Assembly (NCBI GenBank): GCA_049303155.1
Contig: JBAQMW010000339.1
Location: 1 to 49,238, forward strand
DNA from: Thermodesulfobacteriota bacterium
Lineage (GTDB): Bacteria > Desulfobacterota > GWC2-55-46 > DRQE01
Reading direction: 5' to 3'
Length of the DNA stretch: 49,238 nt
In this document: positions 1 to 49,238 of the stretch, one piece after another
Position numbering within the stretch: the first letter of the stretch is position 1
How the letters are laid out: the number at the start of each line of letters is the position of its first letter
Notes under the pieces: model-generated
Told to the model about the DNA's origin: nothing
The model's database searches: none
Seen by the model: only the letters and a program-made list of their open reading frames with translations
Position numbers and translations under genes: made by a program

Positions 1-1115
1 CGGCTAAGACGCAGGATGCGGCGCAGGCCTCCTCCACTCTCAAGGTAAAGTCGGAAGACCTCGAATCTCTCATAGCTCAGGTATCCGGGCTTCGCGGCCT
101 CGGGGCCAAGGACATGGAGGTGCTTCAGTCCGCGACCTTGCAGCTTCGGATGGTTCCGGTCGGGGAATTGTTCGGCCGCTTCAAAAAGGCCGTGAGGGAC
201 CTTTCCGAGGAACTCGGAAAACCCATAAGGCTTGAGGTGTCGGGCGAGGGCGTAAAGATAGACAAGGCCATAGCGGATAAGTTGAGCGAGCCGCTTATGC
301 ACATGGTCAGGAATGCCGCGAGCCACGGCATAGAAAGCCCGAGAGAGAGGAGTGCGGCCCAAAAAGGCGACGGCGTCATAAAACTTAACGCCTATCAGGA
401 AGGCGGCCGGATAATCATAGAGGTCTCGGACGACGGAAGGGGCATATCCGTTGATAAGGTCGGTAAAAAGGCCGTTAAGACGGGGCTTTTGAGAGAGGAA
501 GACCTCGTGAAGCTTACGGACAGGAAGATACTGGATTTTATCTTCGCTCCGGGTTTTTCCACGCACGATGGAGTGGACAAGGTATCGGGCAGAGGCGTCG
601 GCATGGACGTCGTGAAAAGCGTCGTGACGAGCCTTCAGGGCGTGATATCCATTGAAACGCAACCCGGCAAGGGCGTATGCTTCAGGCTCGAGCTTCCCCT
701 TACGCTCGCCATCATAAGGGCGATGGTGCTTGAGAGCGGCGGCGCCAAGATAGCGGTTCCGGCCTCGGCGGTAGATAGGATTTTAAACATGACGGAGAGC
801 GAGATAGCGCAGGGAAGTTTTCTCGACAAGAACAGGATATCCCTTTATCTTCCCGACGAAGGAGAGGTCATACCCATAGTGGATTTTCCCGGGATCTTCG
901 GGCTTAAGGCGAAAGGCGATAAAAGGTGCGTTGTTCTGCTCAAGGTCGGGGGCGGGCATAAGGTTGCGTTATCGGTTGACGCCGCGGTCGGGCGCCATCC
1001 CCTCACGGTAAAGCCTCTTGACGGATTTTCCGAAACAGGTTATTTTTCAAGCGCGTCGTTTCTCGACGAAGAATTGGTTTTGATTCTGAATATTCCGAGC
1101 CTCATGGCCGCTTAG
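1..1115 (+). CDS. cheA: chemotaxis histidine kinase CheA, C-terminal portion (5' end outside the window)
   Basis: Frame is open from base 3 into listed ORF 114..1115. N-box HMVRNAASHGIE, G1 DDGRGI, G2 GRGVGMDVV, then a CheW-like P5 domain. Confidence 0.88.
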   Translation, partial: AKTQDAAQASSTLKVKSEDLESLIAQVSGLRGLGAKDMEVLQSATLQLRMVPVGELFGRFKKAVRDLSEELGKPIRLEVSGEGVKIDKAIADKLSEPLMHMVRNAASHGIESPRERSAAQKGDGVIKLNAYQEGGRIIIEVSDDGRGISVDKVGKKAVKTGLLREEDLVKLTDRKILDFIFAPGFSTHDGVDKVSGRGVGMDVVKSVVTSLQGVISIETQPGKGVCFRLELPLTLAIIRAMVLESGGAKIAVPASAVDRILNMTESEIAQGSFLDKNRISLYLPDEGEVIPIVDFPGIFGLKAKGDKRCVVLLKVGGGHKVALSVDAAVGRHPLTVKPLDGFSETGYFSSASFLDEELVLILNIPSLMAA

Positions 1116-1203
1116 GCCGAAATGGACGGGTTTTTTTTGAAACAGGTTATTTTTCAAGCGCGTCGTTTTTTGACGAAGGCGCAAACAAAAAAAGGGGGTT
1201 CGT

Positions 1204-1587
1204 ATGTCTGACAAAAAGAAGGTGCTTGCCCTTGACGACCAGAAATCCATGCAAAATATACTCAGTTTCGCGTTGAAAAAAGACTTCGACGTGACGGTTG
1301 TCGGAACGTCGAAGGATGCCGTGGACAAGGCCAAGGCCGAAAAGTTCGACTTTATTCTTCTCGACATAGTGCTCGATAACGACTCCGCCGACGGTATAGG
1401 GGTGGCGGAGGCTCTGCAGGCCTCGGGGAACACGACGCCTCTGGCGTTCCTGTCGTCTCTTGCCGAAGACGCGCTCGAAGAGGGGCAGAAGCAGAGGTCG
1501 AAGACTTTAAGGAACGTCAGGTTTTACCAGACGAAACCCATAACCCCGAACGAACTTATATCGAAGATAAAGGGAGTTACGGGGTAA
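1204..1587 (+). CDS. cheY: single-domain response regulator (CheY-like receiver)
   Basis: Receiver hallmarks: LALDD acidic pocket, FDFILLDIVL phospho-acceptor context, TKPI conserved Lys. aggggg SD-like run upstream of the ATG. Confidence 0.8.
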   Translation: MSDKKKVLALDDQKSMQNILSFALKKDFDVTVVGTSKDAVDKAKAEKFDFILLDIVLDNDSADGIGVAEALQASGNTTPLAFLSSLAEDALEEGQKQRSKTLRNVRFYQTKPITPNELISKIKGVTG

Positions 1588-1590
1588 GGG

Positions 1591-2061
1591 ATGGAGAAGG
1601 TTCTCAAGATAATCACCTTCGGCGTGAGGAACAGGCACGTCGCCTTTCCGGCCTCCGAGGTGAGGGAGATAGCGGATTCGAGTGGCAAGCTCAAGCCTCT
1701 TTTCTACAGCCGCGGCGGGGCGGTAAAGGGCGTCATGGAGTACGAAGGCGAGATGATTTCCATCCTCGATACGCCGAACCTTCTTGACGTGCAAGTTCCG
1801 GGGAGCGAGCAATTTATCCTTATATGCAGACCAAAGGACTCGGAACATTCCGTCGGAATAACCATATCGTCGGTCTTCGGCATGGAAATGGTGGAGACGA
1901 ACGGGCTCAAGCATTCGAGCGACGAGGAGGCCAATTATACCTTGGGCTATTTCAAAGACGCCTCCGGCGAAAAGGAGCGCGTGGTAACCGTGCTCAACCT
2001 GACGAAGTTTCTTGAATACGCTAACGCGAAGATTAAAAAATTCGAGAATAAAAATGTTTAA
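1591..2061 (+). CDS. cheW: CheW-like coupling protein
   Basis: 156 aa, starts 3 nt after cheY. Typical CheW N-terminus (ITFGVRNRHVAFPASEVREI) and size. Context cheA-cheY-cheW. Confidence 0.75.
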   Translation: MEKVLKIITFGVRNRHVAFPASEVREIADSSGKLKPLFYSRGGAVKGVMEYEGEMISILDTPNLLDVQVPGSEQFILICRPKDSEHSVGITISSVFGMEMVETNGLKHSSDEEANYTLGYFKDASGEKERVVTVLNLTKFLEYANAKIKKFENKNV

Positions 2062-2184
2062 GTCCTGCGGACGGCACAGTGAATGAATATCAAAAATCAA
2101 AAGTAAGGTTTCATTTTTATAAAAAAAGAATACCGAAACTTTAATCTTTGATTTTTCATTTTTGATTTTGCTTTTATTACCGGT

Positions 2185-2288
2185 GCAGGGACAAGCCCTT
2201 GCGGACAGCACGATGAATAAACAGGCCACAGCAGTATGCATATTATAATGGTAAGTTAAAACATTACGGGTGCGGGGCTCAGCCCTGC
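2185..2288 (-). repeat. interspersed repeat family A, copy A5 (inverted); partial tail copy at 2064-2089
   Basis: Reverse complement reads gcagggctgagccccgcacccgtaatgttttaactt..ctgtggcctgtttattcatcgtgctgtccgcaaggg. Confidence 0.8.
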
Positions 2289-2314
2289 TAAAAATCTTTA
2301 ACAAGGAGCGTAAA

Positions 2315-4276
2315 ATGGAAAAAAGGACGTTAGGCGCGATAATCGGCGGCATATTCAAGCTGAACCTGCAAAGGCTGACCAGAGGCTTCTATGTATTTAC
2401 GATAGGGGCGGTGGCGGTCGGAGCGATTACGTATTACTCCGTCAACACCATCTGGAAGTCGGTCGTGGAAACAAAATACGTCGCGCTTCCGAAACTCATA
2501 GCCGGGTCGGATCTTCAGATAGAAATGACGCAGATAGGCTCCGAGATAGAAAAATTCGGCGGCATGGAATCGGTCGAGATGAAGGCGGCGCAGATAGAGG
2601 TGCTCTTATCCCAGAATTCGTATTTCAAGGAATCCATGAAGGCGTTTTTCTCTTCCATGCAGGCCGAGGAAATGGCTAACGTAAGAAAAGACGCCGAGGC
2701 CGCGGCGGACGAATATTTCACCGCCTTTGCCGCGCCGCCTGTCACGTACGAAAAGGTCGCGCCTAGATACGGCAAGGTCAGGGACTACGTGGAGGTCATG
2801 AAAACAGGCGTCCTTCTGGAACTGGAGGCCAGCTTCAATACCGCCGAGAACGCGACCAATAACGCCTTCTGGACAATCGTCTTTCTCACCGGCGGCGCCA
2901 TCTTCGGCATGGTAGGCATTGCCGTTGTCTTAAGCAGAATCGTCAGCGTTCCGATCACGGGCCTTGCCGCAAGCCTTGTCAAGAACTCTCGGGACATCGA
3001 GGCCGTTACCGCGGAACTTTCCGGCGGCGCAAAAAAGCAGACCGAAATAGTCCTCTCGGCCACGAAGGACCTCGAGGACATGATAATAAACATCATACAG
3101 GGAAGCATCTCCTTGAGCGTTGAAAAGCAATCCGAGATAGCCAAGGCGTTCGCGCACTTCTTGAGGCAGTTCGTCGAAAGAACCTCCGCCGAGATAGCGA
3201 TGGGAATGATGAGCGTGTCGCAGCAGTCGCAGGAGGCCAGGAAAAGCATCGAGAGTTTCGTTAAGGAGTTCGGCGTGGTCGAGGAAACCATAAGACGTCA
3301 GGAGCGCGCCGTGGAGGGAATGGTCGCGACGCTTAAGCAGATAGTCGCGGCGAACGAGGGAATCAAGAAAAAGGCCGCCGGTTCGACGGCCGCCGCGGAC
3401 AAGGCATCCGAGAAGGTGGCGGAAGGCGAGAAGAGGATTAAGGTCATATCGCAGGAACTCGAGGACATAAGAACGTCAAGCGAAGGCGTCCGCGAGATTA
3501 CCGAATCTCTCGCCAAGATAACCGAGAACATCAAGATACTGGCTCTTAACATGTCGCTTAAGGTCGAGGACGTGCGCGACGACACCGGCAAATCGTACGG
3601 CTTCGAAACGATGAGCGCGAGGGTTCAGGAACTCGCGGAAGAGGTCGAAGGGCTTCTTGTTAGGTCCAAAGAGCTCATCATTCCGACCATCGAGGGCATA
3701 GGAAAGGTCAGCCGCGAAGCCAACCAGACGAGGGAACTCATGACCGAGGTGGCCGGAGCCATAATGATAGCCGACGAGGCCAGTAAATCCATCGCCGGGG
3801 AGATAGACAGGCAGGCCTCTCAGATAGGCAATATAGAGATCGAGGCGGAAAAATTGAGAAGCCTCGCCCACGATACGACGCAGTCCATCAGCTCGCAGAC
3901 GGCGCTGGCGCAAAACGTGGATACGATACTTAAAGACAGCGAAACCTTGATAGAGACCGTCAACTCCCAGACAAAAGAGGCGAGCGATAACGCGAGAAAG
4001 ATAAACGAGATGATGGAAGAACTGAAAAAGACGGTTGCGAGCATCGAGGATGGAACCGGAAAACTCACGGAAAAGAGCGCCATGATAGCGGAACTCTTCG
4101 ACGGCATAAGCGCGCAGGCCGTAAAGAATCTCGGAGGCGCGGAGCGGCTTGAAATCGCCACAGGCGCCGTGAGGGATGTAACGAGAAGGCTTACCATCGT
4201 CGTGAGCGGCGAGGTTGCGGAGACTAAGGCGGCGCCGGCGCGGGGATTGGCCGGGGCAGGGACGCCTGTCGCGTAA
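2315..4276 (+). CDS. methyl-accepting chemotaxis protein-like transducer (two TM segments, HAMP-like linker, long coiled coil) with a divergent signalling tip
   Basis: ATG at 2315 follows aaggag SD; the listed GTG start at 2270 lies inside a repeat element. TM segments near residues 20-45 and 185-210 of the listed ORF. NIKILALNMSLKVEDVRDD..GFETMSARVQELAEE aligns loosely with the canonical LLALNAAIEAARAGE..GFAVVADEVRKLAE hairpin. Confidence 0.6.
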   Translation: MEKRTLGAIIGGIFKLNLQRLTRGFYVFTIGAVAVGAITYYSVNTIWKSVVETKYVALPKLIAGSDLQIEMTQIGSEIEKFGGMESVEMKAAQIEVLLSQNSYFKESMKAFFSSMQAEEMANVRKDAEAAADEYFTAFAAPPVTYEKVAPRYGKVRDYVEVMKTGVLLELEASFNTAENATNNAFWTIVFLTGGAIFGMVGIAVVLSRIVSVPITGLAASLVKNSRDIEAVTAELSGGAKKQTEIVLSATKDLEDMIINIIQGSISLSVEKQSEIAKAFAHFLRQFVERTSAEIAMGMMSVSQQSQEARKSIESFVKEFGVVEETIRRQERAVEGMVATLKQIVAANEGIKKKAAGSTAAADKASEKVAEGEKRIKVISQELEDIRTSSEGVREITESLAKITENIKILALNMSLKVEDVRDDTGKSYGFETMSARVQELAEEVEGLLVRSKELIIPTIEGIGKVSREANQTRELMTEVAGAIMIADEASKSIAGEIDRQASQIGNIEIEAEKLRSLAHDTTQSISSQTALAQNVDTILKDSETLIETVNSQTKEASDNARKINEMMEELKKTVASIEDGTGKLTEKSAMIAELFDGISAQAVKNLGGAERLEIATGAVRDVTRRLTIVVSGEVAETKAAPARGLAGAGTPVA

Positions 4277-4536
4277 GGCGAAAAAGGGTCTGCTCTATTA
4301 ACGGTTTTTTTTGGTGCGCAAAACCATTGCGTTTGCCGCGCCGGAGATTACGTTTTTCAAAGGCCGCTCCGCAAGGATTGTAAATAAGAGGTTTTTTCTT
4401 TGCCGCAAACCGCGGCAAGTCAATTCATTATACAGGCGATATATTTCTAAAACAAGGCGCGGCTTTGAACATCCCGCAGACAAGGGGCGGTCCCTTGCCC
4501 GGCCCGCGCCTGTTTTAGTATGCTATACTGTTTGAC

Positions 4537-5580
4537 ATGGAGGGAAGAGTGAAAAGGAAGTTAGCCGTTGTTATTTTTGCGCTTATCTTCGCGATATCGG
4601 CGGGCCTGGCCTGGTTTTTTTTGAATAGCGAAGAGAACGGCCTTCCGGAGGTATCCGGCATAGCGGAAGCGACCGAGGTCGAGATTTCTTCCAAGCTCGG
4701 TTCGAGGATAGCGTGGCTTTGTTGCGAGGAAGGGGAGCGCGTAAAGTCAAACGATGTCGCGATAAGGCTTGACGACGCGGAGCTTAAGGCGATTCGAGGC
4801 GAGGCCGAGGCCGCAATAAGACAGGCGGAATCCGCCGTAGAGGCCGCAAAAAGTGAAATCGAGGGCGCGAAGGCCGGCATAGTATCTTCCTGGGCCTCGC
4901 TTAAAGAGGTCGAGGCGGAAATCAAGAAAGCGGATATTTTAAAGAAGGACGCCGAAAAAGATCTCGCGAGGACAAAGGAACTTTTCAAGGAAGGCGTGCT
5001 TACCGAAAAAGAACTCGATACGATAACCACCCGCCGCGATACTCTCGGAGCGGAGGAAAATGCGCTTCGGGCGCGGCAAGATTCTTTAAAGGCCGCGCTC
5101 GCCGTAGCGCGCTCAAAGCTTAAGACCACCGAGGCCGGGCTCGCCTCGGCCCTGGCGAGACTCGATGAGGCGAATGCCGCGCTTAACCTTGCGGACGCGA
5201 ATCTGAAAGACACGGTAATTATCTTTCCCATGGACGGAATTATAGCGCACAAGGCGTTTCAAACAGGAGAGGTCGTCTCTCCCGGCGTTTCTATTTACAC
5301 GGTGCACGACGTGGATAATCTTTGGGTCAGGATAGACGTGGACGAAACTCTCGTTGCAGGGATAAAGTTAGGCGCGAAGGCTGTGATTACTCACGCGGGG
5401 TTTCTGGGCAAGGCGTTCGAAGGTACGGCGGTCGAGATAGGCGCTGCCGGAGGATTCGCCACCCAGAGGGACGTGACAAGGGGCCGCTCAGACATAAGGA
5501 CGTTTCGCGTAAAGATGAAGGTGAGAGAAAACAAAGGAGAATTAAAGCCCGGAATGACCGTCAAGGTTCGGTTTTTGTAA
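4537..5580 (+). CDS. HlyD-family periplasmic adaptor / membrane fusion protein
   Basis: N-terminal TM anchor, long Ala/Glu-rich coiled-coil hairpin, C-terminal beta-barrel ending GMTVKVRF. Precedes ABC-2 ATPase and permease (YbhG-YbhF-YbhS-like order). Confidence 0.8.
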   Translation: MEGRVKRKLAVVIFALIFAISAGLAWFFLNSEENGLPEVSGIAEATEVEISSKLGSRIAWLCCEEGERVKSNDVAIRLDDAELKAIRGEAEAAIRQAESAVEAAKSEIEGAKAGIVSSWASLKEVEAEIKKADILKKDAEKDLARTKELFKEGVLTEKELDTITTRRDTLGAEENALRARQDSLKAALAVARSKLKTTEAGLASALARLDEANAALNLADANLKDTVIIFPMDGIIAHKAFQTGEVVSPGVSIYTVHDVDNLWVRIDVDETLVAGIKLGAKAVITHAGFLGKAFEGTAVEIGAAGGFATQRDVTRGRSDIRTFRVKMKVRENKGELKPGMTVKVRFL

Positions 5581-5592
5581 GACAGGCAACCG

Positions 5593-6597
5593 ATGACATA
5601 CGCCCTTGAAATACAAGGTCTTGTAAAGAAGTTCGGGGATTTGACGGCCCTTGACGGGGTTTCTTTTTCCGTTGAAGAGGGGGAGTTCTTCGGGCTCTTG
5701 GGCCCGAATGGCGCCGGCAAGACCACCCTCATACGCATCATCACGACTCTCATAAGGCCTACATCCGGGAAGGCCGTCGTAGTGGGCGCAGACTGCTCAA
5801 AAAATTGCGCCGAGGTCAGGAAAAAAATCGGCGTCGTGCCTCAGGCCCTTACGAGCGATCTTGACTTGACGGGCAGAGAGAACATGGACATCTACGCCCG
5901 GTTCTACGACATCCCCAAAAAAGAACGCAGAGAACGGATAGAGTATCTTCTCGACATGGTAGGGCTAAGGGAGCGCGCGGCTGACCTTGTGGCGACCTAT
6001 TCCGGCGGCATGAGAAGAAGGCTTGAGATCGCGAGGGCCCTCGTCAACATGCCTGAGCTTTTCATCCTTGACGAGCCTACCCTCGGCCTCGACCCGCAAA
6101 GCAGGAGAGTCGTGTGGAAATTCCTTGAAAAACTCATGACCGAGCATAAGATAACGACCCTCTTGACCACCCACTACATGGAAGAGGCCGAGGCCCTCTG
6201 CGGCCGCGTCGCCATAATAGATTACGGAAAGATAGTGGCGCTCGACACCCTCGAAGGTTTAAAAAAGCAGGTTCCCGAAAAGGACATAATAGAGATCGAG
6301 TTTTCGGAAGCGGACGAGGAGAAGCTAATCGAGGCGCTCAAGATAATGCCTTCAATAACGTCCGTGAGCATCGCGGGCGGGACGCTTCGGATTTCGGTCG
6401 AGGACGGCGCAGGCTCGATAGCGGATATACTCGAGGCCGTCAAGGCGCAGGGCGGAAAAGTCAAGAAGGCGACGGTCAAAAACCTGACCCTCGAGGACGT
6501 GTTCATCCACTTTACCGGAAGGCCCATACGCGAGGAAGAGGTCAAGAAGGTTAGTTTTCTTTTGGGCGCGGGCATTCCGAGGAGGTGGGCGAGATGA
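5593..6597 (+). CDS. ABC transporter ATP-binding protein (ABC-2 subfamily)
   Basis: Walker A GPNGAGKTT, signature YSGGMRRR, Walker B LFILDEPT, H-loop TTHYMEEA. Confidence 0.92.
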   Translation: MTYALEIQGLVKKFGDLTALDGVSFSVEEGEFFGLLGPNGAGKTTLIRIITTLIRPTSGKAVVVGADCSKNCAEVRKKIGVVPQALTSDLDLTGRENMDIYARFYDIPKKERRERIEYLLDMVGLRERAADLVATYSGGMRRRLEIARALVNMPELFILDEPTLGLDPQSRRVVWKFLEKLMTEHKITTLLTTHYMEEAEALCGRVAIIDYGKIVALDTLEGLKKQVPEKDIIEIEFSEADEEKLIEALKIMPSITSVSIAGGTLRISVEDGAGSIADILEAVKAQGGKVKKATVKNLTLEDVFIHFTGRPIREEEVKKVSFLLGAGIPRRWAR

Positions 6598-7712
6598 CGC
6601 GGTTTTTCGCGGTCGTTGAAAGAGACCTGAGAAAATTCATAAGAAATCCCGTCGTGTTGCTCATGAGCATCTTGATGCCCGTGCTTTACCTCGTGATACT
6701 CGGGAACTCTTTTCTTGGCGAGCTTAAAAACCTTCCTCTTGCCGTAGTGAAGCACGATTCAGGGAAGTACGGCGAGATGATATTGGAGAGGCTTTATTCC
6801 ATGGAAGGAGGCCCGAAGCGCGTTATCGTTTATCGCGCCGTGAACGAAGGCGAGGCCATGGAGGGTCTTAAAAAAGGCATTTTCGCGGCCGTGCTCATCA
6901 TACCGAGAGAATTTTCAAGCGATATACTGCACGGAAAGACCTCCGAGGTCGGGCTTTTCCTCGATAACTCCGAGCCGGTCGCGTCCGAGTTTCTGCGTTC
7001 TCAGGCTACTCTGGCCTTAAGCGCAATGCGAAACGACTTTATCAAGATAAGGGAAGAAAAGGCTCCCGTGCTTCGCGAGATGGAGCTTTATAAGAAGATA
7101 GATTACGATCAGTCGCTCATACCGGGCGTCGTCATAATGGCGATATTTCTCGGCGCCATGACAACCGGGGTTTTTAACGTGGTGATGGACAGGTTCATGG
7201 GCATAGAGGAGAGTTATTTTCTGACGCCTCTCACCAAGATGAACATAGTCACCGGCCTCATAGTGAGCGGGCTTTTCATAACGACAGTCCTCGCGCTTGT
7301 AGTCCTTGCGATAAGCTCGCTCATAGCGGGCCTGTATTTTTGGACGACCATAACCTTTGGAGCCTTTATCGCACTCCTTTTGGTGATAGCGCTTTCCACG
7401 TTGAGCCTTCAGGGTTTGATGTTCGTCATACTCGGCAGGGTTGACCATCCGAGGATAGTCGGAGTGCTTGGAGGGTTTTTGAACGTCATATTATTTTTTC
7501 CGAGCGGAGCCATGTATCCTGTGGAGAGTTTTCCCGCGTGGCTAAAGGCGTTTTCCCGGATAAATCCGGAGACGTATTCGGTTCATGCCATGAGGGCGAT
7601 ACTCTTTAAGGGCGCGGACGTCTTTACGGTAAAAGAAGACCTCCTACTTCTTTCCGTAACTGCCGTGGTTTTGATTTCTTTGGCAACGGTGGTGTTCAAG
7701 AGGGAGTTGTGA
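6594..7712 (+). CDS. ABC-2 type transporter permease
   Basis: ATG at 6594 overlaps the ATPase stop (ATGA) and follows ggaggtg. One N-terminal TM, a large loop, then five hydrophobic segments as in ABC-2 permeases. Confidence 0.85.
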   Translation: MTRFFAVVERDLRKFIRNPVVLLMSILMPVLYLVILGNSFLGELKNLPLAVVKHDSGKYGEMILERLYSMEGGPKRVIVYRAVNEGEAMEGLKKGIFAAVLIIPREFSSDILHGKTSEVGLFLDNSEPVASEFLRSQATLALSAMRNDFIKIREEKAPVLREMELYKKIDYDQSLIPGVVIMAIFLGAMTTGVFNVVMDRFMGIEESYFLTPLTKMNIVTGLIVSGLFITTVLALVVLAISSLIAGLYFWTTITFGAFIALLLVIALSTLSLQGLMFVILGRVDHPRIVGVLGGFLNVILFFPSGAMYPVESFPAWLKAFSRINPETYSVHAMRAILFKGADVFTVKEDLLLLSVTAVVLISLATVVFKREL

Positions 7713-7783
7713 ACTCAAGGGTAACGTCAAGTATTTTGTGTCAGAAAGAAATGGTTAGCGGGTCTTTTTGATTCCAATTTTAT

Positions 7784-8347
7784 TTACATTTTTCTGATAA
7801 AGGTATCTGGTGGGGCACAACCGCTTGTAGTCGGCATTAACGCACTCATGCCGGTGGAATCGGATATTTGTTCTCCCGGTATCATGAAAATATCTTCTTT
7901 AAGCTTAGGATGGTTGAGTTCTCCTTTTTGGATGCGATCAATTACTGTATTACAGGCTTCCTTGAAGTGTTCGTAAAATTCTTCGGAAATTAAAATAATC
8001 TGCCCATTATACTTTTCTAAATGCTTTGTTCCGTATGTCATGCTTTCATTTTTCTGCGTTAATCCAAAGTTCTTTCCCGGAATTCCTATGTGCAGGAGAC
8101 CGCATCTTAAATCTTTATACAAGTTAGAAGCGTGTTCTTTATATTCTTCCGGAAATAATCTTTCAATTGCATTTTGAAATCTTTTTCTTGCAAAACCTCT
8201 CCTGGTTAAACCATTAGAATCTAAACATGCCCCCAAGAATTCAATCCCTGTCGCCATTAGGAAAAAGGATTGGTAATGAAATGTTTTTTCTTGAATATTT
8301 TTTATATCTTTTATTAATACTTTTTCAATAAGTTTGTCAGCCTTCAT
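7784..8347 (-). CDS. hypothetical protein with HEPN-like Rx4H motif (RCGLLH); third cistron of the RHH-PIN operon
   Basis: 187-aa ORF whose ATG overlaps the PIN stop (ATGA at 8344-8347). Motif LYKDLRCGLLH encoded at 8090-8107. Visibly more AT-rich than its neighbours. Confidence 0.6.
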   Translation of the reverse strand: MKADKLIEKVLIKDIKNIQEKTFHYQSFFLMATGIEFLGACLDSNGLTRRGFARKRFQNAIERLFPEEYKEHASNLYKDLRCGLLHIGIPGKNFGLTQKNESMTYGTKHLEKYNGQIILISEEFYEHFKEACNTVIDRIQKGELNHPKLKEDIFMIPGEQISDSTGMSALMPTTSGCAPPDTFIRKM

Positions 8348-8745
8348 CTTTTTACCTCAAACTCCCAAAAATCAGAGGGAGAGATAATCTTTATCCCCCG
8401 GAAACTCTTTAAGATAAGAAGGTCTTTATCGCCAGTAACGATGCAATCCGCTTTTGCTTCCAGCGCGGCCGCAAGGACGTTATCGTCGTCTTTGTCCCGG
8501 CAGACGTTTTCGCTTAAACGCGCCGGTTCAACCATTTCCGCGTTCGCGTTGATAAACTTGATGATATTGTTGACTTTTGATTCGTGAAACCGGAATTTTT
8601 TTGTCAACTTTTCTTCCAGTTCGTCCAAAATCCATTGGGAAGTGAATATGCTATGCTCCGACAGACAATGGTCGAAAACCTCGCTCGAAGCGCCATGTGC
8701 GATAAAGGCGGCTATCAGGACGTTCGTATCGAAGACTACCTTCAC
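8344..8745 (-). CDS. PIN-domain toxin (PIN_3 / TIGR00305-like)
   Basis: MKVVFDTNVLIAA N-terminus, acidic residues in DKDDDNVLAAA and IVTGDKDLL. GTG start overlaps the antitoxin stop (GTGA). Confidence 0.85.
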   Translation of the reverse strand: MKVVFDTNVLIAAFIAHGASSEVFDHCLSEHSIFTSQWILDELEEKLTKKFRFHESKVNNIIKFINANAEMVEPARLSENVCRDKDDDNVLAAALEAKADCIVTGDKDLLILKSFRGIKIISPSDFWEFEVKR

Positions 8746-8960
8746 GAGACTTTTTTGAATACGTCCTCGTCGGTAAATATGCCGCGTTGCTCGGCCTCCG
8801 GCAGAAGGAGTTTCCGAAGCCTCTGAAACTCTTCCCTCGCAAAATACTGACGCAACGCCTCGCGCACGATGTCGCTCCGGTTCGTGTGCTCGCGTTTGGT
8901 CGCGTCGGCAAGTTTCTTTTTAAGCGCAAGGGGAAGGCTTATTGTGATAGTTTCTCTCAT
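8742..8960 (-). CDS. ribbon-helix-helix (CopG-like) antitoxin
   Basis: 72 aa, ITISLPLALKKKLADATKREHTNRSDIVREALRQYF is an RHH pattern. gaggt SD. Immediately upstream of the PIN gene. Confidence 0.8.
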   Translation of the reverse strand: MRETITISLPLALKKKLADATKREHTNRSDIVREALRQYFAREEFQRLRKLLLPEAEQRGIFTDEDVFKKVS

Positions 8961-8978
8961 ATATTACCTCTGTAATAC

Positions 8979-9008
8979 AATATAATACAGAAGATGCGGC
9001 ATTGTCAA
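8979..9008 (-). promoter_or_regulatory. putative sigma70-type promoter of the RHH-PIN-HEPN-like operon
   Basis: On the minus strand: TTGACA (9003-9008), 18-nt spacer, TATATT. Overlaps a near-palindromic GTAATACAATATA motif shared with the second TA locus. Confidence 0.45.
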
Positions 9009-11411
9009 TTATTTGGCCTTCACGAGCCTCTTTATCCTCTCGACCGCCGCCGTCGCGTCGCCGCCGTACTCGTCCGCGCCGATTTTTTTCGCGAACTCAG
9101 GCGTTACGACCGCGCCTCCGACGATGGTTTTTACCTTCACTCCCTCGTCCTTGAGTTTCTTTATCACCTTATCCATCTCCATGACCGTCGTCGTCATGAG
9201 GGCGGATAAACCAACAACGTCGGCTTTAGTTTTTTTCGCCTCTTCCACTATCTTTTTAGCAGAGACGTTTTTGCCTAAGTCTATTACCTCGAAGCCGTGG
9301 TTTTCAAGGAGAGTCGAGACTATATTTTTTCCTATGTCGTGGATGTCTCCCTCGACCGTGGCCATTATGACCTTGCCGAGACTTGGGCCGGTCTGGCCGT
9401 GAAATTCCTTTTTAAGCCTCGTAAAGGCCTTTTTTACCGTATCGGCGGATAGTATGACCTGAGGAAGGAAATATTTGTTGCACGCGAAAAGCCGCCCCAC
9501 CTCGTCAAGCCCCGGTATGAGTCCCTCATTGCCGATTTTTAACGGCCCCCATCCTGCTTTAATTGCCTCTTCAACGAGACTGACTATGTTTTCTTCGTCC
9601 CCTGAAATCACGGCATGGCTGAGTTTTTCCTCGAGGCTTTCAGGTTTTTTCGTTTGAATGGCCTTTTCAAAAGAAGGAGACCTCGTCTCGAACCTCTTTA
9701 TATAGCGGTCGGCCTTGGCGTCAAGGGCCAAGAGAACGGAGCTTGCGTGGAACGCGTCCATCATGGCTTGGTTCTTGGTGTTCATTATGGCGCAGTCCAA
9801 GCCGGCGGCCATTGCCATTGAAAGAAAATTCGAATTCACGGTCTCCCTCGAAGGAAGGCCGAAAGAGATATTGCTCACTCCGAGCGCGGTCGTGAGGCCG
9901 AGTTCTTGCTTCACGAGCCTTATTGCCCTTAAGGTTTCGAGCGCGCCCTTTGGCTCCGCGCTTATTGTCATGGCGAGGCAGTCTATATAGACGTCTTCTT
10001 TTTTTATTCCGATTTTTTTAGCGCGAGCGAGGATTTTTCTCGCGACCTTGAGCCTTCCTTCGGCTGTCGCTGGTATGCCGCTATCGTCGAGGCTTAAGCC
10101 CAAAACAGCGGCCCCGTATTTTTTCGCGAGAGGCAGAATGGTTGAGAGTTTTTTCTCTTCTCCGCTAACGGAATTTATCAGGGCCTTGCCGTCGCACGCC
10201 TTAAGCCCTGCCTCTATCACCTTGGGGTCTGCAGAATCTATGACTATGGGGCACGCAGTGTTTTCGTTTACAGTAAAGACCGCCCTCGTCATGGCGGACA
10301 CTTCGTCTATGCCCGGCACCCCGACGTTTACGTCGAGGATATGCGCTCCGCTTTCGGTCTGCTCCTTCGCCTCCTGCCTTATCATCGCGGTCTTGCCCTC
10401 TTTTATCTCGGAGGCGAGGGTCTTTCTTCCGGTCGGGTTTATCCTTTCGCCGATTGTTACGGGAGGAAGGCCGTTTCCGAAAAGAACGTGAGTTGTTCTG
10501 CTTGAAAGCGAGGAAAAAGACTTTGCTCTTCCCCGCTCCTGCTTCATGGACAAAAACGCCTTGCCCATTTTCTCGATGTGTTCGGACGTGGTGCCGCAGC
10601 AGCCGCCGAGTATCCTCACTCCGACTGAGACGAGCTTGGGCACGTATTCGGTCATCTCTTCTGGAGTGGCCGGGAATATGGTTTCATCGCCTTTTAAAAC
10701 CGGTATGCCCGCGTTCGGCTGGGCTATCAAAGGAAGGTCGGTAACCACGCTCATCTCGACTAAGGCCTTATATATGCCTTCTATTCCGAGCGAGCAGTTT
10801 GCGCCTACGCAGTCCGCTCCGAGAGAGTCCGCTATTATGGCGAAGGCCTTGGGAGAGGTGCCGAGGATTGTTCTCATCGAGAGGTCGAAGGTCATTGTGG
10901 CGACTATGGGGAGATTTGTTTCTTTCGCGCCTATTATAGCGGCCTTCATTTCCTTTATGTCCATCATTGTTTCTATTATGATGAGGTCGGCTCCTCCGTC
11001 TTTAAGCGCCTTCGCCTGCTCGCTGAAAACAGAAACAGCCTCGTCAAAGTCCATGTCCCCGACAGGCTTTACGAACCTTCCTGTCGGGCCGATGCCCCCG
11101 GCCACGAAGAGGCTTTTCCCTACCGCCGTTTTGGCGTTTTTGACGGCCGCGATGTTTATCTCGCGAAGTTTTTTTTCAAGGCCGTACTCCGCGAGTTTTA
11201 TCCTGTTCGCGCCGAAGGTGTTTGTGGTTACGACGTGAGAACCGGCTTTTTTATAGGCAAGGTGGACTTTTTTCACGATGTCCGGCTGAGTCAGGTTAAG
11301 CTCGTCAGGGCATCCGCCGGGCTTGAGCCCGAGCCTTTGGAGCATGGTTCCCGTTGCGCCGTCGAATATGACGGGCCGGGATTTGAGGAATTTTCTAAAG
11401 TCTTTTGGCAT
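9009..11411 (-). CDS. metH: cobalamin-dependent methionine synthase, short form (Hcy S-methyltransferase + pterin-binding + B12-binding; no reactivation domain)
   Basis: 800 aa. N-terminal Hcy-binding domain (GGCCGTT), pterin-binding TIM barrel, B12 motif DIHDIG (DxHxxG). ORF ends right after the B12 Rossmann domain. Confidence 0.88.
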   Translation of the reverse strand: MPKDFRKFLKSRPVIFDGATGTMLQRLGLKPGGCPDELNLTQPDIVKKVHLAYKKAGSHVVTTNTFGANRIKLAEYGLEKKLREINIAAVKNAKTAVGKSLFVAGGIGPTGRFVKPVGDMDFDEAVSVFSEQAKALKDGGADLIIIETMMDIKEMKAAIIGAKETNLPIVATMTFDLSMRTILGTSPKAFAIIADSLGADCVGANCSLGIEGIYKALVEMSVVTDLPLIAQPNAGIPVLKGDETIFPATPEEMTEYVPKLVSVGVRILGGCCGTTSEHIEKMGKAFLSMKQERGRAKSFSSLSSRTTHVLFGNGLPPVTIGERINPTGRKTLASEIKEGKTAMIRQEAKEQTESGAHILDVNVGVPGIDEVSAMTRAVFTVNENTACPIVIDSADPKVIEAGLKACDGKALINSVSGEEKKLSTILPLAKKYGAAVLGLSLDDSGIPATAEGRLKVARKILARAKKIGIKKEDVYIDCLAMTISAEPKGALETLRAIRLVKQELGLTTALGVSNISFGLPSRETVNSNFLSMAMAAGLDCAIMNTKNQAMMDAFHASSVLLALDAKADRYIKRFETRSPSFEKAIQTKKPESLEEKLSHAVISGDEENIVSLVEEAIKAGWGPLKIGNEGLIPGLDEVGRLFACNKYFLPQVILSADTVKKAFTRLKKEFHGQTGPSLGKVIMATVEGDIHDIGKNIVSTLLENHGFEVIDLGKNVSAKKIVEEAKKTKADVVGLSALMTTTVMEMDKVIKKLKDEGVKVKTIVGGAVVTPEFAKKIGADEYGGDATAAVERIKRLVKAK

Positions 11412-11484
11412 GAATATCTACCTTTCTTATCGTCATCGCGGTAAGCGCTATGACGCGGTAATTTTATTATTCCTTAACGCGGTT

Positions 11485-11513
11485 ATTGTATCTATTTGAA
11501 AGGAAGGTATCAA
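11485..11513 (-). promoter_or_regulatory. putative sigma70-type promoter of metH
   Basis: Minus strand: TTGATA (11508-11513), 17-nt spacer, TACAAT (11485-11490). An imperfect 10-bp hairpin (approx 11431-11458) follows in the leader. Confidence 0.45.
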
Positions 11514-11521
11514 GAAAGAAT

Positions 11522-11610
11522 CAAGGACTGCGCCCTTGACCCTCAATGTTTTAATTTATGTGGAGGCATGCAGGCCACAGCGGTCTATTGATTCATTGTG
11601 CTGTCCGCAG
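11522..11610 (+). repeat. interspersed repeat family A, copy A1
   Basis: caaggactgcgcccttgaccc..aatgtttt..ggccac..ctattgattcattgtgctgtccgcag aligns with copies at 2185-2288(-), 44936-45022, 45476-45562 and 45562-45653. Confidence 0.8.
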
Positions 11611-11620
11611 GACAAATCCC

Positions 11621-11650
11621 TTGACTTCACCGCTTAAAAAACATTATTAT
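11621..11650 (+). promoter_or_regulatory. putative promoter of tRNA-Asn
   Basis: TTGACT (11621-11626), 18-nt spacer, TATTAT (11645-11650), 34 nt upstream of the tRNA 5' end. Confidence 0.45.
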
Positions 11651-11683
11651 AATTACTTCCTGTTTTAACGGACTTTACGATAT

Positions 11684-11759
11684 TCCCGGGTAGCTCAGCC
11701 GGCAGAGCGGGTGACTGTTAATCACCATGTCGGGGGTTCGAATCCCTCCCCGGGAGCCA
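11684..11759 (+). tRNA. tRNA-Asn (anticodon GTT), CCA encoded
   Basis: Hand-folded cloverleaf: 7-bp acceptor stem tcccggg/cccggga, D arm gctc..gagc, anticodon stem ggtga/tcacc with loop ctGTTaa, T arm ggggg-ttcgaat-ccctc, discriminator g, CCA. Confidence 0.9.
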
Positions 11760-11770
11760 GTTTATCATAA

Positions 11771-11805
11771 GGGTTGCGAAGTTTTTCGCAGCCCTTTTGT
11801 TTTTG
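11771..11805 (+). terminator. rho-independent terminator after tRNA-Asn
   Basis: 10-bp stem gggttgcgaa/ttcgcagccc (one G-U pair), 4-nt loop, then ttttgttttt. Confidence 0.8.
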
Positions 11806-11922
11806 CGTGGCAAAACAGGGACACTTCCCCCTTTTTTCAGGCCCTAATCCTTGTGTGGGTTACGGCCTTTTTTTCTTAAGATTCCTCTTGAGGCCGCCCT
11901 CCATAAATCGTAAACTCTATGA

Positions 11923-12342
11923 ATGATTCGGATAACTAAAGACATCTTTATAAACGAGGCCGAGATACAGGAGGAGTTCATCCGCTCCGGAGGTCCGGGC
12001 GGCCAGCACGTGAATAAGGTCTCCACTGCCGTGCAACTTCGATTTAACATAAGGGAATCGAAACTCCCTTTGGACGTAAAAGACAGGCTCATCCTCCTTT
12101 GCGGGAATAGGGTTACTGAAGACGGAACGTTCATCATCTTCGCGCGGGAGTTCAGGAAAAGAGAGATGAACAGGGCCGCGGCCTTTGATAAACTCATAGG
12201 CCTCATAAGCAAGGCCGCTTTGAGGCCGAAAAAGCGGGTAAAGACAAAGCCGTCCAAGGCGGCAAAGGAAAAACGGATTAAGGAGAAAAAGCAAAGAGGC
12301 CGCGCCAAAAAAATCAGGCAGAAGGTGAAAGCAGAGGAGTAG
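11923..12342 (+). CDS. arfB: peptidyl-tRNA hydrolase / alternative ribosome-rescue factor ArfB (YaeJ family)
   Basis: 139 aa. GGQ motif in GGPGGQHVNKVSTAV, followed by a long Lys/Arg-rich C-terminal tail, as in ArfB. Confidence 0.85.
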   Translation: MIRITKDIFINEAEIQEEFIRSGGPGGQHVNKVSTAVQLRFNIRESKLPLDVKDRLILLCGNRVTEDGTFIIFAREFRKREMNRAAAFDKLIGLISKAALRPKKRVKTKPSKAAKEKRIKEKKQRGRAKKIRQKVKAEE

Positions 12343-12354
12343 AGGGAGTTGCGT

Positions 12355-12463
12355 CCCCCTCACCCATGCTCCTGTCCGGGAGAGGAAGTAACTGACCCTC
12401 TTCCGACGGGAGTTTGTTTTTTTACCTCCTCTCCCCTTTGGGGAGAGGAATGAGGTGAGGGGG
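12355..12463. repeat. nested palindromic repeat element
   Basis: Outer arms ccccctcacc (12355-12364) / ggtgaggggg (12454-12463). Inner hairpin cctctcccc-ttt-ggggagagg (12428-12448) recurs at 12537-12557. Confidence 0.75.
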
Positions 12464-12504
12464 TTTTATTCTCTTTTCTATAAATTCTACAATCTCGTCC
12501 CCCG

Positions 12505-12526
12505 ACCCACGCCGCTTGGCGTGGGT
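12505..12526 (-). repeat. family C palindrome core (acccacgcc-NNNN-ggcgtgggt), copy C1
   Basis: Perfect 9-bp stem with 4-nt loop. Reverse complement matches copies at 17235-17256 and 24444-24465. Confidence 0.85.
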
Positions 12527-12667
12527 ACCACGCTACCCTCTCCCCTTTGGGGAGAGGAAAATGAGACAAGGCAAACCCCCTTCCCTTGACTATACTCTTG
12601 AAATGAGTTTTACTTTAAAAGTCATGTTCCGTCAAAATGCCATAGGTGTCATGCTGAACCATGTTTT

Positions 12668-12698
12668 GTCATTCCCGCGGTGTTTTGAGCGGGAATCC
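12668..12698. repeat. family D palindrome (gtcattcccgcg..cgggaatcc), copy D1
   Basis: Same termini as 15592-15671, 22151-22200 and 22232-22336. Confidence 0.7.
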
Positions 12699-12763
12699 AG
12701 TAGCAGGGCGGGCTGTGCCACCTGAAAAGTTTTTGAGGGTTTTAAAGAGTCTAAGGGAGACTT

Positions 12764-13834
12764 ATGGCGCGTCTATTGAAAACAAGGTCTAAGAAAAAAG
12801 GCCTTCCGCCCGGAACGCTCGTCCACATCGGGGAAAAGCGCGCCCAAGGGGCGAGCATCACAATCATTGATTATGACGAAACAAACGTCAGCGAATTAGA
12901 GATAAAAACCCTTGACCAGTGTTTTCCATTTAAGGAAAGCCCGACCGTTACATGGATAAACGTAGAGGGGCTCGACGCGAACGTAATACAGAAACTCGGC
13001 GACTGTTACGGCTTCCATCCCCTCGTGCTCGAAGACATCTTGAACACAGACCAGCGCCCAAAGATTGAAGACTACGGCGAATATATCTACATCGTAGTGA
13101 AGATGTTCAGCGAGAGGAAGGGAAGGAGCGGAATCGAGTTCTTTTCCGAGCAGGTCAGCATAATACTCGGAAAAAACTTCGTCATATCGTTTCAGGAAGG
13201 CGTAAAGGGAGACGTCTTTAACCACGTAAGGGAGCGGATAAGAAGCGGCAAGGGTAGGATAAGAAGCACGGGAGCGGATTATTTAGCCTACTCTCTCATG
13301 GACGCGATAGTTGATAATTACTTCGTGATACTCGAGGCCGTCGGAGAGAGGATAGAGGATATAGAAGACGAACTCGTCAGCCACCCGGCGCCGCACACGT
13401 TGAGAAACATACACGAACTCAAAAGAGAGATGATATACCTCAGAAAATCCGTATGGCCTTTGAGGGAGGTCGTAAGCTGGCTTGAGCGCGGCGGCTCTCC
13501 CCTTATAAAGCAGGCGACGGCCCTTTATTTAAGGGACGTTTACGACCACACGGTGCAGGTCATTGACGCGATAGAGACCTCGCGCGAGATGCTCTCAGGA
13601 ATGCTTGATATTTATATTTCGAGCCTCTCTAACCGCCTTAACGAGATAATGAAGTTCTTGACCATCATCGGCACGATATTCATCCCCCTTACCTTCGTCG
13701 TCGGAGTTTACGGAATGAACTTCGATATCATGCCCGAGCTTCGGTGGAAGTACGGATATTTTATCGTGCTTTTTGCGATGTTTTTAGTGTCGGTTTCCAT
13801 GCTCTTTTATTTCAGACGGAAGAAGTGGATTTGA
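12764..13834 (+). CDS. corA: magnesium/cobalt transporter CorA
   Basis: 356 aa. Cytoplasmic N-domain, two C-terminal TM helices with the signature YGMNF between them, basic tail RRKKWI. Confidence 0.92.
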   Translation: MARLLKTRSKKKGLPPGTLVHIGEKRAQGASITIIDYDETNVSELEIKTLDQCFPFKESPTVTWINVEGLDANVIQKLGDCYGFHPLVLEDILNTDQRPKIEDYGEYIYIVVKMFSERKGRSGIEFFSEQVSIILGKNFVISFQEGVKGDVFNHVRERIRSGKGRIRSTGADYLAYSLMDAIVDNYFVILEAVGERIEDIEDELVSHPAPHTLRNIHELKREMIYLRKSVWPLREVVSWLERGGSPLIKQATALYLRDVYDHTVQVIDAIETSREMLSGMLDIYISSLSNRLNEIMKFLTIIGTIFIPLTFVVGVYGMNFDIMPELRWKYGYFIVLFAMFLVSVSMLFYFRRKKWI

Positions 13835-13839
13835 GGGGG
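13751..13839 (+). repeat. direct repeat 1 (functional corA 3' end)
   Basis: About 88 nt repeated, with scattered substitutions, at 14592-14680. Confidence 0.85.
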
Positions 13840-13846
13840 AGTTGCG

Positions 13847-13875
13847 TTGACAATTTGGCATAATAGTAATACAAT
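13847..13875 (+). promoter_or_regulatory. putative sigma70-type promoter of the second RHH-PIN operon
   Basis: TTGACA (13847-13852), 17-nt spacer, TACAAT (13870-13875). Overlaps GTAATACAATATA (13866-13878). TATACA direct repeats lie downstream. Confidence 0.55.
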
Positions 13876-13914
13876 ATATACATATTATACAAGATATACA
13901 AAGGAGGACGAACA

Positions 13915-14163
13915 ATGTCTACGCAAATGGTCATAAGAGTGGAGCCGGAGCTTAAGGAAAGGCTCAATAGGCTTGCCAGAGGAGAGGGCAAGACCACAAG
14001 CGAGATGGTGAGAGAGCTTCTCGAAAGTTACATCGAGGAGCATGATATCGGTTCTTATATCGACGACCTTTGGGGCAGGGTCGGCAAGAAACTCAAGGCC
14101 AAGGGGGTAACGCCCGGCGCCGTAAGCATGGCCGTAAAGGCCGCGCGAAAAGGCAAAAGATGA
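13915..14163 (+). CDS. ribbon-helix-helix (CopG-like) antitoxin
   Basis: 82 aa, VIRVEPELKERLNRLARGEGKTTSEMVRELLESYI is an RHH pattern. aaggagg SD. Paralog of 8742..8960. Confidence 0.85.
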   Translation: MSTQMVIRVEPELKERLNRLARGEGKTTSEMVRELLESYIEEHDIGSYIDDLWGRVGKKLKAKGVTPGAVSMAVKAARKGKR

Positions 14164-14564
14164 GGGTTGTGATAGACACCAACGTCTTTGTTTCGTCCTT
14201 TTTCGGCGGCAATCCCAAAAAAATCATAGACCTTTGGAGGAAAGAGAAGATAACTTTGTGTCTCTCCAAAGACATACTTGAGGAATACGTCGAGGTCTTG
14301 AGAAGAATCGGCCTCGAGGACGAAGAGGAGCTTTCCGAGCTTTTGAATCTTTTTTCAAAAGGGTTCAATATAGCCTTTACGGCAAAAACTCCGGAAATCA
14401 ATCTGGTCGAAGACGACCCGGACGACGACAAATTCATCGAATGCGCCGTCGCGTTAAAGGCAAAAGCGGTTATTACTGGGGATAAAGCGCTTGGAGCGGT
14501 AAAAGAGTATATGGGGATAAAGGTATTAAACCCGGCGCAGTTTTTGAGAAGTTTTACAGGGTGA
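14160..14564 (+). CDS. PIN-domain toxin (PIN_3 / TIGR00305-like)
   Basis: ATG at 14160 overlaps the antitoxin stop (ATGA). MRVVIDTNVFVSS, DDPDDDKFIECA, VITGDKAL. The listed start 14070 lies inside the antitoxin gene. Confidence 0.88.
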   Translation: MRVVIDTNVFVSSFFGGNPKKIIDLWRKEKITLCLSKDILEEYVEVLRRIGLEDEEELSELLNLFSKGFNIAFTAKTPEINLVEDDPDDDKFIECAVALKAKAVITGDKALGAVKEYMGIKVLNPAQFLRSFTG

Positions 14565-14591
14565 GGTAAAACCGTCGTCGTCTTAAACTTC

Positions 14592-14675
14592 TACGGATAT
14601 TTTATCGTGATTTTGGGGATGCTTTTAGCGGCGGTTTCGATGCTCTTCTATTTCAGACGGAAGAAGTGGATATGA
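14592..14675 (+). pseudogene. orphan duplicate of the corA 3' end (last TM helix plus tail)
   Basis: Reads YGYFIVILGMLLAAVSMLFYFRRKKWI-stop; corA itself ends YGYFIVLFAMFLVSVSMLFYFRRKKWI-stop. No upstream coding continuity. Confidence 0.8.
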
Positions 14676-14705
14676 GGGGGGCGGGCGAAGTAATTTTTTA
14701 AACGA

Positions 14706-14720
14706 TCGCTGTCCCTATTT
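14706..14720 (+). repeat. left arm of a perfect 15-bp inverted repeat flanking ORF 14752..15486
   Basis: tcgctgtccctattt; its reverse complement aaatagggacagcga is at 15560-15574. Confidence 0.85.
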
Positions 14721-14751
14721 TATTAAATCTAACTTATGGGGCTAATTATAC

Positions 14752-15486
14752 ATGAAGAATGAATCGCAATTACCATGGGCATCAGGCCCCGGAGAGATTT
14801 TACGGCACGGATTGTCTCTCCTAAAAAAAGACAGCGACACGAATCGCCGCCTTGCTATGATCAGTATCGATAATTCCGTCGAGTTGATGATAAAGACCTA
14901 TCTTGGGCTACCAAAGCGAATTACGGGCTTAACTATAGCTAGAAAACAGTATCAGGAAATTTCCGAAAGTTTTCCGGCATTGCTCGATGGGCTAGAGCAA
15001 TTTGCTCCAAACAAACTTGATGGAATTGACCTTGGAACAATCGAGTGGTACCACCGTCTCCGTAACGAACTTTATCACCAAGGGAATGGGCTTACTGTTG
15101 AAAGAGATAAGGTCGAGATTTATGCAGAGTTAGCGAACAAACTTTTTAAAAACCTATTTGGCGAAGAGTTGGTAGCGCATGCTACGCTGGAAACGGAGCT
15201 ACTCGGTGAATTCATAAGCGCTTGGGTTTCTCTCGAAAGTGGTTTGCGTGCATGGGCTAGCCGTCACTCCCTGACAGGGCAAGTCCACGACAGTATGTTG
15301 TATAATATGAAGTTCCTGCAAGATGCAGGAATACTTGGAAAAGCCCAAATCGCCGAGCTAAACCATATCAGGCACATCAGAAACGAAATCATTCATGGTC
15401 AGATTGATTACAAACAGGGTTTGACTAAAGATTTAATTGAGCGGGTCAAAGATTATGCGAATGTTTTCGATGAAAATCAGGCATAA
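14752..15486 (+). CDS. hypothetical protein with two Rx4H motifs (candidate tandem-HEPN protein)
   Basis: 244 aa. WYHRLRNELYHQG (motif nt 15061-15078) and IRHIRNEIIHG (nt 15379-15396), each at the end of a helical half. More AT-rich than the flanks. Confidence 0.65.
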   Translation: MKNESQLPWASGPGEILRHGLSLLKKDSDTNRRLAMISIDNSVELMIKTYLGLPKRITGLTIARKQYQEISESFPALLDGLEQFAPNKLDGIDLGTIEWYHRLRNELYHQGNGLTVERDKVEIYAELANKLFKNLFGEELVAHATLETELLGEFISAWVSLESGLRAWASRHSLTGQVHDSMLYNMKFLQDAGILGKAQIAELNHIRHIRNEIIHGQIDYKQGLTKDLIERVKDYANVFDENQA

Positions 15487-15559
15487 CAATTCGTTCTAAG
15501 CTGGTTAGTTCAATCGATATCATTGGCAATACGGGGAAAATAGGGGGAAATAGAATAGG

Positions 15560-15574
15560 AAATAGGGACAGCGA
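15560..15574 (-). repeat. right arm of the 15-bp inverted repeat
   Basis: aaatagggacagcga, the exact reverse complement of 14706-14720. Confidence 0.85.
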
Positions 15575-15591
15575 CTGTTTTTATTCTTTCT

Positions 15592-15671
15592 GGATTCCCG
15601 CTCCGATGTTTCAATACGGAGCGTCCCGTATCAAGGGGCATCGGGACGCTCAGAAGACCGCGGGAATGACA
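15592..15671. repeat. family D termini enclosing family E module, copy D2/E1
   Basis: ggattcccgc ... gcgggaatgaca termini. The inner gctccgatgtttcaatacggagcgtcccgtatcaaggggcatcgggacg matches 46041-46095. Confidence 0.8.
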
Positions 15672-15734
15672 AAAAGCGGAAGTTATCTTAAACCGTTCGT
15701 CCTGAGCTTGTCGAAGGACTAACGGTTTAATTCC

Positions 15735-18617
15735 TTACTGCAACCTCAATCCCGTCTCGACTTCTTTTCCCTCTGCCCCGTATTTTATCTTTAGATTCCC
15801 GGCTTCGTCGGCTTTGAACGTTATGAGCACGTCTTCGTCCGTTACCTTGCCGAGAGGCAGGGTTATTATTTTAAAACCCTTGAATTCGACGTCTTCCGGA
15901 AGAGGGGTTTTGACGGTCTGCTTTATGAATTCCATGCCGGCCTCGCTCACCCATCTTCTTACGAGAAACGTTTCCGGAACCTCGAAAACCTCGAGATAGA
16001 GTTCATCCTGCGGCCCGAGGCACGAGGCAGGCCGCGCCCTGAAGGTCTTTTCCAGAGGAAGGGATTCTCCTTTTTCAAGCATTATCTCGTAGAAGTCTTT
16101 TTTCTCCTTGTCCTTCACAGCATAACGGAGGGCGTAGGCTATCGCGAGATGCCTGTCGGTAACGGCCTTTGTCCCGTAAAGCGCCGTGCCCTTTGCAACC
16201 GCGGAAAGGGGGCTGTGGTCGTAAACCGCGTTAAGTTTTCTGAGTTCCGGGAAAAGGGCCGTTATCTTGTCTTTGAAAGAGGGTATCTGCGAACTTCCGC
16301 CCGTAAGGAGCACCGCCTCGACCATGTCTTTTGTTACACCCAATTTTTTTGCCTTTTTGAAAACGTAGGATATCGCCCTGTCGATTGTCTCGTAGAATTC
16401 GTGAGACGCGAGCGTCGTTTCAAAATCCTCCCTTGTTACACGCACCTCTTTTCCGTCCCATTCGAATGGAACGGAGCGGTGTTCGGAGAGGGCTATCTTT
16501 ATGTCTTCGGCCTCGACCAAAACCTTCGGAGGTATCGCATCCTCCGAGAAGCCGAGCCTTTTAGCGAGATGAGAGGCGAGCCAAAAATCTATGTCCCTTC
16601 CTCCGAGCATGGTCGAGCGGTCGGGCTTGGCCACGACGTGCACCTCTTCGGTATTGAGCCTAAGCAACATCACGTCCAGCGTGCACCCGCCGAAGTCTAT
16701 GACGAGAGCGATCTTGTCTCTCTTTTCGGCTATCCGGTAGCCGATGGCCGCGGCAAGAGGCTCCTCCACGAAGTCTATTTCCACTCCGCGCGCCATGCCT
16801 TTGAAGATTCCGCCTATCGTCTTCCTGTAGGCTTGGAATCCGACCGGCACGGACACGCATATCTTGTCGGCGGGCTTGGCGGTCAGGATGGAAAGCCAGC
16901 CGGAGTGCGGCACAGAGCCTTTTATGTGGCGGTAGAGGGTCCTTAAATATCTTGCCATGTAATCCGCGCCTTTGGGGTCGTTCTCGAGGAGCATCTTCTT
17001 GATGTTAAGCGAAGACAGATGCTTGGCGTCCGCGCCGATACTTCCGGTATCGGGATGTATGTAGGTCGGCACGATGTAGGTGTCGCCGTATTTTTTGGAA
17101 AGCCCGTCAAGATAAACGAACTCCGGCTCCGCGTCCTCGTGCTTTCTCATTATGACGGTATTTGTCGCGCCGAGGTCTATGGCGATTGTTTCCTTTACCT
17201 GAGCCTTAATCCCCCCTGACCCCCCTTTCGGGGCACCCACGCCAAGTGGCGTGGGTCGGGGGGTAATCTTCGCGGTTTTTGAAACGTCTTTTTTCACGAT
17301 GTTGAAACGTTCTTCCTTGACGAATACAGGACGCTCTATCTCTTTACCGTGGAATTTGTCCTTCAGGGCCTCTATGCGTTCGGAAAGCTTTTTCAGCGTT
17401 TCCCTCAATTCGATTGGCCTTATCCAGACGTGGACGTAGGGCTTGAGGATTTCGAGAAGTCTCGCGTCGTTAAGGGCTTCCGAGAACTTTTCGAGTTCGG
17501 CTATGAAAAGATGCGCGTAGTTTTCTCTCGTGTAACGGCGTTTTTTGCTCTCGGTCATCTTCTTTTCTTCGGCAACGATGATGAAGTCAACTATTTCCAG
17601 CACCTCGACGTCCGCCATCCTGCTCTTTACCGAGAAAAACGGCAGGATTTCCTCTATCGTATTGACTATAAGGCCCATGAACTCGCGCGTCTTCGGAAGC
17701 TCCAGTAAAAGGTCTATGAGCGCGTAGGTCCTCGTGAACGGCTCTTTTATCGTAACCGCGGCCTTGAAGGAATCCGTTACGCAGCGCTCGTAAAACGGCA
17801 CGAACTCATCGGCCTTGGGCAGGCTCCGCGCCATGAAAAGCAAGGCGTATTTTCTGTAATAGGGTTCATCGAGGATGTTCGAGGCGCGGACGGCCACGTC
17901 AATCGCCTTCTTGTAGAGTTCGAGAAATTTTCCTTTTTTTGGCAGATTCGTCGCTATGCCCAGGAAGGTGTGGTTTTGGTAAAAAGTTATGTCGCAGGTC
18001 TTCGGAAGTTCTTTCGCAATCTCGGCGAGATTGAATTTTCTGTACGAGGGGTCTTCCGAAAGGCCAAGCGCCACCTCTATGGCGCGGAGAGCGAGGTGGT
18101 CGAAGCCGCCCCTCTTCTTGAGTTTTTCCGATATGTCGGAAAGGGAAAACCTGCGGTAGAATCTGTCGTCAATCTTGTCGGCCGCCTCCACGGCGCGTTC
18201 CATGGTTTTGCCGTAAACCGCCGAGAATTCTATTGCTTCGGGTATGTCTTCGGCGATGCGAAGGAGGGCGGACTTCCGGTGTTTCGCGTCCTCCATGAGC
18301 TCTAGAGCCTTGATAGCCGCCAGAATCGCGGCCATGTGCAGATCCGCGAATTCATCGGTCTTGGGAAGGATGTGGTTGAATTCGAGTATTCCGTTTTGCC
18401 GCTCTTCGGGTGTTTCCATCCGCTCAAGAATATCGAGGGCAATCTCGAAGGCCTTTATGCTTTCCTTGGACTGAGGAAGTTCGGAGAGGAGGCTCGTTAT
18501 CGCGATACTTTTGTTTTTCCGGTTCAAGCCCGATTCCGCGATGTCTTTGAGGCGTTCAATCGTCGAGTTCGACATATTTATACGGGCAACCGGCAGGGCT
18601 TGGCACTGCGCCGACAA
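15735..18617 (-). CDS. Hsp70/DnaK-family ATPase fused to an N-terminal approx 450-aa alpha-solenoid repeat domain
   Basis: C-terminal half: IAIDLGATNTV (phosphate-1), VIDFGGCTLDV (phosphate-2), LLTGGSSQIPSF (adenosine motif), then a beta-sandwich-like tail ITFKADEAGNLKIKYG. N-terminal half: eight approx 40-residue repeats marked by LPK/LPQ/IPE. The listed start is TTG at 18617; the ATG at 18575 is an alternative. Confidence 0.8.
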   Translation of the reverse strand: MSAQCQALPVARINMSNSTIERLKDIAESGLNRKNKSIAITSLLSELPQSKESIKAFEIALDILERMETPEERQNGILEFNHILPKTDEFADLHMAAILAAIKALELMEDAKHRKSALLRIAEDIPEAIEFSAVYGKTMERAVEAADKIDDRFYRRFSLSDISEKLKKRGGFDHLALRAIEVALGLSEDPSYRKFNLAEIAKELPKTCDITFYQNHTFLGIATNLPKKGKFLELYKKAIDVAVRASNILDEPYYRKYALLFMARSLPKADEFVPFYERCVTDSFKAAVTIKEPFTRTYALIDLLLELPKTREFMGLIVNTIEEILPFFSVKSRMADVEVLEIVDFIIVAEEKKMTESKKRRYTRENYAHLFIAELEKFSEALNDARLLEILKPYVHVWIRPIELRETLKKLSERIEALKDKFHGKEIERPVFVKEERFNIVKKDVSKTAKITPRPTPLGVGAPKGGSGGIKAQVKETIAIDLGATNTVIMRKHEDAEPEFVYLDGLSKKYGDTYIVPTYIHPDTGSIGADAKHLSSLNIKKMLLENDPKGADYMARYLRTLYRHIKGSVPHSGWLSILTAKPADKICVSVPVGFQAYRKTIGGIFKGMARGVEIDFVEEPLAAAIGYRIAEKRDKIALVIDFGGCTLDVMLLRLNTEEVHVVAKPDRSTMLGGRDIDFWLASHLAKRLGFSEDAIPPKVLVEAEDIKIALSEHRSVPFEWDGKEVRVTREDFETTLASHEFYETIDRAISYVFKKAKKLGVTKDMVEAVLLTGGSSQIPSFKDKITALFPELRKLNAVYDHSPLSAVAKGTALYGTKAVTDRHLAIAYALRYAVKDKEKKDFYEIMLEKGESLPLEKTFRARPASCLGPQDELYLEVFEVPETFLVRRWVSEAGMEFIKQTVKTPLPEDVEFKGFKIITLPLGKVTDEDVLITFKADEAGNLKIKYGAEGKEVETGLRLQ
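17208..17267 (+). repeat. family C palindromic element, copy C2, embedded in-frame in the Hsp70-like CDS
   Basis: 60 nt (20 codons) encoding [20 protein letters not shown] (residues 451-470). Core hairpin acccacgcc-aagt-ggcgtgggt at 17235-17256. Same element at 24427-24485. Confidence 0.85.
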
Positions 18618-18643
18618 TGTTTTATTTTTCTTTTCACTATATC

Positions 18644-18800
18644 GTAGCGCCTCCCTTTATAGAGCCTGCCCCCGCAGAGCTTGCCCCGGCAGGCAGTAAG
18701 CAGGGGCATTAAGCGGGGGGTTGCATCCTTGTTTTCAAAATGCAGGGACGACCCACTCTATGGAGCGGGTGCCCGCCCTGCCCTACGTTCATTGTGCCGG
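18644..18800 (+). repeat. interspersed repeat family B, copy B1
   Basis: gtagcgcctccctttatagagcctgcccccgca ... taagcggggggttgc ... gccctgccctacgttcattgtgccgg parallels 40561-40729. Its right end overlaps the last codons of the radical SAM gene. Confidence 0.8.
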
Positions 18801-19358
18801 CAACTTACTGAAGCCTGTTTCTACGACTACCCCGTCCTTTCCTATGTTTATTTCGATTTTGCCCGGCATTGAAAAGTCTTCGATGGAATACGCGTCGCTC
18901 AAAAAATGAAACGTCTGGTTCGAGGAACCCCGCGCGAGAAGGGTCTTTTCTTTTTTCGATTCCACGAACGGCCCGTCAATCAAAACGTCTGCGTATTCGA
19001 GGGCCTCAGGGGAAGGGATTTTATTTTTAAGTTCCTCTAACGTAAAGCCGGTGTAAACCACGGTCGTAAGATTCCTGCGTTCCTTGGCGATTTTTAAAAT
19101 CTCGGCAAGCCCCTTGGCCTGAAGAAACGGCTCGCCGCCGCTTATCGTCAGTCCCTCGATGCCGGTGGTAAGATGCCTTTCAAAGACCTCGTCCGCTTGG
19201 TAAAGCGCGGCAGTATCGAAAGAATGCGTCGCGTGGTTAAAGCACCCGGCGCAATTCCTGCCGCAGCCCTGAAAAAACACCACGAGTCTTTTGCCCGGAC
19301 CGTTTATTCTTGAGCAGGGTATTACGGCGTGTATATTGAGGGAAGTTTTCTTATTCAC
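18789..19358 (-). CDS. NrdG/PflA-type radical SAM activating enzyme (no cognate glycyl-radical enzyme nearby)
   Basis: 189 aa. NGPGKRLVVFFQGCGRNCAGCFN carries the CxxxCxxC cluster in the NrdG-type context; SGGEPFLQ SAM-binding motif. Confidence 0.8.
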   Translation of the reverse strand: MNKKTSLNIHAVIPCSRINGPGKRLVVFFQGCGRNCAGCFNHATHSFDTAALYQADEVFERHLTTGIEGLTISGGEPFLQAKGLAEILKIAKERRNLTTVVYTGFTLEELKNKIPSPEALEYADVLIDGPFVESKKEKTLLARGSSNQTFHFLSDAYSIEDFSMPGKIEINIGKDGVVVETGFSKLPAQ

Positions 19359-19536
19359 CTGTTTCTATCTTTATTCGCTCTGTGGTGTCGAGGCCGTCTT
19401 TTTCAACGAAGCGCTGTATCTTTCCGAGCGCTTTTTCGAGGTGCAGGGCGGTTTCCTTGCAGTCCTTGAAAACGCTTGAATCCACCTCTACCTTGCCGTC
19501 CGGTGTTATCCTTATCCTAATTTCTTTTCCCGCCAT
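19351..19536 (-). CDS. small protein, DUF2997-like
   Basis: 61 aa. IRIRITPDGKVEVDSSVFKDCKETALHLEKALG fits my memory of the DUF2997 pattern. Overlaps the downstream radical SAM gene by 8 nt. Confidence 0.65.
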   Translation of the reverse strand: MAGKEIRIRITPDGKVEVDSSVFKDCKETALHLEKALGKIQRFVEKDGLDTTERIKIETGE

Positions 19537-19539
19537 GGC

Positions 19540-19878
19540 CTATCCTTTCAAAAGAATGGTTATGCTGCCGGCCGATTCGGTCTCCTTCGCTATCTCGAAA
19601 TCGAGCGGCAGGTTTTCTTTAATGGACATGTAGGCATACATCTGAGTGAGGCGCTGGGTGAACGCGTTCACGACCCTCGCGTCCCCTTCGACCCGGACCG
19701 TCCCCTCTTTGGTCATGGAGACGTTCATTATATCTCCGCCGCGGTCCACCTTTATCGAATCTTTTTTTTCGATCTGTTCGTAGCGCGTTATCTCCCCTCT
19801 TTTCTTGAGTTCCTCGAGGGCCAATAATATGTAGTGCCTGTTTTTGAGTTCGGTTTTTATCTCGGTATAGTAGCTCAC
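19540..19878 (-). CDS. DUF1257 (Ycf35-like) protein
   Basis: 112 aa. GTG start with ggagg SD. N-terminus MSYYTEIKTELKNRHYILLALEEL resembles the DUF1257 signature MSHFT.IKT......L..AL..L. Ends 3 nt before the next gene. Confidence 0.7.
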   Translation of the reverse strand: MSYYTEIKTELKNRHYILLALEELKKRGEITRYEQIEKKDSIKVDRGGDIMNVSMTKEGTVRVEGDARVVNAFTQRLTQMYAYMSIKENLPLDFEIAKETESAGSITILLKG

Positions 19879-19932
19879 TTCGCCTCCGCCATTAATCCCT
19901 CCTAACCTCCCTTTAGAAAAGGGAGGAATCGT

Positions 19933-22083
19933 CTATTCGAGAGGGTTTGTCTTGAAAAATTCCGAAAGAGATTCGCCGCTCATCAAGACCTCCCCCATGA
20001 GCGCGTTCACGAGCTTAAGGAGGACTTCTTTATTTTTGGCGAGGAATTCCTCGCTCTCCTCCCTCGCGTTCGTGAGGATTTTCTGTATGTCGTCCAAAAC
20101 GTCTTTGCCGGAGGCTAGCGTATAATCCTGAAGCTGGATGAGGCTCGCGTTTTTCATTATCTCGCCGAACCCGTACTCGACGACCATCTTCTTCGCCTTT
20201 GCCGTGGCTTCGAGGAGGTCGTGCGACGCCCCGACGGTCTTGGAATCCTGTCCGTAGAGTTCGGTCTCGGCGCACATCCCTCCCAGGACGACGCCTATCT
20301 CCTTTTCAAGGTCTCTTTTGGTGAAGGTGTTTTTCATGGCCTCCTCGCGCGGGATAAAGGCGCTGAAGTCCTTGTAGTTGTCTATGCTCACGAACACAGG
20401 GATCTTGCCGAAGTGGTGCCGCATGAGGAGCGCGTGCCCCGCCTCGTGTATCGCAATGCTTCTTTTTTCTTTTTCCGTAAGGGTCTCTACGCGTTGGCGG
20501 AAAAGGGACTTCGACGCTGGCCTCGCGCGCTGGTGGCTCCAGTTGCGGAGTTCTTCTATCTCTTCTTTTTTAAGAACCGAAAGAGGCGTGATGTTTCTGA
20601 TGGAGCCCAAGATGCTCTCTTTCGTCAGGTTCAGGACGGAAAGTTCGTCTATCAGGGTTTCGGTTGTTTTGGCGTCCTTGCCTTCGTGTATGGCGTTAAA
20701 GGTCGTTACGATCGCGTCCTTTATGCCCTGCTCTATTTCGGCTCCGGTAAAGCCCTGCGTATTCTGGGCGAGTTCCTTAAGGTTGAAGGCGGTCGGGTCT
20801 TGCGACCTTCTTTCGAGGTGTATGCGGAATATCTCTTCCCTTTCGTCCGCGCTCGGCAGGTCAACGAAAAACACCTCGTCGTAACGGCCCTTTCTCCAGA
20901 GTTCCGGCGGGAGGTTTTTCGGCTCGTTCGCCGTGGCTATGACAAAGACCGGTTTTTCCTTGTCCTGAAGCCACGTGATAAAAGTCCCGAAAACCCTTAA
21001 TTGGGTTCCGGAATCTCCCTGAAAGCCCGTTACCCCTCCGAAGGCCTTGTCTATTTCGTCTATCCACATGATGCAGGGGCTTACGGCCTCGGCAAGCTGT
21101 ATGCAGCGGCGTATGTTCTTTTCGGATTCGCCGACCGTGGAGCCGAAGAGCCTTCCGACGTCCATCCTGAGGAGCGGCAGGTTCCATATTCCGGCCAGGG
21201 CCTTGCAACAGAGGCTTTTGCCGCTTCCCGGCACCCCTATGAGGAGAAGCCCCTTGGGTATTTCAAGCCCCAAGACGCTTATCTTGTCCCTGCTCAGCCT
21301 GAAGACGTGCTCCCTGTCTATGAACCATTTTTTTATTTCGTCAAGGCCGCCTATGTTGTCTATGGTTTCCCTGTGCGGGTAGTAGTCGAGGATCTTCTGT
21401 TTTTTTATTATCTGCTGTTTTTCGTCCTGTATGTCCTTGATGCAGTCCTCGTTTAAAACGCCTTTATTGATGCTTATGGCCTTTCTTACGACCCTTCTGA
21501 TGTTATCGAGAGAAAGCCCCTGAAGCGACTGGAAGAGGATGGTTCGCGTGGAAGAGTGCCACGTCTTAGGGATAAGGTGGCCGTAGGTGGAGGCGACCAT
21601 CTCTTCTATCTCGTCGTAGTCCGGAAGGGCAAGCTCCAATACCACGATGTCTTCTTCGAGTTCGGGCGGAATCTCGCTTAAGGTCGGAGAGAGGATGCAT
21701 ACGGTCGAGACGGAGCGCTGCTGCTCGTCTATTATGGCGGGCAGGTCGCGGAATTTTCTCAGGAATTCGTGGGAGGCGAAATATCCGGCAACGTCCTTAA
21801 GAAGAAACAGGTTAGAGGCGTCTTCGCTTTTTTGGATTTTTTCTTCTATCGCGGTAAGTATCTTTTCGCGGCCTATGGGTTCTTTTTTCTTTTTGTCGCT
21901 CGAATAAAGTCCCCTTGAGACCGACCAACACCAGTAGTTAGCGCCGATGTCCTTGCAGAGGTTTTCGAGGATTTTTTCAACCCTCCGTTCCTCAAAGGAC
22001 ACGAGCCAGAGGATAGGGTACCTCGCCTCTATGTGTATCTTGATTTCTTTTTCAAAATCCGCGGTATTCATATTTTGTCTCAT
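19933..22083 (-). CDS. soluble AAA+ ATPase with Ycf46-type N-domain fused to an M41 (FtsH-like) zinc peptidase domain
   Basis: 716 aa. Walker A GVPGSGKS (nt 21214-21237), Walker B IMWIDEID, HEAGH (nt 20434-20448), downstream GASHDLLEAT as in FtsH GAsnD. No hydrophobic TM segment. Confidence 0.85.
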   Translation of the reverse strand: MRQNMNTADFEKEIKIHIEARYPILWLVSFEERRVEKILENLCKDIGANYWCWSVSRGLYSSDKKKKEPIGREKILTAIEEKIQKSEDASNLFLLKDVAGYFASHEFLRKFRDLPAIIDEQQRSVSTVCILSPTLSEIPPELEEDIVVLELALPDYDEIEEMVASTYGHLIPKTWHSSTRTILFQSLQGLSLDNIRRVVRKAISINKGVLNEDCIKDIQDEKQQIIKKQKILDYYPHRETIDNIGGLDEIKKWFIDREHVFRLSRDKISVLGLEIPKGLLLIGVPGSGKSLCCKALAGIWNLPLLRMDVGRLFGSTVGESEKNIRRCIQLAEAVSPCIMWIDEIDKAFGGVTGFQGDSGTQLRVFGTFITWLQDKEKPVFVIATANEPKNLPPELWRKGRYDEVFFVDLPSADEREEIFRIHLERRSQDPTAFNLKELAQNTQGFTGAEIEQGIKDAIVTTFNAIHEGKDAKTTETLIDELSVLNLTKESILGSIRNITPLSVLKKEEIEELRNWSHQRARPASKSLFRQRVETLTEKEKRSIAIHEAGHALLMRHHFGKIPVFVSIDNYKDFSAFIPREEAMKNTFTKRDLEKEIGVVLGGMCAETELYGQDSKTVGASHDLLEATAKAKKMVVEYGFGEIMKNASLIQLQDYTLASGKDVLDDIQKILTNAREESEEFLAKNKEVLLKLVNALMGEVLMSGESLSEFFKTNPLE

Positions 22084-22150
22084 TATAGCACAACATTATT
22101 TCCGTATGCAAATCTTACGGAAAGCAGGGGTAATTTAATAGAATTAGTTT

Positions 22151-22200
22151 GTCATTCCCGAGGTTCGGGACACCCATGCGAAGCATGGGTCGGGGAATCC
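22151..22200. repeat. family D/C hybrid palindrome
   Basis: gtcattcccg..cacccatgc-gaa-gcatgggtcggggaatcc. Its inner hairpin is a compensated variant of the family C core. Confidence 0.7.
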
Positions 22201-22231
22201 AAGCGGTTTTTTCTTTCAAAGACAAATACAT

Positions 22232-22336
22232 GGATTCCCGCTCAACCCAGCACCACTTTATGTTACGAGCGTAAGTTATATGAAAAAAACGTTAGTGCCG
22301 TAAAGTGGTGCTGGGCAAAAGATTGCGGGAATGACA
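22232..22336. repeat. MITE-like palindromic element
   Basis: Termini ggattcccgc / gcgggaatgaca. Perfect 15-bp inner inverted repeat cccagcaccacttta (22246-22260) / taaagtggtgctggg (22301-22315) around a 40-nt loop. Confidence 0.8.
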
Positions 22337-22401
22337 GACTGGGAAGACCGTGGGAATGACAGAATTGTCAAAATACACTGTTCAGTTTCTGAACAAAGCG
22401 C

Positions 22402-22431
22402 TTGACATGACCTTTTGAAAAGTGGTATGTT
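22402..22431 (+). promoter_or_regulatory. putative extended -10 promoter of the regulator gene (possibly a leaderless mRNA)
   Basis: TTGACA (22402-22407), 18-nt spacer containing TG, TATGTT (22426-22431). The ATG at 22438 is only 6 nt downstream and has no SD. Confidence 0.4.
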
Positions 22432-22437
22432 CATAGT

Positions 22438-23082
22438 ATGAACAGTGATAAAGGTCATAATATCCAGCAGGCTGAAGAGTACAGGTCTCTTCTCGTGCTT
22501 GACGAGATATCCAAGAACGGGAACGTAACCCAGAGGGATTTGAGCAAAAATCTCGGCATCGCGTTAGGTCTTGTGAACTCCTACATAAAAAATCTCGTGT
22601 CAAAGGGATATATAACAGTTTTGGCAATTCCGAGCAAAAGGTATAAATACTACCTCACGCCGATTGGTTTCACTGAAAAGACACGACTCACTTATGAGCA
22701 TTTAAAAAACTTTACGAACCTGTACCGGGTCGCGAGAAGGGACTTCGGGCATCTTTTCCGCGACATGGAATCTTCCGGAATAAAAAAAATCGTCTTCTGC
22801 GGGGTGGACGAAATAGCCGAGATAGCCTATCTGTCCCTTAAGGAAACGACGCTTGAACTCGCGGCAATAGCGGACGACGAAAAAGAAGGAACCAAGTTCT
22901 TCGGCCAAAACGTCATTTCGATAAAGGAACTGAAAAGGCGCTGCCCCGAGCTTATAGTCATAACGTCCCACAGGGCGGAAGAGTTGAGAAGCGCGCTTCT
23001 TTCCGTTGGCGTGTCCTTCGATGCGATACTCGACATAAGCGGCAGCGGGTGGATTAAAAAGGCAGTCGAAATAAAAGAATAA
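22438..23082 (+). CDS. winged-helix transcriptional regulator with C-terminal Rossmann-like domain
   Basis: VTQRDLSKNLGIALGLVNSYIKNLVSKGYI is a wHTH. C-terminal KKIVFCGVDEIAEIAY..IADDEK resembles the CoA-binding-like domain found at the N-terminus of EPS sugar transferases. Confidence 0.65.
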   Translation: MNSDKGHNIQQAEEYRSLLVLDEISKNGNVTQRDLSKNLGIALGLVNSYIKNLVSKGYITVLAIPSKRYKYYLTPIGFTEKTRLTYEHLKNFTNLYRVARRDFGHLFRDMESSGIKKIVFCGVDEIAEIAYLSLKETTLELAAIADDEKEGTKFFGQNVISIKELKRRCPELIVITSHRAEELRSALLSVGVSFDAILDISGSGWIKKAVEIKE

Positions 23083-23093
23083 AGGACGGCAAA

Positions 23094-24419
23094 ATGGCTC
23101 AAAAAAACAGGATATCCGAGCTTTTGAAAAAGATAGATTCCTCAAAGGCCAAGGTCGGGGTCATAGGCCTGGGCTACGTCGGGTTGCCTCTCGTGCTTCG
23201 ATTTTGTGAAGAGGGGTTTAACGTTACGGGCTTTGACGTTGATATCGAGAAGGTAAAATCCCTCACAAAGGGAAGGTCTTACATAAAGCACATCCATTCT
23301 TCTTCCATTAAAGAGGCGGTTTCAAAAGGGCTTTTAAAGGCAACAGGCGACATGTCGAAATTAAAAGACATGGACGCGATAATAATCTGCGTGCCCACCC
23401 CCCTCACCTCCATGCGCGAGCCTGACATGAGTTATGTCGTTGGCACGGCGAACGAGATAGCGAAGTTCATAAGGCCGGGACAGCTCGTCTCCCTTGAATC
23501 CACCACATATCCGGGCACTACCGAAGAGTTGCTTCTTCCGAGATTCGAGAAAAACGGGCTTAAAGCCGGGAAAGACTTCTTCCTCGTGTTTTCGCCTGAA
23601 AGAGAAGATCCCGGCAGGAAAGACCACTCTACAAAGACCATACCGAAGGTTGTGGGAGGGGTTACCAAAAACTGCCTAAAGGCAGGTGTCGCGCTTTACT
23701 CGAAGGTCGTTGATACCGTTGTGCCGGTATCTTCGACAAGGGTTTCCGAAATGACGAAGCTCCTCGAAAACATCTACCGTTGCGTGAACATAGCCCTCGT
23801 GAACGAACTAAAGATGCTCGCCGACAAGATGGGCATGGACATCTGGGAGGTAATAGAGGCATCGAAGACAAAGCCATTCGGGTTTCAGGCCTTTTATCCC
23901 GGCCCCGGTCTCGGAGGGCACTGCATCCCGATTGATCCTTTTTATCTTTCGTGGAAGGCGAGGCAATTTGACTTCCAGACAAGATTCATAGAGCTTGCCG
24001 GAGAGATAAACACTTCCATGCCTTATTACGTCGTGGGAAAGGTGATTGACGCTCTTAATTCCAAAGGCGCGGCGATAAAAGGCTCGAAGATTCTGATTTT
24101 GGGCGCGGCGTACAAAAAAGACGTTGACGACATGAGGGAATCTCCGGCCGTGCACGTGATAGAGATTCTTCAGAGTAAGGGCGCGAAGGTTGATTACAAC
24201 GACCCCTATGTGCCGAAATTGCCGAAGCTCCGCGGCCACACGCTGAACATGAAAAGCGTAAGGCTCGACAAAAAGACGATAAAAAAATACGGCTGTCTCG
24301 TGCTAATTACCGACCATTCTTCTTATGATTATAAATGGCTTGTCAAGGAATCAAGAATACTCGTTGATGCAAGGGGTGTCACAAAAGGCATAAACGCCAA
24401 AAACATAGTGAGGGCTTAG
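23094..24419 (+). CDS. nucleotide-sugar 6-dehydrogenase (UDP-ManNAc / UDP-GlcNAc dehydrogenase family)
   Basis: 441 aa. N-terminal KVGVIGLGYVGLPL NAD fold, catalytic Cys context GPGLGGHCIP, C-terminal UDP-binding domain. Confidence 0.85.
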   Translation: MAQKNRISELLKKIDSSKAKVGVIGLGYVGLPLVLRFCEEGFNVTGFDVDIEKVKSLTKGRSYIKHIHSSSIKEAVSKGLLKATGDMSKLKDMDAIIICVPTPLTSMREPDMSYVVGTANEIAKFIRPGQLVSLESTTYPGTTEELLLPRFEKNGLKAGKDFFLVFSPEREDPGRKDHSTKTIPKVVGGVTKNCLKAGVALYSKVVDTVVPVSSTRVSEMTKLLENIYRCVNIALVNELKMLADKMGMDIWEVIEASKTKPFGFQAFYPGPGLGGHCIPIDPFYLSWKARQFDFQTRFIELAGEINTSMPYYVVGKVIDALNSKGAAIKGSKILILGAAYKKDVDDMRESPAVHVIEILQSKGAKVDYNDPYVPKLPKLRGHTLNMKSVRLDKKTIKKYGCLVLITDHSSYDYKWLVKESRILVDARGVTKGINAKNIVRA

Positions 24420-26885
<2,466 letters not shown>

Positions 26886-26899
<14 letters not shown>

Positions 26900-27548
26900 G
26901 TTAGGCGTACTGGCCGTATCTCTGGTAATCATCGTCATGTGCACGCCTCTTGCGAATCTGCTTGCGTCGTTTCTCTCGGTGGACGGAGAGTTGAGTCCGG
27001 CGGACGTTATTGTGGTGCTTAGCGGCGGTTCGTATCCGGACGGGGTCATGAGCCGCTGGACTCTCGAGAGGACGGTCTGCGGGATAAGGCTGTATAAAAG
27101 AGGCATGGCGTCGAGGATTTTATTCGCGGGAGGGCCTCCGGCAAACGCCAGGAAGGTGCTCGGAAGATATTTTTTCGGAAGCGGAGACGGAACGGTTAAG
27201 GGTGTGATGTCGGACGCCTGTGCCATGAAAAAGCTGGCGATGGAGTTCGGAGTTCCGGAAGAGGCGATTATGGAGGACGAGCATTCTTTGCATACGTACG
27301 AAAACCTTGAGAACGCCGCGCTGCTTATGCGGGAAAAGGGCATGAAGACGGCGCTACTTGTAACGTCCCCCCTGCACATGAGGCGGAGCATGATGGTTGC
27401 GAAAAAGATAGGGCTAAGCTTTATGCCCGCCCCCACTCACGCGACCGACGCGCACAGGAAGCACCCGCTCGAGAGGCTCATACTTTTTCATTTCGCGTTG
27501 CGGGAGTATGCGACGCTCGTTCTTTATAAGGCAAAGGGGTGGGTGTAA
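26886..27548 (+). CDS. DUF218 / YdcF-ElyC family protein
   Basis: N-terminal TM, ADVIVVLSGG, ILFAGG, SLHTYENL, LLVTSPLHMRR motifs typical of DUF218. Confidence 0.75.
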
Positions 27549-27579
27549 ACGCCTTAATTTATAGACGGAGGAATCAACC

Positions 27580-28725
27580 ATGTCATACATCAATAAACTG
27601 AAGGCATTATGGGGATTGGAGGATATAAGCGGCGCGGTTCACGGGCTCGTATCCAATCCTAAGAAGTTAATGAATCTGGCCAAGTTCTTTTTCGAGAGGC
27701 CGTTTAATCCGATCGCGCCGCATTACTATCCTCTGACGCTTATGGTGGAGGTTTCCACGGCGTGTAATCTGAGATGCCCTACATGCGAGCGCGAACTCTT
27801 CAAGCATAAGGGTCTTGTGCCGAAACAGCAGGTAAGCATAGAAAACGTCGAAAGGCTGCGCCCTATCTTGCCCTATGTGTACAGCGTATATTTCGTGGGA
27901 GGGCTCGGCGAGCCGTTTTTGAATCCTGCGTTTTGGGATATGCACCGCATTATCAAGGGGTATAAGGTAAAGACGGGGTATTTTTCAAATGCGGCCATGT
28001 GGGATGACGACATAATGGAAAAAACCATACGGGAGGGCGTTAATTCCGTGCTCGTATCGATTGATTCCCATATTCCTGAAAAATACGATGAAATAAAACT
28101 CGGAGCGCATTTCAATCAGGTTATAGCCAATGTGAAGCGGCTCGGCGAGATAAGGAAAAAATTTCCTGCCGCCGATTTCAAGCTTGGACTTAACTATATT
28201 CAGCGTTCCGACACGTACGAGGACATGCCGGAATTTCTTAACTTCGCGCGTGGACTCGGTGCGGATTTCATAATCTTTACGGCGCTGATAGTGCACGAGG
28301 AGAAGTTCGCGGACAAAAGCCCGTACCTTGTTGACGTGGGAAAGAGGGCAAAGGTTTACGCCGAAGTGCGGAGGAAGGCCGCCGAGTACGGTATGACCAT
28401 TCGGTTGCCGGAGCTTGTGATGAGCGATGTTTACGATAAAACCTGCAACAGCGCGTGGCGTTGTCTGTCGGTGTTCGAGAACGGAGAAGTTTGCTTGTGC
28501 CCGTACTTTAGGTCTGAAAGGGAATTTTATTTCCATGCCGATGGAAGGAGCATAAAGAGATACGCCAGGGTGATGAATGACACCTCGGTCGGCAACATAT
28601 ATAAGGAAAACATACTGGACATATGGAACAGCTCCAAGGCGCAGGAAATGAGGCGGAGTATACGGTCGGGCAAGGGGGTTCCCAATCCGTGCGACACTTG
28701 TTATTTCCGTTACAATCTGCATTGA
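27580..28725 (+). CDS. radical SAM protein with SPASM/twitch-like C-terminal Cys cluster (1)
   Basis: VSTACNLRCPTCE (CxxxCxxC), GGLGEPFLNP. C-terminal CNSAWRC..VCLCPY..CDTC. ggagg SD. Confidence 0.85.
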   Translation: MSYINKLKALWGLEDISGAVHGLVSNPKKLMNLAKFFFERPFNPIAPHYYPLTLMVEVSTACNLRCPTCERELFKHKGLVPKQQVSIENVERLRPILPYVYSVYFVGGLGEPFLNPAFWDMHRIIKGYKVKTGYFSNAAMWDDDIMEKTIREGVNSVLVSIDSHIPEKYDEIKLGAHFNQVIANVKRLGEIRKKFPAADFKLGLNYIQRSDTYEDMPEFLNFARGLGADFIIFTALIVHEEKFADKSPYLVDVGKRAKVYAEVRRKAAEYGMTIRLPELVMSDVYDKTCNSAWRCLSVFENGEVCLCPYFRSEREFYFHADGRSIKRYARVMNDTSVGNIYKENILDIWNSSKAQEMRRSIRSGKGVPNPCDTCYFRYNLH

Positions 28726-28726
28726 T

Positions 28727-30154
28727 ATGACGACGCACAGGATAATAAAAAACCTGTTTCTAATGACGTCGGCGCAGATGATCGGCGCGATACTGCACAT
28801 GGCGTCGTTTATTTATCTCGCGAGGACACTCGGGCCGGAAAACTTCGGGAAGCTTAATTTCTCGGAAGCGATACTGGTTTATTTCCTGATACTTTCAAAC
28901 CTTGGGCTCGATATGCTTGGTACGAGGCATCTCGCAAGGGAAAAAGACGGCGCGGCGCGAAAATCGTTAGTAGAGCGTATCGTAACGCTTAAGGTGTTTT
29001 TGGGCTTGTTTGCCTTTATCTTTTTTCTCGCGTTTATATGGCTTGTGAATAAGCCGGAACAGATAAAAATGCTGCTTCTTTTTTACGGCTTTTCGATATT
29101 CCCGTCCGCATTTTTCATGGACTGGGCATTTCAGGGCGTTGAAAAGATGTCATACAATGCCGTTGCCGTCATATTGAGGGAGGCGGTTTTTCTTGGCGCA
29201 GTGGTTGTGATGATTGACGGTCCGCATATGCTGGCCGTGGTTCCGGTAATTTTCATATTCGCCAGGATAGCTCCGGCAATGTATTTCATGTGGGCATTCA
29301 AGAGACACTTTGGCAGGTTTAGCCTGAAGTTCGACTTTGCTTCGTGGATTGGATTGGCGAAGGAATCTTTGATACTCGGGTATTCGATATTAGTGATACC
29401 CATATTTTACAACCTCGATATCATAATGCTTGGTTTTATGAAGACCGATAAGGAGGTAGGTTATTACAACGCGGCGTATAAACCCATACTTTTTTTCGTT
29501 ATACTCGTGAGCACATATTATACGGTCATATTTCCCCGGGCGGTATATTGTTACAGAGAGGCAAAAGACGAACTTGAGAGATTGCTGTCGTATTCCGTGA
29601 AGCTCATGTTTTTTTTCATCCTGCCCGTCAGTATCGGCGGAACCATGCTCGCAAAGCCTCTTATAAACATGTTTTACGGCCAGGCCTATAATGACGGGGT
29701 GACGGCGTTTCAGATACTCCTGTGGTCTCTTTTTGTAATTTCCATTGGCACGATATACGGCCGGGGGCTTGTCGCGTGCGACAGGGAAAAATTGTTTGCC
29801 GTAGGGTTGACCGTTGGAGCTGTATCCAATTTGGCGTTCAATTTGGCTCTCATACCTCCGTACGGACCGACTGGCGCGGCGGCGGCTACCGTGATGTCGG
29901 AGATTATAAATCTCTATATTTACCACTGGGGTTTACGAAAAGTCATTAAAGTCAGTTTCGGGAAAGAGATATTAAAGTCGCTTGTCGCCTCATTTGTCAT
30001 GGCGGTATTCATAGGCGTAGGTCTTGTCGTCGGATGGAACGTCATATCGATAATTATCGGCGCAGGGCTCCTTTATATAGCCGTACTTTACGCTATTAAA
30101 GGCATAACAATGGACGAGATAAGAATGGTACGAGAAGGTATTTTAAGGGGGTAA
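28727..30154 (+). CDS. MOP-family polysaccharide flippase (Wzx-like) 2
   Basis: 475 aa, multi-pass membrane protein. N-terminal IKNLFLMTSAQMIGAILHMASFIYLARTLG parallels flippase 1. Confidence 0.8.
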   Translation: MTTHRIIKNLFLMTSAQMIGAILHMASFIYLARTLGPENFGKLNFSEAILVYFLILSNLGLDMLGTRHLAREKDGAARKSLVERIVTLKVFLGLFAFIFFLAFIWLVNKPEQIKMLLLFYGFSIFPSAFFMDWAFQGVEKMSYNAVAVILREAVFLGAVVVMIDGPHMLAVVPVIFIFARIAPAMYFMWAFKRHFGRFSLKFDFASWIGLAKESLILGYSILVIPIFYNLDIIMLGFMKTDKEVGYYNAAYKPILFFVILVSTYYTVIFPRAVYCYREAKDELERLLSYSVKLMFFFILPVSIGGTMLAKPLINMFYGQAYNDGVTAFQILLWSLFVISIGTIYGRGLVACDREKLFAVGLTVGAVSNLAFNLALIPPYGPTGAAAATVMSEIINLYIYHWGLRKVIKVSFGKEILKSLVASFVMAVFIGVGLVVGWNVISIIIGAGLLYIAVLYAIKGITMDEIRMVREGILRG

Positions 30155-30157
30155 GAT

Positions 30158-31552
30158 ATGTCGAAAAAAGTCGTATTGGTATCTCCGGGTTCGAGTCAGA
30201 GGAGTTGGGCGTCTCCTCATCCGCCGATAAATGTAGGGTATATAGCGGCGTATCTTGAGGCGCACGGGGTAGAGGTTCGCATAGTTGATGAACTTGCCGG
30301 GCAGGACGCGAGGGAGGCTTTTTTAAGGTTAAAGCCGGATATAGTAGGTATAACCGCCACGACGCCGCTTGTGCCCGACGCGTATCGCGTCGCCGGCATA
30401 GCCAAGGAATTGGGGATACTCACGGTAATGGGCGGGAAACACGCTATGATATTGCCGGAAGAGGCGCTCATGCACGTTGATATTGTCGTGCTCGGAGAGG
30501 GCGAGAAAGCCATGCTCGACATAGTGAACGGCGCGAGGGATAGAGTCATAAGGGTGCCGTATTTCAAGAGCCTCGACGAGGTGCCTTCGCCGGCGTGGCA
30601 TCTGATGGATATGGAGTTTTATCTGACGAGCAAGGAGCGGACCCCGTCGAACCATTTGAGGCTTTTTCCGCCTAAAAGCAGGATTGCCGCGCTCATATCC
30701 ACGCGCGGGTGTCCGTATTCCTGTATTTTTTGTTATAACAGCTGGAGTGACGCGCCACTGCGTTCGCACAGCCCCGAAAGGGTTTTGTCGGACGTTAAGC
30801 ACCTTATGGAAAAATACGGGGCGAACGCGTTTTTCTTCATGGACGATGATTTCTTTGTGCCGAGGAAATGGTTCAAAAGAATATGCGAGCTTTTTATATC
30901 CGAAGGGATAAATAAAAAAATTATATGGGGTTGTCAAACAACCGCCGACCATGTCAGCGGCGAGTATCTTGAATTGGCGAAGAGGGCGGGTTGTTATCAG
31001 GTCGGTTTCGGATTCGAGAGCGGTTCTCAGCGGATACTCGAGATGTTGAAAAAACAAAAAACAAGCGTTGAGGATAACGCCAAGGCCGCGAGGCTTTGCC
31101 GGGAGACCGGAGTGAAGTCGTGGGCGACGTTCATGATAGGCAACCCGACTGAAACTATGGAGGACATTCAGGCGACTTTCGATTTCATAAGAAATAATCC
31201 CATAGACGGAGTAGGCATACACGTTACGACGCCGTTTCCGGGCACCGAGCTGTGGAACTGGTGCAAGGAAAGAAATCTCATACCCGAAAAGCTCGACTGG
31301 TCCATATTCGACACCGGACACATTACTATCCCGGCTTGTGACACCATACCGCCTCAGGATATAGAAAGATTGAGGGACGAGATGCAATATTATTTTCATC
31401 CCATAAGCCTCAGGCACGTCTTGAGCAGAAAAAGCGTCATACTGGAGGCTATGAAACATCCTGCCTCGGCAATGAAAAGGCTTAAGTTCCTCAATGTGTT
31501 CAAGGGTGTCTCCCGCGGCGGTGGAAGCGACAGGTACAGACTTAAAATTTAA
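30158..31552 (+). CDS. B12-binding-domain radical SAM protein (class B) 1
   Basis: N-terminal Rossmann-like cobalamin-binding domain (VVLVSPG..IVGITATTP..GGKHA), then STRGCPYSCIFC (CxxxCxxC). Confidence 0.85.
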   Translation: MSKKVVLVSPGSSQRSWASPHPPINVGYIAAYLEAHGVEVRIVDELAGQDAREAFLRLKPDIVGITATTPLVPDAYRVAGIAKELGILTVMGGKHAMILPEEALMHVDIVVLGEGEKAMLDIVNGARDRVIRVPYFKSLDEVPSPAWHLMDMEFYLTSKERTPSNHLRLFPPKSRIAALISTRGCPYSCIFCYNSWSDAPLRSHSPERVLSDVKHLMEKYGANAFFFMDDDFFVPRKWFKRICELFISEGINKKIIWGCQTTADHVSGEYLELAKRAGCYQVGFGFESGSQRILEMLKKQKTSVEDNAKAARLCRETGVKSWATFMIGNPTETMEDIQATFDFIRNNPIDGVGIHVTTPFPGTELWNWCKERNLIPEKLDWSIFDTGHITIPACDTIPPQDIERLRDEMQYYFHPISLRHVLSRKSVILEAMKHPASAMKRLKFLNVFKGVSRGGGSDRYRLKI

Positions 31553-31566
31553 TCAAGAGGTAAAAT

Positions 31567-32676
31567 ATGAATTGGATAACCTTTAAATATCACGCGAAAA
31601 GGCTTTTAAGGATGATCGGATACCGCGGCATAGGGTATACCGCAAGGTATCTTTTTATCGTGGCATTTTATAACGTTGAATTTTTGCAAAAACTCTTCTT
31701 GACGAAACTTTATCCGTGGTTCGTCTTCTATCCTAGATACGTGGAGGTTGAAATAACCACAAGGTGCAATCTCTTATGCACTATGTGCGAGCATACGTAT
31801 TGGGATGAAAAAAGCATGGATATGTCTCTTGAGCAATTCAAGCGCGTCGTAGACGAATTCCCGAAGCTTAAGTACATAGGGCTTACAGGGATAGGGTCGA
31901 GCTTCCTCAATAAGGATTTTTTAAAGATGTGCGAGTATGTAAAATCCAAGGGGTTGTACAGCGAAGTGTATGACACGTTCCTTTATACCGACGAAAAGGT
32001 CGCGAAGGAGCTTATAAGGATAGGAATGGACAGGCTTATCGCATCCGTTGACGGAGCCACCAAAGAGACCTACGAGAAGATAAGGGTCGCTTCCGATTTC
32101 GATGAGGTTATATCGAACGTCAGAAGCCTCGTGAAACTCAAGAAAGAGACCGGCGCGAAATATCCGGAGATAACCTTTCACTATATAGTCATGAAAGACA
32201 ACGTCAATGAGATCGTTCCCTTCATAGATCTGGTTCATTCCATCATGGAAGGGGAGGACGCGGCTGTTTTTTATACGGCGCTCTTGCACCCGTTTAAAGA
32301 GGTCGAGCATATGGCGTCCGGCGTGCCGGATGACATTATCGAAGAGGCCGAAAAGAAGGCGCGCGCACTCGGCGTCAAGATAGCATGGAATAAAAATATT
32401 ACCGAGAAAGAGCCCATTTCCAATTGCACGGAATGGACGACTCCGTTTATTCACGTGGACGGCACGGTTATTCCGTGTTGCGCGGGCAATGAGGCGAACG
32501 CGAGGCAATTTCAGCGCACTACGTCCATGGGGAATATCTTTGAAAAGACATTCAAAGAGATTTGGTACGGCGAGAGGTATAAAAAGCTTCGCGACGACTT
32601 GCACGATGGCAAGGTGCCGCCGGCGTGCGTTAATTGCACCATATATGACATAAAGGAAAAACCTTCCGACAGGTAG
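31567..32676 (+). CDS. radical SAM protein with SPASM/twitch-like C-terminal Cys cluster (2)
   Basis: ITTRCNLLCTMCEH, LTGIGSSFLN. C-terminal NCTEW..IPCCAG..CVNC. Paralog of 27580..28725. Confidence 0.85.
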   Translation: MNWITFKYHAKRLLRMIGYRGIGYTARYLFIVAFYNVEFLQKLFLTKLYPWFVFYPRYVEVEITTRCNLLCTMCEHTYWDEKSMDMSLEQFKRVVDEFPKLKYIGLTGIGSSFLNKDFLKMCEYVKSKGLYSEVYDTFLYTDEKVAKELIRIGMDRLIASVDGATKETYEKIRVASDFDEVISNVRSLVKLKKETGAKYPEITFHYIVMKDNVNEIVPFIDLVHSIMEGEDAAVFYTALLHPFKEVEHMASGVPDDIIEEAEKKARALGVKIAWNKNITEKEPISNCTEWTTPFIHVDGTVIPCCAGNEANARQFQRTTSMGNIFEKTFKEIWYGERYKKLRDDLHDGKVPPACVNCTIYDIKEKPSDR

Positions 32677-32701
32677 AGCGGATGCGTTAAGAGCGGCTTA
32701 T

Positions 32702-34114
32702 ATGAGCATGAAGGATTCCATACTCTTTATAGATCCGCCGGCCAGCGTGGTCGGTACAAATTCTGGTTTGGGCTATCTGGCGGGTTCGCTTAATGAAAAG
32801 GGCGTCCGTGTTCGCGTTTTGGATTTCAATAACAACCAAAACAACCAGAAAGAGCGCCTTTACGCGGAACTCAGAAGCGGCTTTAAACTTGTGGGTTTTT
32901 CCGTAAAGACGAACACCATATTGATGGCTATGCAAATAGCCCGGTGGTGCAAGGATTTTTCCGGTGATATAGTGTTGTTCGTTGGCGGGCCGGGTGTGAC
33001 GGTGGCAGGGCCGCAATTTTTGGATGAGTATGGGATATTTGATTACGCGTTCGTGGGCGAGTCGGAAAGGTCCATATGCGACTTTATCGACTGCGTACGC
33101 GGGGAAAAGAGCCATGAGAGCGTAAAAGGGCTGTGTTATAAGCGCGGCGGAGCAGTTATTGCAAATCAGGCGGAAGTGCCGTTGGAACTTGACGCTATTC
33201 CGTTGCCTGATTATTCGGCGTTTGACACGTTCGAGCTTAAATATGGCTATCCGCTCGTCACAAGCAGGGGTTGCCCATACGATTGTAGCTATTGTAGCGT
33301 AAAGCTTGTGAGCGGAAAGCGCTTCAGGGCGCGTTCACCTGAAGGCGTTTTGAAAGAACTTAAGTTGGCCAAGGAAAAATACGGGGCCCGCGAGTTTCAG
33401 GTGCTTGACGACACGTTCACGCAAAAACTGGAGCGCACCAAGAAAATATGCGAGCTTATGATAAGCGAAAATATCGGCATGAGTTGGGTTTGCCCGAATG
33501 GTATCAGGGCCGACAGGGTAGATAGGGAGCTGTTTAGGCTCATGAAGGATGCCGGTTGTAAGGGGGTTTGGCTTGGCATAGAAAGTCTCGACAGGGATGT
33601 TTTTAACGCGATAAAAAAAGGCGAGGATATCGAGGATATCCTCAACGCCGTCAAGATGGCTCAGGACGCTGGCATAGACGTAAGCGCGTTCTTTATCATA
33701 GGGCTTCCGGGCAGCACGTACGCGAAAGACATGGAGACCTTTAAGAAGGCAAAAAAACTTCGCTTAAAGTTGACGACATGGAGCATCGCCACGCAGTATC
33801 CGCACACAGCATTATGGGATTGGGTTCAGAAAAACGGGAGGGTCTTGAGAGATTACAGGGAAGTATCGTTTTTTGTCGAGCCGAAGTGCGTTTTTGAGAC
33901 GGACGATTATACCGAAAAGGAAAGGCTCAAAGTTTTTTATAAAGCGAATCTTGCCTTTTCGAGATACGATTGTCTGACTGCGCAAAAAAGTTGGACGAAA
34001 AGGATACTGGCCGTTCTAAAGATAATCATTTTATACGATGCGTGCAGACTGCCGATACATCTTGCCGTAGGCGGCTGGATGATGGCAAAAAGGGCATTTG
34101 GGCAAGTGCGATGA
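32702..34114 (+). CDS. B12-binding-domain radical SAM protein (class B) 2
   Basis: N-terminal B12-binding-like domain, TSRGCPYDCSYCS. Paralog of 30158..31552. Confidence 0.85.
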   Translation: MSMKDSILFIDPPASVVGTNSGLGYLAGSLNEKGVRVRVLDFNNNQNNQKERLYAELRSGFKLVGFSVKTNTILMAMQIARWCKDFSGDIVLFVGGPGVTVAGPQFLDEYGIFDYAFVGESERSICDFIDCVRGEKSHESVKGLCYKRGGAVIANQAEVPLELDAIPLPDYSAFDTFELKYGYPLVTSRGCPYDCSYCSVKLVSGKRFRARSPEGVLKELKLAKEKYGAREFQVLDDTFTQKLERTKKICELMISENIGMSWVCPNGIRADRVDRELFRLMKDAGCKGVWLGIESLDRDVFNAIKKGEDIEDILNAVKMAQDAGIDVSAFFIIGLPGSTYAKDMETFKKAKKLRLKLTTWSIATQYPHTALWDWVQKNGRVLRDYREVSFFVEPKCVFETDDYTEKERLKVFYKANLAFSRYDCLTAQKSWTKRILAVLKIIILYDACRLPIHLAVGGWMMAKRAFGQVR

Positions 34115-35370
34115 AGGTCTTTCACATAACCGACCGTCTGCCGGGGTATCACGGCATGTGGGGAGGGGCAGAGCAGGCGGCATACAGGGCCGTGAAACTT
34201 CTCTGCGGCGCGAAGGGCGTTGAAAACAGGGTCGTTGCCATGCCGCCCTTGAAAGAGGTGAACGAGGGATTCGGGTTTCACGCCGTGAAGAGCATGGAAT
34301 ACTATCTCGGCGAGAGGTTAGAGTTCCTCGCGTCAGGTTTCAAAAATCGCGGCCTTCCGTTCGACCCTGTGTCTTTTTTTTCTTCATATCGGCTTTTTAA
34401 AAGGGAGAGGCCGGACGTCGTTCACGTGCACAAGGCGAACCTTTTGTCTTTTTCCGTCATACAGAGCGCGATTCTTTTAAAAATACCGATTATACTTTCG
34501 ATATACGATTACTGGTATTTCTGCCCCGCGGCGGCGCTCGTAACAGTTGAAGGGCGGCTTTGCCGAAAGTTTCACGGCTTAAGATGCATACAATGCAACG
34601 CGTTCAAGGATTTCGGAGTTGTTTCCAAGGTCATGCTCCTTTTGAGGTGGAAGTGGTTTTTCGATTATTATTACAGGCGTATCGCGGCCTTTGTCGTCTT
34701 GTCCAGGTCTTCCGCGGAGATACTTAAAGAATACGGAATAGACGGAAAAAAGATACACGTCATTCATCAGGCATTTCCTCTTACGAATTGGGACGCGGCG
34801 GCGCCTGTAGAGATGGAAGATAACCTGATATTTTTCGCGGGCTGGATGGACGAAAAAAAGGGGCTTCATGTCTTAATAGACGCTATGCCTTTGGTTTTAA
34901 AAGAGGTTCCCGAAGCGAAGCTCCGCGTGTTTGAGCTTAAGGCCGAGAAAGCGTACAGGGAGAAGATACAAAAGAAGATTGACGAATACGGCATAAATAA
35001 AAGCGTTACTGTCCATGGAAGGCTCGATGCGGGCGAATTCAGGGGGTATCTGAAAAAGGCCAACGTGGTGGTAGTTCCGGAGCAGTGGGAGAACATGAGT
35101 CCGGTTATCATCGTCGAGGCGATGGCCACGGCGAAGCCGATCGTCGCGGGAAGAATAGGCGGCATACCTGAATTCATAGAGGACGGAGTGAGCGGCCTTC
35201 TTGCGGAATACGACAACCCGAAAGACTTCGCGGAAAAGATTGTCCGCGTGCTGAAGGATAAGAAAAAGGCCGTTGAAATGGGCGCGAGGGCGAGAGAGGC
35301 CGCGCTCAAGGCCTTTAACGAAGACGCCATATCGAACGAGTTAGTTTCGTTGTATAATAAAACGGCATGA
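34111..35370 (+). CDS. glycosyltransferase family 4 (GT-B)
   Basis: ATG 34111 overlaps the preceding stop (ATGA). MKVFHITD start. C-terminal VVVPEQWENMSPVIIVEAMATAKPIVAGRIGGIPEFIEDGVSG (E-x7-E region). Confidence 0.85.
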   Translation: MKVFHITDRLPGYHGMWGGAEQAAYRAVKLLCGAKGVENRVVAMPPLKEVNEGFGFHAVKSMEYYLGERLEFLASGFKNRGLPFDPVSFFSSYRLFKRERPDVVHVHKANLLSFSVIQSAILLKIPIILSIYDYWYFCPAAALVTVEGRLCRKFHGLRCIQCNAFKDFGVVSKVMLLLRWKWFFDYYYRRIAAFVVLSRSSAEILKEYGIDGKKIHVIHQAFPLTNWDAAAPVEMEDNLIFFAGWMDEKKGLHVLIDAMPLVLKEVPEAKLRVFELKAEKAYREKIQKKIDEYGINKSVTVHGRLDAGEFRGYLKKANVVVVPEQWENMSPVIIVEAMATAKPIVAGRIGGIPEFIEDGVSGLLAEYDNPKDFAEKIVRVLKDKKKAVEMGARAREAALKAFNEDAISNELVSLYNKTA

Positions 35371-36098
35371 GGATGAAAATGGGCAATGCCAAGACGCCGT
35401 GGAGCGGCATAAAAAAACCGAAATGCGTTATTCTCTGCGGCGGCAAGGGAACGCGGCTACTTCCACTGTCGCTCAAAAAGCAGAAGGGAATGATAGAGGT
35501 AAAGGGAAAGCCCGTATTGCGGCACGTGGTGGATTACTGGAGGCAGTTCACGGACGACTTCATATTTGTCGTGAAGTACAAAAAGGCGGAGATACAGAGG
35601 TTCGCTAAAACCCTTCCCATAAAGGCGCGGTTCGTCGAGCCCAAAAAATTGCGGGGCATCGCGAACGGGATATACCAGGCGAAGGGATTCGTCGGCGAGA
35701 AGTTCATAGTCGTGCTCGGAGACTGCGTGTGCAACGGAAGATTCGCCTTTCCCTCCGGCATGAGCCAGGGTGTCGGCGTATGGGAGACCGGCAAAAAAGA
35801 CGACATCAGGCGCAGTTATTCGCTTAATATCGAGAAGGGCAGGATATTAGGGGTCAAGGAAAAGCCCAAGAGGCTTTTGAACAATCTCTGCGGCATGGGG
35901 TTTTATTTCTTCGACAGGAAGGTTTTTGATTACATAGAAAAAACGCCCCCCTCGCCGTTAAGAGGAGAGATAGAGATAACGGACGTCATACAGAACATGA
36001 TAGAGGCCGGTGAGAAGCTGAAGCCGGTGTTTTTTAAAGGGGGGTATCTTAACATAACCTTTGCCGAAGACGTGAAAAGGGCCGAGGAGATACTTTGA
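35367..36098 (+). CDS. sugar-phosphate nucleotidyltransferase
   Basis: VILCGGKGTRLLPLS (G-x-G-T-R-L signature), GT-A-like fold length. ATGA overlap with the upstream stop. Confidence 0.8.
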   Translation: MRMKMGNAKTPWSGIKKPKCVILCGGKGTRLLPLSLKKQKGMIEVKGKPVLRHVVDYWRQFTDDFIFVVKYKKAEIQRFAKTLPIKARFVEPKKLRGIANGIYQAKGFVGEKFIVVLGDCVCNGRFAFPSGMSQGVGVWETGKKDDIRRSYSLNIEKGRILGVKEKPKRLLNNLCGMGFYFFDRKVFDYIEKTPPSPLRGEIEITDVIQNMIEAGEKLKPVFFKGGYLNITFAEDVKRAEEIL

Positions 36099-36123
36099 GA
36101 AACCAAGCCCGCGCGGAGGCGTC

Positions 36124-37095
36124 ATGAAGATACTCGTAACAGGCGGGGCCGGTTTCATAGGAAGCCACGTCGTTGACGCCTATATAAACGAAGGGCACGA
36201 GGTTTTGGTCATGGACGACCTTTCTTCCGGCAAGACGGAGAATATAAATCCGAAGGCGCGTTTTTTCAAGGCCGACATACGTTCCGCGGAAGCACGGGAA
36301 ATCATATCGCGCGAAAGGCCAGACGCGATAAACCACCACGCGGCCCAGATATCCGTTCCGGCCTCTGTCAAAGACCCGCTCCTTGACGCCGACATAAACA
36401 TAAAAGGATTTTTGAACGTGCTTGAGGCGGCGAAAAACTCGGGGGTTAAAAAAGTCATCTTCATATCTTCGGGTGGCGCGGTTTACGGAGAGGCCAAAGA
36501 ATGCCCCTCTACGGAATGCTGCGAGCCGTCCCCTCTTTCTCCTTACGCCGTAACGAAGTTCGCCGGGGAAAAGTATCTCGCCTTTTATTGCAATCAGTAC
36601 GGGCTCGATTACACGGTTCTGCGCTATGGCAACGTCTACGGCCCGAGGCAGATACCGCACGGAGAGGCCGGGGTCGTGGCGATATTCATGGAACGCCTTG
36701 TTTCCGGAAAACCGTGCGTTGTTTACGGCTTTCCTGACGAGCCGGCCGGCATGACGAGGGACTACTGTTACGTGAAAAATGTTGCAACGGCCAATGTGCT
36801 TGCCCTTGGAAAAGGCAGTTGCGAAATTTTTAACATCGGAACAGGCGTTGAAACTCATACCATGGAATTATTCAATACGGTATATTCATCGTTAAGGCGC
36901 GAGGTCGAACTGCCGGCCGCTCTTGAAAAACCTTCAGCCGGTCCGGCAAGGCCCGGGGATTTGAGGCGAAGCTGCCTTGACGCGAAAAAGGCCGAGAAGA
37001 TTCTCGGCTGGAAGGCGGAAACCGGGTTAAAAGACGGCATTGACGCCACGGTTCCGGCCTTGATGCGTTTAAAGGGATTAAAAGGAGAGCTCTGA
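36124..37095 (+). CDS. NAD-dependent nucleotide-sugar epimerase/dehydratase (GalE-like SDR)
   Basis: MKILVTGGAGFIGSHVV, catalytic SPYAVTK (YxxxK), RYGNVYGPRQ. Confidence 0.85.
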   Translation: MKILVTGGAGFIGSHVVDAYINEGHEVLVMDDLSSGKTENINPKARFFKADIRSAEAREIISRERPDAINHHAAQISVPASVKDPLLDADINIKGFLNVLEAAKNSGVKKVIFISSGGAVYGEAKECPSTECCEPSPLSPYAVTKFAGEKYLAFYCNQYGLDYTVLRYGNVYGPRQIPHGEAGVVAIFMERLVSGKPCVVYGFPDEPAGMTRDYCYVKNVATANVLALGKGSCEIFNIGTGVETHTMELFNTVYSSLRREVELPAALEKPSAGPARPGDLRRSCLDAKKAEKILGWKAETGLKDGIDATVPALMRLKGLKGEL

Positions 37096-37096
37096 G

Positions 37097-38233
37097 TTGA
37101 GAATCGGCATAAACGCGTTATATCTTCTTCCGGGCAGGGTCGGCGGCACGGAGATATATATAAGAAATCTCGTAAGGGAACTCGTTAAAAGGGATTTGGA
37201 AAACGAGTACGTCATATTCGTAAACAGAGAAAGCGCGGGCGTATTCAACGGCATCGCGCCGTCGGCGGAAATAGTAGATTGTCCGGTGCGCGCTTCATCG
37301 AGGCCGTTAAGGATACTCTACGAGCAGTTCATTCTTCCGTTTCAGGCAAAACGCCGCAGACTGGACATTCTTTTTTCCGCAGGCATGGCGGCGCCGTTTA
37401 TTTGTCCCGTGCCTTCAATCGTCGTCGTATACGACCTTCAGCACGTAAATCAGCCGGAAAATTTCCCGTTCCTGTACAGGTTTTTTTTGAACGCCATTGT
37501 CTACCTCAGCGCGAAGACTTCCGACGCGGTGGTTGTCATATCGGGACGGGTAAAAGAAGACGTAGTGAAGCATTACGGAATACCCCACGAAAGGGTGCAC
37601 GTTGTATATATAGGGATGGATCCGGATTTTTTTTCGAGGGTGGACTCCGAAAAAATACTCGCAATAAGGAAAAAATATTCCCTTCCCGAGAGGTTCATTT
37701 TTTATCCGGCGTCGTCTTTGCCGCATAAAAACCATAAAAGACTCCTCGACGCTTTAAAGATATTAAAAGATGCAGGCGAAGACGTTAAACTCCTTTTGAC
37801 GGGCGCGAGGGACTACGGGTGCGGCGAGATCGAAAAAAAGATAAAGGAACTCGGCCTTGAAAAGGACGTTATTTTTTTAGGCTGGCTGCCCTGCGAGGAT
37901 ATTCCGGCAATTTACAGCGCCTCCGAGGCCCTCGTGTATCCGTCTTTGCACGAAGGGTTCGGCATGCCGATTGTGGAGGCAATGGCTGCGGGGACCCCGG
38001 TTGTTTGTTCGGGGATAGAGCCGCTCGGCGAGGTGGCTTCCGACGCCGCGCTTTTCGTTGACCCTTACGACCCGAAAAAAATCGCGGACGCGGTTATGAC
38101 CGTGCTTAACCATGGCGCGGCGCGTGAAAATCTGATAAAAAAAGGACTTAAGAGGGCGAAAGAATTTACATGGAAGAAGACCGCTGAAAACACATTGAAG
38201 ATTTTCGAGTCTTTTGCCATGCGCCGTCCGTGA
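37097..38233 (+). CDS. glycosyltransferase family 4 (GT-B)
   Basis: TTG start 1 nt after the upstream stop. LVYPSLHEGFGMPIVEAMAAGTPVVCS (E-x7-E region). Confidence 0.85.
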   Translation: MRIGINALYLLPGRVGGTEIYIRNLVRELVKRDLENEYVIFVNRESAGVFNGIAPSAEIVDCPVRASSRPLRILYEQFILPFQAKRRRLDILFSAGMAAPFICPVPSIVVVYDLQHVNQPENFPFLYRFFLNAIVYLSAKTSDAVVVISGRVKEDVVKHYGIPHERVHVVYIGMDPDFFSRVDSEKILAIRKKYSLPERFIFYPASSLPHKNHKRLLDALKILKDAGEDVKLLLTGARDYGCGEIEKKIKELGLEKDVIFLGWLPCEDIPAIYSASEALVYPSLHEGFGMPIVEAMAAGTPVVCSGIEPLGEVASDAALFVDPYDPKKIADAVMTVLNHGAARENLIKKGLKRAKEFTWKKTAENTLKIFESFAMRRP

Positions 38234-38239
38234 GGCGTC

Positions 38240-39079
38240 ATGACGGCCATAGAGGAGATAAATTGCGTGAAGAAGTTGCCAAAGATAACCGTCATAACTC
38301 CATCGTTCAATCAGGGGAACTTCATTGAAAGAACGATATTGAGCGTCATAGGGCAGGATTATCCGAATCTTGAATATATCGTGGTTGACGGAGGCTCGAC
38401 CGATTCCACGCTTACCGTATTAAGGAAGTACGAGACGCGGCTCAGTTGGATTTCGGAGAAGGACAAGGGGCAGTCGGATGCCATCAATAAGGGCATAAGG
38501 ACGGCCTCAGGAGACATAATAGCGTATTTGAATTCCGACGACGTTTACGAAAAAGGCGCCTTGCAAAAAGTGGCGGATTTTTTCGCGGCTAACCCTTCGG
38601 CCGTGTGGGTATGCGGAAGATGCCGCATCATAGACGTATTCGACAACGAGACGCGCGGTGTGATAACGCGGTATAAAAATTTTTTACTCAAACGGTACAG
38701 TTATAATATGCTTCTCGTAACAAATTTTATTTCGCAGCCGGCGACGTTTTTGAAAAGGGAGGCCGTTCAGGAGTTCGGGCCTTTCGACGTAACGCTCCAC
38801 AGGGTGATGGATTACGCGTACTGGGTGAAGGTCGGAGCGAAATACCGTCCCGGAATAATAAACGACTATCTTGCGGGATTCAGGGTTCACGGCGCCTCGA
38901 AGACCTCAAGGGAGTTTTGGCAGTCGTTCAGGGAAGAATACGAGGTCGGGAAAAAGAATTCTCCCTCGCGTCTCATAAACGTCCTGCATTACATGAGCTA
39001 TATAGGGATATGCTGCGTGTATACGGCGATGGGTTTTGTTTCGAGGATAAAAGGCATATTTGGGAAAGAGGGTGGATAA
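38240..39079 (+). CDS. glycosyltransferase family 2 (GT-A)
   Basis: ITVITPSFNQGNFIERTILSVIGQDYPNLEYIVVDGGSTD and LNSDD (DxD). Confidence 0.88.
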   Translation: MTAIEEINCVKKLPKITVITPSFNQGNFIERTILSVIGQDYPNLEYIVVDGGSTDSTLTVLRKYETRLSWISEKDKGQSDAINKGIRTASGDIIAYLNSDDVYEKGALQKVADFFAANPSAVWVCGRCRIIDVFDNETRGVITRYKNFLLKRYSYNMLLVTNFISQPATFLKREAVQEFGPFDVTLHRVMDYAYWVKVGAKYRPGIINDYLAGFRVHGASKTSREFWQSFREEYEVGKKNSPSRLINVLHYMSYIGICCVYTAMGFVSRIKGIFGKEGG

Positions 39080-39080
39080 C

Positions 39081-40517
39081 ATGGCCAAAAAGAGCGGAGG
39101 GCTCTACGCCGTAATACTTGCCGGTGGAATCGGGAGCAGATTTTGGCCTCTTTCGAGGGCCACGAGTCCGAAGCAGCTCTTGAAGATCGCCGGCGACGAA
39201 AGCCTCCTTAAAGAAACCATCAAGAGACTTGCGCCGCTTATTCCGCCTTCGAGCGTTTCAATTGTCACCAATTCCTCTCAGGCCGAGATAATAAGGCTCC
39301 ACCTTTCGCAGGGGAAAAAGGCGTCCCCGGTTAAAATCGTTGCCGAGCCATCAGGAAAAAACACGGCCCCGGCCATTGCCCTCGCGGCAATGAAGGTTTT
39401 TCGCAAGAATCCCGAAGCGATTATGGCAGTCCTTCCGGCAGACCACATCATAGGCGATGCTCCGGCCTTCAGGAAAACCCTCAAGGCGGCTGTGGAGGCG
39501 GCGGAACTCGGCGCGCTTGTTACCTTCGGCGTAAAGCCAAAAAGCCCTCACACGGGGTACGGCTACATAAAGGCGAAAGCCGGGGTATATAAAAAAGTCG
39601 GCGCTATCAAGGTAAGAAAGGTCGAGAGGTTTGTTGAAAAACCCAAACTCGAAAAGGCGAAGGAGTTTTTAAAAGAAGGCGGATATTTCTGGAACAGCGG
39701 CATATTCGTTTGGAAGGCTTCTGCCATACTCGAAGAGATGAAAACGCATCTTCCCTCGCTTTACAAAAGCATCATGTCGATAAGAAGCGACGAGGACGTT
39801 ATTTCGGCTTACTCGAAAATCGAGGCGATATCCATAGATAACGGAGTCCTTGAAAAATCCAAAAACGTTGTCGTAATCGAAGCGGACTTTTCGTGGTCTG
39901 ACATGGGAAGTTGGAGTTCCATGTCCGAGGTATTCGCGCCCGACGCCTCCGGTAACATCATGAAGGGCAGGGTCGTTGACATAGGAAGCAAGGATTCTCT
40001 TGTGATAGGAAGCGATAGGCTTGTCGCTACTATCGGGCTTAAGGATATGATTATCGTGGATACCCCTGACGCAACCCTCGTCTGCCCAAAGACTCGGGCG
40101 CAGGAGGTAAAGGACATAGTCTCTATCCTCAAGAAAAAGGGCTACGTTGAGCACGAAATCCATACGACAGTTGAGAGGCCTTGGGGCGCTTACACGGTTT
40201 TGGAAACCGGAGACCATTACAAGATAAAAAAAATTCGGGTATTCCCGGGATGCCGTTTAAGCCTTCAACTCCACAATAAGAGGAGCGAGCACTGGGTCGT
40301 CATAGCCGGGGAGGCAAAGGTGCAAAGAGGCGAAGAATCCGTAACTGTTCGCGTGAACGAAAGCACCTACATTCCGAGGGGCGTGAAGCACAGGCTTGAA
40401 AATACCTCACCCGATGCGATGCTCGAAATAATAGAGGTTTCAAACGGAGATTATATCGGAGAGGACGACATAGTGAGGTTTGACGACGATTATGAAAGGC
40501 AGGGGCAGGGCTCGTGA
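39081..40517 (+). CDS. manC: mannose-1-phosphate guanylyltransferase / mannose-6-phosphate isomerase (type II PMI-GMP)
   Basis: ILAGGIGSRFWPLSR nucleotidyltransferase start, C-terminal cupin (HNKRSEHWVVIAGEAKV). ATG 39081 lies just after the GT2 stop; the listed TTG 39060 is an alternative. Confidence 0.88.
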   Translation: MAKKSGGLYAVILAGGIGSRFWPLSRATSPKQLLKIAGDESLLKETIKRLAPLIPPSSVSIVTNSSQAEIIRLHLSQGKKASPVKIVAEPSGKNTAPAIALAAMKVFRKNPEAIMAVLPADHIIGDAPAFRKTLKAAVEAAELGALVTFGVKPKSPHTGYGYIKAKAGVYKKVGAIKVRKVERFVEKPKLEKAKEFLKEGGYFWNSGIFVWKASAILEEMKTHLPSLYKSIMSIRSDEDVISAYSKIEAISIDNGVLEKSKNVVVIEADFSWSDMGSWSSMSEVFAPDASGNIMKGRVVDIGSKDSLVIGSDRLVATIGLKDMIIVDTPDATLVCPKTRAQEVKDIVSILKKKGYVEHEIHTTVERPWGAYTVLETGDHYKIKKIRVFPGCRLSLQLHNKRSEHWVVIAGEAKVQRGEESVTVRVNESTYIPRGVKHRLENTSPDAMLEIIEVSNGDYIGEDDIVRFDDDYERQGQGS

Positions 40518-40560
40518 AGCCCTGCCCCCAAAATGTTTTAACACCGCTTGCGGCAGGCAA

Positions 40561-40729
40561 GTAGCGCCTCCCTTTAGAGCCTGCCCCCGCAATCTTAAGC
40601 GAGGGGTTGCGTCTTTATGCAGGGCTGCCCCCACCCTGCCCTCCCCAGACCCTTCCCTTCGGGTGGGTTCCCCGGGGGAGGAGATAAGGTATGGCTCATT
40701 AAAGCCCTGCCCTACATGCATTGTGCCGG
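40561..40729 (+). repeat. interspersed repeat family B, copy B2 (preceded by a family A-like head at 40518-40560)
   Basis: gtagcgcctccctttagagcctgcccccgca ... taagcgaggggttgc ... gccctgccctacatgcattgtgccgg. An 11-bp hairpin ggggcagggct/agccctgcccc encloses the manC stop codon. Confidence 0.8.
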
Positions 40730-40784
40730 TAGAAACAGGCCGCGAACAAAATCCGCACATCGGCAATTTTTGAAAAGGCTGAAT

Positions 40785-41135
40785 ATGACAGGCATAGACA
40801 TAGTGTCAATCGAGAGGGTTAGGAAGGCCTGCCTTCGGCCAGCTATCCTCGAAAGATTATTCACCAAGAACGAACTGGCCTACGCCTTTTCCGGAAGAGA
40901 CCCTTTTAAACGTCTTGCCGGGCGTTTTGCCGCGAAGGAGGCGTTTTTAAAGGCGCTTGGAACGGGGCTTTCTTCAGGCATAAGATGGAAGGACGTGGAG
41001 GTCGTAAAAGACCCGTCCGGAAGGCCTGTTGTGAAAGCCGTCTTCGTTGCCGAAAAAATCCTCGGTAAAAGAATTCCTCACGCGAGCATAGCCTATGTCA
41101 AACAGTACGCAATCGCCACGGTAAAGATAGAATAG
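40785..41135 (+). CDS. acpS: holo-[acyl-carrier-protein] synthase
   Basis: MTGIDIVSIERV..., FAAKEAFLKALGTG. The listed start 40617 would translate repeat family B, so ATG 40785 is preferred. Confidence 0.85.
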   Translation: MTGIDIVSIERVRKACLRPAILERLFTKNELAYAFSGRDPFKRLAGRFAAKEAFLKALGTGLSSGIRWKDVEVVKDPSGRPVVKAVFVAEKILGKRIPHASIAYVKQYAIATVKIE

Positions 41136-41137
41136 AT

Positions 41138-41914
41138 TTACAAAAGGCGCGTTATCTCTTTAAGCGAGTTGATTGCGACGGTTATCGCGTTTTTTTCTCC
41201 GAGCTTGAGATTAGCCGGGCTTACCTTTCCGACCCCTCCCCTGTTGACGACCCCCGTAACGCAAGCGCCTTTAAGCCCCATGGAAGACGTCATGGTGAGA
41301 AGCGTGGCGCTCTCCATCTCGTAGTTGAGGGCGTGGAGGTTTCGCCATTCCTTTGTCGCCCCTTGAAGGGTTTTTATGATGTATTTTCTGTAAGAGTCCC
41401 CTCTTTCCTCTCCCGGATAAAAGGTGTCGGACGATACGGTAACGCCTGTGTGGTAAGGGACGCGGGATTTTTTCGCTCCTTCGACGAGCATCGCTACGAG
41501 CGAGAAGTCCGCGACAGCCGGATATTCAATCGGCGCGTAGTGGCAAGACGCTCCGTCGAGCCTGACAGAGCCGGTTGTTATGATTACGTCTCCCATGTTT
41601 ATCGTATTTTGAATCGAGCCGGTCGTGCCGACGCGTATGAAGGATTTTATTCCGAGCCGGGCGAGTTCGTCAATCGCTATCGCTGTCGAGGGGCCTCCTA
41701 TGCCGGTCGAGGTTACTATGACGGGAGTTTTGCCGACGGATGACAGGTGCGTTACGAATTCTCTTTTCGAGGCGAGCTTTTTTATACTGCCTCCGTAAGC
41801 CTTTGCTATGGCCTCGGCTATGGCGCCGCTTCTTGCCGGGTCGCCGGGCAAGAGCGCGACCGTAGCCCCTTGAAGCATTTTTTTATCGAGGTCGAGATGA
41901 TATACTTTTTCCAT
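41138..41914 (-). CDS. nucleoside phosphorylase (PNP_UDP_1 family, uridine phosphorylase-like)
   Basis: 258 aa. TSTGIGGPSTAIAIDEL, RVGTTGS, NYEMESATL motifs. Confidence 0.8.
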   Translation of the reverse strand: MEKVYHLDLDKKMLQGATVALLPGDPARSGAIAEAIAKAYGGSIKKLASKREFVTHLSSVGKTPVIVTSTGIGGPSTAIAIDELARLGIKSFIRVGTTGSIQNTINMGDVIITTGSVRLDGASCHYAPIEYPAVADFSLVAMLVEGAKKSRVPYHTGVTVSSDTFYPGEERGDSYRKYIIKTLQGATKEWRNLHALNYEMESATLLTMTSSMGLKGACVTGVVNRGGVGKVSPANLKLGEKNAITVAINSLKEITRLL

Positions 41915-41947
41915 TGGGTTTTAATTGCCGCCTTTTTTGAGCAGGGC

Positions 41948-42610
41948 TTATCCCTGCGTCTCGCGTCTCATCGCCTCTATGGTCTTTTTGTAATCGCTGC
42001 TTCCGAATACCGCGCTTCCGGCGACGAACATGTCCGCCCCGGCCATTGACGCCTCTTTTATGTTCGAGACCTTTATGCCTCCGTCAACCTCCAAGATTGC
42101 CTTAAGGCCGCGCTCATCAAGTATCTTTCTCAATTTTTTTATCTTTCCGATGCTGCTTGGTATAAACTGCTGGCCGCCGAAGCCGGGATTTACGCTCATA
42201 ATAAGAACGAGGTCAACGCAGTCCAGTACCTCTTCTATTGCCTCGACAGGCGTTCCGGGATTTATGGAGACCCCCGCCTTTGCGCCGTCTTCTTTTATGG
42301 CCTGAATGAGCCTGTGGAGGTGAACGGTCGCTTCGGCGTGAATCGTTATTATGTCCGCTCCCGCGCTCCTGAAGGATTTTACGTAGTCCTCCGGCCTCTC
42401 TATCATGAGATGAACGTCAAGGGGGATTTTCGTCGAGCGTTTTATCGCCTCCACTATAAAAGGCCCTATTGTTATGTTAGGCACGAAGTGTCCGTCCATG
42501 ACGTCAACGTGTATGTAGTCCGCTCCGGCGGCCTCTACTGAGGCGAGTTCTTCCTTGAGCCGTGAAAAATCAGCCGATAGTATGGATGGGGCGATTAGTT
42601 TTTTCACCAA
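41948..42610 (-). CDS. rpe: ribulose-phosphate 3-epimerase
   Basis: PSILSADF, HVDVMDGHFVPN, MSVNPGFGGQ, GGI...AGAD motifs. Confidence 0.92.
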   Translation of the reverse strand: MVKKLIAPSILSADFSRLKEELASVEAAGADYIHVDVMDGHFVPNITIGPFIVEAIKRSTKIPLDVHLMIERPEDYVKSFRSAGADIITIHAEATVHLHRLIQAIKEDGAKAGVSINPGTPVEAIEEVLDCVDLVLIMSVNPGFGGQQFIPSSIGKIKKLRKILDERGLKAILEVDGGIKVSNIKEASMAGADMFVAGSAVFGSSDYKKTIEAMRRETQG

Positions 42611-42653
42611 GGTCTCCTTTATGATTGCATGATTGTTTTTAACACGATTTCGC

Positions 42654-44372
42654 TTAGCAGTAAAGGGTGTTCCTGCAGGAAAGCACCTGCTTTTCTCGCG
42701 TGCCGCTTCTGTAAATCGTAACGCCTTTGCATCCTAATTCATAGGCGAGGAGATAGGCCTTTCTGACGTCGTCTTCGGTCGCATCAAAAGGCAGGTTTAT
42801 CGTTTTCGACACGGCGTTGTCAGTGTGTTTTTGAAACGCGGCCTGCACTTTTATGTGGTCTTCCGGGGATATATCGAAAGACGTGGAGAAGATTTTTTTG
42901 AATTTTTCCGGCACGTCATTTCTTTTTTTTATGTCCCCTCCCCTTTCTATGTATTTCATGAGGTCTTTACTGAAAAATCCCTCCTCTTTCGAGACCTCCT
43001 CAAAAATAGGGTTTAGTTCCGGCAGTTCCGTGCCCTCTAAAACCTGACGCGTGAAGCTTAACGAGTAAAAAGGCTCTATGCCGGAAGAACATCCCGCTAT
43101 GAGGCTTAAGGTGCCGGTTGGGGCTATGGTCGTTACGGTGGAGTTTCTTATGGGTTTCTTGAGCACGCTTTTTTTGATATTGGGAAAAGCCCCTCTTTCT
43201 TTCGCGAGTTCGATCGAGGCCTCATGGCCGGTTTTATTTATAAAACTCATGATGTCTTCCGTGATCTTTAGGCTTTCCTTGCTTCCGTAAACCATCCGAA
43301 GGCGCGCCAGCATGTCGGCAAAACCCATTACTCCGAGTCCGATTTTTCTATTCCCCTTTGCCATGCGCTCTATTTCAGGGACAGGGTATTTATTCACGTC
43401 TATTACGTTATCGAGAAACCTGACGCCTGTTTTTACGGTCTTTTCTAATTTGTCGTAATTAATTTTCCAACCCGTGCCGGTTTTTTTGAGCATCCTGCCC
43501 AAGTTTATGGAGCCCAAGTTGCACGGCTCGTAAGGAAGGAGCGGTTGCTCGCCGCAGGGGTTCGTGGCCTCTATGGCTCCGAGTTTGGGAGTAGGATTTT
43601 TTTCGTTGACCCTGTCCATGAATATTACCCCCGGTTCTCCGCTTTGCCACGCGCATCTTATGATGAGGCCGAAGATTTTTTTCGCGCTCTCGCGTCTTAC
43701 TATCGTTCCGTCCCTCGGGTTCACGAGCGGGAAATGCGAGTTTTTTGCAAGGGCCTTCATGAACTCATTTGTTATTGCCACCGAGAGGTTGAAGTTCAGA
43801 AATTCTTCCGGGTTTTTCTTGGCCTCTATGAACTCTATTATGTCAGGGTGGTCTATGCGTAAGACCCCCATGTTCGCGCCGCGCCTCGCGCCGCCTTGTT
43901 TAATGGCTTCGGTCGCCGCGTTAAAAACCCTCATAAAGGAGACAGGGCCGCTCGCGAGGCCACCCGTCGAGCCGACGATGTCGTTCGAGGGCCGGAGCCT
44001 CGAGAACGAAAAGCCGGTGCCGCCGCCTGATTGGTGTATTATGGCCGTGTTTTTAACGGCCTCGAATATGGATTCTATTGAGTCTTCGACAGGCAGGACA
44101 AAGCACGCGGCGAGCTGGCCGAGTCTAAGCCCGGCGTTCATGAGGGTCGGAGAGTTGGGGAGGAATTCGAGCCTTGTCATGAGGTCCAAGAATTCCCCTT
44201 CGGTTTTTTTTGCGTTAACGCCTTTTTTGTAAAGTTTTTCGGCTGAGGCGACGCTTTTCGCCACCCTCGCAAACATCTCTTCCGGGGTTTCTGAAACCCT
44301 GCCGAACCGGTTCTTTCTGAGGTATCTTTTTTGAAGGACAATGACGGCGTTCGGAGTCAAGGAGGGTTTCAC
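42654..44372 (-). CDS. nrdJ: adenosylcobalamin-dependent (class II) ribonucleotide reductase, short form
   Basis: NPCGEQPLLPYEPCNLGSINL active-site region, SGGGTGFSFS, C-terminal Cys pair (VLSCRNTLYC). Confidence 0.88.
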   Translation of the reverse strand: MKPSLTPNAVIVLQKRYLRKNRFGRVSETPEEMFARVAKSVASAEKLYKKGVNAKKTEGEFLDLMTRLEFLPNSPTLMNAGLRLGQLAACFVLPVEDSIESIFEAVKNTAIIHQSGGGTGFSFSRLRPSNDIVGSTGGLASGPVSFMRVFNAATEAIKQGGARRGANMGVLRIDHPDIIEFIEAKKNPEEFLNFNLSVAITNEFMKALAKNSHFPLVNPRDGTIVRRESAKKIFGLIIRCAWQSGEPGVIFMDRVNEKNPTPKLGAIEATNPCGEQPLLPYEPCNLGSINLGRMLKKTGTGWKINYDKLEKTVKTGVRFLDNVIDVNKYPVPEIERMAKGNRKIGLGVMGFADMLARLRMVYGSKESLKITEDIMSFINKTGHEASIELAKERGAFPNIKKSVLKKPIRNSTVTTIAPTGTLSLIAGCSSGIEPFYSLSFTRQVLEGTELPELNPIFEEVSKEEGFFSKDLMKYIERGGDIKKRNDVPEKFKKIFSTSFDISPEDHIKVQAAFQKHTDNAVSKTINLPFDATEDDVRKAYLLAYELGCKGVTIYRSGTREKQVLSCRNTLYC

Positions 44373-44884
44373 TTTATCTCCACTACCGCTTCACCCGGCG
44401 ACACCCTTTTCGGAGGCACAGGGGTTTCGTCCGCATAACCGATAGGAGTTATTACGACAGGCATCAGGTTATCCGGCAGTTTCAAGGCAGCCGAGACCTC
44501 GTCTTCGTCGAAGGCCCCCACCCATACGCTTCCGAGCCCGATGGAGTGGGCGAGGAGCATCATGTTCTGGATGCTGCAGGAGACGTCCTGAATGGCGTAG
44601 AGATGAGCCCCGCGCTCCATGTAGTGGCGTCTTATGGTCATGTCCGCGCACCCGACTACGACGAGAGGGGCTTCTCTGATGAAATCCTGGTCAAGCGCGG
44701 CCAAAACGAGCTTTTCCTTTATTTTGTTGTTATAAATGAAATAAAACCGCCTTTTTTGCAGGTTCCCCGCGCTCGGCGCCCAGATAAGGGCTTCTTTGAG
44801 AAGTTCTATCTTGGAGGATTCCACCGGAGAATTCTTAAATCTCCTTATGGACCTTCTTTCTTTTATGGCCTGAAGGACTTCCAT
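44369..44884 (-). CDS. nitroreductase-family flavoprotein
   Basis: 171 aa. KERRSIRRF N-terminus, PSAGNLQ. Its stop overlaps the nrdJ start by 4 nt. Confidence 0.8.
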   Translation of the reverse strand: MEVLQAIKERRSIRRFKNSPVESSKIELLKEALIWAPSAGNLQKRRFYFIYNNKIKEKLVLAALDQDFIREAPLVVVGCADMTIRRHYMERGAHLYAIQDVSCSIQNMMLLAHSIGLGSVWVGAFDEDEVSAALKLPDNLMPVVITPIGYADETPVPPKRVSPGEAVVEIK

Positions 44885-44935
44885 GACTCACCTTATGGTT
44901 AATATTAGCAGGGTCTTTCCTTTGGCGCAAGCAGG

Positions 44936-45022
44936 CAAGGGCTGAGCCCTTGACCCGCAATGCTTGAATTCGCGTTGTGGTATGCGTACCATCGTGGCCT
45001 ATTGATTCATCGTGCCGTGCGG
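44936..45022 (+). repeat. interspersed repeat family A, copy A2
   Basis: caagggctgagcccttgacccgcaatgcttgaatt..ggtatgcgtaccatcgtggcctattgattcatcgtgccgtgcgg. Confidence 0.85.
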
Positions 45023-45026
45023 ATGC

Positions 45027-45060
45027 AAAAAAAAGGGCGGGCCTTTGGCCCGCCCTTTTT
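45027..45060 (-). terminator. rho-independent terminator of trxA (symmetrical, A-run / T-run on both sides)
   Basis: 9-bp GC stem gggcgggcc / ggcccgccc with a short loop. Read on the minus strand it is followed by a run of eight T. Lies 21 nt past the trxA stop. Confidence 0.8.
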
Positions 45061-45080
45061 AAGCCGTGAAGTTTTCCGCT

Positions 45081-45407
45081 TTACAGCGCTTTTTCAATGA
45101 GTTCTTTTATCTGATTTTTCGGAACCGCGCCTACGACCTGATCGACCACCTGCCCGTTTTTGAAGAGTATGAGGGTCGGTATGCCGCGCACTCCGTATTT
45201 GCCGGGCGTGGATGGGTTATCGTCCACGTTCATCTTGGTTACTTTTATCTTTCCGGCGTATTCCTCGGAAATCTCTTCAACGAGCGGCGCGATGGCCTTG
45301 CAAGGCGCGCACCACGCGGCCCAGAAGTCAACGAGCGCGGGCACGGAGGACTTCAATATTATCGCGTCGAAACTCGAATCCGTCACTTCAAGCATTTTCC
45401 CCGCCAT
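45081..45407 (-). CDS. trxA: thioredoxin
   Basis: 108 aa, active site WAAWCAPCK, aaaggag SD. Confidence 0.92.
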   Translation of the reverse strand: MAGKMLEVTDSSFDAIILKSSVPALVDFWAAWCAPCKAIAPLVEEISEEYAGKIKVTKMNVDDNPSTPGKYGVRGIPTLILFKNGQVVDQVVGAVPKNQIKELIEKAL

Positions 45408-45437
45408 GAGACGACTCCTTTAGGTTAGTTATCATGT

Positions 45438-45466
45438 AGTATAGACAAGAGCCTATACCTTGTCAA
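45438..45466 (-). promoter_or_regulatory. putative sigma70-type promoter of trxA
   Basis: Minus strand: TTGACA (45461-45466), 17-nt spacer, TATACT (45438-45443). Confidence 0.55.
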
Positions 45467-45475
45467 TATTTTCCG

Positions 45476-45562
45476 CAAGGGCTGAGCCCTTGACCCATAA
45501 TGTTTCAACTTGCACTTGGGTATGCACGCCATAGTGGCCTATTTATTCATTGTGCCGTCCGC
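45476..45562 (+). repeat. interspersed repeat family A, copy A3
   Basis: caagggctgagcccttgacccataatgtttcaacttgcac..ggtatgcacgccatagtggcctatttattcattgtgccgtccgc. Confidence 0.85.
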
Positions 45563-45653
45563 AAGGACAGGGGCGACCCTGCACCCATAATATTTCAACT
45601 TGCCCCCATGCCATGCGCACCATTGGAGCTTAGCAATTCACTTCGCCGTCCGC
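45562..45653 (+). repeat. interspersed repeat family A, copy A4 (tandem to A3, more diverged)
   Basis: caaggacaggggcgaccctgcacccataatatttcaacttgccc...cacttcgccgtccgc. Shares its boundary ccgtccgcaagg with A3. Confidence 0.75.
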
Positions 45654-45708
45654 AAGAGTTGTATTTTATCTTGACACAAGGCCGTCAATGCGTGCAATAT
45701 ATTATTAT

Positions 45709-46029
45709 ATGAAAGAGCATGAACTTTTGGAGCTTCTTGAGCGCTCGGTCGAGAAACTCTCCATAAAACTCAACTATGACGACCTGAGAAAGGGAGAGAT
45801 AAACACCCACGGAGGCGCATACGTCTTGCGCGGGGAGAGGTTTATAACGGCGCACAAGCACCTTTCGCCGAGCGAAAAGATAGATCTTCTCCTTGAAGCG
45901 CTTTCCGAGGTCGAAACCGAAGGCGTGCATCTGCCGCCGGAGGTGCGCCAAAAGCTCGATGAGGTAAAAAACGCCCGTTTAAGGCGCGCCGCGAGGCATC
46001 TTCATCATGACGGCACGATGAATCGATAA
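45709..46029 (+). CDS. hypothetical small protein (106 aa), predicted helical
   Basis: ORF with local codon style. TTGACA at 45671-45676 and TGCAAT/CAATAT around 45693-45700 put the listed ATG 45688 inside the promoter, so ATG 45709 is preferred. No recognisable motif. Confidence 0.45.
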   Translation: MKEHELLELLERSVEKLSIKLNYDDLRKGEINTHGGAYVLRGERFITAHKHLSPSEKIDLLLEALSEVETEGVHLPPEVRQKLDEVKNARLRRAARHLHHDGTMNR

Positions 46030-46040
46030 GCCTTCGCAAT

Positions 46041-46095
46041 GCTCCGATGTCTCAATACGGAGCACCCCGTATCCAAAGGCATCGGGGTGCGCATG
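46041..46095 (+). repeat. family E module, copy E2 (followed by an inverted family A head at approx 46099-46143)
   Basis: gctccgatgtctcaatacggagcaccccgtatccaaaggcatcggggtg. The stem caccccg/cggggtg differs from E1 cgtcccg/cgggacg by two compensated pairs. Confidence 0.8.
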
Positions 46096-46146
46096 GCGCC
46101 GGGCAAGTTGAGGCATTTCGCGGGTCGGGCGTCACGCCCGCCAAAA

Positions 46147-46175
46147 TTGACACGACCCTCCCGTAATGTTATAAT
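46147..46175 (+). promoter_or_regulatory. consensus sigma70-type promoter of the TPR gene
   Basis: Exact TTGACA (46147-46152), 17-nt spacer, exact TATAAT (46170-46175). Confidence 0.65.
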
Positions 46176-46194
46176 AATCTGATATAAAAAGCGG

Positions 46195-47976
46195 GTGTCT
46201 GCCATAAGTCCGCAAAATTCTCCGTTAATAATGAGGTCTATGCGTAAAATATTTAAGAAGATATGGCCGCTTGCCGTTGCGCTGTCTTTGATTTCAACGG
46301 GACAGGCCGTTTCAGGGGAGGGGTTTTCCGGGAAGAACCAGCCCAAACCCAAGTTCGACAGGCAACCACCGGCTAAGCAAAACCTGACCGACCTTTACTA
46401 TTACTACCTTATGGCCCAGATGTTAAGGGACGCCGATAACATAAACGGCGCGATAGAATTCTACAAGAAGGCCGTTGAGATAGATCCCGCCTCCCCCGTG
46501 CTTTTTTCGGAACTCGCCCATCTCTATCTCATAAAGGGCGACATGGAAATGGGCGTATCGCTCCTTGAAAAGGCAAAGGACGTGGACCCGGAGTACCTTC
46601 AGGCGAGGCTTTTACTGGGCGAGATATACACTACGCTTAAGAAGTACGACGAGGCCATAGACGAGTACAAGAAGGCCTCCGAATTGTCGCCCGGCAATCA
46701 CAAGATGGATATGTTGCTTGTTGCCCTCTATCTCGGCAAGGAGGATTATGACGCGGCCGCCGCTCTCATGGAAAATCTCGTCAAGATGAACCCGGAGTCG
46801 ATAATAGGGTATTATTATCTCGGCAAGATCGAGGCGGGAAGGAAGCGTTTCGAGAAGGCCATAGGGCATTATAATAAGGCAATCGGGATAAATCCTTCGT
46901 TTCAGTCCGCATACGTGGAAATAGCTAAAATCCATGAACTGGGCAATAAAATCACGGAAGCGATAGAGGTATACAAAAAGGCGCTCACGATAGAGCCTGA
47001 CCCGGAGATAACCAGAAGGCTGGCCAATCTCCTTATCCAGCAAGGCCGGTACGACGAGGCGGTTTCGCAGTTAGAGGAACTAAAGAAGGTCGAGGCCTTG
47101 AGGAACGACGCCGCGACGAGGATAGGACTCATATATTTCGAGCAAAAGAGATACGACGAGGCAATAAAGGCGTTCGCCGGAATCCTCAAGGAAGAACCCG
47201 CGTTGGACAAGGTGAGGTATTATCTCGGCGCGGTTTACGAGGAAAAAGGCGATTTTGAGAGCGCGGCCAAGGAATTTAAGCGTATAGACAAAAAGGGCGG
47301 GGACGCCTTCGTGGATTCGAAGATACATCTCGCATTCATATACGAGAGGCAGGGCCGTATTGACGACGCGGCTCTGGAGGTAAAAGAAGCAATAAAGGTT
47401 AAGGGCGCGGACACCGAACTCTTGCGCCTTCTTGCTTCGCTCTATAGATCAGGCAAGAGGCCGGGCGACGCCATAGAGGTGTTGCAGGACGCGCTCAAGC
47501 TCGAGCCGGGGAATACGGAACTGCATTTTTCGATAGGCGTGGCGTACGACGAGGCCGGCAGGTGGGAAGACGGGCTGAAGCACATGAGGAAGGTTCTGGA
47601 GATAAACCGAGACAGCGCGAACGCGCTTAACTACATAGGTTACACCTTCGCCGAGAAGGGCATAAATCTCGATGAGGCCGAAGACTACATAAGGAAAGCC
47701 TTGATACTGGAACCCGAAAGCGGCCACATAATAGACAGTCTCGGGTGGGTGTATTTTAAAAAGGGTGATTTTAAAAACGCCATAACGGAGTTAGAGAAGG
47801 CTACGAAGTATCTCCCGAACGACTCGACCGTCGCCGAACACCTTGGCGACGCCTATCTGAGCGGAAGTTTCAAGGATAAAGCCGTCTCCGCCTACGAGAA
47901 GGCCGCTACGATTTCGCCTTCGAACGAACCTCTGAAAGAAAAACTTGATAAACTCAGGCAGGAACTCAAAAAGTAG
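46195..47976 (+). CDS. secreted tetratricopeptide-repeat protein
   Basis: Signal-peptide-like KKIWPLAVALSLISTGQAVSG, then many 34-residue TPR units (A..Y..A..I.P pattern). The true start is probably ATG 46231 or 46240 rather than GTG 46195. Confidence 0.8.
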   Translation: MSAISPQNSPLIMRSMRKIFKKIWPLAVALSLISTGQAVSGEGFSGKNQPKPKFDRQPPAKQNLTDLYYYYLMAQMLRDADNINGAIEFYKKAVEIDPASPVLFSELAHLYLIKGDMEMGVSLLEKAKDVDPEYLQARLLLGEIYTTLKKYDEAIDEYKKASELSPGNHKMDMLLVALYLGKEDYDAAAALMENLVKMNPESIIGYYYLGKIEAGRKRFEKAIGHYNKAIGINPSFQSAYVEIAKIHELGNKITEAIEVYKKALTIEPDPEITRRLANLLIQQGRYDEAVSQLEELKKVEALRNDAATRIGLIYFEQKRYDEAIKAFAGILKEEPALDKVRYYLGAVYEEKGDFESAAKEFKRIDKKGGDAFVDSKIHLAFIYERQGRIDDAALEVKEAIKVKGADTELLRLLASLYRSGKRPGDAIEVLQDALKLEPGNTELHFSIGVAYDEAGRWEDGLKHMRKVLEINRDSANALNYIGYTFAEKGINLDEAEDYIRKALILEPESGHIIDSLGWVYFKKGDFKNAITELEKATKYLPNDSTVAEHLGDAYLSGSFKDKAVSAYEKAATISPSNEPLKEKLDKLRQELKK

Positions 47977-48598
47977 CAGGGTCGCGGCGTATCTCGCGGT
48001 CTTTTTGATTCTTCTTTCAGGATGCGCCCTGCTCCGCACCGAAGAACGAACCCCCTCAGCCGGAAAATTAGAAAGAGAAAATCTTATAGCCCTCAAGGCC
48101 TACGCCGTTATTGAGGCGTTATTGCCGGAGTCCGGCGACAAGATAGCCGCGAGGGCAATCGTTTATCTTAAACTTCCGGACATGGCGCGGATAGAGGTGA
48201 TGGGGCCGTTTAACGGGCTTGCCGTTGTTATCGTGTCAAGCGGCAAAGATTGTTCGTATGCCGTAAACGGAGAGGCTAAGCCGTGCGGAGGGAATACGTT
48301 CTTTGACGCGGTTCCGGGTTCCTCGGTAAAGTTTTTAATGGGTTCGATTGACAAGGCCGATTTTAAAGGCAACGGCCGGATAACGGCCGAGAACGGCATG
48401 ACTATTTTAAATTACGAAGGCTACTCTCTTATCGTGGAGCTTTCCGATTACAGGGACGTCCGAGGGATAAGCCTGCCCTTTTCCCTAAAAACCTTTGCCA
48501 AGGACAAAACATTCCACATAAAATATTCTTCCGTCGAATTAAACCCTTCGGAGCTTTCGGGCGATACGGCGGGATTTTTCACTCTTGCGCCGCGTTAA
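47945..48598 (+). CDS. putative lipoprotein (possibly LolB-like)
   Basis: Lipobox LLSGC after a hydrophobic stretch; beta-rich remainder. The TTG start at 47945 is uncertain. Confidence 0.55.
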   Translation: MINSGRNSKSSRVAAYLAVFLILLSGCALLRTEERTPSAGKLERENLIALKAYAVIEALLPESGDKIAARAIVYLKLPDMARIEVMGPFNGLAVVIVSSGKDCSYAVNGEAKPCGGNTFFDAVPGSSVKFLMGSIDKADFKGNGRITAENGMTILNYEGYSLIVELSDYRDVRGISLPFSLKTFAKDKTFHIKYSSVELNPSELSGDTAGFFTLAPR

Positions 48599-48632
48599 GC
48601 GGTAGTGGCGCGATGCATCGTGCCACTACCGC
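48599..48632. terminator. 34-nt near-perfect palindrome between convergent genes (candidate bidirectional terminator)
   Basis: gcggtagtggcgcgatg / catcgtgccactaccgc. Overlaps the stop codon of the minus-strand mutase gene. Only a short T-run follows on the plus strand. Confidence 0.5.
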
Positions 48633-49238
48633 GGCGTTTTGAACCCGGGCCAAACGGCCTTCAATTCCTTGTACACGAAGGCCTTGAACTTATCGAGAAG
48701 TTCCGTGCTTTCCGCCTCAAAGCGCATTACGAGCACGGGCTGGGTGTTGCTTGCCCTGACGAGACCCCACCCACCCTCGAATATCACCCTTAAGCCGTCT
48801 ATGTCCACCACGCCGCGTATCGTTGCGTCCCCGGCTTTTTTTATCGCTTGCTTAAGCCGCTCCGCGACTCCGAACTTTTCGTCGTCCGGACACTCTACCC
48901 TTATCTCGGGCGTTACGAAGGTTTTCGGCAGGTCTGAAAGAAGTTCCGAGAAGGCGAAGTCCGGCTTTTTTTTTCTTTTTTCAACGAGTATCTCCGCGAG
49001 GCGGCAGGACGAGTATACGGCGTCGTCGAATCCGAAATAACGGTCAGCGAAGAATATGTGGCCGCTCATCTCTCCGGCCATCGCGGCCTTGAGTTCCTTC
49101 ATGCGGGATTTTATGAGAGAATGCCCCGTCTTCCACATGACCGGGTTTCCTCCGAGCCGCTTTATCTCGTCGTACATGATTTGCGAGCATTTGACCTCTC
49201 CGACTATCGTAGAGCCGGGGAGTTTTTCGAGTATGCTT
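48626..49238 (-). CDS. phosphomannomutase/phosphoglucomutase (alpha-D-phosphohexomutase), C-terminal portion; 5' end outside the window
   Basis: GEMSGHIFF sugar-binding loop and a C-terminal domain IV (RASNTQPVLVMRFEA). The frame stays open upstream of the listed ATG to the window edge. Confidence 0.85.
   Translation of the reverse strand, partial: SILEKLPGSTIVGEVKCSQIMYDEIKRLGGNPVMWKTGHSLIKSRMKELKAAMAGEMSGHIFFADRYFGFDDAVYSSCRLAEILVEKRKKKPDFAFSELLSDLPKTFVTPEIRVECPDDEKFGVAERLKQAIKKAGDATIRGVVDIDGLRVIFEGGWGLVRASNTQPVLVMRFEAESTELLDKFKAFVYKELKAVWPGFKTPR

Follow-up and report, generated by a model that had tools for sequence, protein, structure and literature searches.

We have found that the window, the whole 49,238-nt stretch of DNA that was analysed, carries a real, strictly conserved operon. 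Its products are an FtsH-like protease without membrane segments, two very small partner proteins, a radical-SAM enzyme similar to the one that activates anaerobic ribonucleotide reductase, and an Hsp70-like chaperone. The preliminary description of this DNA had presented a self-contained block of four minus-strand genes, and rechecking of the ORF coordinates confirmed the positions, spacing and motifs that it gave: the ORFs encode 716, 112, 61 and 189 aa and follow one another with gaps of 54 and 3 nt and an overlap of 8 nt. However, the unit has five genes and not four, as the fused Hsp70-like gene at 15735-18575, previously regarded as mere context, is a fifth member that in every case follows gene 4 immediately (median gap, 2 nt). 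All five genes are present in the same order in every one of the 48 species-representative loci with enough DNA, so that the linkage of the four genes holds in other genomes, and they behave as a single unit while the flanks differ (a MarR gene in 4/42, the downstream genes in 0-1/46). From gene 1 to gene 5, the median intergenic gaps in the relatives are 12, 27, 26 and 2 nt. None of the five proteins has a transmembrane segment, and the catalytic motifs of the AAA, M41, radical-SAM and Hsp70 domains are invariant or nearly so.

Gene 1 (19933..22083, minus strand) encodes a soluble AAA+ protease of 716 aa in which Pfam places an AAA domain at residues 279-408, followed by AAA_lid_3 and by a Peptidase_M41 domain, a zinc peptidase, at 534-704. 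Walker A, Walker B, HEAGH (H546, E547, and H550) and D622 of the GASHD motif are invariant in 67 homologues, in agreement with the FtsH-like AAA+/M41 assignment made beforehand. The two other features attributed to this protein, the lack of a transmembrane segment and an N-domain of the Ycf46 kind of approx 250 aa, were also found: there are no hydrophobic stretches beyond the core beta-strands, and the N-domain (residues about 1-250), an AAA-like fold without a P-loop, is by itself 30% identical over 241 aa to a Synechocystis Ycf46-family protein (E 3e-27). N-domain and AAA together are 38-41% identical to Ycf46-family proteins over their full length. Judged by its sequence, gene 1 is a Ycf46-type N-domain plus AAA fused to an intact M41 peptidase, and proteolysis is the predicted activity. 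Foldseek matched its AF2 model to the FtsH cytosolic region (E 1e-18, about 485 columns) and to Cdc48 D1+D2. Because the homologues are 711-712 aa long and the 716-aa form is absent from the records, the true start is probably the second ATG, at 22071.

Genes 2 and 3 are members of the DUF1257 and DUF2997 families, as had been proposed, and in both cases the assignment holds at the profile or family level. Gene 2 (19540..19878, minus strand) encodes a 112-aa divergent DUF1257 (Ycf35-like) protein that gave no match in a direct search of Pfam even at E<=10. When its family profile was searched against 1.84 billion representatives, the only distant full-length matches were true DUF1257 proteins, and hhalign aligned the family to DUF1257 with a probability of 99.3% (E 8e-21, 110 columns). 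The AF2 model of gene 2 (pLDDT 89.8) had no PDB fold match at E<0.001. In the case of gene 3 (19351..19536, minus strand; 61 aa), the DUF2997 score of 23.4 bits falls just below the Pfam cut-off of 24.1, and 30 of the 37 members of its family match DUF2997 at E<=0.01. Its residues G14, C26, and G38 are invariant and recur in PGAP-annotated DUF2997 proteins.

Gene 4 (18789..19358, minus strand) encodes a radical-SAM protein of 189 aa that had been described as an NrdG/PflA-type activase. This agrees with its Fer4_12 match (E 7e-36) and with its best NCBIfam match, the NrdG model TIGR02491, which it reaches with 117.8 bits against a cut-off of 126.1. The motifs CxxxCxGC, GGEP, and GSSNQ are invariant. 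At the C-terminus the protein ends in a conserved extension of about 40 aa, which is absent from one true NrdG aligned in full, and NCBI calls it a '4Fe-4S single cluster domain-containing protein'. The window holds no glycyl-radical enzyme, as previously stated: its six ORFs of at least 550 aa are an MCP, MetH, a class I/II-type RNR, a TPR protein, and genes 1 and 5.

Gene 5 (15735..18575, minus strand; 946 aa) was delimited with Pfam, NCBIfam, its conservation profile and its position. Residues 1 to about 460 form an alpha-helical repeat region that evolves fast; an Hsp70/actin-fold ATPase, whose phosphate and adenosine motifs are intact, follows at about 465-830, and the last domain, at the C-terminus, measures about 120 aa. 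Identity to the Hsp70 proteins that accompany Ycf46 in a Chloroflexota MAG and on a Pseudanabaena plasmid is 26-27%. Gene 5 contains a copy of a palindromic interspersed repeat of 39 nt (17223..17261; family D13/I4/I5). The copy is part of a stretch of 21 aa inserted in frame into the linker that precedes the Hsp70 domain, and this insertion is missing from all 61 homologues, including one that is 86% identical. Interspersed repeats of family D18, with a hairpin at 18653-18705, have also widened the spacer between genes 4 and 5 (18576..18788), which in the relatives measures only a few nt (median, 2 nt). The repeats had been said to bracket the block; indeed, the GGGAATGACA motif flanks the five-gene unit (at 15662 and at 22150-22361, with a further copy at 12667), but the block at 18644-18800 is internal, between genes 4 and 5. 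The upstream intergenic region (22084..22437), common with a divergent MarR-type gene, holds three GGGAATGACA copies and a 27-bp hairpin, and presumably contains the putative operon promoter. We found no minus-strand sigma-70-like site in it, and the whole scan was no richer than shuffles.

The same parts recur in other phyla. The Paenibacillus polymyxa plasmid pPPM1a carries AAA-DUF1257-DUF2997-rSAM in the order seen in the window, Synechocystis sp. PCC 7338 has GrpE-Hsp70-DUF1257-DUF2997-Ycf46, and a Gemmataceae MAG has DUF2997-rSAM(Fer4_12)-Ycf46-DUF1257. Because of this recurrence, the operon is, on its gene content, a protease-fused variant, specific to this lineage, of a known, widespread and uncharacterised Ycf46-DUF1257-DUF2997 module, with or without Hsp70/GrpE and the Fer4_12 radical-SAM gene, and is therefore no isolated oddity. 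Ycf46 is accompanied by DUF1257, DUF2997, Hsp70 and GrpE on the Pseudanabaena plasmid and by Hsp70 and WD40/HEAT proteins in the Chloroflexota MAG, while a Treponema plasmid encodes a Ycf46-type AAA protein (39% identical to gene 1) and an adjoining gene-4-like radical-SAM protein amid contractile-injection/baseplate genes. The Synechocystis operon that includes ycf46 (slr0374) is reported to be stress-induced and of unknown function (PMC7496141), and a DUF2997-DUF1257-fed7 cluster has been listed (PMC4284462).

The likeliest proposal, to which we give about even chances, is that the operon encodes a cytosolic, chaperone-assisted machine for regulated proteolysis, a protease-fused version of this widespread stress module. 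Gene 1 would assemble into a stacked hexamer made up of an N-ring of AAA-like fold, an active AAA ring and the chamber of the M41 zinc peptidase, into which selected soluble proteins would be threaded. In gene 5, the Hsp70-like ATPase would take hold of substrates through the variable helical-repeat arm and pass them on. The DUF1257 and DUF2997 proteins would serve the Ycf46-type N-domain as indispensable small partners, either adaptors or regulators; as neither has a solved or recognisable fold, which counts against the proposal, their adaptor role is drawn by analogy. As for gene 4, our guess is that it could take a hydrogen atom from the backbone or a side chain of a partner or substrate handled by the machine, and that it would not activate a ribonucleotide reductase. 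Also to be set against this proposal are the moderate confidence of the AF2 model of gene 1 (pLDDT 68, pTM 0.37) and the operon partners, in which we saw no conserved glycyl-radical-like motif RVxG[FWY]; the one candidate glycine, G65 of gene 2, does not co-vary with the presence of the radical-SAM gene. Furthermore, the genes that surround the relatives on plasmids and on one large viral contig (PIN, ABC-ATPase, WD40/TPR and contractile-injection genes) are of kinds met more often in conflict systems than in proteostasis.

It could be argued that gene 4 is simply the NrdG of the organism, that it activates a class III ribonucleotide reductase whose gene lies elsewhere and that it does no more than share a transcript with a protease/chaperone operon, given its invariant NrdG-typical motifs and its near-cut-off match to the NrdG equivalog. 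We find this improbable, as the curated NrdG cut-off is not reached, NCBI does not name the protein NrdG and the window already encodes a class I/II-type RNR. In the plasmid collection, true NrdG proteins lie mostly beside or overlapping NrdD and align to residues 4-148 of gene 4 only, whereas the best full-length matches carry the C-terminal extension and adjoin AAA ATPases without NrdD. Outside the lineage the gene 4 subfamily lies beside an AAA+ unfoldase in 12 of 13 contexts, and in the loci examined it never adjoins NrdD or PFL; in at least five phyla, radical-SAM proteins with the extension adjoin protein-unfolding AAA+ ATPases that belong to two clades, the Ycf46-type and the Clp-type AAA_2, and strict aerobes, Paenarthrobacter and Rhodococcus among them, also show the AAA/DUF2997 adjacency. 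The gene is thus tied to its operon neighbours, as suggested beforehand, and this linkage persists in all 48 lineage loci despite their varying flanks. From its sequence and contexts, gene 4 belongs to an NrdG-like subfamily of its own, marked by the C-terminal extension. Another reading, a RiPP-like cluster in which the 61-aa gene 3 product would be a precursor modified by the radical-SAM protein and trimmed by the M41 protease, is in our opinion extremely unlikely. Gene 3 is indeed a small ORF with an invariant Cys and two invariant Gly, directly upstream of and overlapping the radical-SAM gene, and the operon also encodes a protease; the C-terminal hairpin of gene 4 is similar to the one at the N-terminus of DUF2997 (hhalign 83.8%, 17 columns) and could be a recognition element. 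However, gene 4 has no SPASM, twitch domain or RRE match in Pfam or NCBIfam, no transporter or immunity gene is present, and the conservation of gene 3 (18 of 61 positions at 90% or more, scattered over the first 46 residues) is that of a folded domain, with no leader/core pattern. Moreover, DUF2997 occurs with Ycf46 and DUF1257 at loci without the radical-SAM gene, and this radical-SAM subfamily is also found without DUF2997.

An anti-phage or other conflict system, in which the AAA+/M41 protease or the radical-SAM protein would act as effector on invader or host proteins and the Hsp70-repeat protein as sensor, seems rather unlikely to us. The AAA domain of gene 1 matches the PADLOC IetA models (E 1e-32) and NCBIfam IteA, but the PADLOC matches cover the generic AAA domain only and an IetS-type partner is absent; genes 2-4 match no defence-specific PADLOC model, with weak radical-SAM-core matches of gene 4 to pVip models, and gene 5 has a weak PDC-M61B match only. 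Plasmids from Bacillota, Actinomycetota, Cyanobacteriota and Spirochaetota carry related modules, as does a viral contig of 198 kb, and the neighbours there include an ABC/AbiEii-type ATPase, WD40 and TPR proteins, PIN nucleases and contractile-injection genes, and an Acinetobacter relative adjoins a kinase and radical-SAM pair. In the window, where TA/HEPN-like cassettes had been noted beside the operon, the only neighbour confirmed as TA-like is a PIN-domain ORF (14070-14564) at a distance of 1.2 kb, and the repeat arm of gene 5 evolves fast. In contrast to patchy, fast-turnover defence genes, the operon is present in the same order in every testable species representative of the lineage, gene 1 is 69-81% identical among them, the flanking genes seen are ordinary or metabolic (BipA, DEAD helicase, AhpC, glycosyltransferases) and the gene-2 family was not found among the viral contigs of IMG/VR. 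For these reasons the earlier view of the operon as accessory rather than housekeeping does not fit this lineage, and the strong conservation of gene 1 would fit a core function. A defence role in this lineage is not supported, although the mobile relatives look conflict-related.

Several known systems resemble parts of the operon. IetAS also pairs an AAA ATPase (IetA) with a protease function (IetS), but the likeness of gene 1 is restricted to the AAA domain (IteA score of 102 vs a cut-off of 510), the M41 metalloprotease is fused whereas IetS is a separate serine protease, and the remaining genes have no IetAS counterpart. The contractile-injection AAA protein Pvc15/Afp15 consists of an N-domain, a deficient D1 and an active D2 (PMC11495950), and the N-part and active C-terminal AAA of gene 1 may be comparable to this layout; unlike gene 1, Pvc15 has no protease domain, and no tail, sheath or baseplate genes lie among the window ORFs near the operon. 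Gene 4 resembles NrdG and PflA in its small size, N-terminal cluster motif, GGEP SAM motif and GSSNQ, its best solved relative being the PFL-activating enzyme 3c8f, and differs from them in its extension and its AAA+ neighbours. With FtsH, gene 1 shares an AAA domain followed by M41 with HExxH and a downstream Asp ligand; however, the 250-aa Ycf46-type domain replaces the N-terminal transmembrane helices and periplasmic domain, the FtsH equivalog TIGR01241 scores 176.7 vs a cut-off of 600, and its AAA sequence is nearer to Cdc48/VAT D2 (E 1e-54) than to FtsH (E 1e-40). Finally, the cyanobacterial/plastid Ycf46 (slr0374) operon has a homologous N-domain and AAA over the full length, the DUF1257-then-DUF2997 pair and an Hsp70-family partner in common with the operon described here, in which, by contrast, the AAA gene is first in order and its product carries a C-terminal M41 peptidase, the DUF1257 member is too divergent for Pfam, GrpE is absent, a long helical-repeat arm forms one protein with the Hsp70, and a Fer4_12 radical-SAM gene is a fixed member.

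The window is a 49,238-bp contig of a Thermodesulfobacteriota MAG with the locus tags WA162_*. The four minus-strand ORFs of the preliminary description lie exactly where it had placed them, with gene 1 at 19933-22083, gene 2 at 19540-19878, gene 3 at 19351-19536 and gene 4 at 18789-19358, and, as had been read, gaps of 54 and 3 nt follow genes 1 and 2 and genes 3 and 4 overlap by 8 nt. The unit is, however, one gene longer, since the Hsp70-like gene that had been taken as context (gene 5, 15735-18575) is a fifth member in all 48 loci with room for it. In the first relative inspected, whose gene 1 is 78% identical, a 949-aa Hsp70-like gene lies directly 3' of the radical SAM (rSAM) gene, and such a gene likewise follows the rSAM gene in the most divergent gene 2 relatives, in which the flanks are quite different. 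A profile of the gene 2 family, with one genome per species, yielded 79 loci, all of them from uncultured MAGs labelled as Deltaproteobacteria, Thermodesulfobacteriota or Nitrospirota. The tblastn census revealed that the order gene 1 > 2 > 3 > 4 > 5 and the strand are kept in 48/48 sufficiently long loci, so that the linkage of the four genes noted at first holds in other genomes, and the median intergenic gaps along the five genes are 12, 27, 26 and 2 nt.

The genes lying downstream in the window are found again in 0-1 of 46 loci, and upstream the MarR gene and the UDP-glucose dehydrogenase gene recur in only 4/42 and 5/42 of the relatives with room, respectively; a link of the operon to the neighbouring EPS genes or to the MarR regulator was dropped on the basis of these upstream counts. 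The linkage thus outlasts a complete loss of flanking synteny, which is strong evidence that the five genes are one functional operon. In the window, the spacer between genes 4 and 5 is ∼210 nt long, widened by interspersed repeats, and this is probably why the preliminary description stopped at four genes. Promoter and terminator scans of the window gave nothing informative. Two copies of the operon (L074 and L081) are present in one MAG, Nitrospirae bacterium RBG_16_43_11; the L074 rSAM gene was matched over residues 18-80 only and is possibly degraded, and that of L081 is intact. At three other loci (L053, L060, and L077), 1.2-2.6 kb of extra DNA separates genes 3 and 4.

Gene 1 had been described as an FtsH-like AAA+/M41 protein devoid of transmembrane segments and with an N-domain of the Ycf46 kind, and our analysis bears out both points. 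Pfam places an AAA domain at residues 279-408, followed by AAA_lid_3 and by Peptidase_M41 at 534-704. Walker A, Walker B, residues H546, E547 and H550 of HEAGH, and D622 of GASHD are invariant across 67 homologues and, according to this, both the ATPase and the zinc peptidase look active. The homologues measure 711-712 aa and no record exists of the 716-aa form, so translation probably begins at the second ATG (22071). Like FtsH, gene 1 has an AAA module and then an M41 peptidase with HExxH and an Asp ligand, but it is ruled out as FtsH because it lacks the N-terminal transmembrane anchor (its top 19-residue hydropathy window is the Walker A strand), scores 176.7 on the FtsH equivalog TIGR01241 (cut-off 600) and has an AAA module closer by sequence to Cdc48 D2.

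The relationship to Ycf46 extends along the whole of that family's length, with 38-41% identity to 19 Ycf46-family proteins (including 'YCF46 [Stanieria]' and that of Synechocystis sp. PCC 7338) and, for the N-domain alone, 30% identity over 241 aa (E 3e-27). Residues 4-530 also align full-length with ∼500-aa plasmid AAA ATPases (33-39% identity) from cyanobacteria, Bacillota, Actinomycetota and one spirochaete. Taking the Ycf46 family to be proteins with an N-domain of ∼250 aa and a single classic AAA module, ∼500 aa long and ending after the AAA lid, gene 1 departs from it in length, as it adds an M41 domain of ∼190 aa, and shares its neighbourhood, with DUF1257 and DUF2997 nearby. No plasmid homologue covers at least 80% of gene 1 and none has an M41 domain; as far as the examined sequences go, the fusion is confined to the MAG group of this lineage. 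In the AF2 model, which is only moderately confident overall (pLDDT 68), the N-domain consists of an alpha/beta core and a helical bundle (pLDDT 75-86). Foldseek aligned the whole model with the cytosolic region of FtsH (E 1e-18, ∼485 columns) and with Cdc48 D1+D2 (∼570 columns), and these alignments suggest that the N-domain could be an AAA-like N-ring without a P-loop.

Genes 2 and 3 had been assigned to DUF1257 and DUF2997, and the assignments stand at the family level although both proteins fall below Pfam's own threshold. Neither gene 2 nor a 113-aa representative of its family gave a Pfam match even at E≤10. Among 1.84 billion representatives the family is very narrow, with only two or three clusters at 50% identity, and the only other full-length matches of its profile were proteins of 122-136 aa (E 1e-5 to 1e-3). 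All nine distant matches that were scanned are bona fide DUF1257 proteins (PF06868, Ycf35-like; 39-91 bits, cut-off 22.2). The hhalign comparison of the gene 2 family with DUF1257 ran end to end (99.3% probability, E 8e-21, 110 columns), a score somewhat inflated by the fact that the DUF1257 set was picked by the query profile, and both families have the motifs MSxxT.IKT, QxYAY and G.I.L. In the case of gene 3, the score on DUF2997 (PF11211) is 23.4 bits for a cut-off of 24.1, 30 of 37 relatives match the model at E≤0.01 (best 4.4e-6), and the invariant residues G14, C26 and G38 are common to PGAP-annotated DUF2997 proteins. The gene 2 model, although confident (pLDDT 89.8), had no PDB match at E<0.001. 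We also considered the G65-D66 site of gene 2, invariant in the family, as a glycyl-radical site and dropped it, because Gly65 does not co-vary with the presence of the rSAM enzyme: the rSAM-linked Paenibacillus DUF1257 has Ala at this position, and Gly occurs in some members that lack an rSAM partner. No RVxG[FWY]-like motif was evident.

Gene 5 matches Pfam HSP70 (E 1e-19, profile positions 166-372) and has the actin-fold nucleotide-binding domain of that family, with conserved phosphate-1, phosphate-2 and adenosine motifs (IDLGATNT, DFGGCTLD, and LTGGSSQIP). It differs from canonical members in its scores on HscA (84, cut-off 620) and DnaK (56, cut-off 648), and a substrate-binding domain and lid of the canonical type are absent, with Pfam matching nothing in either the N-terminal 460 aa or the C-terminal 155 aa. 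The N-terminal repeat arm evolves fast while the nucleotide-binding motifs are conserved, which is the pattern to expect of a surface that binds clients. One copy of a palindromic interspersed repeat of 39 nt (17223-17261), other copies of which lie at 24432-24470 and, inverted, at 12499-12532, sits in frame at aa 438-458. The repeat is part of a stretch of 21 additional residues in the linker that precedes the ATPase domain, and none of 61 homologues has this insertion, not even one that is 86% identical.

Other repeats are found around the operon. The motif GGGAATGACA has five exact copies in the window (six with one mismatch), where 2.15 are expected by chance. The exact copies are all intergenic (12667, 15662, 22150, 22327, and 22352); the motif brackets the five-gene operon at both ends and looks like a genome-wide REP-type element. 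Elements of ∼95 nt, 74% identical to each other, occur at 11522-11616, 44936-45030 and 45476-45570, with partial copies at 45577-45656 and, inverted, within 2062-2306, and are candidate MITE-like repeats or small-RNA genes. Finally, the last 89 nt of the CorA gene (13751-13839) are repeated with 90% identity 841 nt downstream (14592-14680). The two copies enclose a PIN-domain ORF (14070-14564), an arrangement reminiscent of the insertion of a PIN cassette at the 3' end of corA with target duplication.

Gene 4, whose product is named '4Fe-4S single cluster domain-containing protein' by NCBI, had been read as an NrdG/PflA-type activase, and in fact it carries the CxxxCxGC, GGEP and GSSNQ motifs of these enzymes, corresponding to the radical-SAM CxxxCxxC, the SAM-binding GGE/DP and the GSxNQ elements. 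It scores, however, below the cut-offs of the NrdG models (117.8 on TIGR02491, cut-off 126.1; 84.8 on PRK11121, cut-off 199). The true NrdG proteins in the plasmid collection, mostly annotated beside or overlapping NrdD, match residues 4-148 only, and the matches over the full length (residues 6-183) are to Fer4_12 proteins without a name, all of which share a C-terminal extension of ∼40 aa after GSxNQ; the one true NrdG sequence that was aligned stops six residues past this motif. On these alignments, gene 4 is assigned to a distinct activase-like subfamily. We examined 13 contexts of gene-4-like rSAM genes beyond the lineage. A Ycf46-type AAA lies within ∼2.5 kb in seven of them (Paenibacillus, Paenarthrobacter, Rhodococcus, B. 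cereus, Treponema, a Gemmataceae MAG, and a 198-kb viral contig), a Clp-type AAA_2 ATPase gene overlaps the rSAM gene in four (plasmids of Polaromonas, Moellerella, Leisingera, and Acinetobacter), the Calothrix context comprises Hsp70, a TPR protein, the rSAM gene and a two-domain AAA, and that of Kovacikia has none of these partners. The subfamily hence accompanies an unfoldase in 12/13 contexts and an adjacent glycyl-radical enzyme in 0/13, so its constant partner is a protein unfoldase and not a glycyl-radical enzyme.

A hairpin in the C-terminal extension of gene 4, MPGKIEINIGKDGVVVE, aligns with the N-terminal hairpin of DUF2997, AGKEIRIRITPDGKVEV (hhalign 83.8%, P 8e-6), over only 17 columns, too short for homology; the match could reflect docking of both at one site, or recognition through the pairing of strands. 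The four proteobacterial plasmids (L093, Polaromonas; L094, Moellerella; L103, Leisingera; L104, Acinetobacter) have a conserved five-gene module with a very large AAA protein, a PIN_4 protein of ∼800 aa, a hypothetical protein of ∼370 aa, the AAA_2 ATPase and the Fer4_12 rSAM protein. The Moellerella copy adjoins ArdA and an integrase and the Acinetobacter one a pair made up of a kinase and a radical-SAM gene, and the module looks like an undescribed conflict system. In Treponema succinifaciens pTRESU01 (L090, 61913-64068), the rSAM gene adjoins a Ycf46-type AAA that shares 39% identity with gene 1, and the pair is embedded in a contractile-injection locus with VgrG/Pvc8-family and baseplate genes.

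The same parts recur in other phyla, according to a census of distant relatives that rests on ∼20 hand-inspected loci. Paenibacillus polymyxa pPPM1a (PPM_RS27220-27235) carries AAA, DUF1257, DUF2997 and rSAM genes in the same order as the window, 43, 5 and 6 nt apart. Synechocystis sp. PCC 7338 has GrpE-like, Hsp70, DUF1257, DUF2997 and Ycf46 genes, a set found on a Pseudanabaena plasmid together with an ABC-type ATPase and a WD40 protein. A Chloroflexota MAG combines Ycf46, WD40, HEAT/WD40 and Hsp70, and a Gemmataceae MAG DUF2997, rSAM, Ycf46 and DUF1257. The operon of the window is therefore one combination of a recurring set of components, here with the protease joined to the motor and the Hsp70 to a repeat arm. 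Ycf46-family proteins of cyanobacteria and of MAGs from Gemmataceae, Anaerolineae/Chloroflexota, Nitrospirota and Armatimonadota share 73-79% identity, which is unusually high for an uncharacterised protein present in several phyla.

We favour the view that the operon encodes a cytosolic, chaperone-assisted machine for regulated proteolysis: no membrane segment was found in any of the five proteins, the predictions show all of them to be soluble, and the catalytic motifs are intact in the four enzymes. The possibility that gene 4 is instead a plain NrdG serving a distant NrdD agrees with its motifs and is weakened by its sub-threshold scores, its C-terminal extension and the pairing of its relatives with unfoldases across phyla, strict aerobes included. 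No NrdD was adjacent to gene 4 in the window or in 86 related loci (gene order and Pfam lists), and the window itself encodes a 572-aa ribonucleotide reductase (RNR) of class I/II type (42654-44372, minus strand; Ribonuc_red_lgC E 2e-136), so that the organism has an RNR needing no NrdG; the ORF just upstream (44369-44884) belongs to the nitroreductase family and is not NrdR. A short protein beside an rSAM enzyme could also recall a RiPP-like cluster for peptide maturation, which is unlikely here because SPASM and RRE domains and a transporter are lacking, the conserved positions of DUF2997 lie scattered along most of the protein, in the manner of a folded domain, and DUF2997 also occurs without an rSAM enzyme.

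A function in defence or conflict, which the preliminary description had considered possible from an accessory-looking context, fits the mobile relatives and does not fit the lineage. These relatives are found on plasmids and on one viral contig, with PIN, ABC, WD40 and TPR neighbours and a contractile-injection locus, and the AAA domain of gene 1 has IetA-like matches. In the lineage, however, the operon is universal and evolves slowly (gene 1 is 69-81% identical), its flanks are ordinary genes and the gene 2 family was not found in IMG/VR. The likeness to IetAS is limited to the AAA domain, with a score of 102 on IteA (cut-off 510) and no IetS, and PADLOC gave no match for genes 2 and 3 and only weak pVip matches, to the rSAM core, for gene 4. 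A viral origin was rejected, given the IMG/VR result for gene 2; Ycf46 proper has one viral-contig relative. Full-length Ycf46-type AAA proteins, 30% identical over 97% of the N+AAA part, are present in ∼35 phage records of the collection, mainly of cluster O mycobacteriophages such as Mycobacterium phage Corndog (gp96, L091), and no DUF1257, DUF2997 or rSAM gene was recognisable in the six neighbours scanned.

In the regulated-proteolysis machine that we favour, gene 1 would form a hexamer of three tiers, and its fusion of motor and protease implies the threading of polypeptides into a chamber where they are degraded. DUF1257 and DUF2997 may bind the Ycf46-type N-domain as adaptors or regulators, the rSAM enzyme would act on a protein handled by the motor, and the dedicated Hsp70-like ATPase could offer its N-terminal repeat arm as a client-binding surface. 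A bolder proposal, to which we give a rather low probability, is that the extension-bearing NrdG-like proteins are an unrecognised class of glycyl-radical-type activases whose partner is an AAA+ unfoldase in place of a metabolic glycyl-radical enzyme. If this were true, the unfoldase would offer a protein segment to the rSAM active site, resulting in radical modification or in oxygen-triggered backbone cleavage; the five-gene operon would then be a proteolytic, Hsp70-assisted 'radical-tagging and degradation' machine, and in the versions on plasmids, in phages and in contractile-injection loci this chemistry would serve conflict.

Plastids, cyanobacteria and many bacterial phyla share Ycf46, Ycf35/DUF1257 and DUF2997 as conserved families, and Ycf46 proper is ∼75% identical between phyla. 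The operon provides two clues about these long-standing families: the fused M41 chamber indicates that the Ycf46-type motor threads polypeptides, and the fixed NrdG-like gene of an unfoldase-linked subfamily points to radical chemistry on proteins. Both lead to concrete, testable hypotheses, and related versions are carried by culturable organisms (Paenibacillus polymyxa M1, on pPPM1a, and Synechocystis). The operon also defines a coherent activase-like subfamily without a glycyl-radical enzyme as partner. Our literature searches on DUF1257/DUF2997, on Ycf46 with radical SAM and on NrdG-like proteins found no description of the system, nor of rSAM, Hsp70 or M41 associations of the module. The Ycf46/DUF1257/DUF2997 neighbourhood is already known from annotation and from expression studies in cyanobacteria, where the Synechocystis operon with ycf46 (slr0374) is described as strongly induced by many stresses (PMC7496141) and a DUF2997-DUF1257-fed7 cluster has been listed (PMC4284462). 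The window's operon is a new variant of it, with a protease fused to the motor, a fixed activase-like rSAM gene and an Hsp70 with a built-in repeat arm.

Follow-up and report, generated by a model that had tools for sequence, protein, structure and literature searches.

Four radical SAM enzymes in a glycan operon of a Thermodesulfobacteriota bacterium: probable tailoring enzymes of a surface glycan

Introduction

BtrN, the 2-deoxy-scyllo-inosamine dehydrogenase of butirosin synthesis, is the founding twitch-domain radical SAM (rSAM) enzyme. It is encoded in an aminoglycoside cluster, acts on a carbohydrate-like substrate, and combines an rSAM core with a C-terminal domain that holds one auxiliary [4Fe-4S] cluster and shows a C-X17-C...C-X2-C pattern. 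DesII, a TDP-4-amino-4,6-dideoxyglucose deaminase/dehydrogenase, and viperin are devoid of auxiliary cluster, and viperin/BlsE-type rSAMs act on nucleotide-linked sugars. Characterised class-B rSAMs are mostly methylases, among them TsrM, TokK, CysS and MgmA, in which an N-terminal B12-binding Rossmann domain is followed by the rSAM core, and GenK and GenD1 are sugar C-methyltransferases with antibiotics as substrates. AprD4, the apramycin C3' diol dehydratase, acts on a sugar ring, carries the same B12-binding domain but does not employ cobalamin, and requires the reductase AprD3; cobalamin binding is not readable from sequence. In hopanoid side-chain synthesis, the glycosyltransferase HpnI is followed by the B12-rSAM HpnJ, which rearranges the transferred membrane-anchored sugar. 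In proteusin pathways, the epimerase PoyD, an rSAM that is not of the B12 type, is paired with the B12-rSAM C-methyltransferases PoyB and PoyC to decorate a polymer, in that case a leader-bearing ribosomal peptide.

Here we describe a group of four rSAM genes embedded in a glycan operon, an arrangement for which our literature search found no paper.

Organization of the operon

The window, that is, the whole 49,238-nucleotide stretch of contig JBAQMW010000339.1 that was analysed, contains an operon of 16 genes on the + strand (22438-40517), in which a gap scan gave 31 nt as the largest intergenic distance. Positions 27580-34114 comprise four rSAM genes and a Wzx-type flippase gene, and glycan functions assigned by Pfam and NCBIfam profile matches flank this block on both sides. 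The genes are the following:

22438..23082, +, winged-helix regulator, MarR/TrmB-like, operon gene 1 (Pfam HTH_24/MarR)
23094..24419, +, NDP-sugar 6-dehydrogenase, UDP-ManNAc/UDP-Glc dehydrogenase-like (TIGR03026, 436 bits, above cut-off)
24423..25442, +, Epi1, GDP-L-fucose synthase (Fcl)-like SDR (NF047922, 304 bits, below the cut-off of 500; PF01370)
25400..26899, +, Flip1, first Wzx/MOP-type flippase (PF01943)
26886..27548, +, DUF218 (ElyC-like) protein (PF02698)
27580..28725, +, SPASM1, twitch-type rSAM 1, 381 aa (PF04055 and PF13186)
28727..30154, +, Flip2, second Wzx/MOP-type flippase, within the rSAM block, 475 aa (PF01943/PF13440/MurJ)
30158..31552, +, B12-1, B12-binding-domain rSAM 1, 464 aa (PF02310 and PF04055)
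31567..32676, +, SPASM2, twitch-type rSAM 2, 369 aa (PF04055 and PF13186)
32702..34114, +, B12-2, B12-binding-domain rSAM 2, 470 aa (PF02310 and PF04055)
34111..35370, +, GT4a, GT4 glycosyltransferase (PF00534/PF13439)
35367..36098, +, sugar-1-phosphate nucleotidylyltransferase, about 240 aa, RmlA/AglF/archaeal GlmU-N-like (PF00483)
36124..37095, +, Epi2, GalE-like NDP-hexose 4-epimerase (PDB 4zrm, E 5.9e-84)
37097..38233, +, GT4b, GT4 glycosyltransferase (PF00534/PF13439)
38240..39079, +, GT2 glycosyltransferase (PF00535)
39060..40517, +, ManC, mannose-1-phosphate guanylyltransferase/mannose-6-phosphate isomerase, last operon gene (TIGR01479, 514 bits, above cut-off)

The Pfam matches of the five block proteins are all above the gathering score. 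The dehydrogenase, whose gene lies 11 nt from that of the regulator, has the N, central and C domains of UDPG_MGDP_dh. The top PDB matches of the nucleotidylyltransferase are glucose-1-P thymidylyltransferases, and that of Epi2 is a UDP-glucose 4-epimerase, with the Epi2 motif SSGGAVYG being devoid of the dehydratase D/E pair. Flip1 and Flip2 are 28% identical, and Flip1 probably starts further downstream than the GTG given for it; the start of GT4a was set at the ATG overlapping the B12-2 stop. A promoter-like site was found at 22402-22431, in a scan that overall performed near chance, and a weak terminator-like hairpin lies at 40588-40611, 3' of ManC. Neither a Wzy polymerase nor an initiating phosphoglycosyltransferase was recognisable in the 16-gene operon. 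A DUF218 gene was also seen in another rSAM-rich glycan locus (L010).

The five block ORFs, all on the + strand, lie where the original prediction, made without database searches, had placed them, and the motifs that it quoted for the twitch (CNLRCPTCE, CNLLCTMCEH) and B12-domain proteins (RGCPYSCIFC, RGCPYDCSYC) were found in the translations. The tight packing was also borne out, with block gaps of 1, 3, 14 and 25 nt and an ATGA-type overlap of 4 nt into GT4a. By contrast, the claim that the block is more AT-rich than its surroundings proved marginal: block genes have a GC content of 0.458-0.508 (mean about 0.48), whereas the flanking glycan genes are at about 0.51 and the window as a whole at 0.505, and the regulator (0.462) and GT2 (0.480) genes outside the block are equally low. 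If rSAMs represent a few percent of the genes, four of them among five neighbouring genes would be far more than expected by chance. As predicted, there is no small precursor ORF: with no gap in the operon exceeding 31 nt, a precursor peptide gene cannot be accommodated, and free small ORFs occur only within the 355 nt that precede the first operon gene.

The twitch enzymes

SPASM1 and SPASM2 had been taken for SPASM-like paralogs with a reduced C-terminal Cys cluster. The paralogy is real but distant (24% identity, E 7e-30; profile-profile E 1.2e-46 over 300 columns, with the N-terminal extensions outside the aligned part). The reduction was also confirmed but not the class: because only four to five C-terminal Cys are conserved, versus seven in the SPASM motif, both are, judging from these patterns, BtrN-like twitch enzymes with one predicted auxiliary cluster. 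In the family alignments, SPASM1 shows CX3CX2C at C62/C66/C69 and a kept C-terminal pattern C289-X17-C307-X63-C371-X2-C374, whereas in the SPASM2 family C67/C71/C74 are invariant and C287-X16-C304C305-X48-C354-X2-C357 is kept. The SPASM1 family, with about 40 clusters, is a small one, and its members invariably lie in rSAM-rich glycan loci; SPASM2 is the most widely conserved element, with 186 relatives in GTDB species genomes.

Residues 296-362 of SPASM2 match the BtrN twitch domain by sequence (E 4e-5), although the two proteins share no more than some 15% identity overall and have Foldseek TM values of 0.46/0.66. The window proteins also differ from BtrN in being about 120 aa longer, with a conserved N-terminal helical extension (a 47-residue three-helix segment in the AF2 model), in a fifth invariant Cys in SPASM2, and in belonging to families found in cell-surface glycan and N-glycosylation loci.

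The Foldseek neighbours of the SPASM2 AF2 model (pLDDT 91.7) are SkfB, DesII, SuiB, viperin, BlsE, BtrN and MoaA, with similar TM-scores. The top match is the peptide maturase SkfB, and SuiB, PqqE and EpeE fall in the same TM range, whereas DesII, viperin, BlsE, BtrN and MoaA act on sugars or nucleotides. Besides SkfB and SuiB, the closest folds are DesII, viperin and BlsE (TMq 0.56-0.62); DesII also matches by sequence (E 8e-4), and the identity of this group to SPASM2 is 13-16%. An NDP-sugar substrate, as in the DesII group, would fit the conserved nucleotidylyltransferase and epimerase partners, while an aminosugar or 4-keto-6-deoxy intermediate finds no support in the window because its SDR is GalE-like.

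The B12-domain enzymes

B12-1 and B12-2 are likewise paralogs, as predicted, though distant ones (28% identity, E 6e-37). The B12-1 family has 6,738 representatives at E<=1e-30. Foldseek neighbours of the B12-2 AF2 model (pLDDT 94.4) include the methylases TsrM, MgmA, CysS and TokK, which share its fold (TMq 0.62-0.71), as well as AprD4, a dehydratase, and OxsB, a ring-contracting enzyme. AprD4 is the top PDB sequence match of both proteins (E 7e-21 and 3e-21), but the aligned parts largely correspond to the rSAM core (residues 168-404 and 187-380), and its model NF033070 yields 86-89 bits versus a cut-off of 500. Among NCBIfam models, B12-2 scores best with HpnJ, but with 149 bits versus 577.6, and the window has no hopanoid genes. 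The nearest named NCBIfam models of the B12 proteins include enzymes of lipids, tetrapyrroles and proteins (HpnJ/HpnR, ladderane-type, BchE and MgmA). None of the four rSAMs reaches a curated NCBIfam cut-off (best 125-149 bits versus 380-578), and this includes the class-B families in the case of B12-1 and B12-2.

A likeness to GenK/GenD1 would lie in the genomic logic of a tailoring enzyme beside a glycosyltransferase, although the substrates of the window enzymes would be primary cell-envelope glycans. The likeness to proteusin pathways is of logic only: the number of B12 enzymes varies there as it does in SPASM2-family loci, but the operon has no peptide gene and the partners are glycosyltransferases.

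Gene fusions and conserved context

Several B12-rSAMs of these families are fused to other domains. P0269, detected in two samples and flanked by GT4 genes, is a GT2-B12-rSAM fusion, 40% identical to B12-2. In P0428 a B12-rSAM is fused to a GT4, in P0312 to a TylF-type sugar O-methyltransferase, and in P0386, P0414 and P0389 to class-I methyltransferases; among B12-1 relatives, fusions to GT4, TylF-type O-methyltransferase and class-I methyltransferase domains were found. The GT-rSAM fusions favour a process in which tailoring would be coupled to transfer.

The rSAM-glycan arrangement was sought in other loci, as the original prediction had proposed. Homologs of the window glycan genes were found in 34 of the 36 species-level loci with a SPASM2 relative and at least 18 kb of sequence, in such a way that only L039 and L057 had none detectable. 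In these 36 loci, a nucleotidylyltransferase homolog was present in 25 and together with a GT4 in 23, and B12-rSAMs in 22 (0 to 5 copies), 11 of which have one at most 200 bp from the twitch gene. As a control, 12 non-glycan window genes matched only 0-3 of 80 loci. The loci span CPR bacteria, anammox bacteria, Nitrospirota, DPANN, Heimdallarchaeota and the cultured Methanospirillum stamsii, where the SPASM2-family gene is within an AglB/STT3-anchored N-glycosylation locus; a related locus in a Nanoarchaeia MAG is flanked by STT3. In Pfam-annotated contexts from dozens of phyla, both twitch and both B12 families appear among glycosyltransferases, NDP-sugar enzymes and flippases, and a flippase adjoins the rSAMs in five loci (L001, L009, L010, L011 and L042). 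Altogether, the glycan link of these rSAM families is strong.

The predicted pairing of twitch and B12 enzymes found support for one pair, B12-1 and SPASM2. Of the SPASM2-family loci, 18 contain a B12-1 ortholog (at least 40% identity), which lies directly beside the SPASM2 ortholog in nine; such neighbours, from many phyla, show 45-67% identity. B12-2 orthologs, under the same threshold, are directly beside a GT4a-type gene in 5/5 loci; 31 of the 82 related loci have such a gene.

Proposed role

The rSAM genes share their operon with those for the nucleotidylyltransferase, the GalE-like epimerase, ManC, the Fcl-like SDR, the NDP-sugar dehydrogenase, three glycosyltransferases and two flippases. 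We consider it likely that the four rSAMs act in the cytoplasm to tailor a surface glycan made by a Wzx-dependent pathway, and that they are not peptide maturases. The original sugar-tailoring interpretation is partly supported, in its glycan link and non-peptide role, whereas the particular chemistry is something that we infer.

In the proposed pathway, NDP-hexoses would be made and then moved by GT4a, GT4b and GT2 to a polyprenyl-phosphate carrier at the inner membrane face. Tailoring, of either the NDP-sugar or the carrier-linked sugar, would precede flipping, since rSAMs depend on SAM and on a reductant available in the cytoplasm, and the tailored lipid-linked glycan would then be exported by the Wzx-type flippases. 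In the twitch enzymes, a 5'-deoxyadenosyl radical would take hydrogen from a sugar C-H; either the auxiliary [4Fe-4S] cluster would accept an electron, giving a keto-sugar by BtrN-type oxidation, or the radical would be quenched again from the opposite face, which would lead to epimerisation, with Cys305, the extra invariant residue of the SPASM2 family, as candidate H-donor. The B12-domain enzymes would most likely transfer the methyl group of methylcobalamin to a sugar carbon radical in a GenK/GenD1-type C-methylation, and the working pairs may be B12-1 with SPASM2 and B12-2 with GT4a. Oxidation or epimerisation plus C-methylation would be the most economical guess, and only a guess because the structural neighbours of SPASM2 and B12-2 have mixed activities.

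It is rather unlikely, but worth weighing, that the same glycan tailoring proceeds by other chemistry, with AprD4-like diol dehydratases or HpnJ/OxsB-like ring-contracting enzymes as B12 proteins and DesII/viperin-like dehydratases as twitch proteins, yielding a deoxy-, branched or carbocyclic sugar instead of a C-methyl sugar. The AprD4 and HpnJ matches described above point in this direction, as do AprD4 and OxsB among the top Foldseek matches and the higher rank of DesII, viperin and BlsE over BtrN for SPASM2; yet TsrM, MgmA, CysS and TokK are equally near in fold, methylases predominate among characterised class-B enzymes, the repeated class-I and TylF-type fusions suggest a methylation theme, and an equivalent of AprD3, the dedicated partner of AprD4, is not evident here.

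That the rSAMs act not on sugars but on a lipid, either the lipid moiety of a glycolipid or the polyprenyl carrier (by methylation, cyclisation or cross-linking, hopanoid-, tetraether- or ladderane-like) seems improbable. HpnJ, HpnR and the ladderane-associated 'lipid biosynthesis B12-binding/radical SAM' model are NCBIfam near-matches, the family is present in anammox bacteria, and GDGT-MAS appears low in the SPASM2 Foldseek list. However, the scores of the lipid models are all far below their cut-offs, lipid-synthesis genes are absent from the window operon and the related loci examined, and the families abound in CPR and DPANN organisms, whose lipid metabolism is minimal; moreover, the conserved partners are nucleotidylyltransferase, NDP-sugar epimerase and glycosyltransferases, and the fusion partners glycosyltransferase and sugar O-methyltransferase domains.

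A role as maturases of a peptide or protein encoded elsewhere (RiPP-type, or acting on a glycoprotein or partner enzyme) is very improbable, since, although peptide maturases are common in both superfamilies, SkfB, SuiB, PqqE and EpeE are structural neighbours, and ApyD, rSAM_ocin and MgmA are NCBIfam/PDB near-matches, the operon has no room for a precursor ORF, Pfam finds only Radical_SAM and SPASM in the twitch proteins and no RRE/PqqD, the N-terminal extension being the three-helix segment, what accompanies the families across dozens of phyla (about 90 loci) is glycan genes and not a small conserved gene, and fusions are to glycosyltransferases, in agreement with the original prediction.

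Under the glycan-tailoring proposal, four rSAMs of uncharacterised families found beside glycosyltransferases in bacteria and archaea would suggest that cell-surface sugars undergo radical reactions not yet explored. Kuenenia has the same module, which there includes two B12-rSAMs together with a GDP-mannose 4,6-dehydratase. In the S-layer O-glycan of Kuenenia, six sugars bear as many as five methyl groups, placed on the basis of mass alone, and there is also an unidentified 174-Da 'dimethyl-deoxyhexose' (PMC5088730), which is circumstantial support for glycan tailoring by this module.

Organization of the locus

The five forward-strand genes predicted at positions 27580-34114 were recovered at exactly those positions. 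All the encoded proteins contain Pfam domains above the gathering score, and the Cys motifs quoted for the four radical SAM (rSAM) enzymes were found in their translations.

Genes of the rSAM block
27580-28725, + strand, SPASM1: rSAM protein with a SPASM-type C-terminus, 381 aa
28727-30154, + strand, Wzx/MOP flippase, 475 aa
30158-31552, + strand, B12-1: B12-binding rSAM protein, 464 aa
31567-32676, + strand, SPASM2: rSAM protein with a SPASM-type C-terminus, 369 aa
32702-34114, + strand, B12-2: B12-binding rSAM protein, 470 aa

The block is part of a single-strand operon of 16 genes (22438-40517), in which the largest intergenic gap is 31 nt. It is preceded by genes for a wHTH regulator, an NDP-sugar dehydrogenase (above the TIGR03026 cut-off), a GDP-fucose-synthase-like SDR, a first flippase and a DUF218 protein, and followed by those for the glycosyltransferase (GT) GT4a, a nucleotidylyltransferase of around 240 aa, a GalE-like epimerase (best PDB match 4zrm, E 5.9e-84), GT4b, a GT2 and ManC (above the TIGR01479 cut-off). 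FtsH, MetH, a class-II-like RNR and Rpe are encoded in the flanks of the operon within the window, which identifies the source as bacterial. A promoter and terminator scan gave counts near chance, with operon ends around 22430 and 40600 weakly supported. The block had also been described as more AT-rich than its surroundings. The difference is around 3 GC points and is equally seen in non-block genes of the same operon, so that it carries no information, and base composition was discarded as a signal of horizontal transfer.

The operon has the gene content of a Wzx-type locus, with two PF01943 flippases (25400-26899 and 28727-30154, 28% identical), two GT4 and one GT2 enzymes, and NDP-sugar synthesis genes (the nucleotidylyltransferase, ManC, the NDP-sugar dehydrogenase and two SDRs). 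Neither a Wzy polymerase, nor a chain-length regulator (Wzz), nor an initiating phosphoglycosyltransferase was found among the 16 genes or in the rest of the window; the missing genes could be located beyond the window, or the glycan made could be no longer than a short oligosaccharide. Two flippases in the absence of these three functions suggest that the operon makes two different lipid-linked products, or else one short oligosaccharide with its initiation encoded elsewhere.

Some neighboring genes deserve mention. A 4'-phosphopantetheinyl transferase (PF01648, 172 aa) is encoded at 40617-41135 (+ strand), 100 nt after ManC, and the gap between them contains a terminator-like hairpin (40588-40611). 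A 960-aa protein (15735-18617, - strand) shows an HSP70/MreB-like ATPase domain at residues 583-815 only, next to a 244-aa open reading frame (14752-15486, + strand) that gave no Pfam match.

SPASM1 and SPASM2 show a twitch-type pattern

The rSAM superfamily is defined by a CX3CX2C motif that provides the ligands of the SAM-cleaving [4Fe-4S] cluster in a partial TIM barrel. PF04055 scored above its gathering threshold in all four proteins, no variation was seen in the CX3CX2C motifs across the family alignments, and the AF2 models of SPASM2 and B12-2 (pLDDT >91) superpose on rSAM structures. Within the superfamily, SPASM proteins bind two auxiliary clusters through a C-terminal seven-Cys motif (CX9-15GX4C...CX2CX5CX3C...C), and twitch proteins (BtrN/MoaA/SkfB-like) have a truncated version with around four Cys (C-X~17-C...C-X2-C) around a beta-hairpin, binding a single auxiliary cluster.

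The conserved C-terminal Cys are C289-X17-C307-X63-C371-X2-C374 in the SPASM1 family alignment and C287-X16-C304C305-X48-C354-X2-C357 in that of SPASM2. The description of both enzymes as SPASM-like with a reduced Cys cluster was therefore right for the type of C-terminus, but membership of the true SPASM subfamily was rejected: in spite of PF13186 matches, conservation at the C-terminus is limited to four Cys in the SPASM1 family and five in that of SPASM2, with the CX2CX5CX3C block missing. SPASM2 directly matches the twitch domain of BtrN (E 4e-5), and there was a partial match to the twitch-domain model NF033640. From these patterns, both proteins are predicted twitch-type enzymes with a BtrN-like single auxiliary cluster. 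They had been called paralogs; they are homologous but distant (24% identity), and the profile-profile match between the two families (E 1.2e-46) covers the core and the C-terminal domain and excludes the N-terminal extensions.

Foldseek neighbors of SPASM2 were SkfB, DesII, SuiB, viperin, BlsE, BtrN, MoaA, PqqE and EpeE, many of them acting on sugars or nucleotides and all at TMq 0.46-0.62 with 12-18% identity. The model thus marks SPASM2 as a distinct family in the twitch/viperin/DesII part of the fold space.

B12-1 and B12-2 have a class B architecture

Both proteins match PF02310 and PF04055, corresponding to an N-terminal B12-binding Rossmann domain followed by the rSAM core. They are also related but distant (28% identity), in such a way that "paralogs" holds for them in the same loose sense. 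The AF2 model of B12-2 (pLDDT 94.4) retrieved TsrM, MgmA, AprD4, CysS, TokK and OxsB at TMq 0.62-0.71. Cobalamin binding leaves no diagnostic motif in the sequence, and AprD4 has the B12-binding domain without the cofactor. By domain architecture both enzymes are assigned to class B (cobalamin-type), with cobalamin use only predicted. The folds of SPASM2 and B12-2 support the enzyme class and leave the reaction unfixed.

The B12-1 family is large, with 6,738 representatives (50% identity) at E<=1e-30. Some relatives (P0295, P0332 and probably P0299) are B12-rSAMs of around 750 aa with a LAGLIDADG_3 homing-endonuclease domain, which separates the B12 domain from the rSAM core in P0332 and comes after the core in P0295; this suggests inteins inside the enzyme family. 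Another seven (P0338, P0353, P0358, P0362, P0367, P0372 and P0394) are 1,500-2,600 aa long, with three to seven separate stretches matching B12-1, and could represent either several rSAMs joined in one polypeptide or gene-calling errors.

The enzymes recur in glycan loci of Bacteria and Archaea

The SPASM2 family is large, tightly conserved and known by generic names only. It has 559 matches at E<=1e-10, the best 120 being 47-78% identical. A scan of GTDB with one genome per species gave 186 relatives, the closest locus at 55% identity. Among the best 80 of these, the bacteria include Patescibacteria, Omnitrophota, Planctomycetota (with the anammox genera Kuenenia, Brocadia and Scalindua), Nitrospirota, Elusimicrobiota and Margulisiibacteriota, and the archaea Bathyarchaeia, Heimdallarchaeota, Nano-/Woesearchaeota and the cultured methanogen Methanospirillum stamsii.

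The window's own proteins were compared by tblastn with these 80 loci, and co-occurrence was counted on the 36 with at least 18 kb. Homologs of its glycan genes were detected in 34/36; a GT4 together with the nucleotidylyltransferase was found in 23, accompanied by an SDR epimerase in 18. B12-rSAMs were present in 22 loci, at 200 bp or less from the twitch gene in 11. Their copy number was 0 in 14 loci, 1 in six, 2 in seven, 3 in six, 4 in two and 5 in one. As a control, twelve non-glycan genes of the window matched only 0-3 of the 80 loci. Pfam-annotated neighborhoods (listed below for selected loci) agree with these counts.

Gene content of selected related loci
L001, a bacterium: three B12-rSAMs with a flippase and GT2/GT9/GT4
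L002, a bacterium: five consecutive B12-rSAMs
L003, Syntrophoarchaeum: GT4, GT4, MT, twitch rSAM, GT4, SDR, nucleotidylyltransferase
L004, Parcubacteria: glycan locus with a twitch rSAM and two B12-rSAMs
L006, Nanoarchaeia: STT3 at the locus end
L037, Ca. Kuenenia hertensis: flippase, GT2-MT, two B12-rSAMs, twitch rSAM, rSAM, GT4, nucleotidylyltransferase, GT4, GDP-mannose 4,6-dehydratase
L042, M. stamsii Pt1: AglB/STT3, GT2, second SPASM rSAM, flippase, WbsX-like protein, twitch ortholog, GT4, SDR, nucleotidylyltransferase, four further GT4

The M. stamsii locus is an archaeal N-glycosylation locus of a culturable organism, in which the twitch ortholog maps to around 1,357,772-1,358,848 of NZ_CP176366.1. 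No glycan genes were detected in two of the 36 full-length loci (L039 and L057). In L039, from a Brocadiaceae MAG, the SPASM2 ortholog is followed by SBBP beta-propeller-repeat and NTP_transf_5 proteins (9935-13938), away from any glycan gene; the enzyme may be used differently there, or the gene may have been relocated.

The SPASM1 family is small (46 matches, the named ones mostly "Deltaproteobacteria" MAGs) and was always found in rSAM-rich glycan loci with SPASM2-type genes. One of these (L010) encodes four SPASM/twitch rSAMs, three B12-rSAMs, GT4, GT9, GT2, a WecA-type transferase, a flippase and a DUF218 protein. GH130/GH43-like proteins, absent from the window, recur in SPASM1-type loci (L009 8730-9776, L010 8912-9934, L011 14937-15890) and may be phosphorylase-type or GT-like mannosyl enzymes. 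A distant SPASM1 relative, P0163 (632 aa, 79 bits), joins SDR/KR domains (PF08659, PF00106) to an rSAM core, an oxidoreductase-rSAM fusion that recalls the AprD4/AprD3 logic.

Conserved gene pairs and fusions

Orthologs of B12-1 (at least 40% identity) were found in 18 loci, abutting the SPASM2 ortholog in nine; when any open reading frame best matching B12-1 was counted, the numbers were 42 loci and 28 adjoining cases. B12-2 orthologs at the same identity were found in five loci, all of them with an adjoining GT4a-type gene. Gene order thus resolves into two sub-modules, B12-1/SPASM2 and B12-2/GT4a, both reproduced in the window.

Fusions provide a second line of evidence. P0269, found in two samples and flanked by GT4 genes, is a GT2 + B12 + rSAM fusion 40% identical to B12-2. 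Among the best relatives of B12-1 there are a B12-rSAM + GT4 protein (P0428), a TylF-type sugar O-methyltransferase + B12-rSAM protein (P0312), three fusions of a B12-rSAM with a class-I methyltransferase, and tandem double B12-rSAMs. By their predicted domains, all these proteins act as Rosetta stones that link the B12 families with glycosyl transfer and with methylation. The first gene of the fusion contig L092 was considered as a twitch rSAM and ruled out, its motif suggesting another GT.

Proposed role and alternatives

The co-operonic organization, conserved synteny, fusions and Cys patterns, all of them computed, and the lack of a peptide substrate gene are the starting point of our proposal. 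We give about even chances to an unrecognized tailoring system shared by Bacteria and Archaea, in which a twitch rSAM, often with one to five cobalamin-type rSAMs, would modify unactivated sugar carbons during Wzx- or AglB-dependent assembly. It would range over CPR, anammox bacteria, Nitrospirota, DPANN, Bathyarchaeia, Heimdallarchaeota and methanogens. In the most likely mechanism, the rSAM enzymes would act in the cytoplasm, on NDP-sugars or carrier-linked oligosaccharides, and so before Wzx-mediated flipping, because SAM and a reductant are required; the fusions of B12-rSAMs to GTs favor a tailoring coupled to transfer. Twitch enzymes would abstract a hydrogen, with subsequent oxidation or epimerization; a candidate H-donor is Cys305, which all SPASM2 family members have in addition to the four Cys of the twitch pattern. 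The B12 enzymes would carry out C-methylation. In the shared system, surface polysaccharides and N-/O-glycans would acquire C-methyl branches, epimerized or keto centers and possibly carbocycles.

The same glycan-tailoring role could be served by other chemistry, such as AprD4-like deoxygenation, HpnJ/OxsB-like ring contraction or DesII/viperin-like dehydration. This is quite possible, if on the unlikely side, because sequence and fold do not discriminate: neither the ranking of NCBIfam scores nor Foldseek separated methylases from dehydratases or ring-contracting enzymes. None of the four rSAMs could be assigned to a curated NCBIfam family, with best scores of 125-149 bits against cut-offs of 360-750; this includes the TIGR04317 W-cofactor maturase, TIGR04311, HpnJ, BchE, PhpK, ApyD, AprD4, MgmA, HpnR and ladderane-type families. 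Modification of lipids is improbable, as there are no lipid genes, the partners are NDP-sugar enzymes and GTs, and both CPR and DPANN organisms are rich in these families.

Peptide or protein maturation, already rejected in the original prediction, is the most improbable reading: no intergenic gap of the operon could accommodate a precursor gene, the block proteins gave no PqqD/RRE Pfam match at E<=0.01, and the around 90 related loci, nearly always with glycan genes, contain no conserved small gene. The lack of small open reading frames was confirmed by measuring all gaps and scanning 21900-40750 for those of 15 aa or more with most of their length outside genes, which returned only spurious ones in the upstream 355-nt region. 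The N-terminus of the SPASM2 model (pLDDT 91.7) consists of three helices (residues 3-47) with no beta-sheet. With respect to the "glyco_rSAM_CFB" system of Bacteroidota (TIGR04157/TIGR04148), which combines a GT with an rSAM peptide maturase, GT4a reached 65 bits against a cut-off of 400, and the operon has no gene for a GG-motif peptide of that type.

For the sugar-directed proposal, the precedents come almost only from antibiotic pathways (BtrN, DesII, AprD4, GenK), where rSAMs tailor the sugars of aminoglycosides and macrolides. To our knowledge, no rSAM has been characterized in cell-surface glycan or protein-glycosylation pathways. A full-text literature search, with most subscription journals outside its scope, returned no paper that places rSAMs in glycan loci of the Wzx or AglB type, the RadicalSAM.org paper does not mention carbohydrates, and relatives of the four enzymes bear generic names only in the sources. 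The novelty lies in where the enzymes occur (primary cell-surface and protein glycans), in the families themselves, in the pairing of twitch and B12 enzymes, and in the breadth over both prokaryotic domains, the locus in the window being one clear bacterial example of a widespread and unstudied system. Two twitch and two B12 families are regular parts of glycan loci over dozens of phyla, tiny genomes included. If they are sugar-directed, many environmental and archaeal glycans would hold C-modified sugars mislabelled as O-methyl by mass-only analysis, glycan synthesis in these organisms would need cobalamin and anaerobic Fe-S chemistry, and a testable function would become available for a large part of the rSAM sequence space now counted as "unknown". 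Cultured M. stamsii Pt1 and anammox enrichments offer experimental entry points.

Possible sugar substrates and the Kuenenia glycan

Most SPASM2 loci encode a distinct type of SDR, around 343 aa long and marked by the motif C[AS]T[VI]H[VI]YG, beside the nucleotidylyltransferase (L004 4459-5490, L007 6969-8006, L042 12490-13521). Its best PDB matches are CDP-tyvelose 2-epimerases, namely TaTyvE (9rl0, E 1.6e-51) and 1orr. TaTyvE interconverts CDP-glucose and CDP-mannose, in a paper where gene context is not discussed (PMC13098431). The window lacks this SDR and has the GalE-like epimerase in its place, so that the tailored sugar may differ between lineages.

In the Ca. Parcubacteria locus L004, a DUF4430 protein (8974-9402) and a DUF6580 membrane protein (9409-9987) are encoded between a B12-rSAM and the twitch rSAM. 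Transcobalamin-type B12 binders have DUF4430 (PF14478) as their C-terminal domain (PMC4350170), and the pair may serve B12 capture or uptake in this CPR bacterium. The DUF4430 gene is the single hint of cobalamin use by the B12-rSAMs. Among the related loci the pair was found in one genome only (L004, L005 and L017 belong to the same one), and cobalamin-uptake genes were discarded as a sign of B12 dependence for this reason.

The S-layer O-glycan of Kuenenia carries up to five methyls on six sugars, placed from mass alone, and an unidentified 174-Da "dimethyl-deoxyhexose" (PMC5088730). If true, the shared tailoring system would explain such "heavily methylated" glycans and provide new enzyme families. 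The same module is present in the Kuenenia locus, which is circumstantial evidence for this O-glycan as its product.
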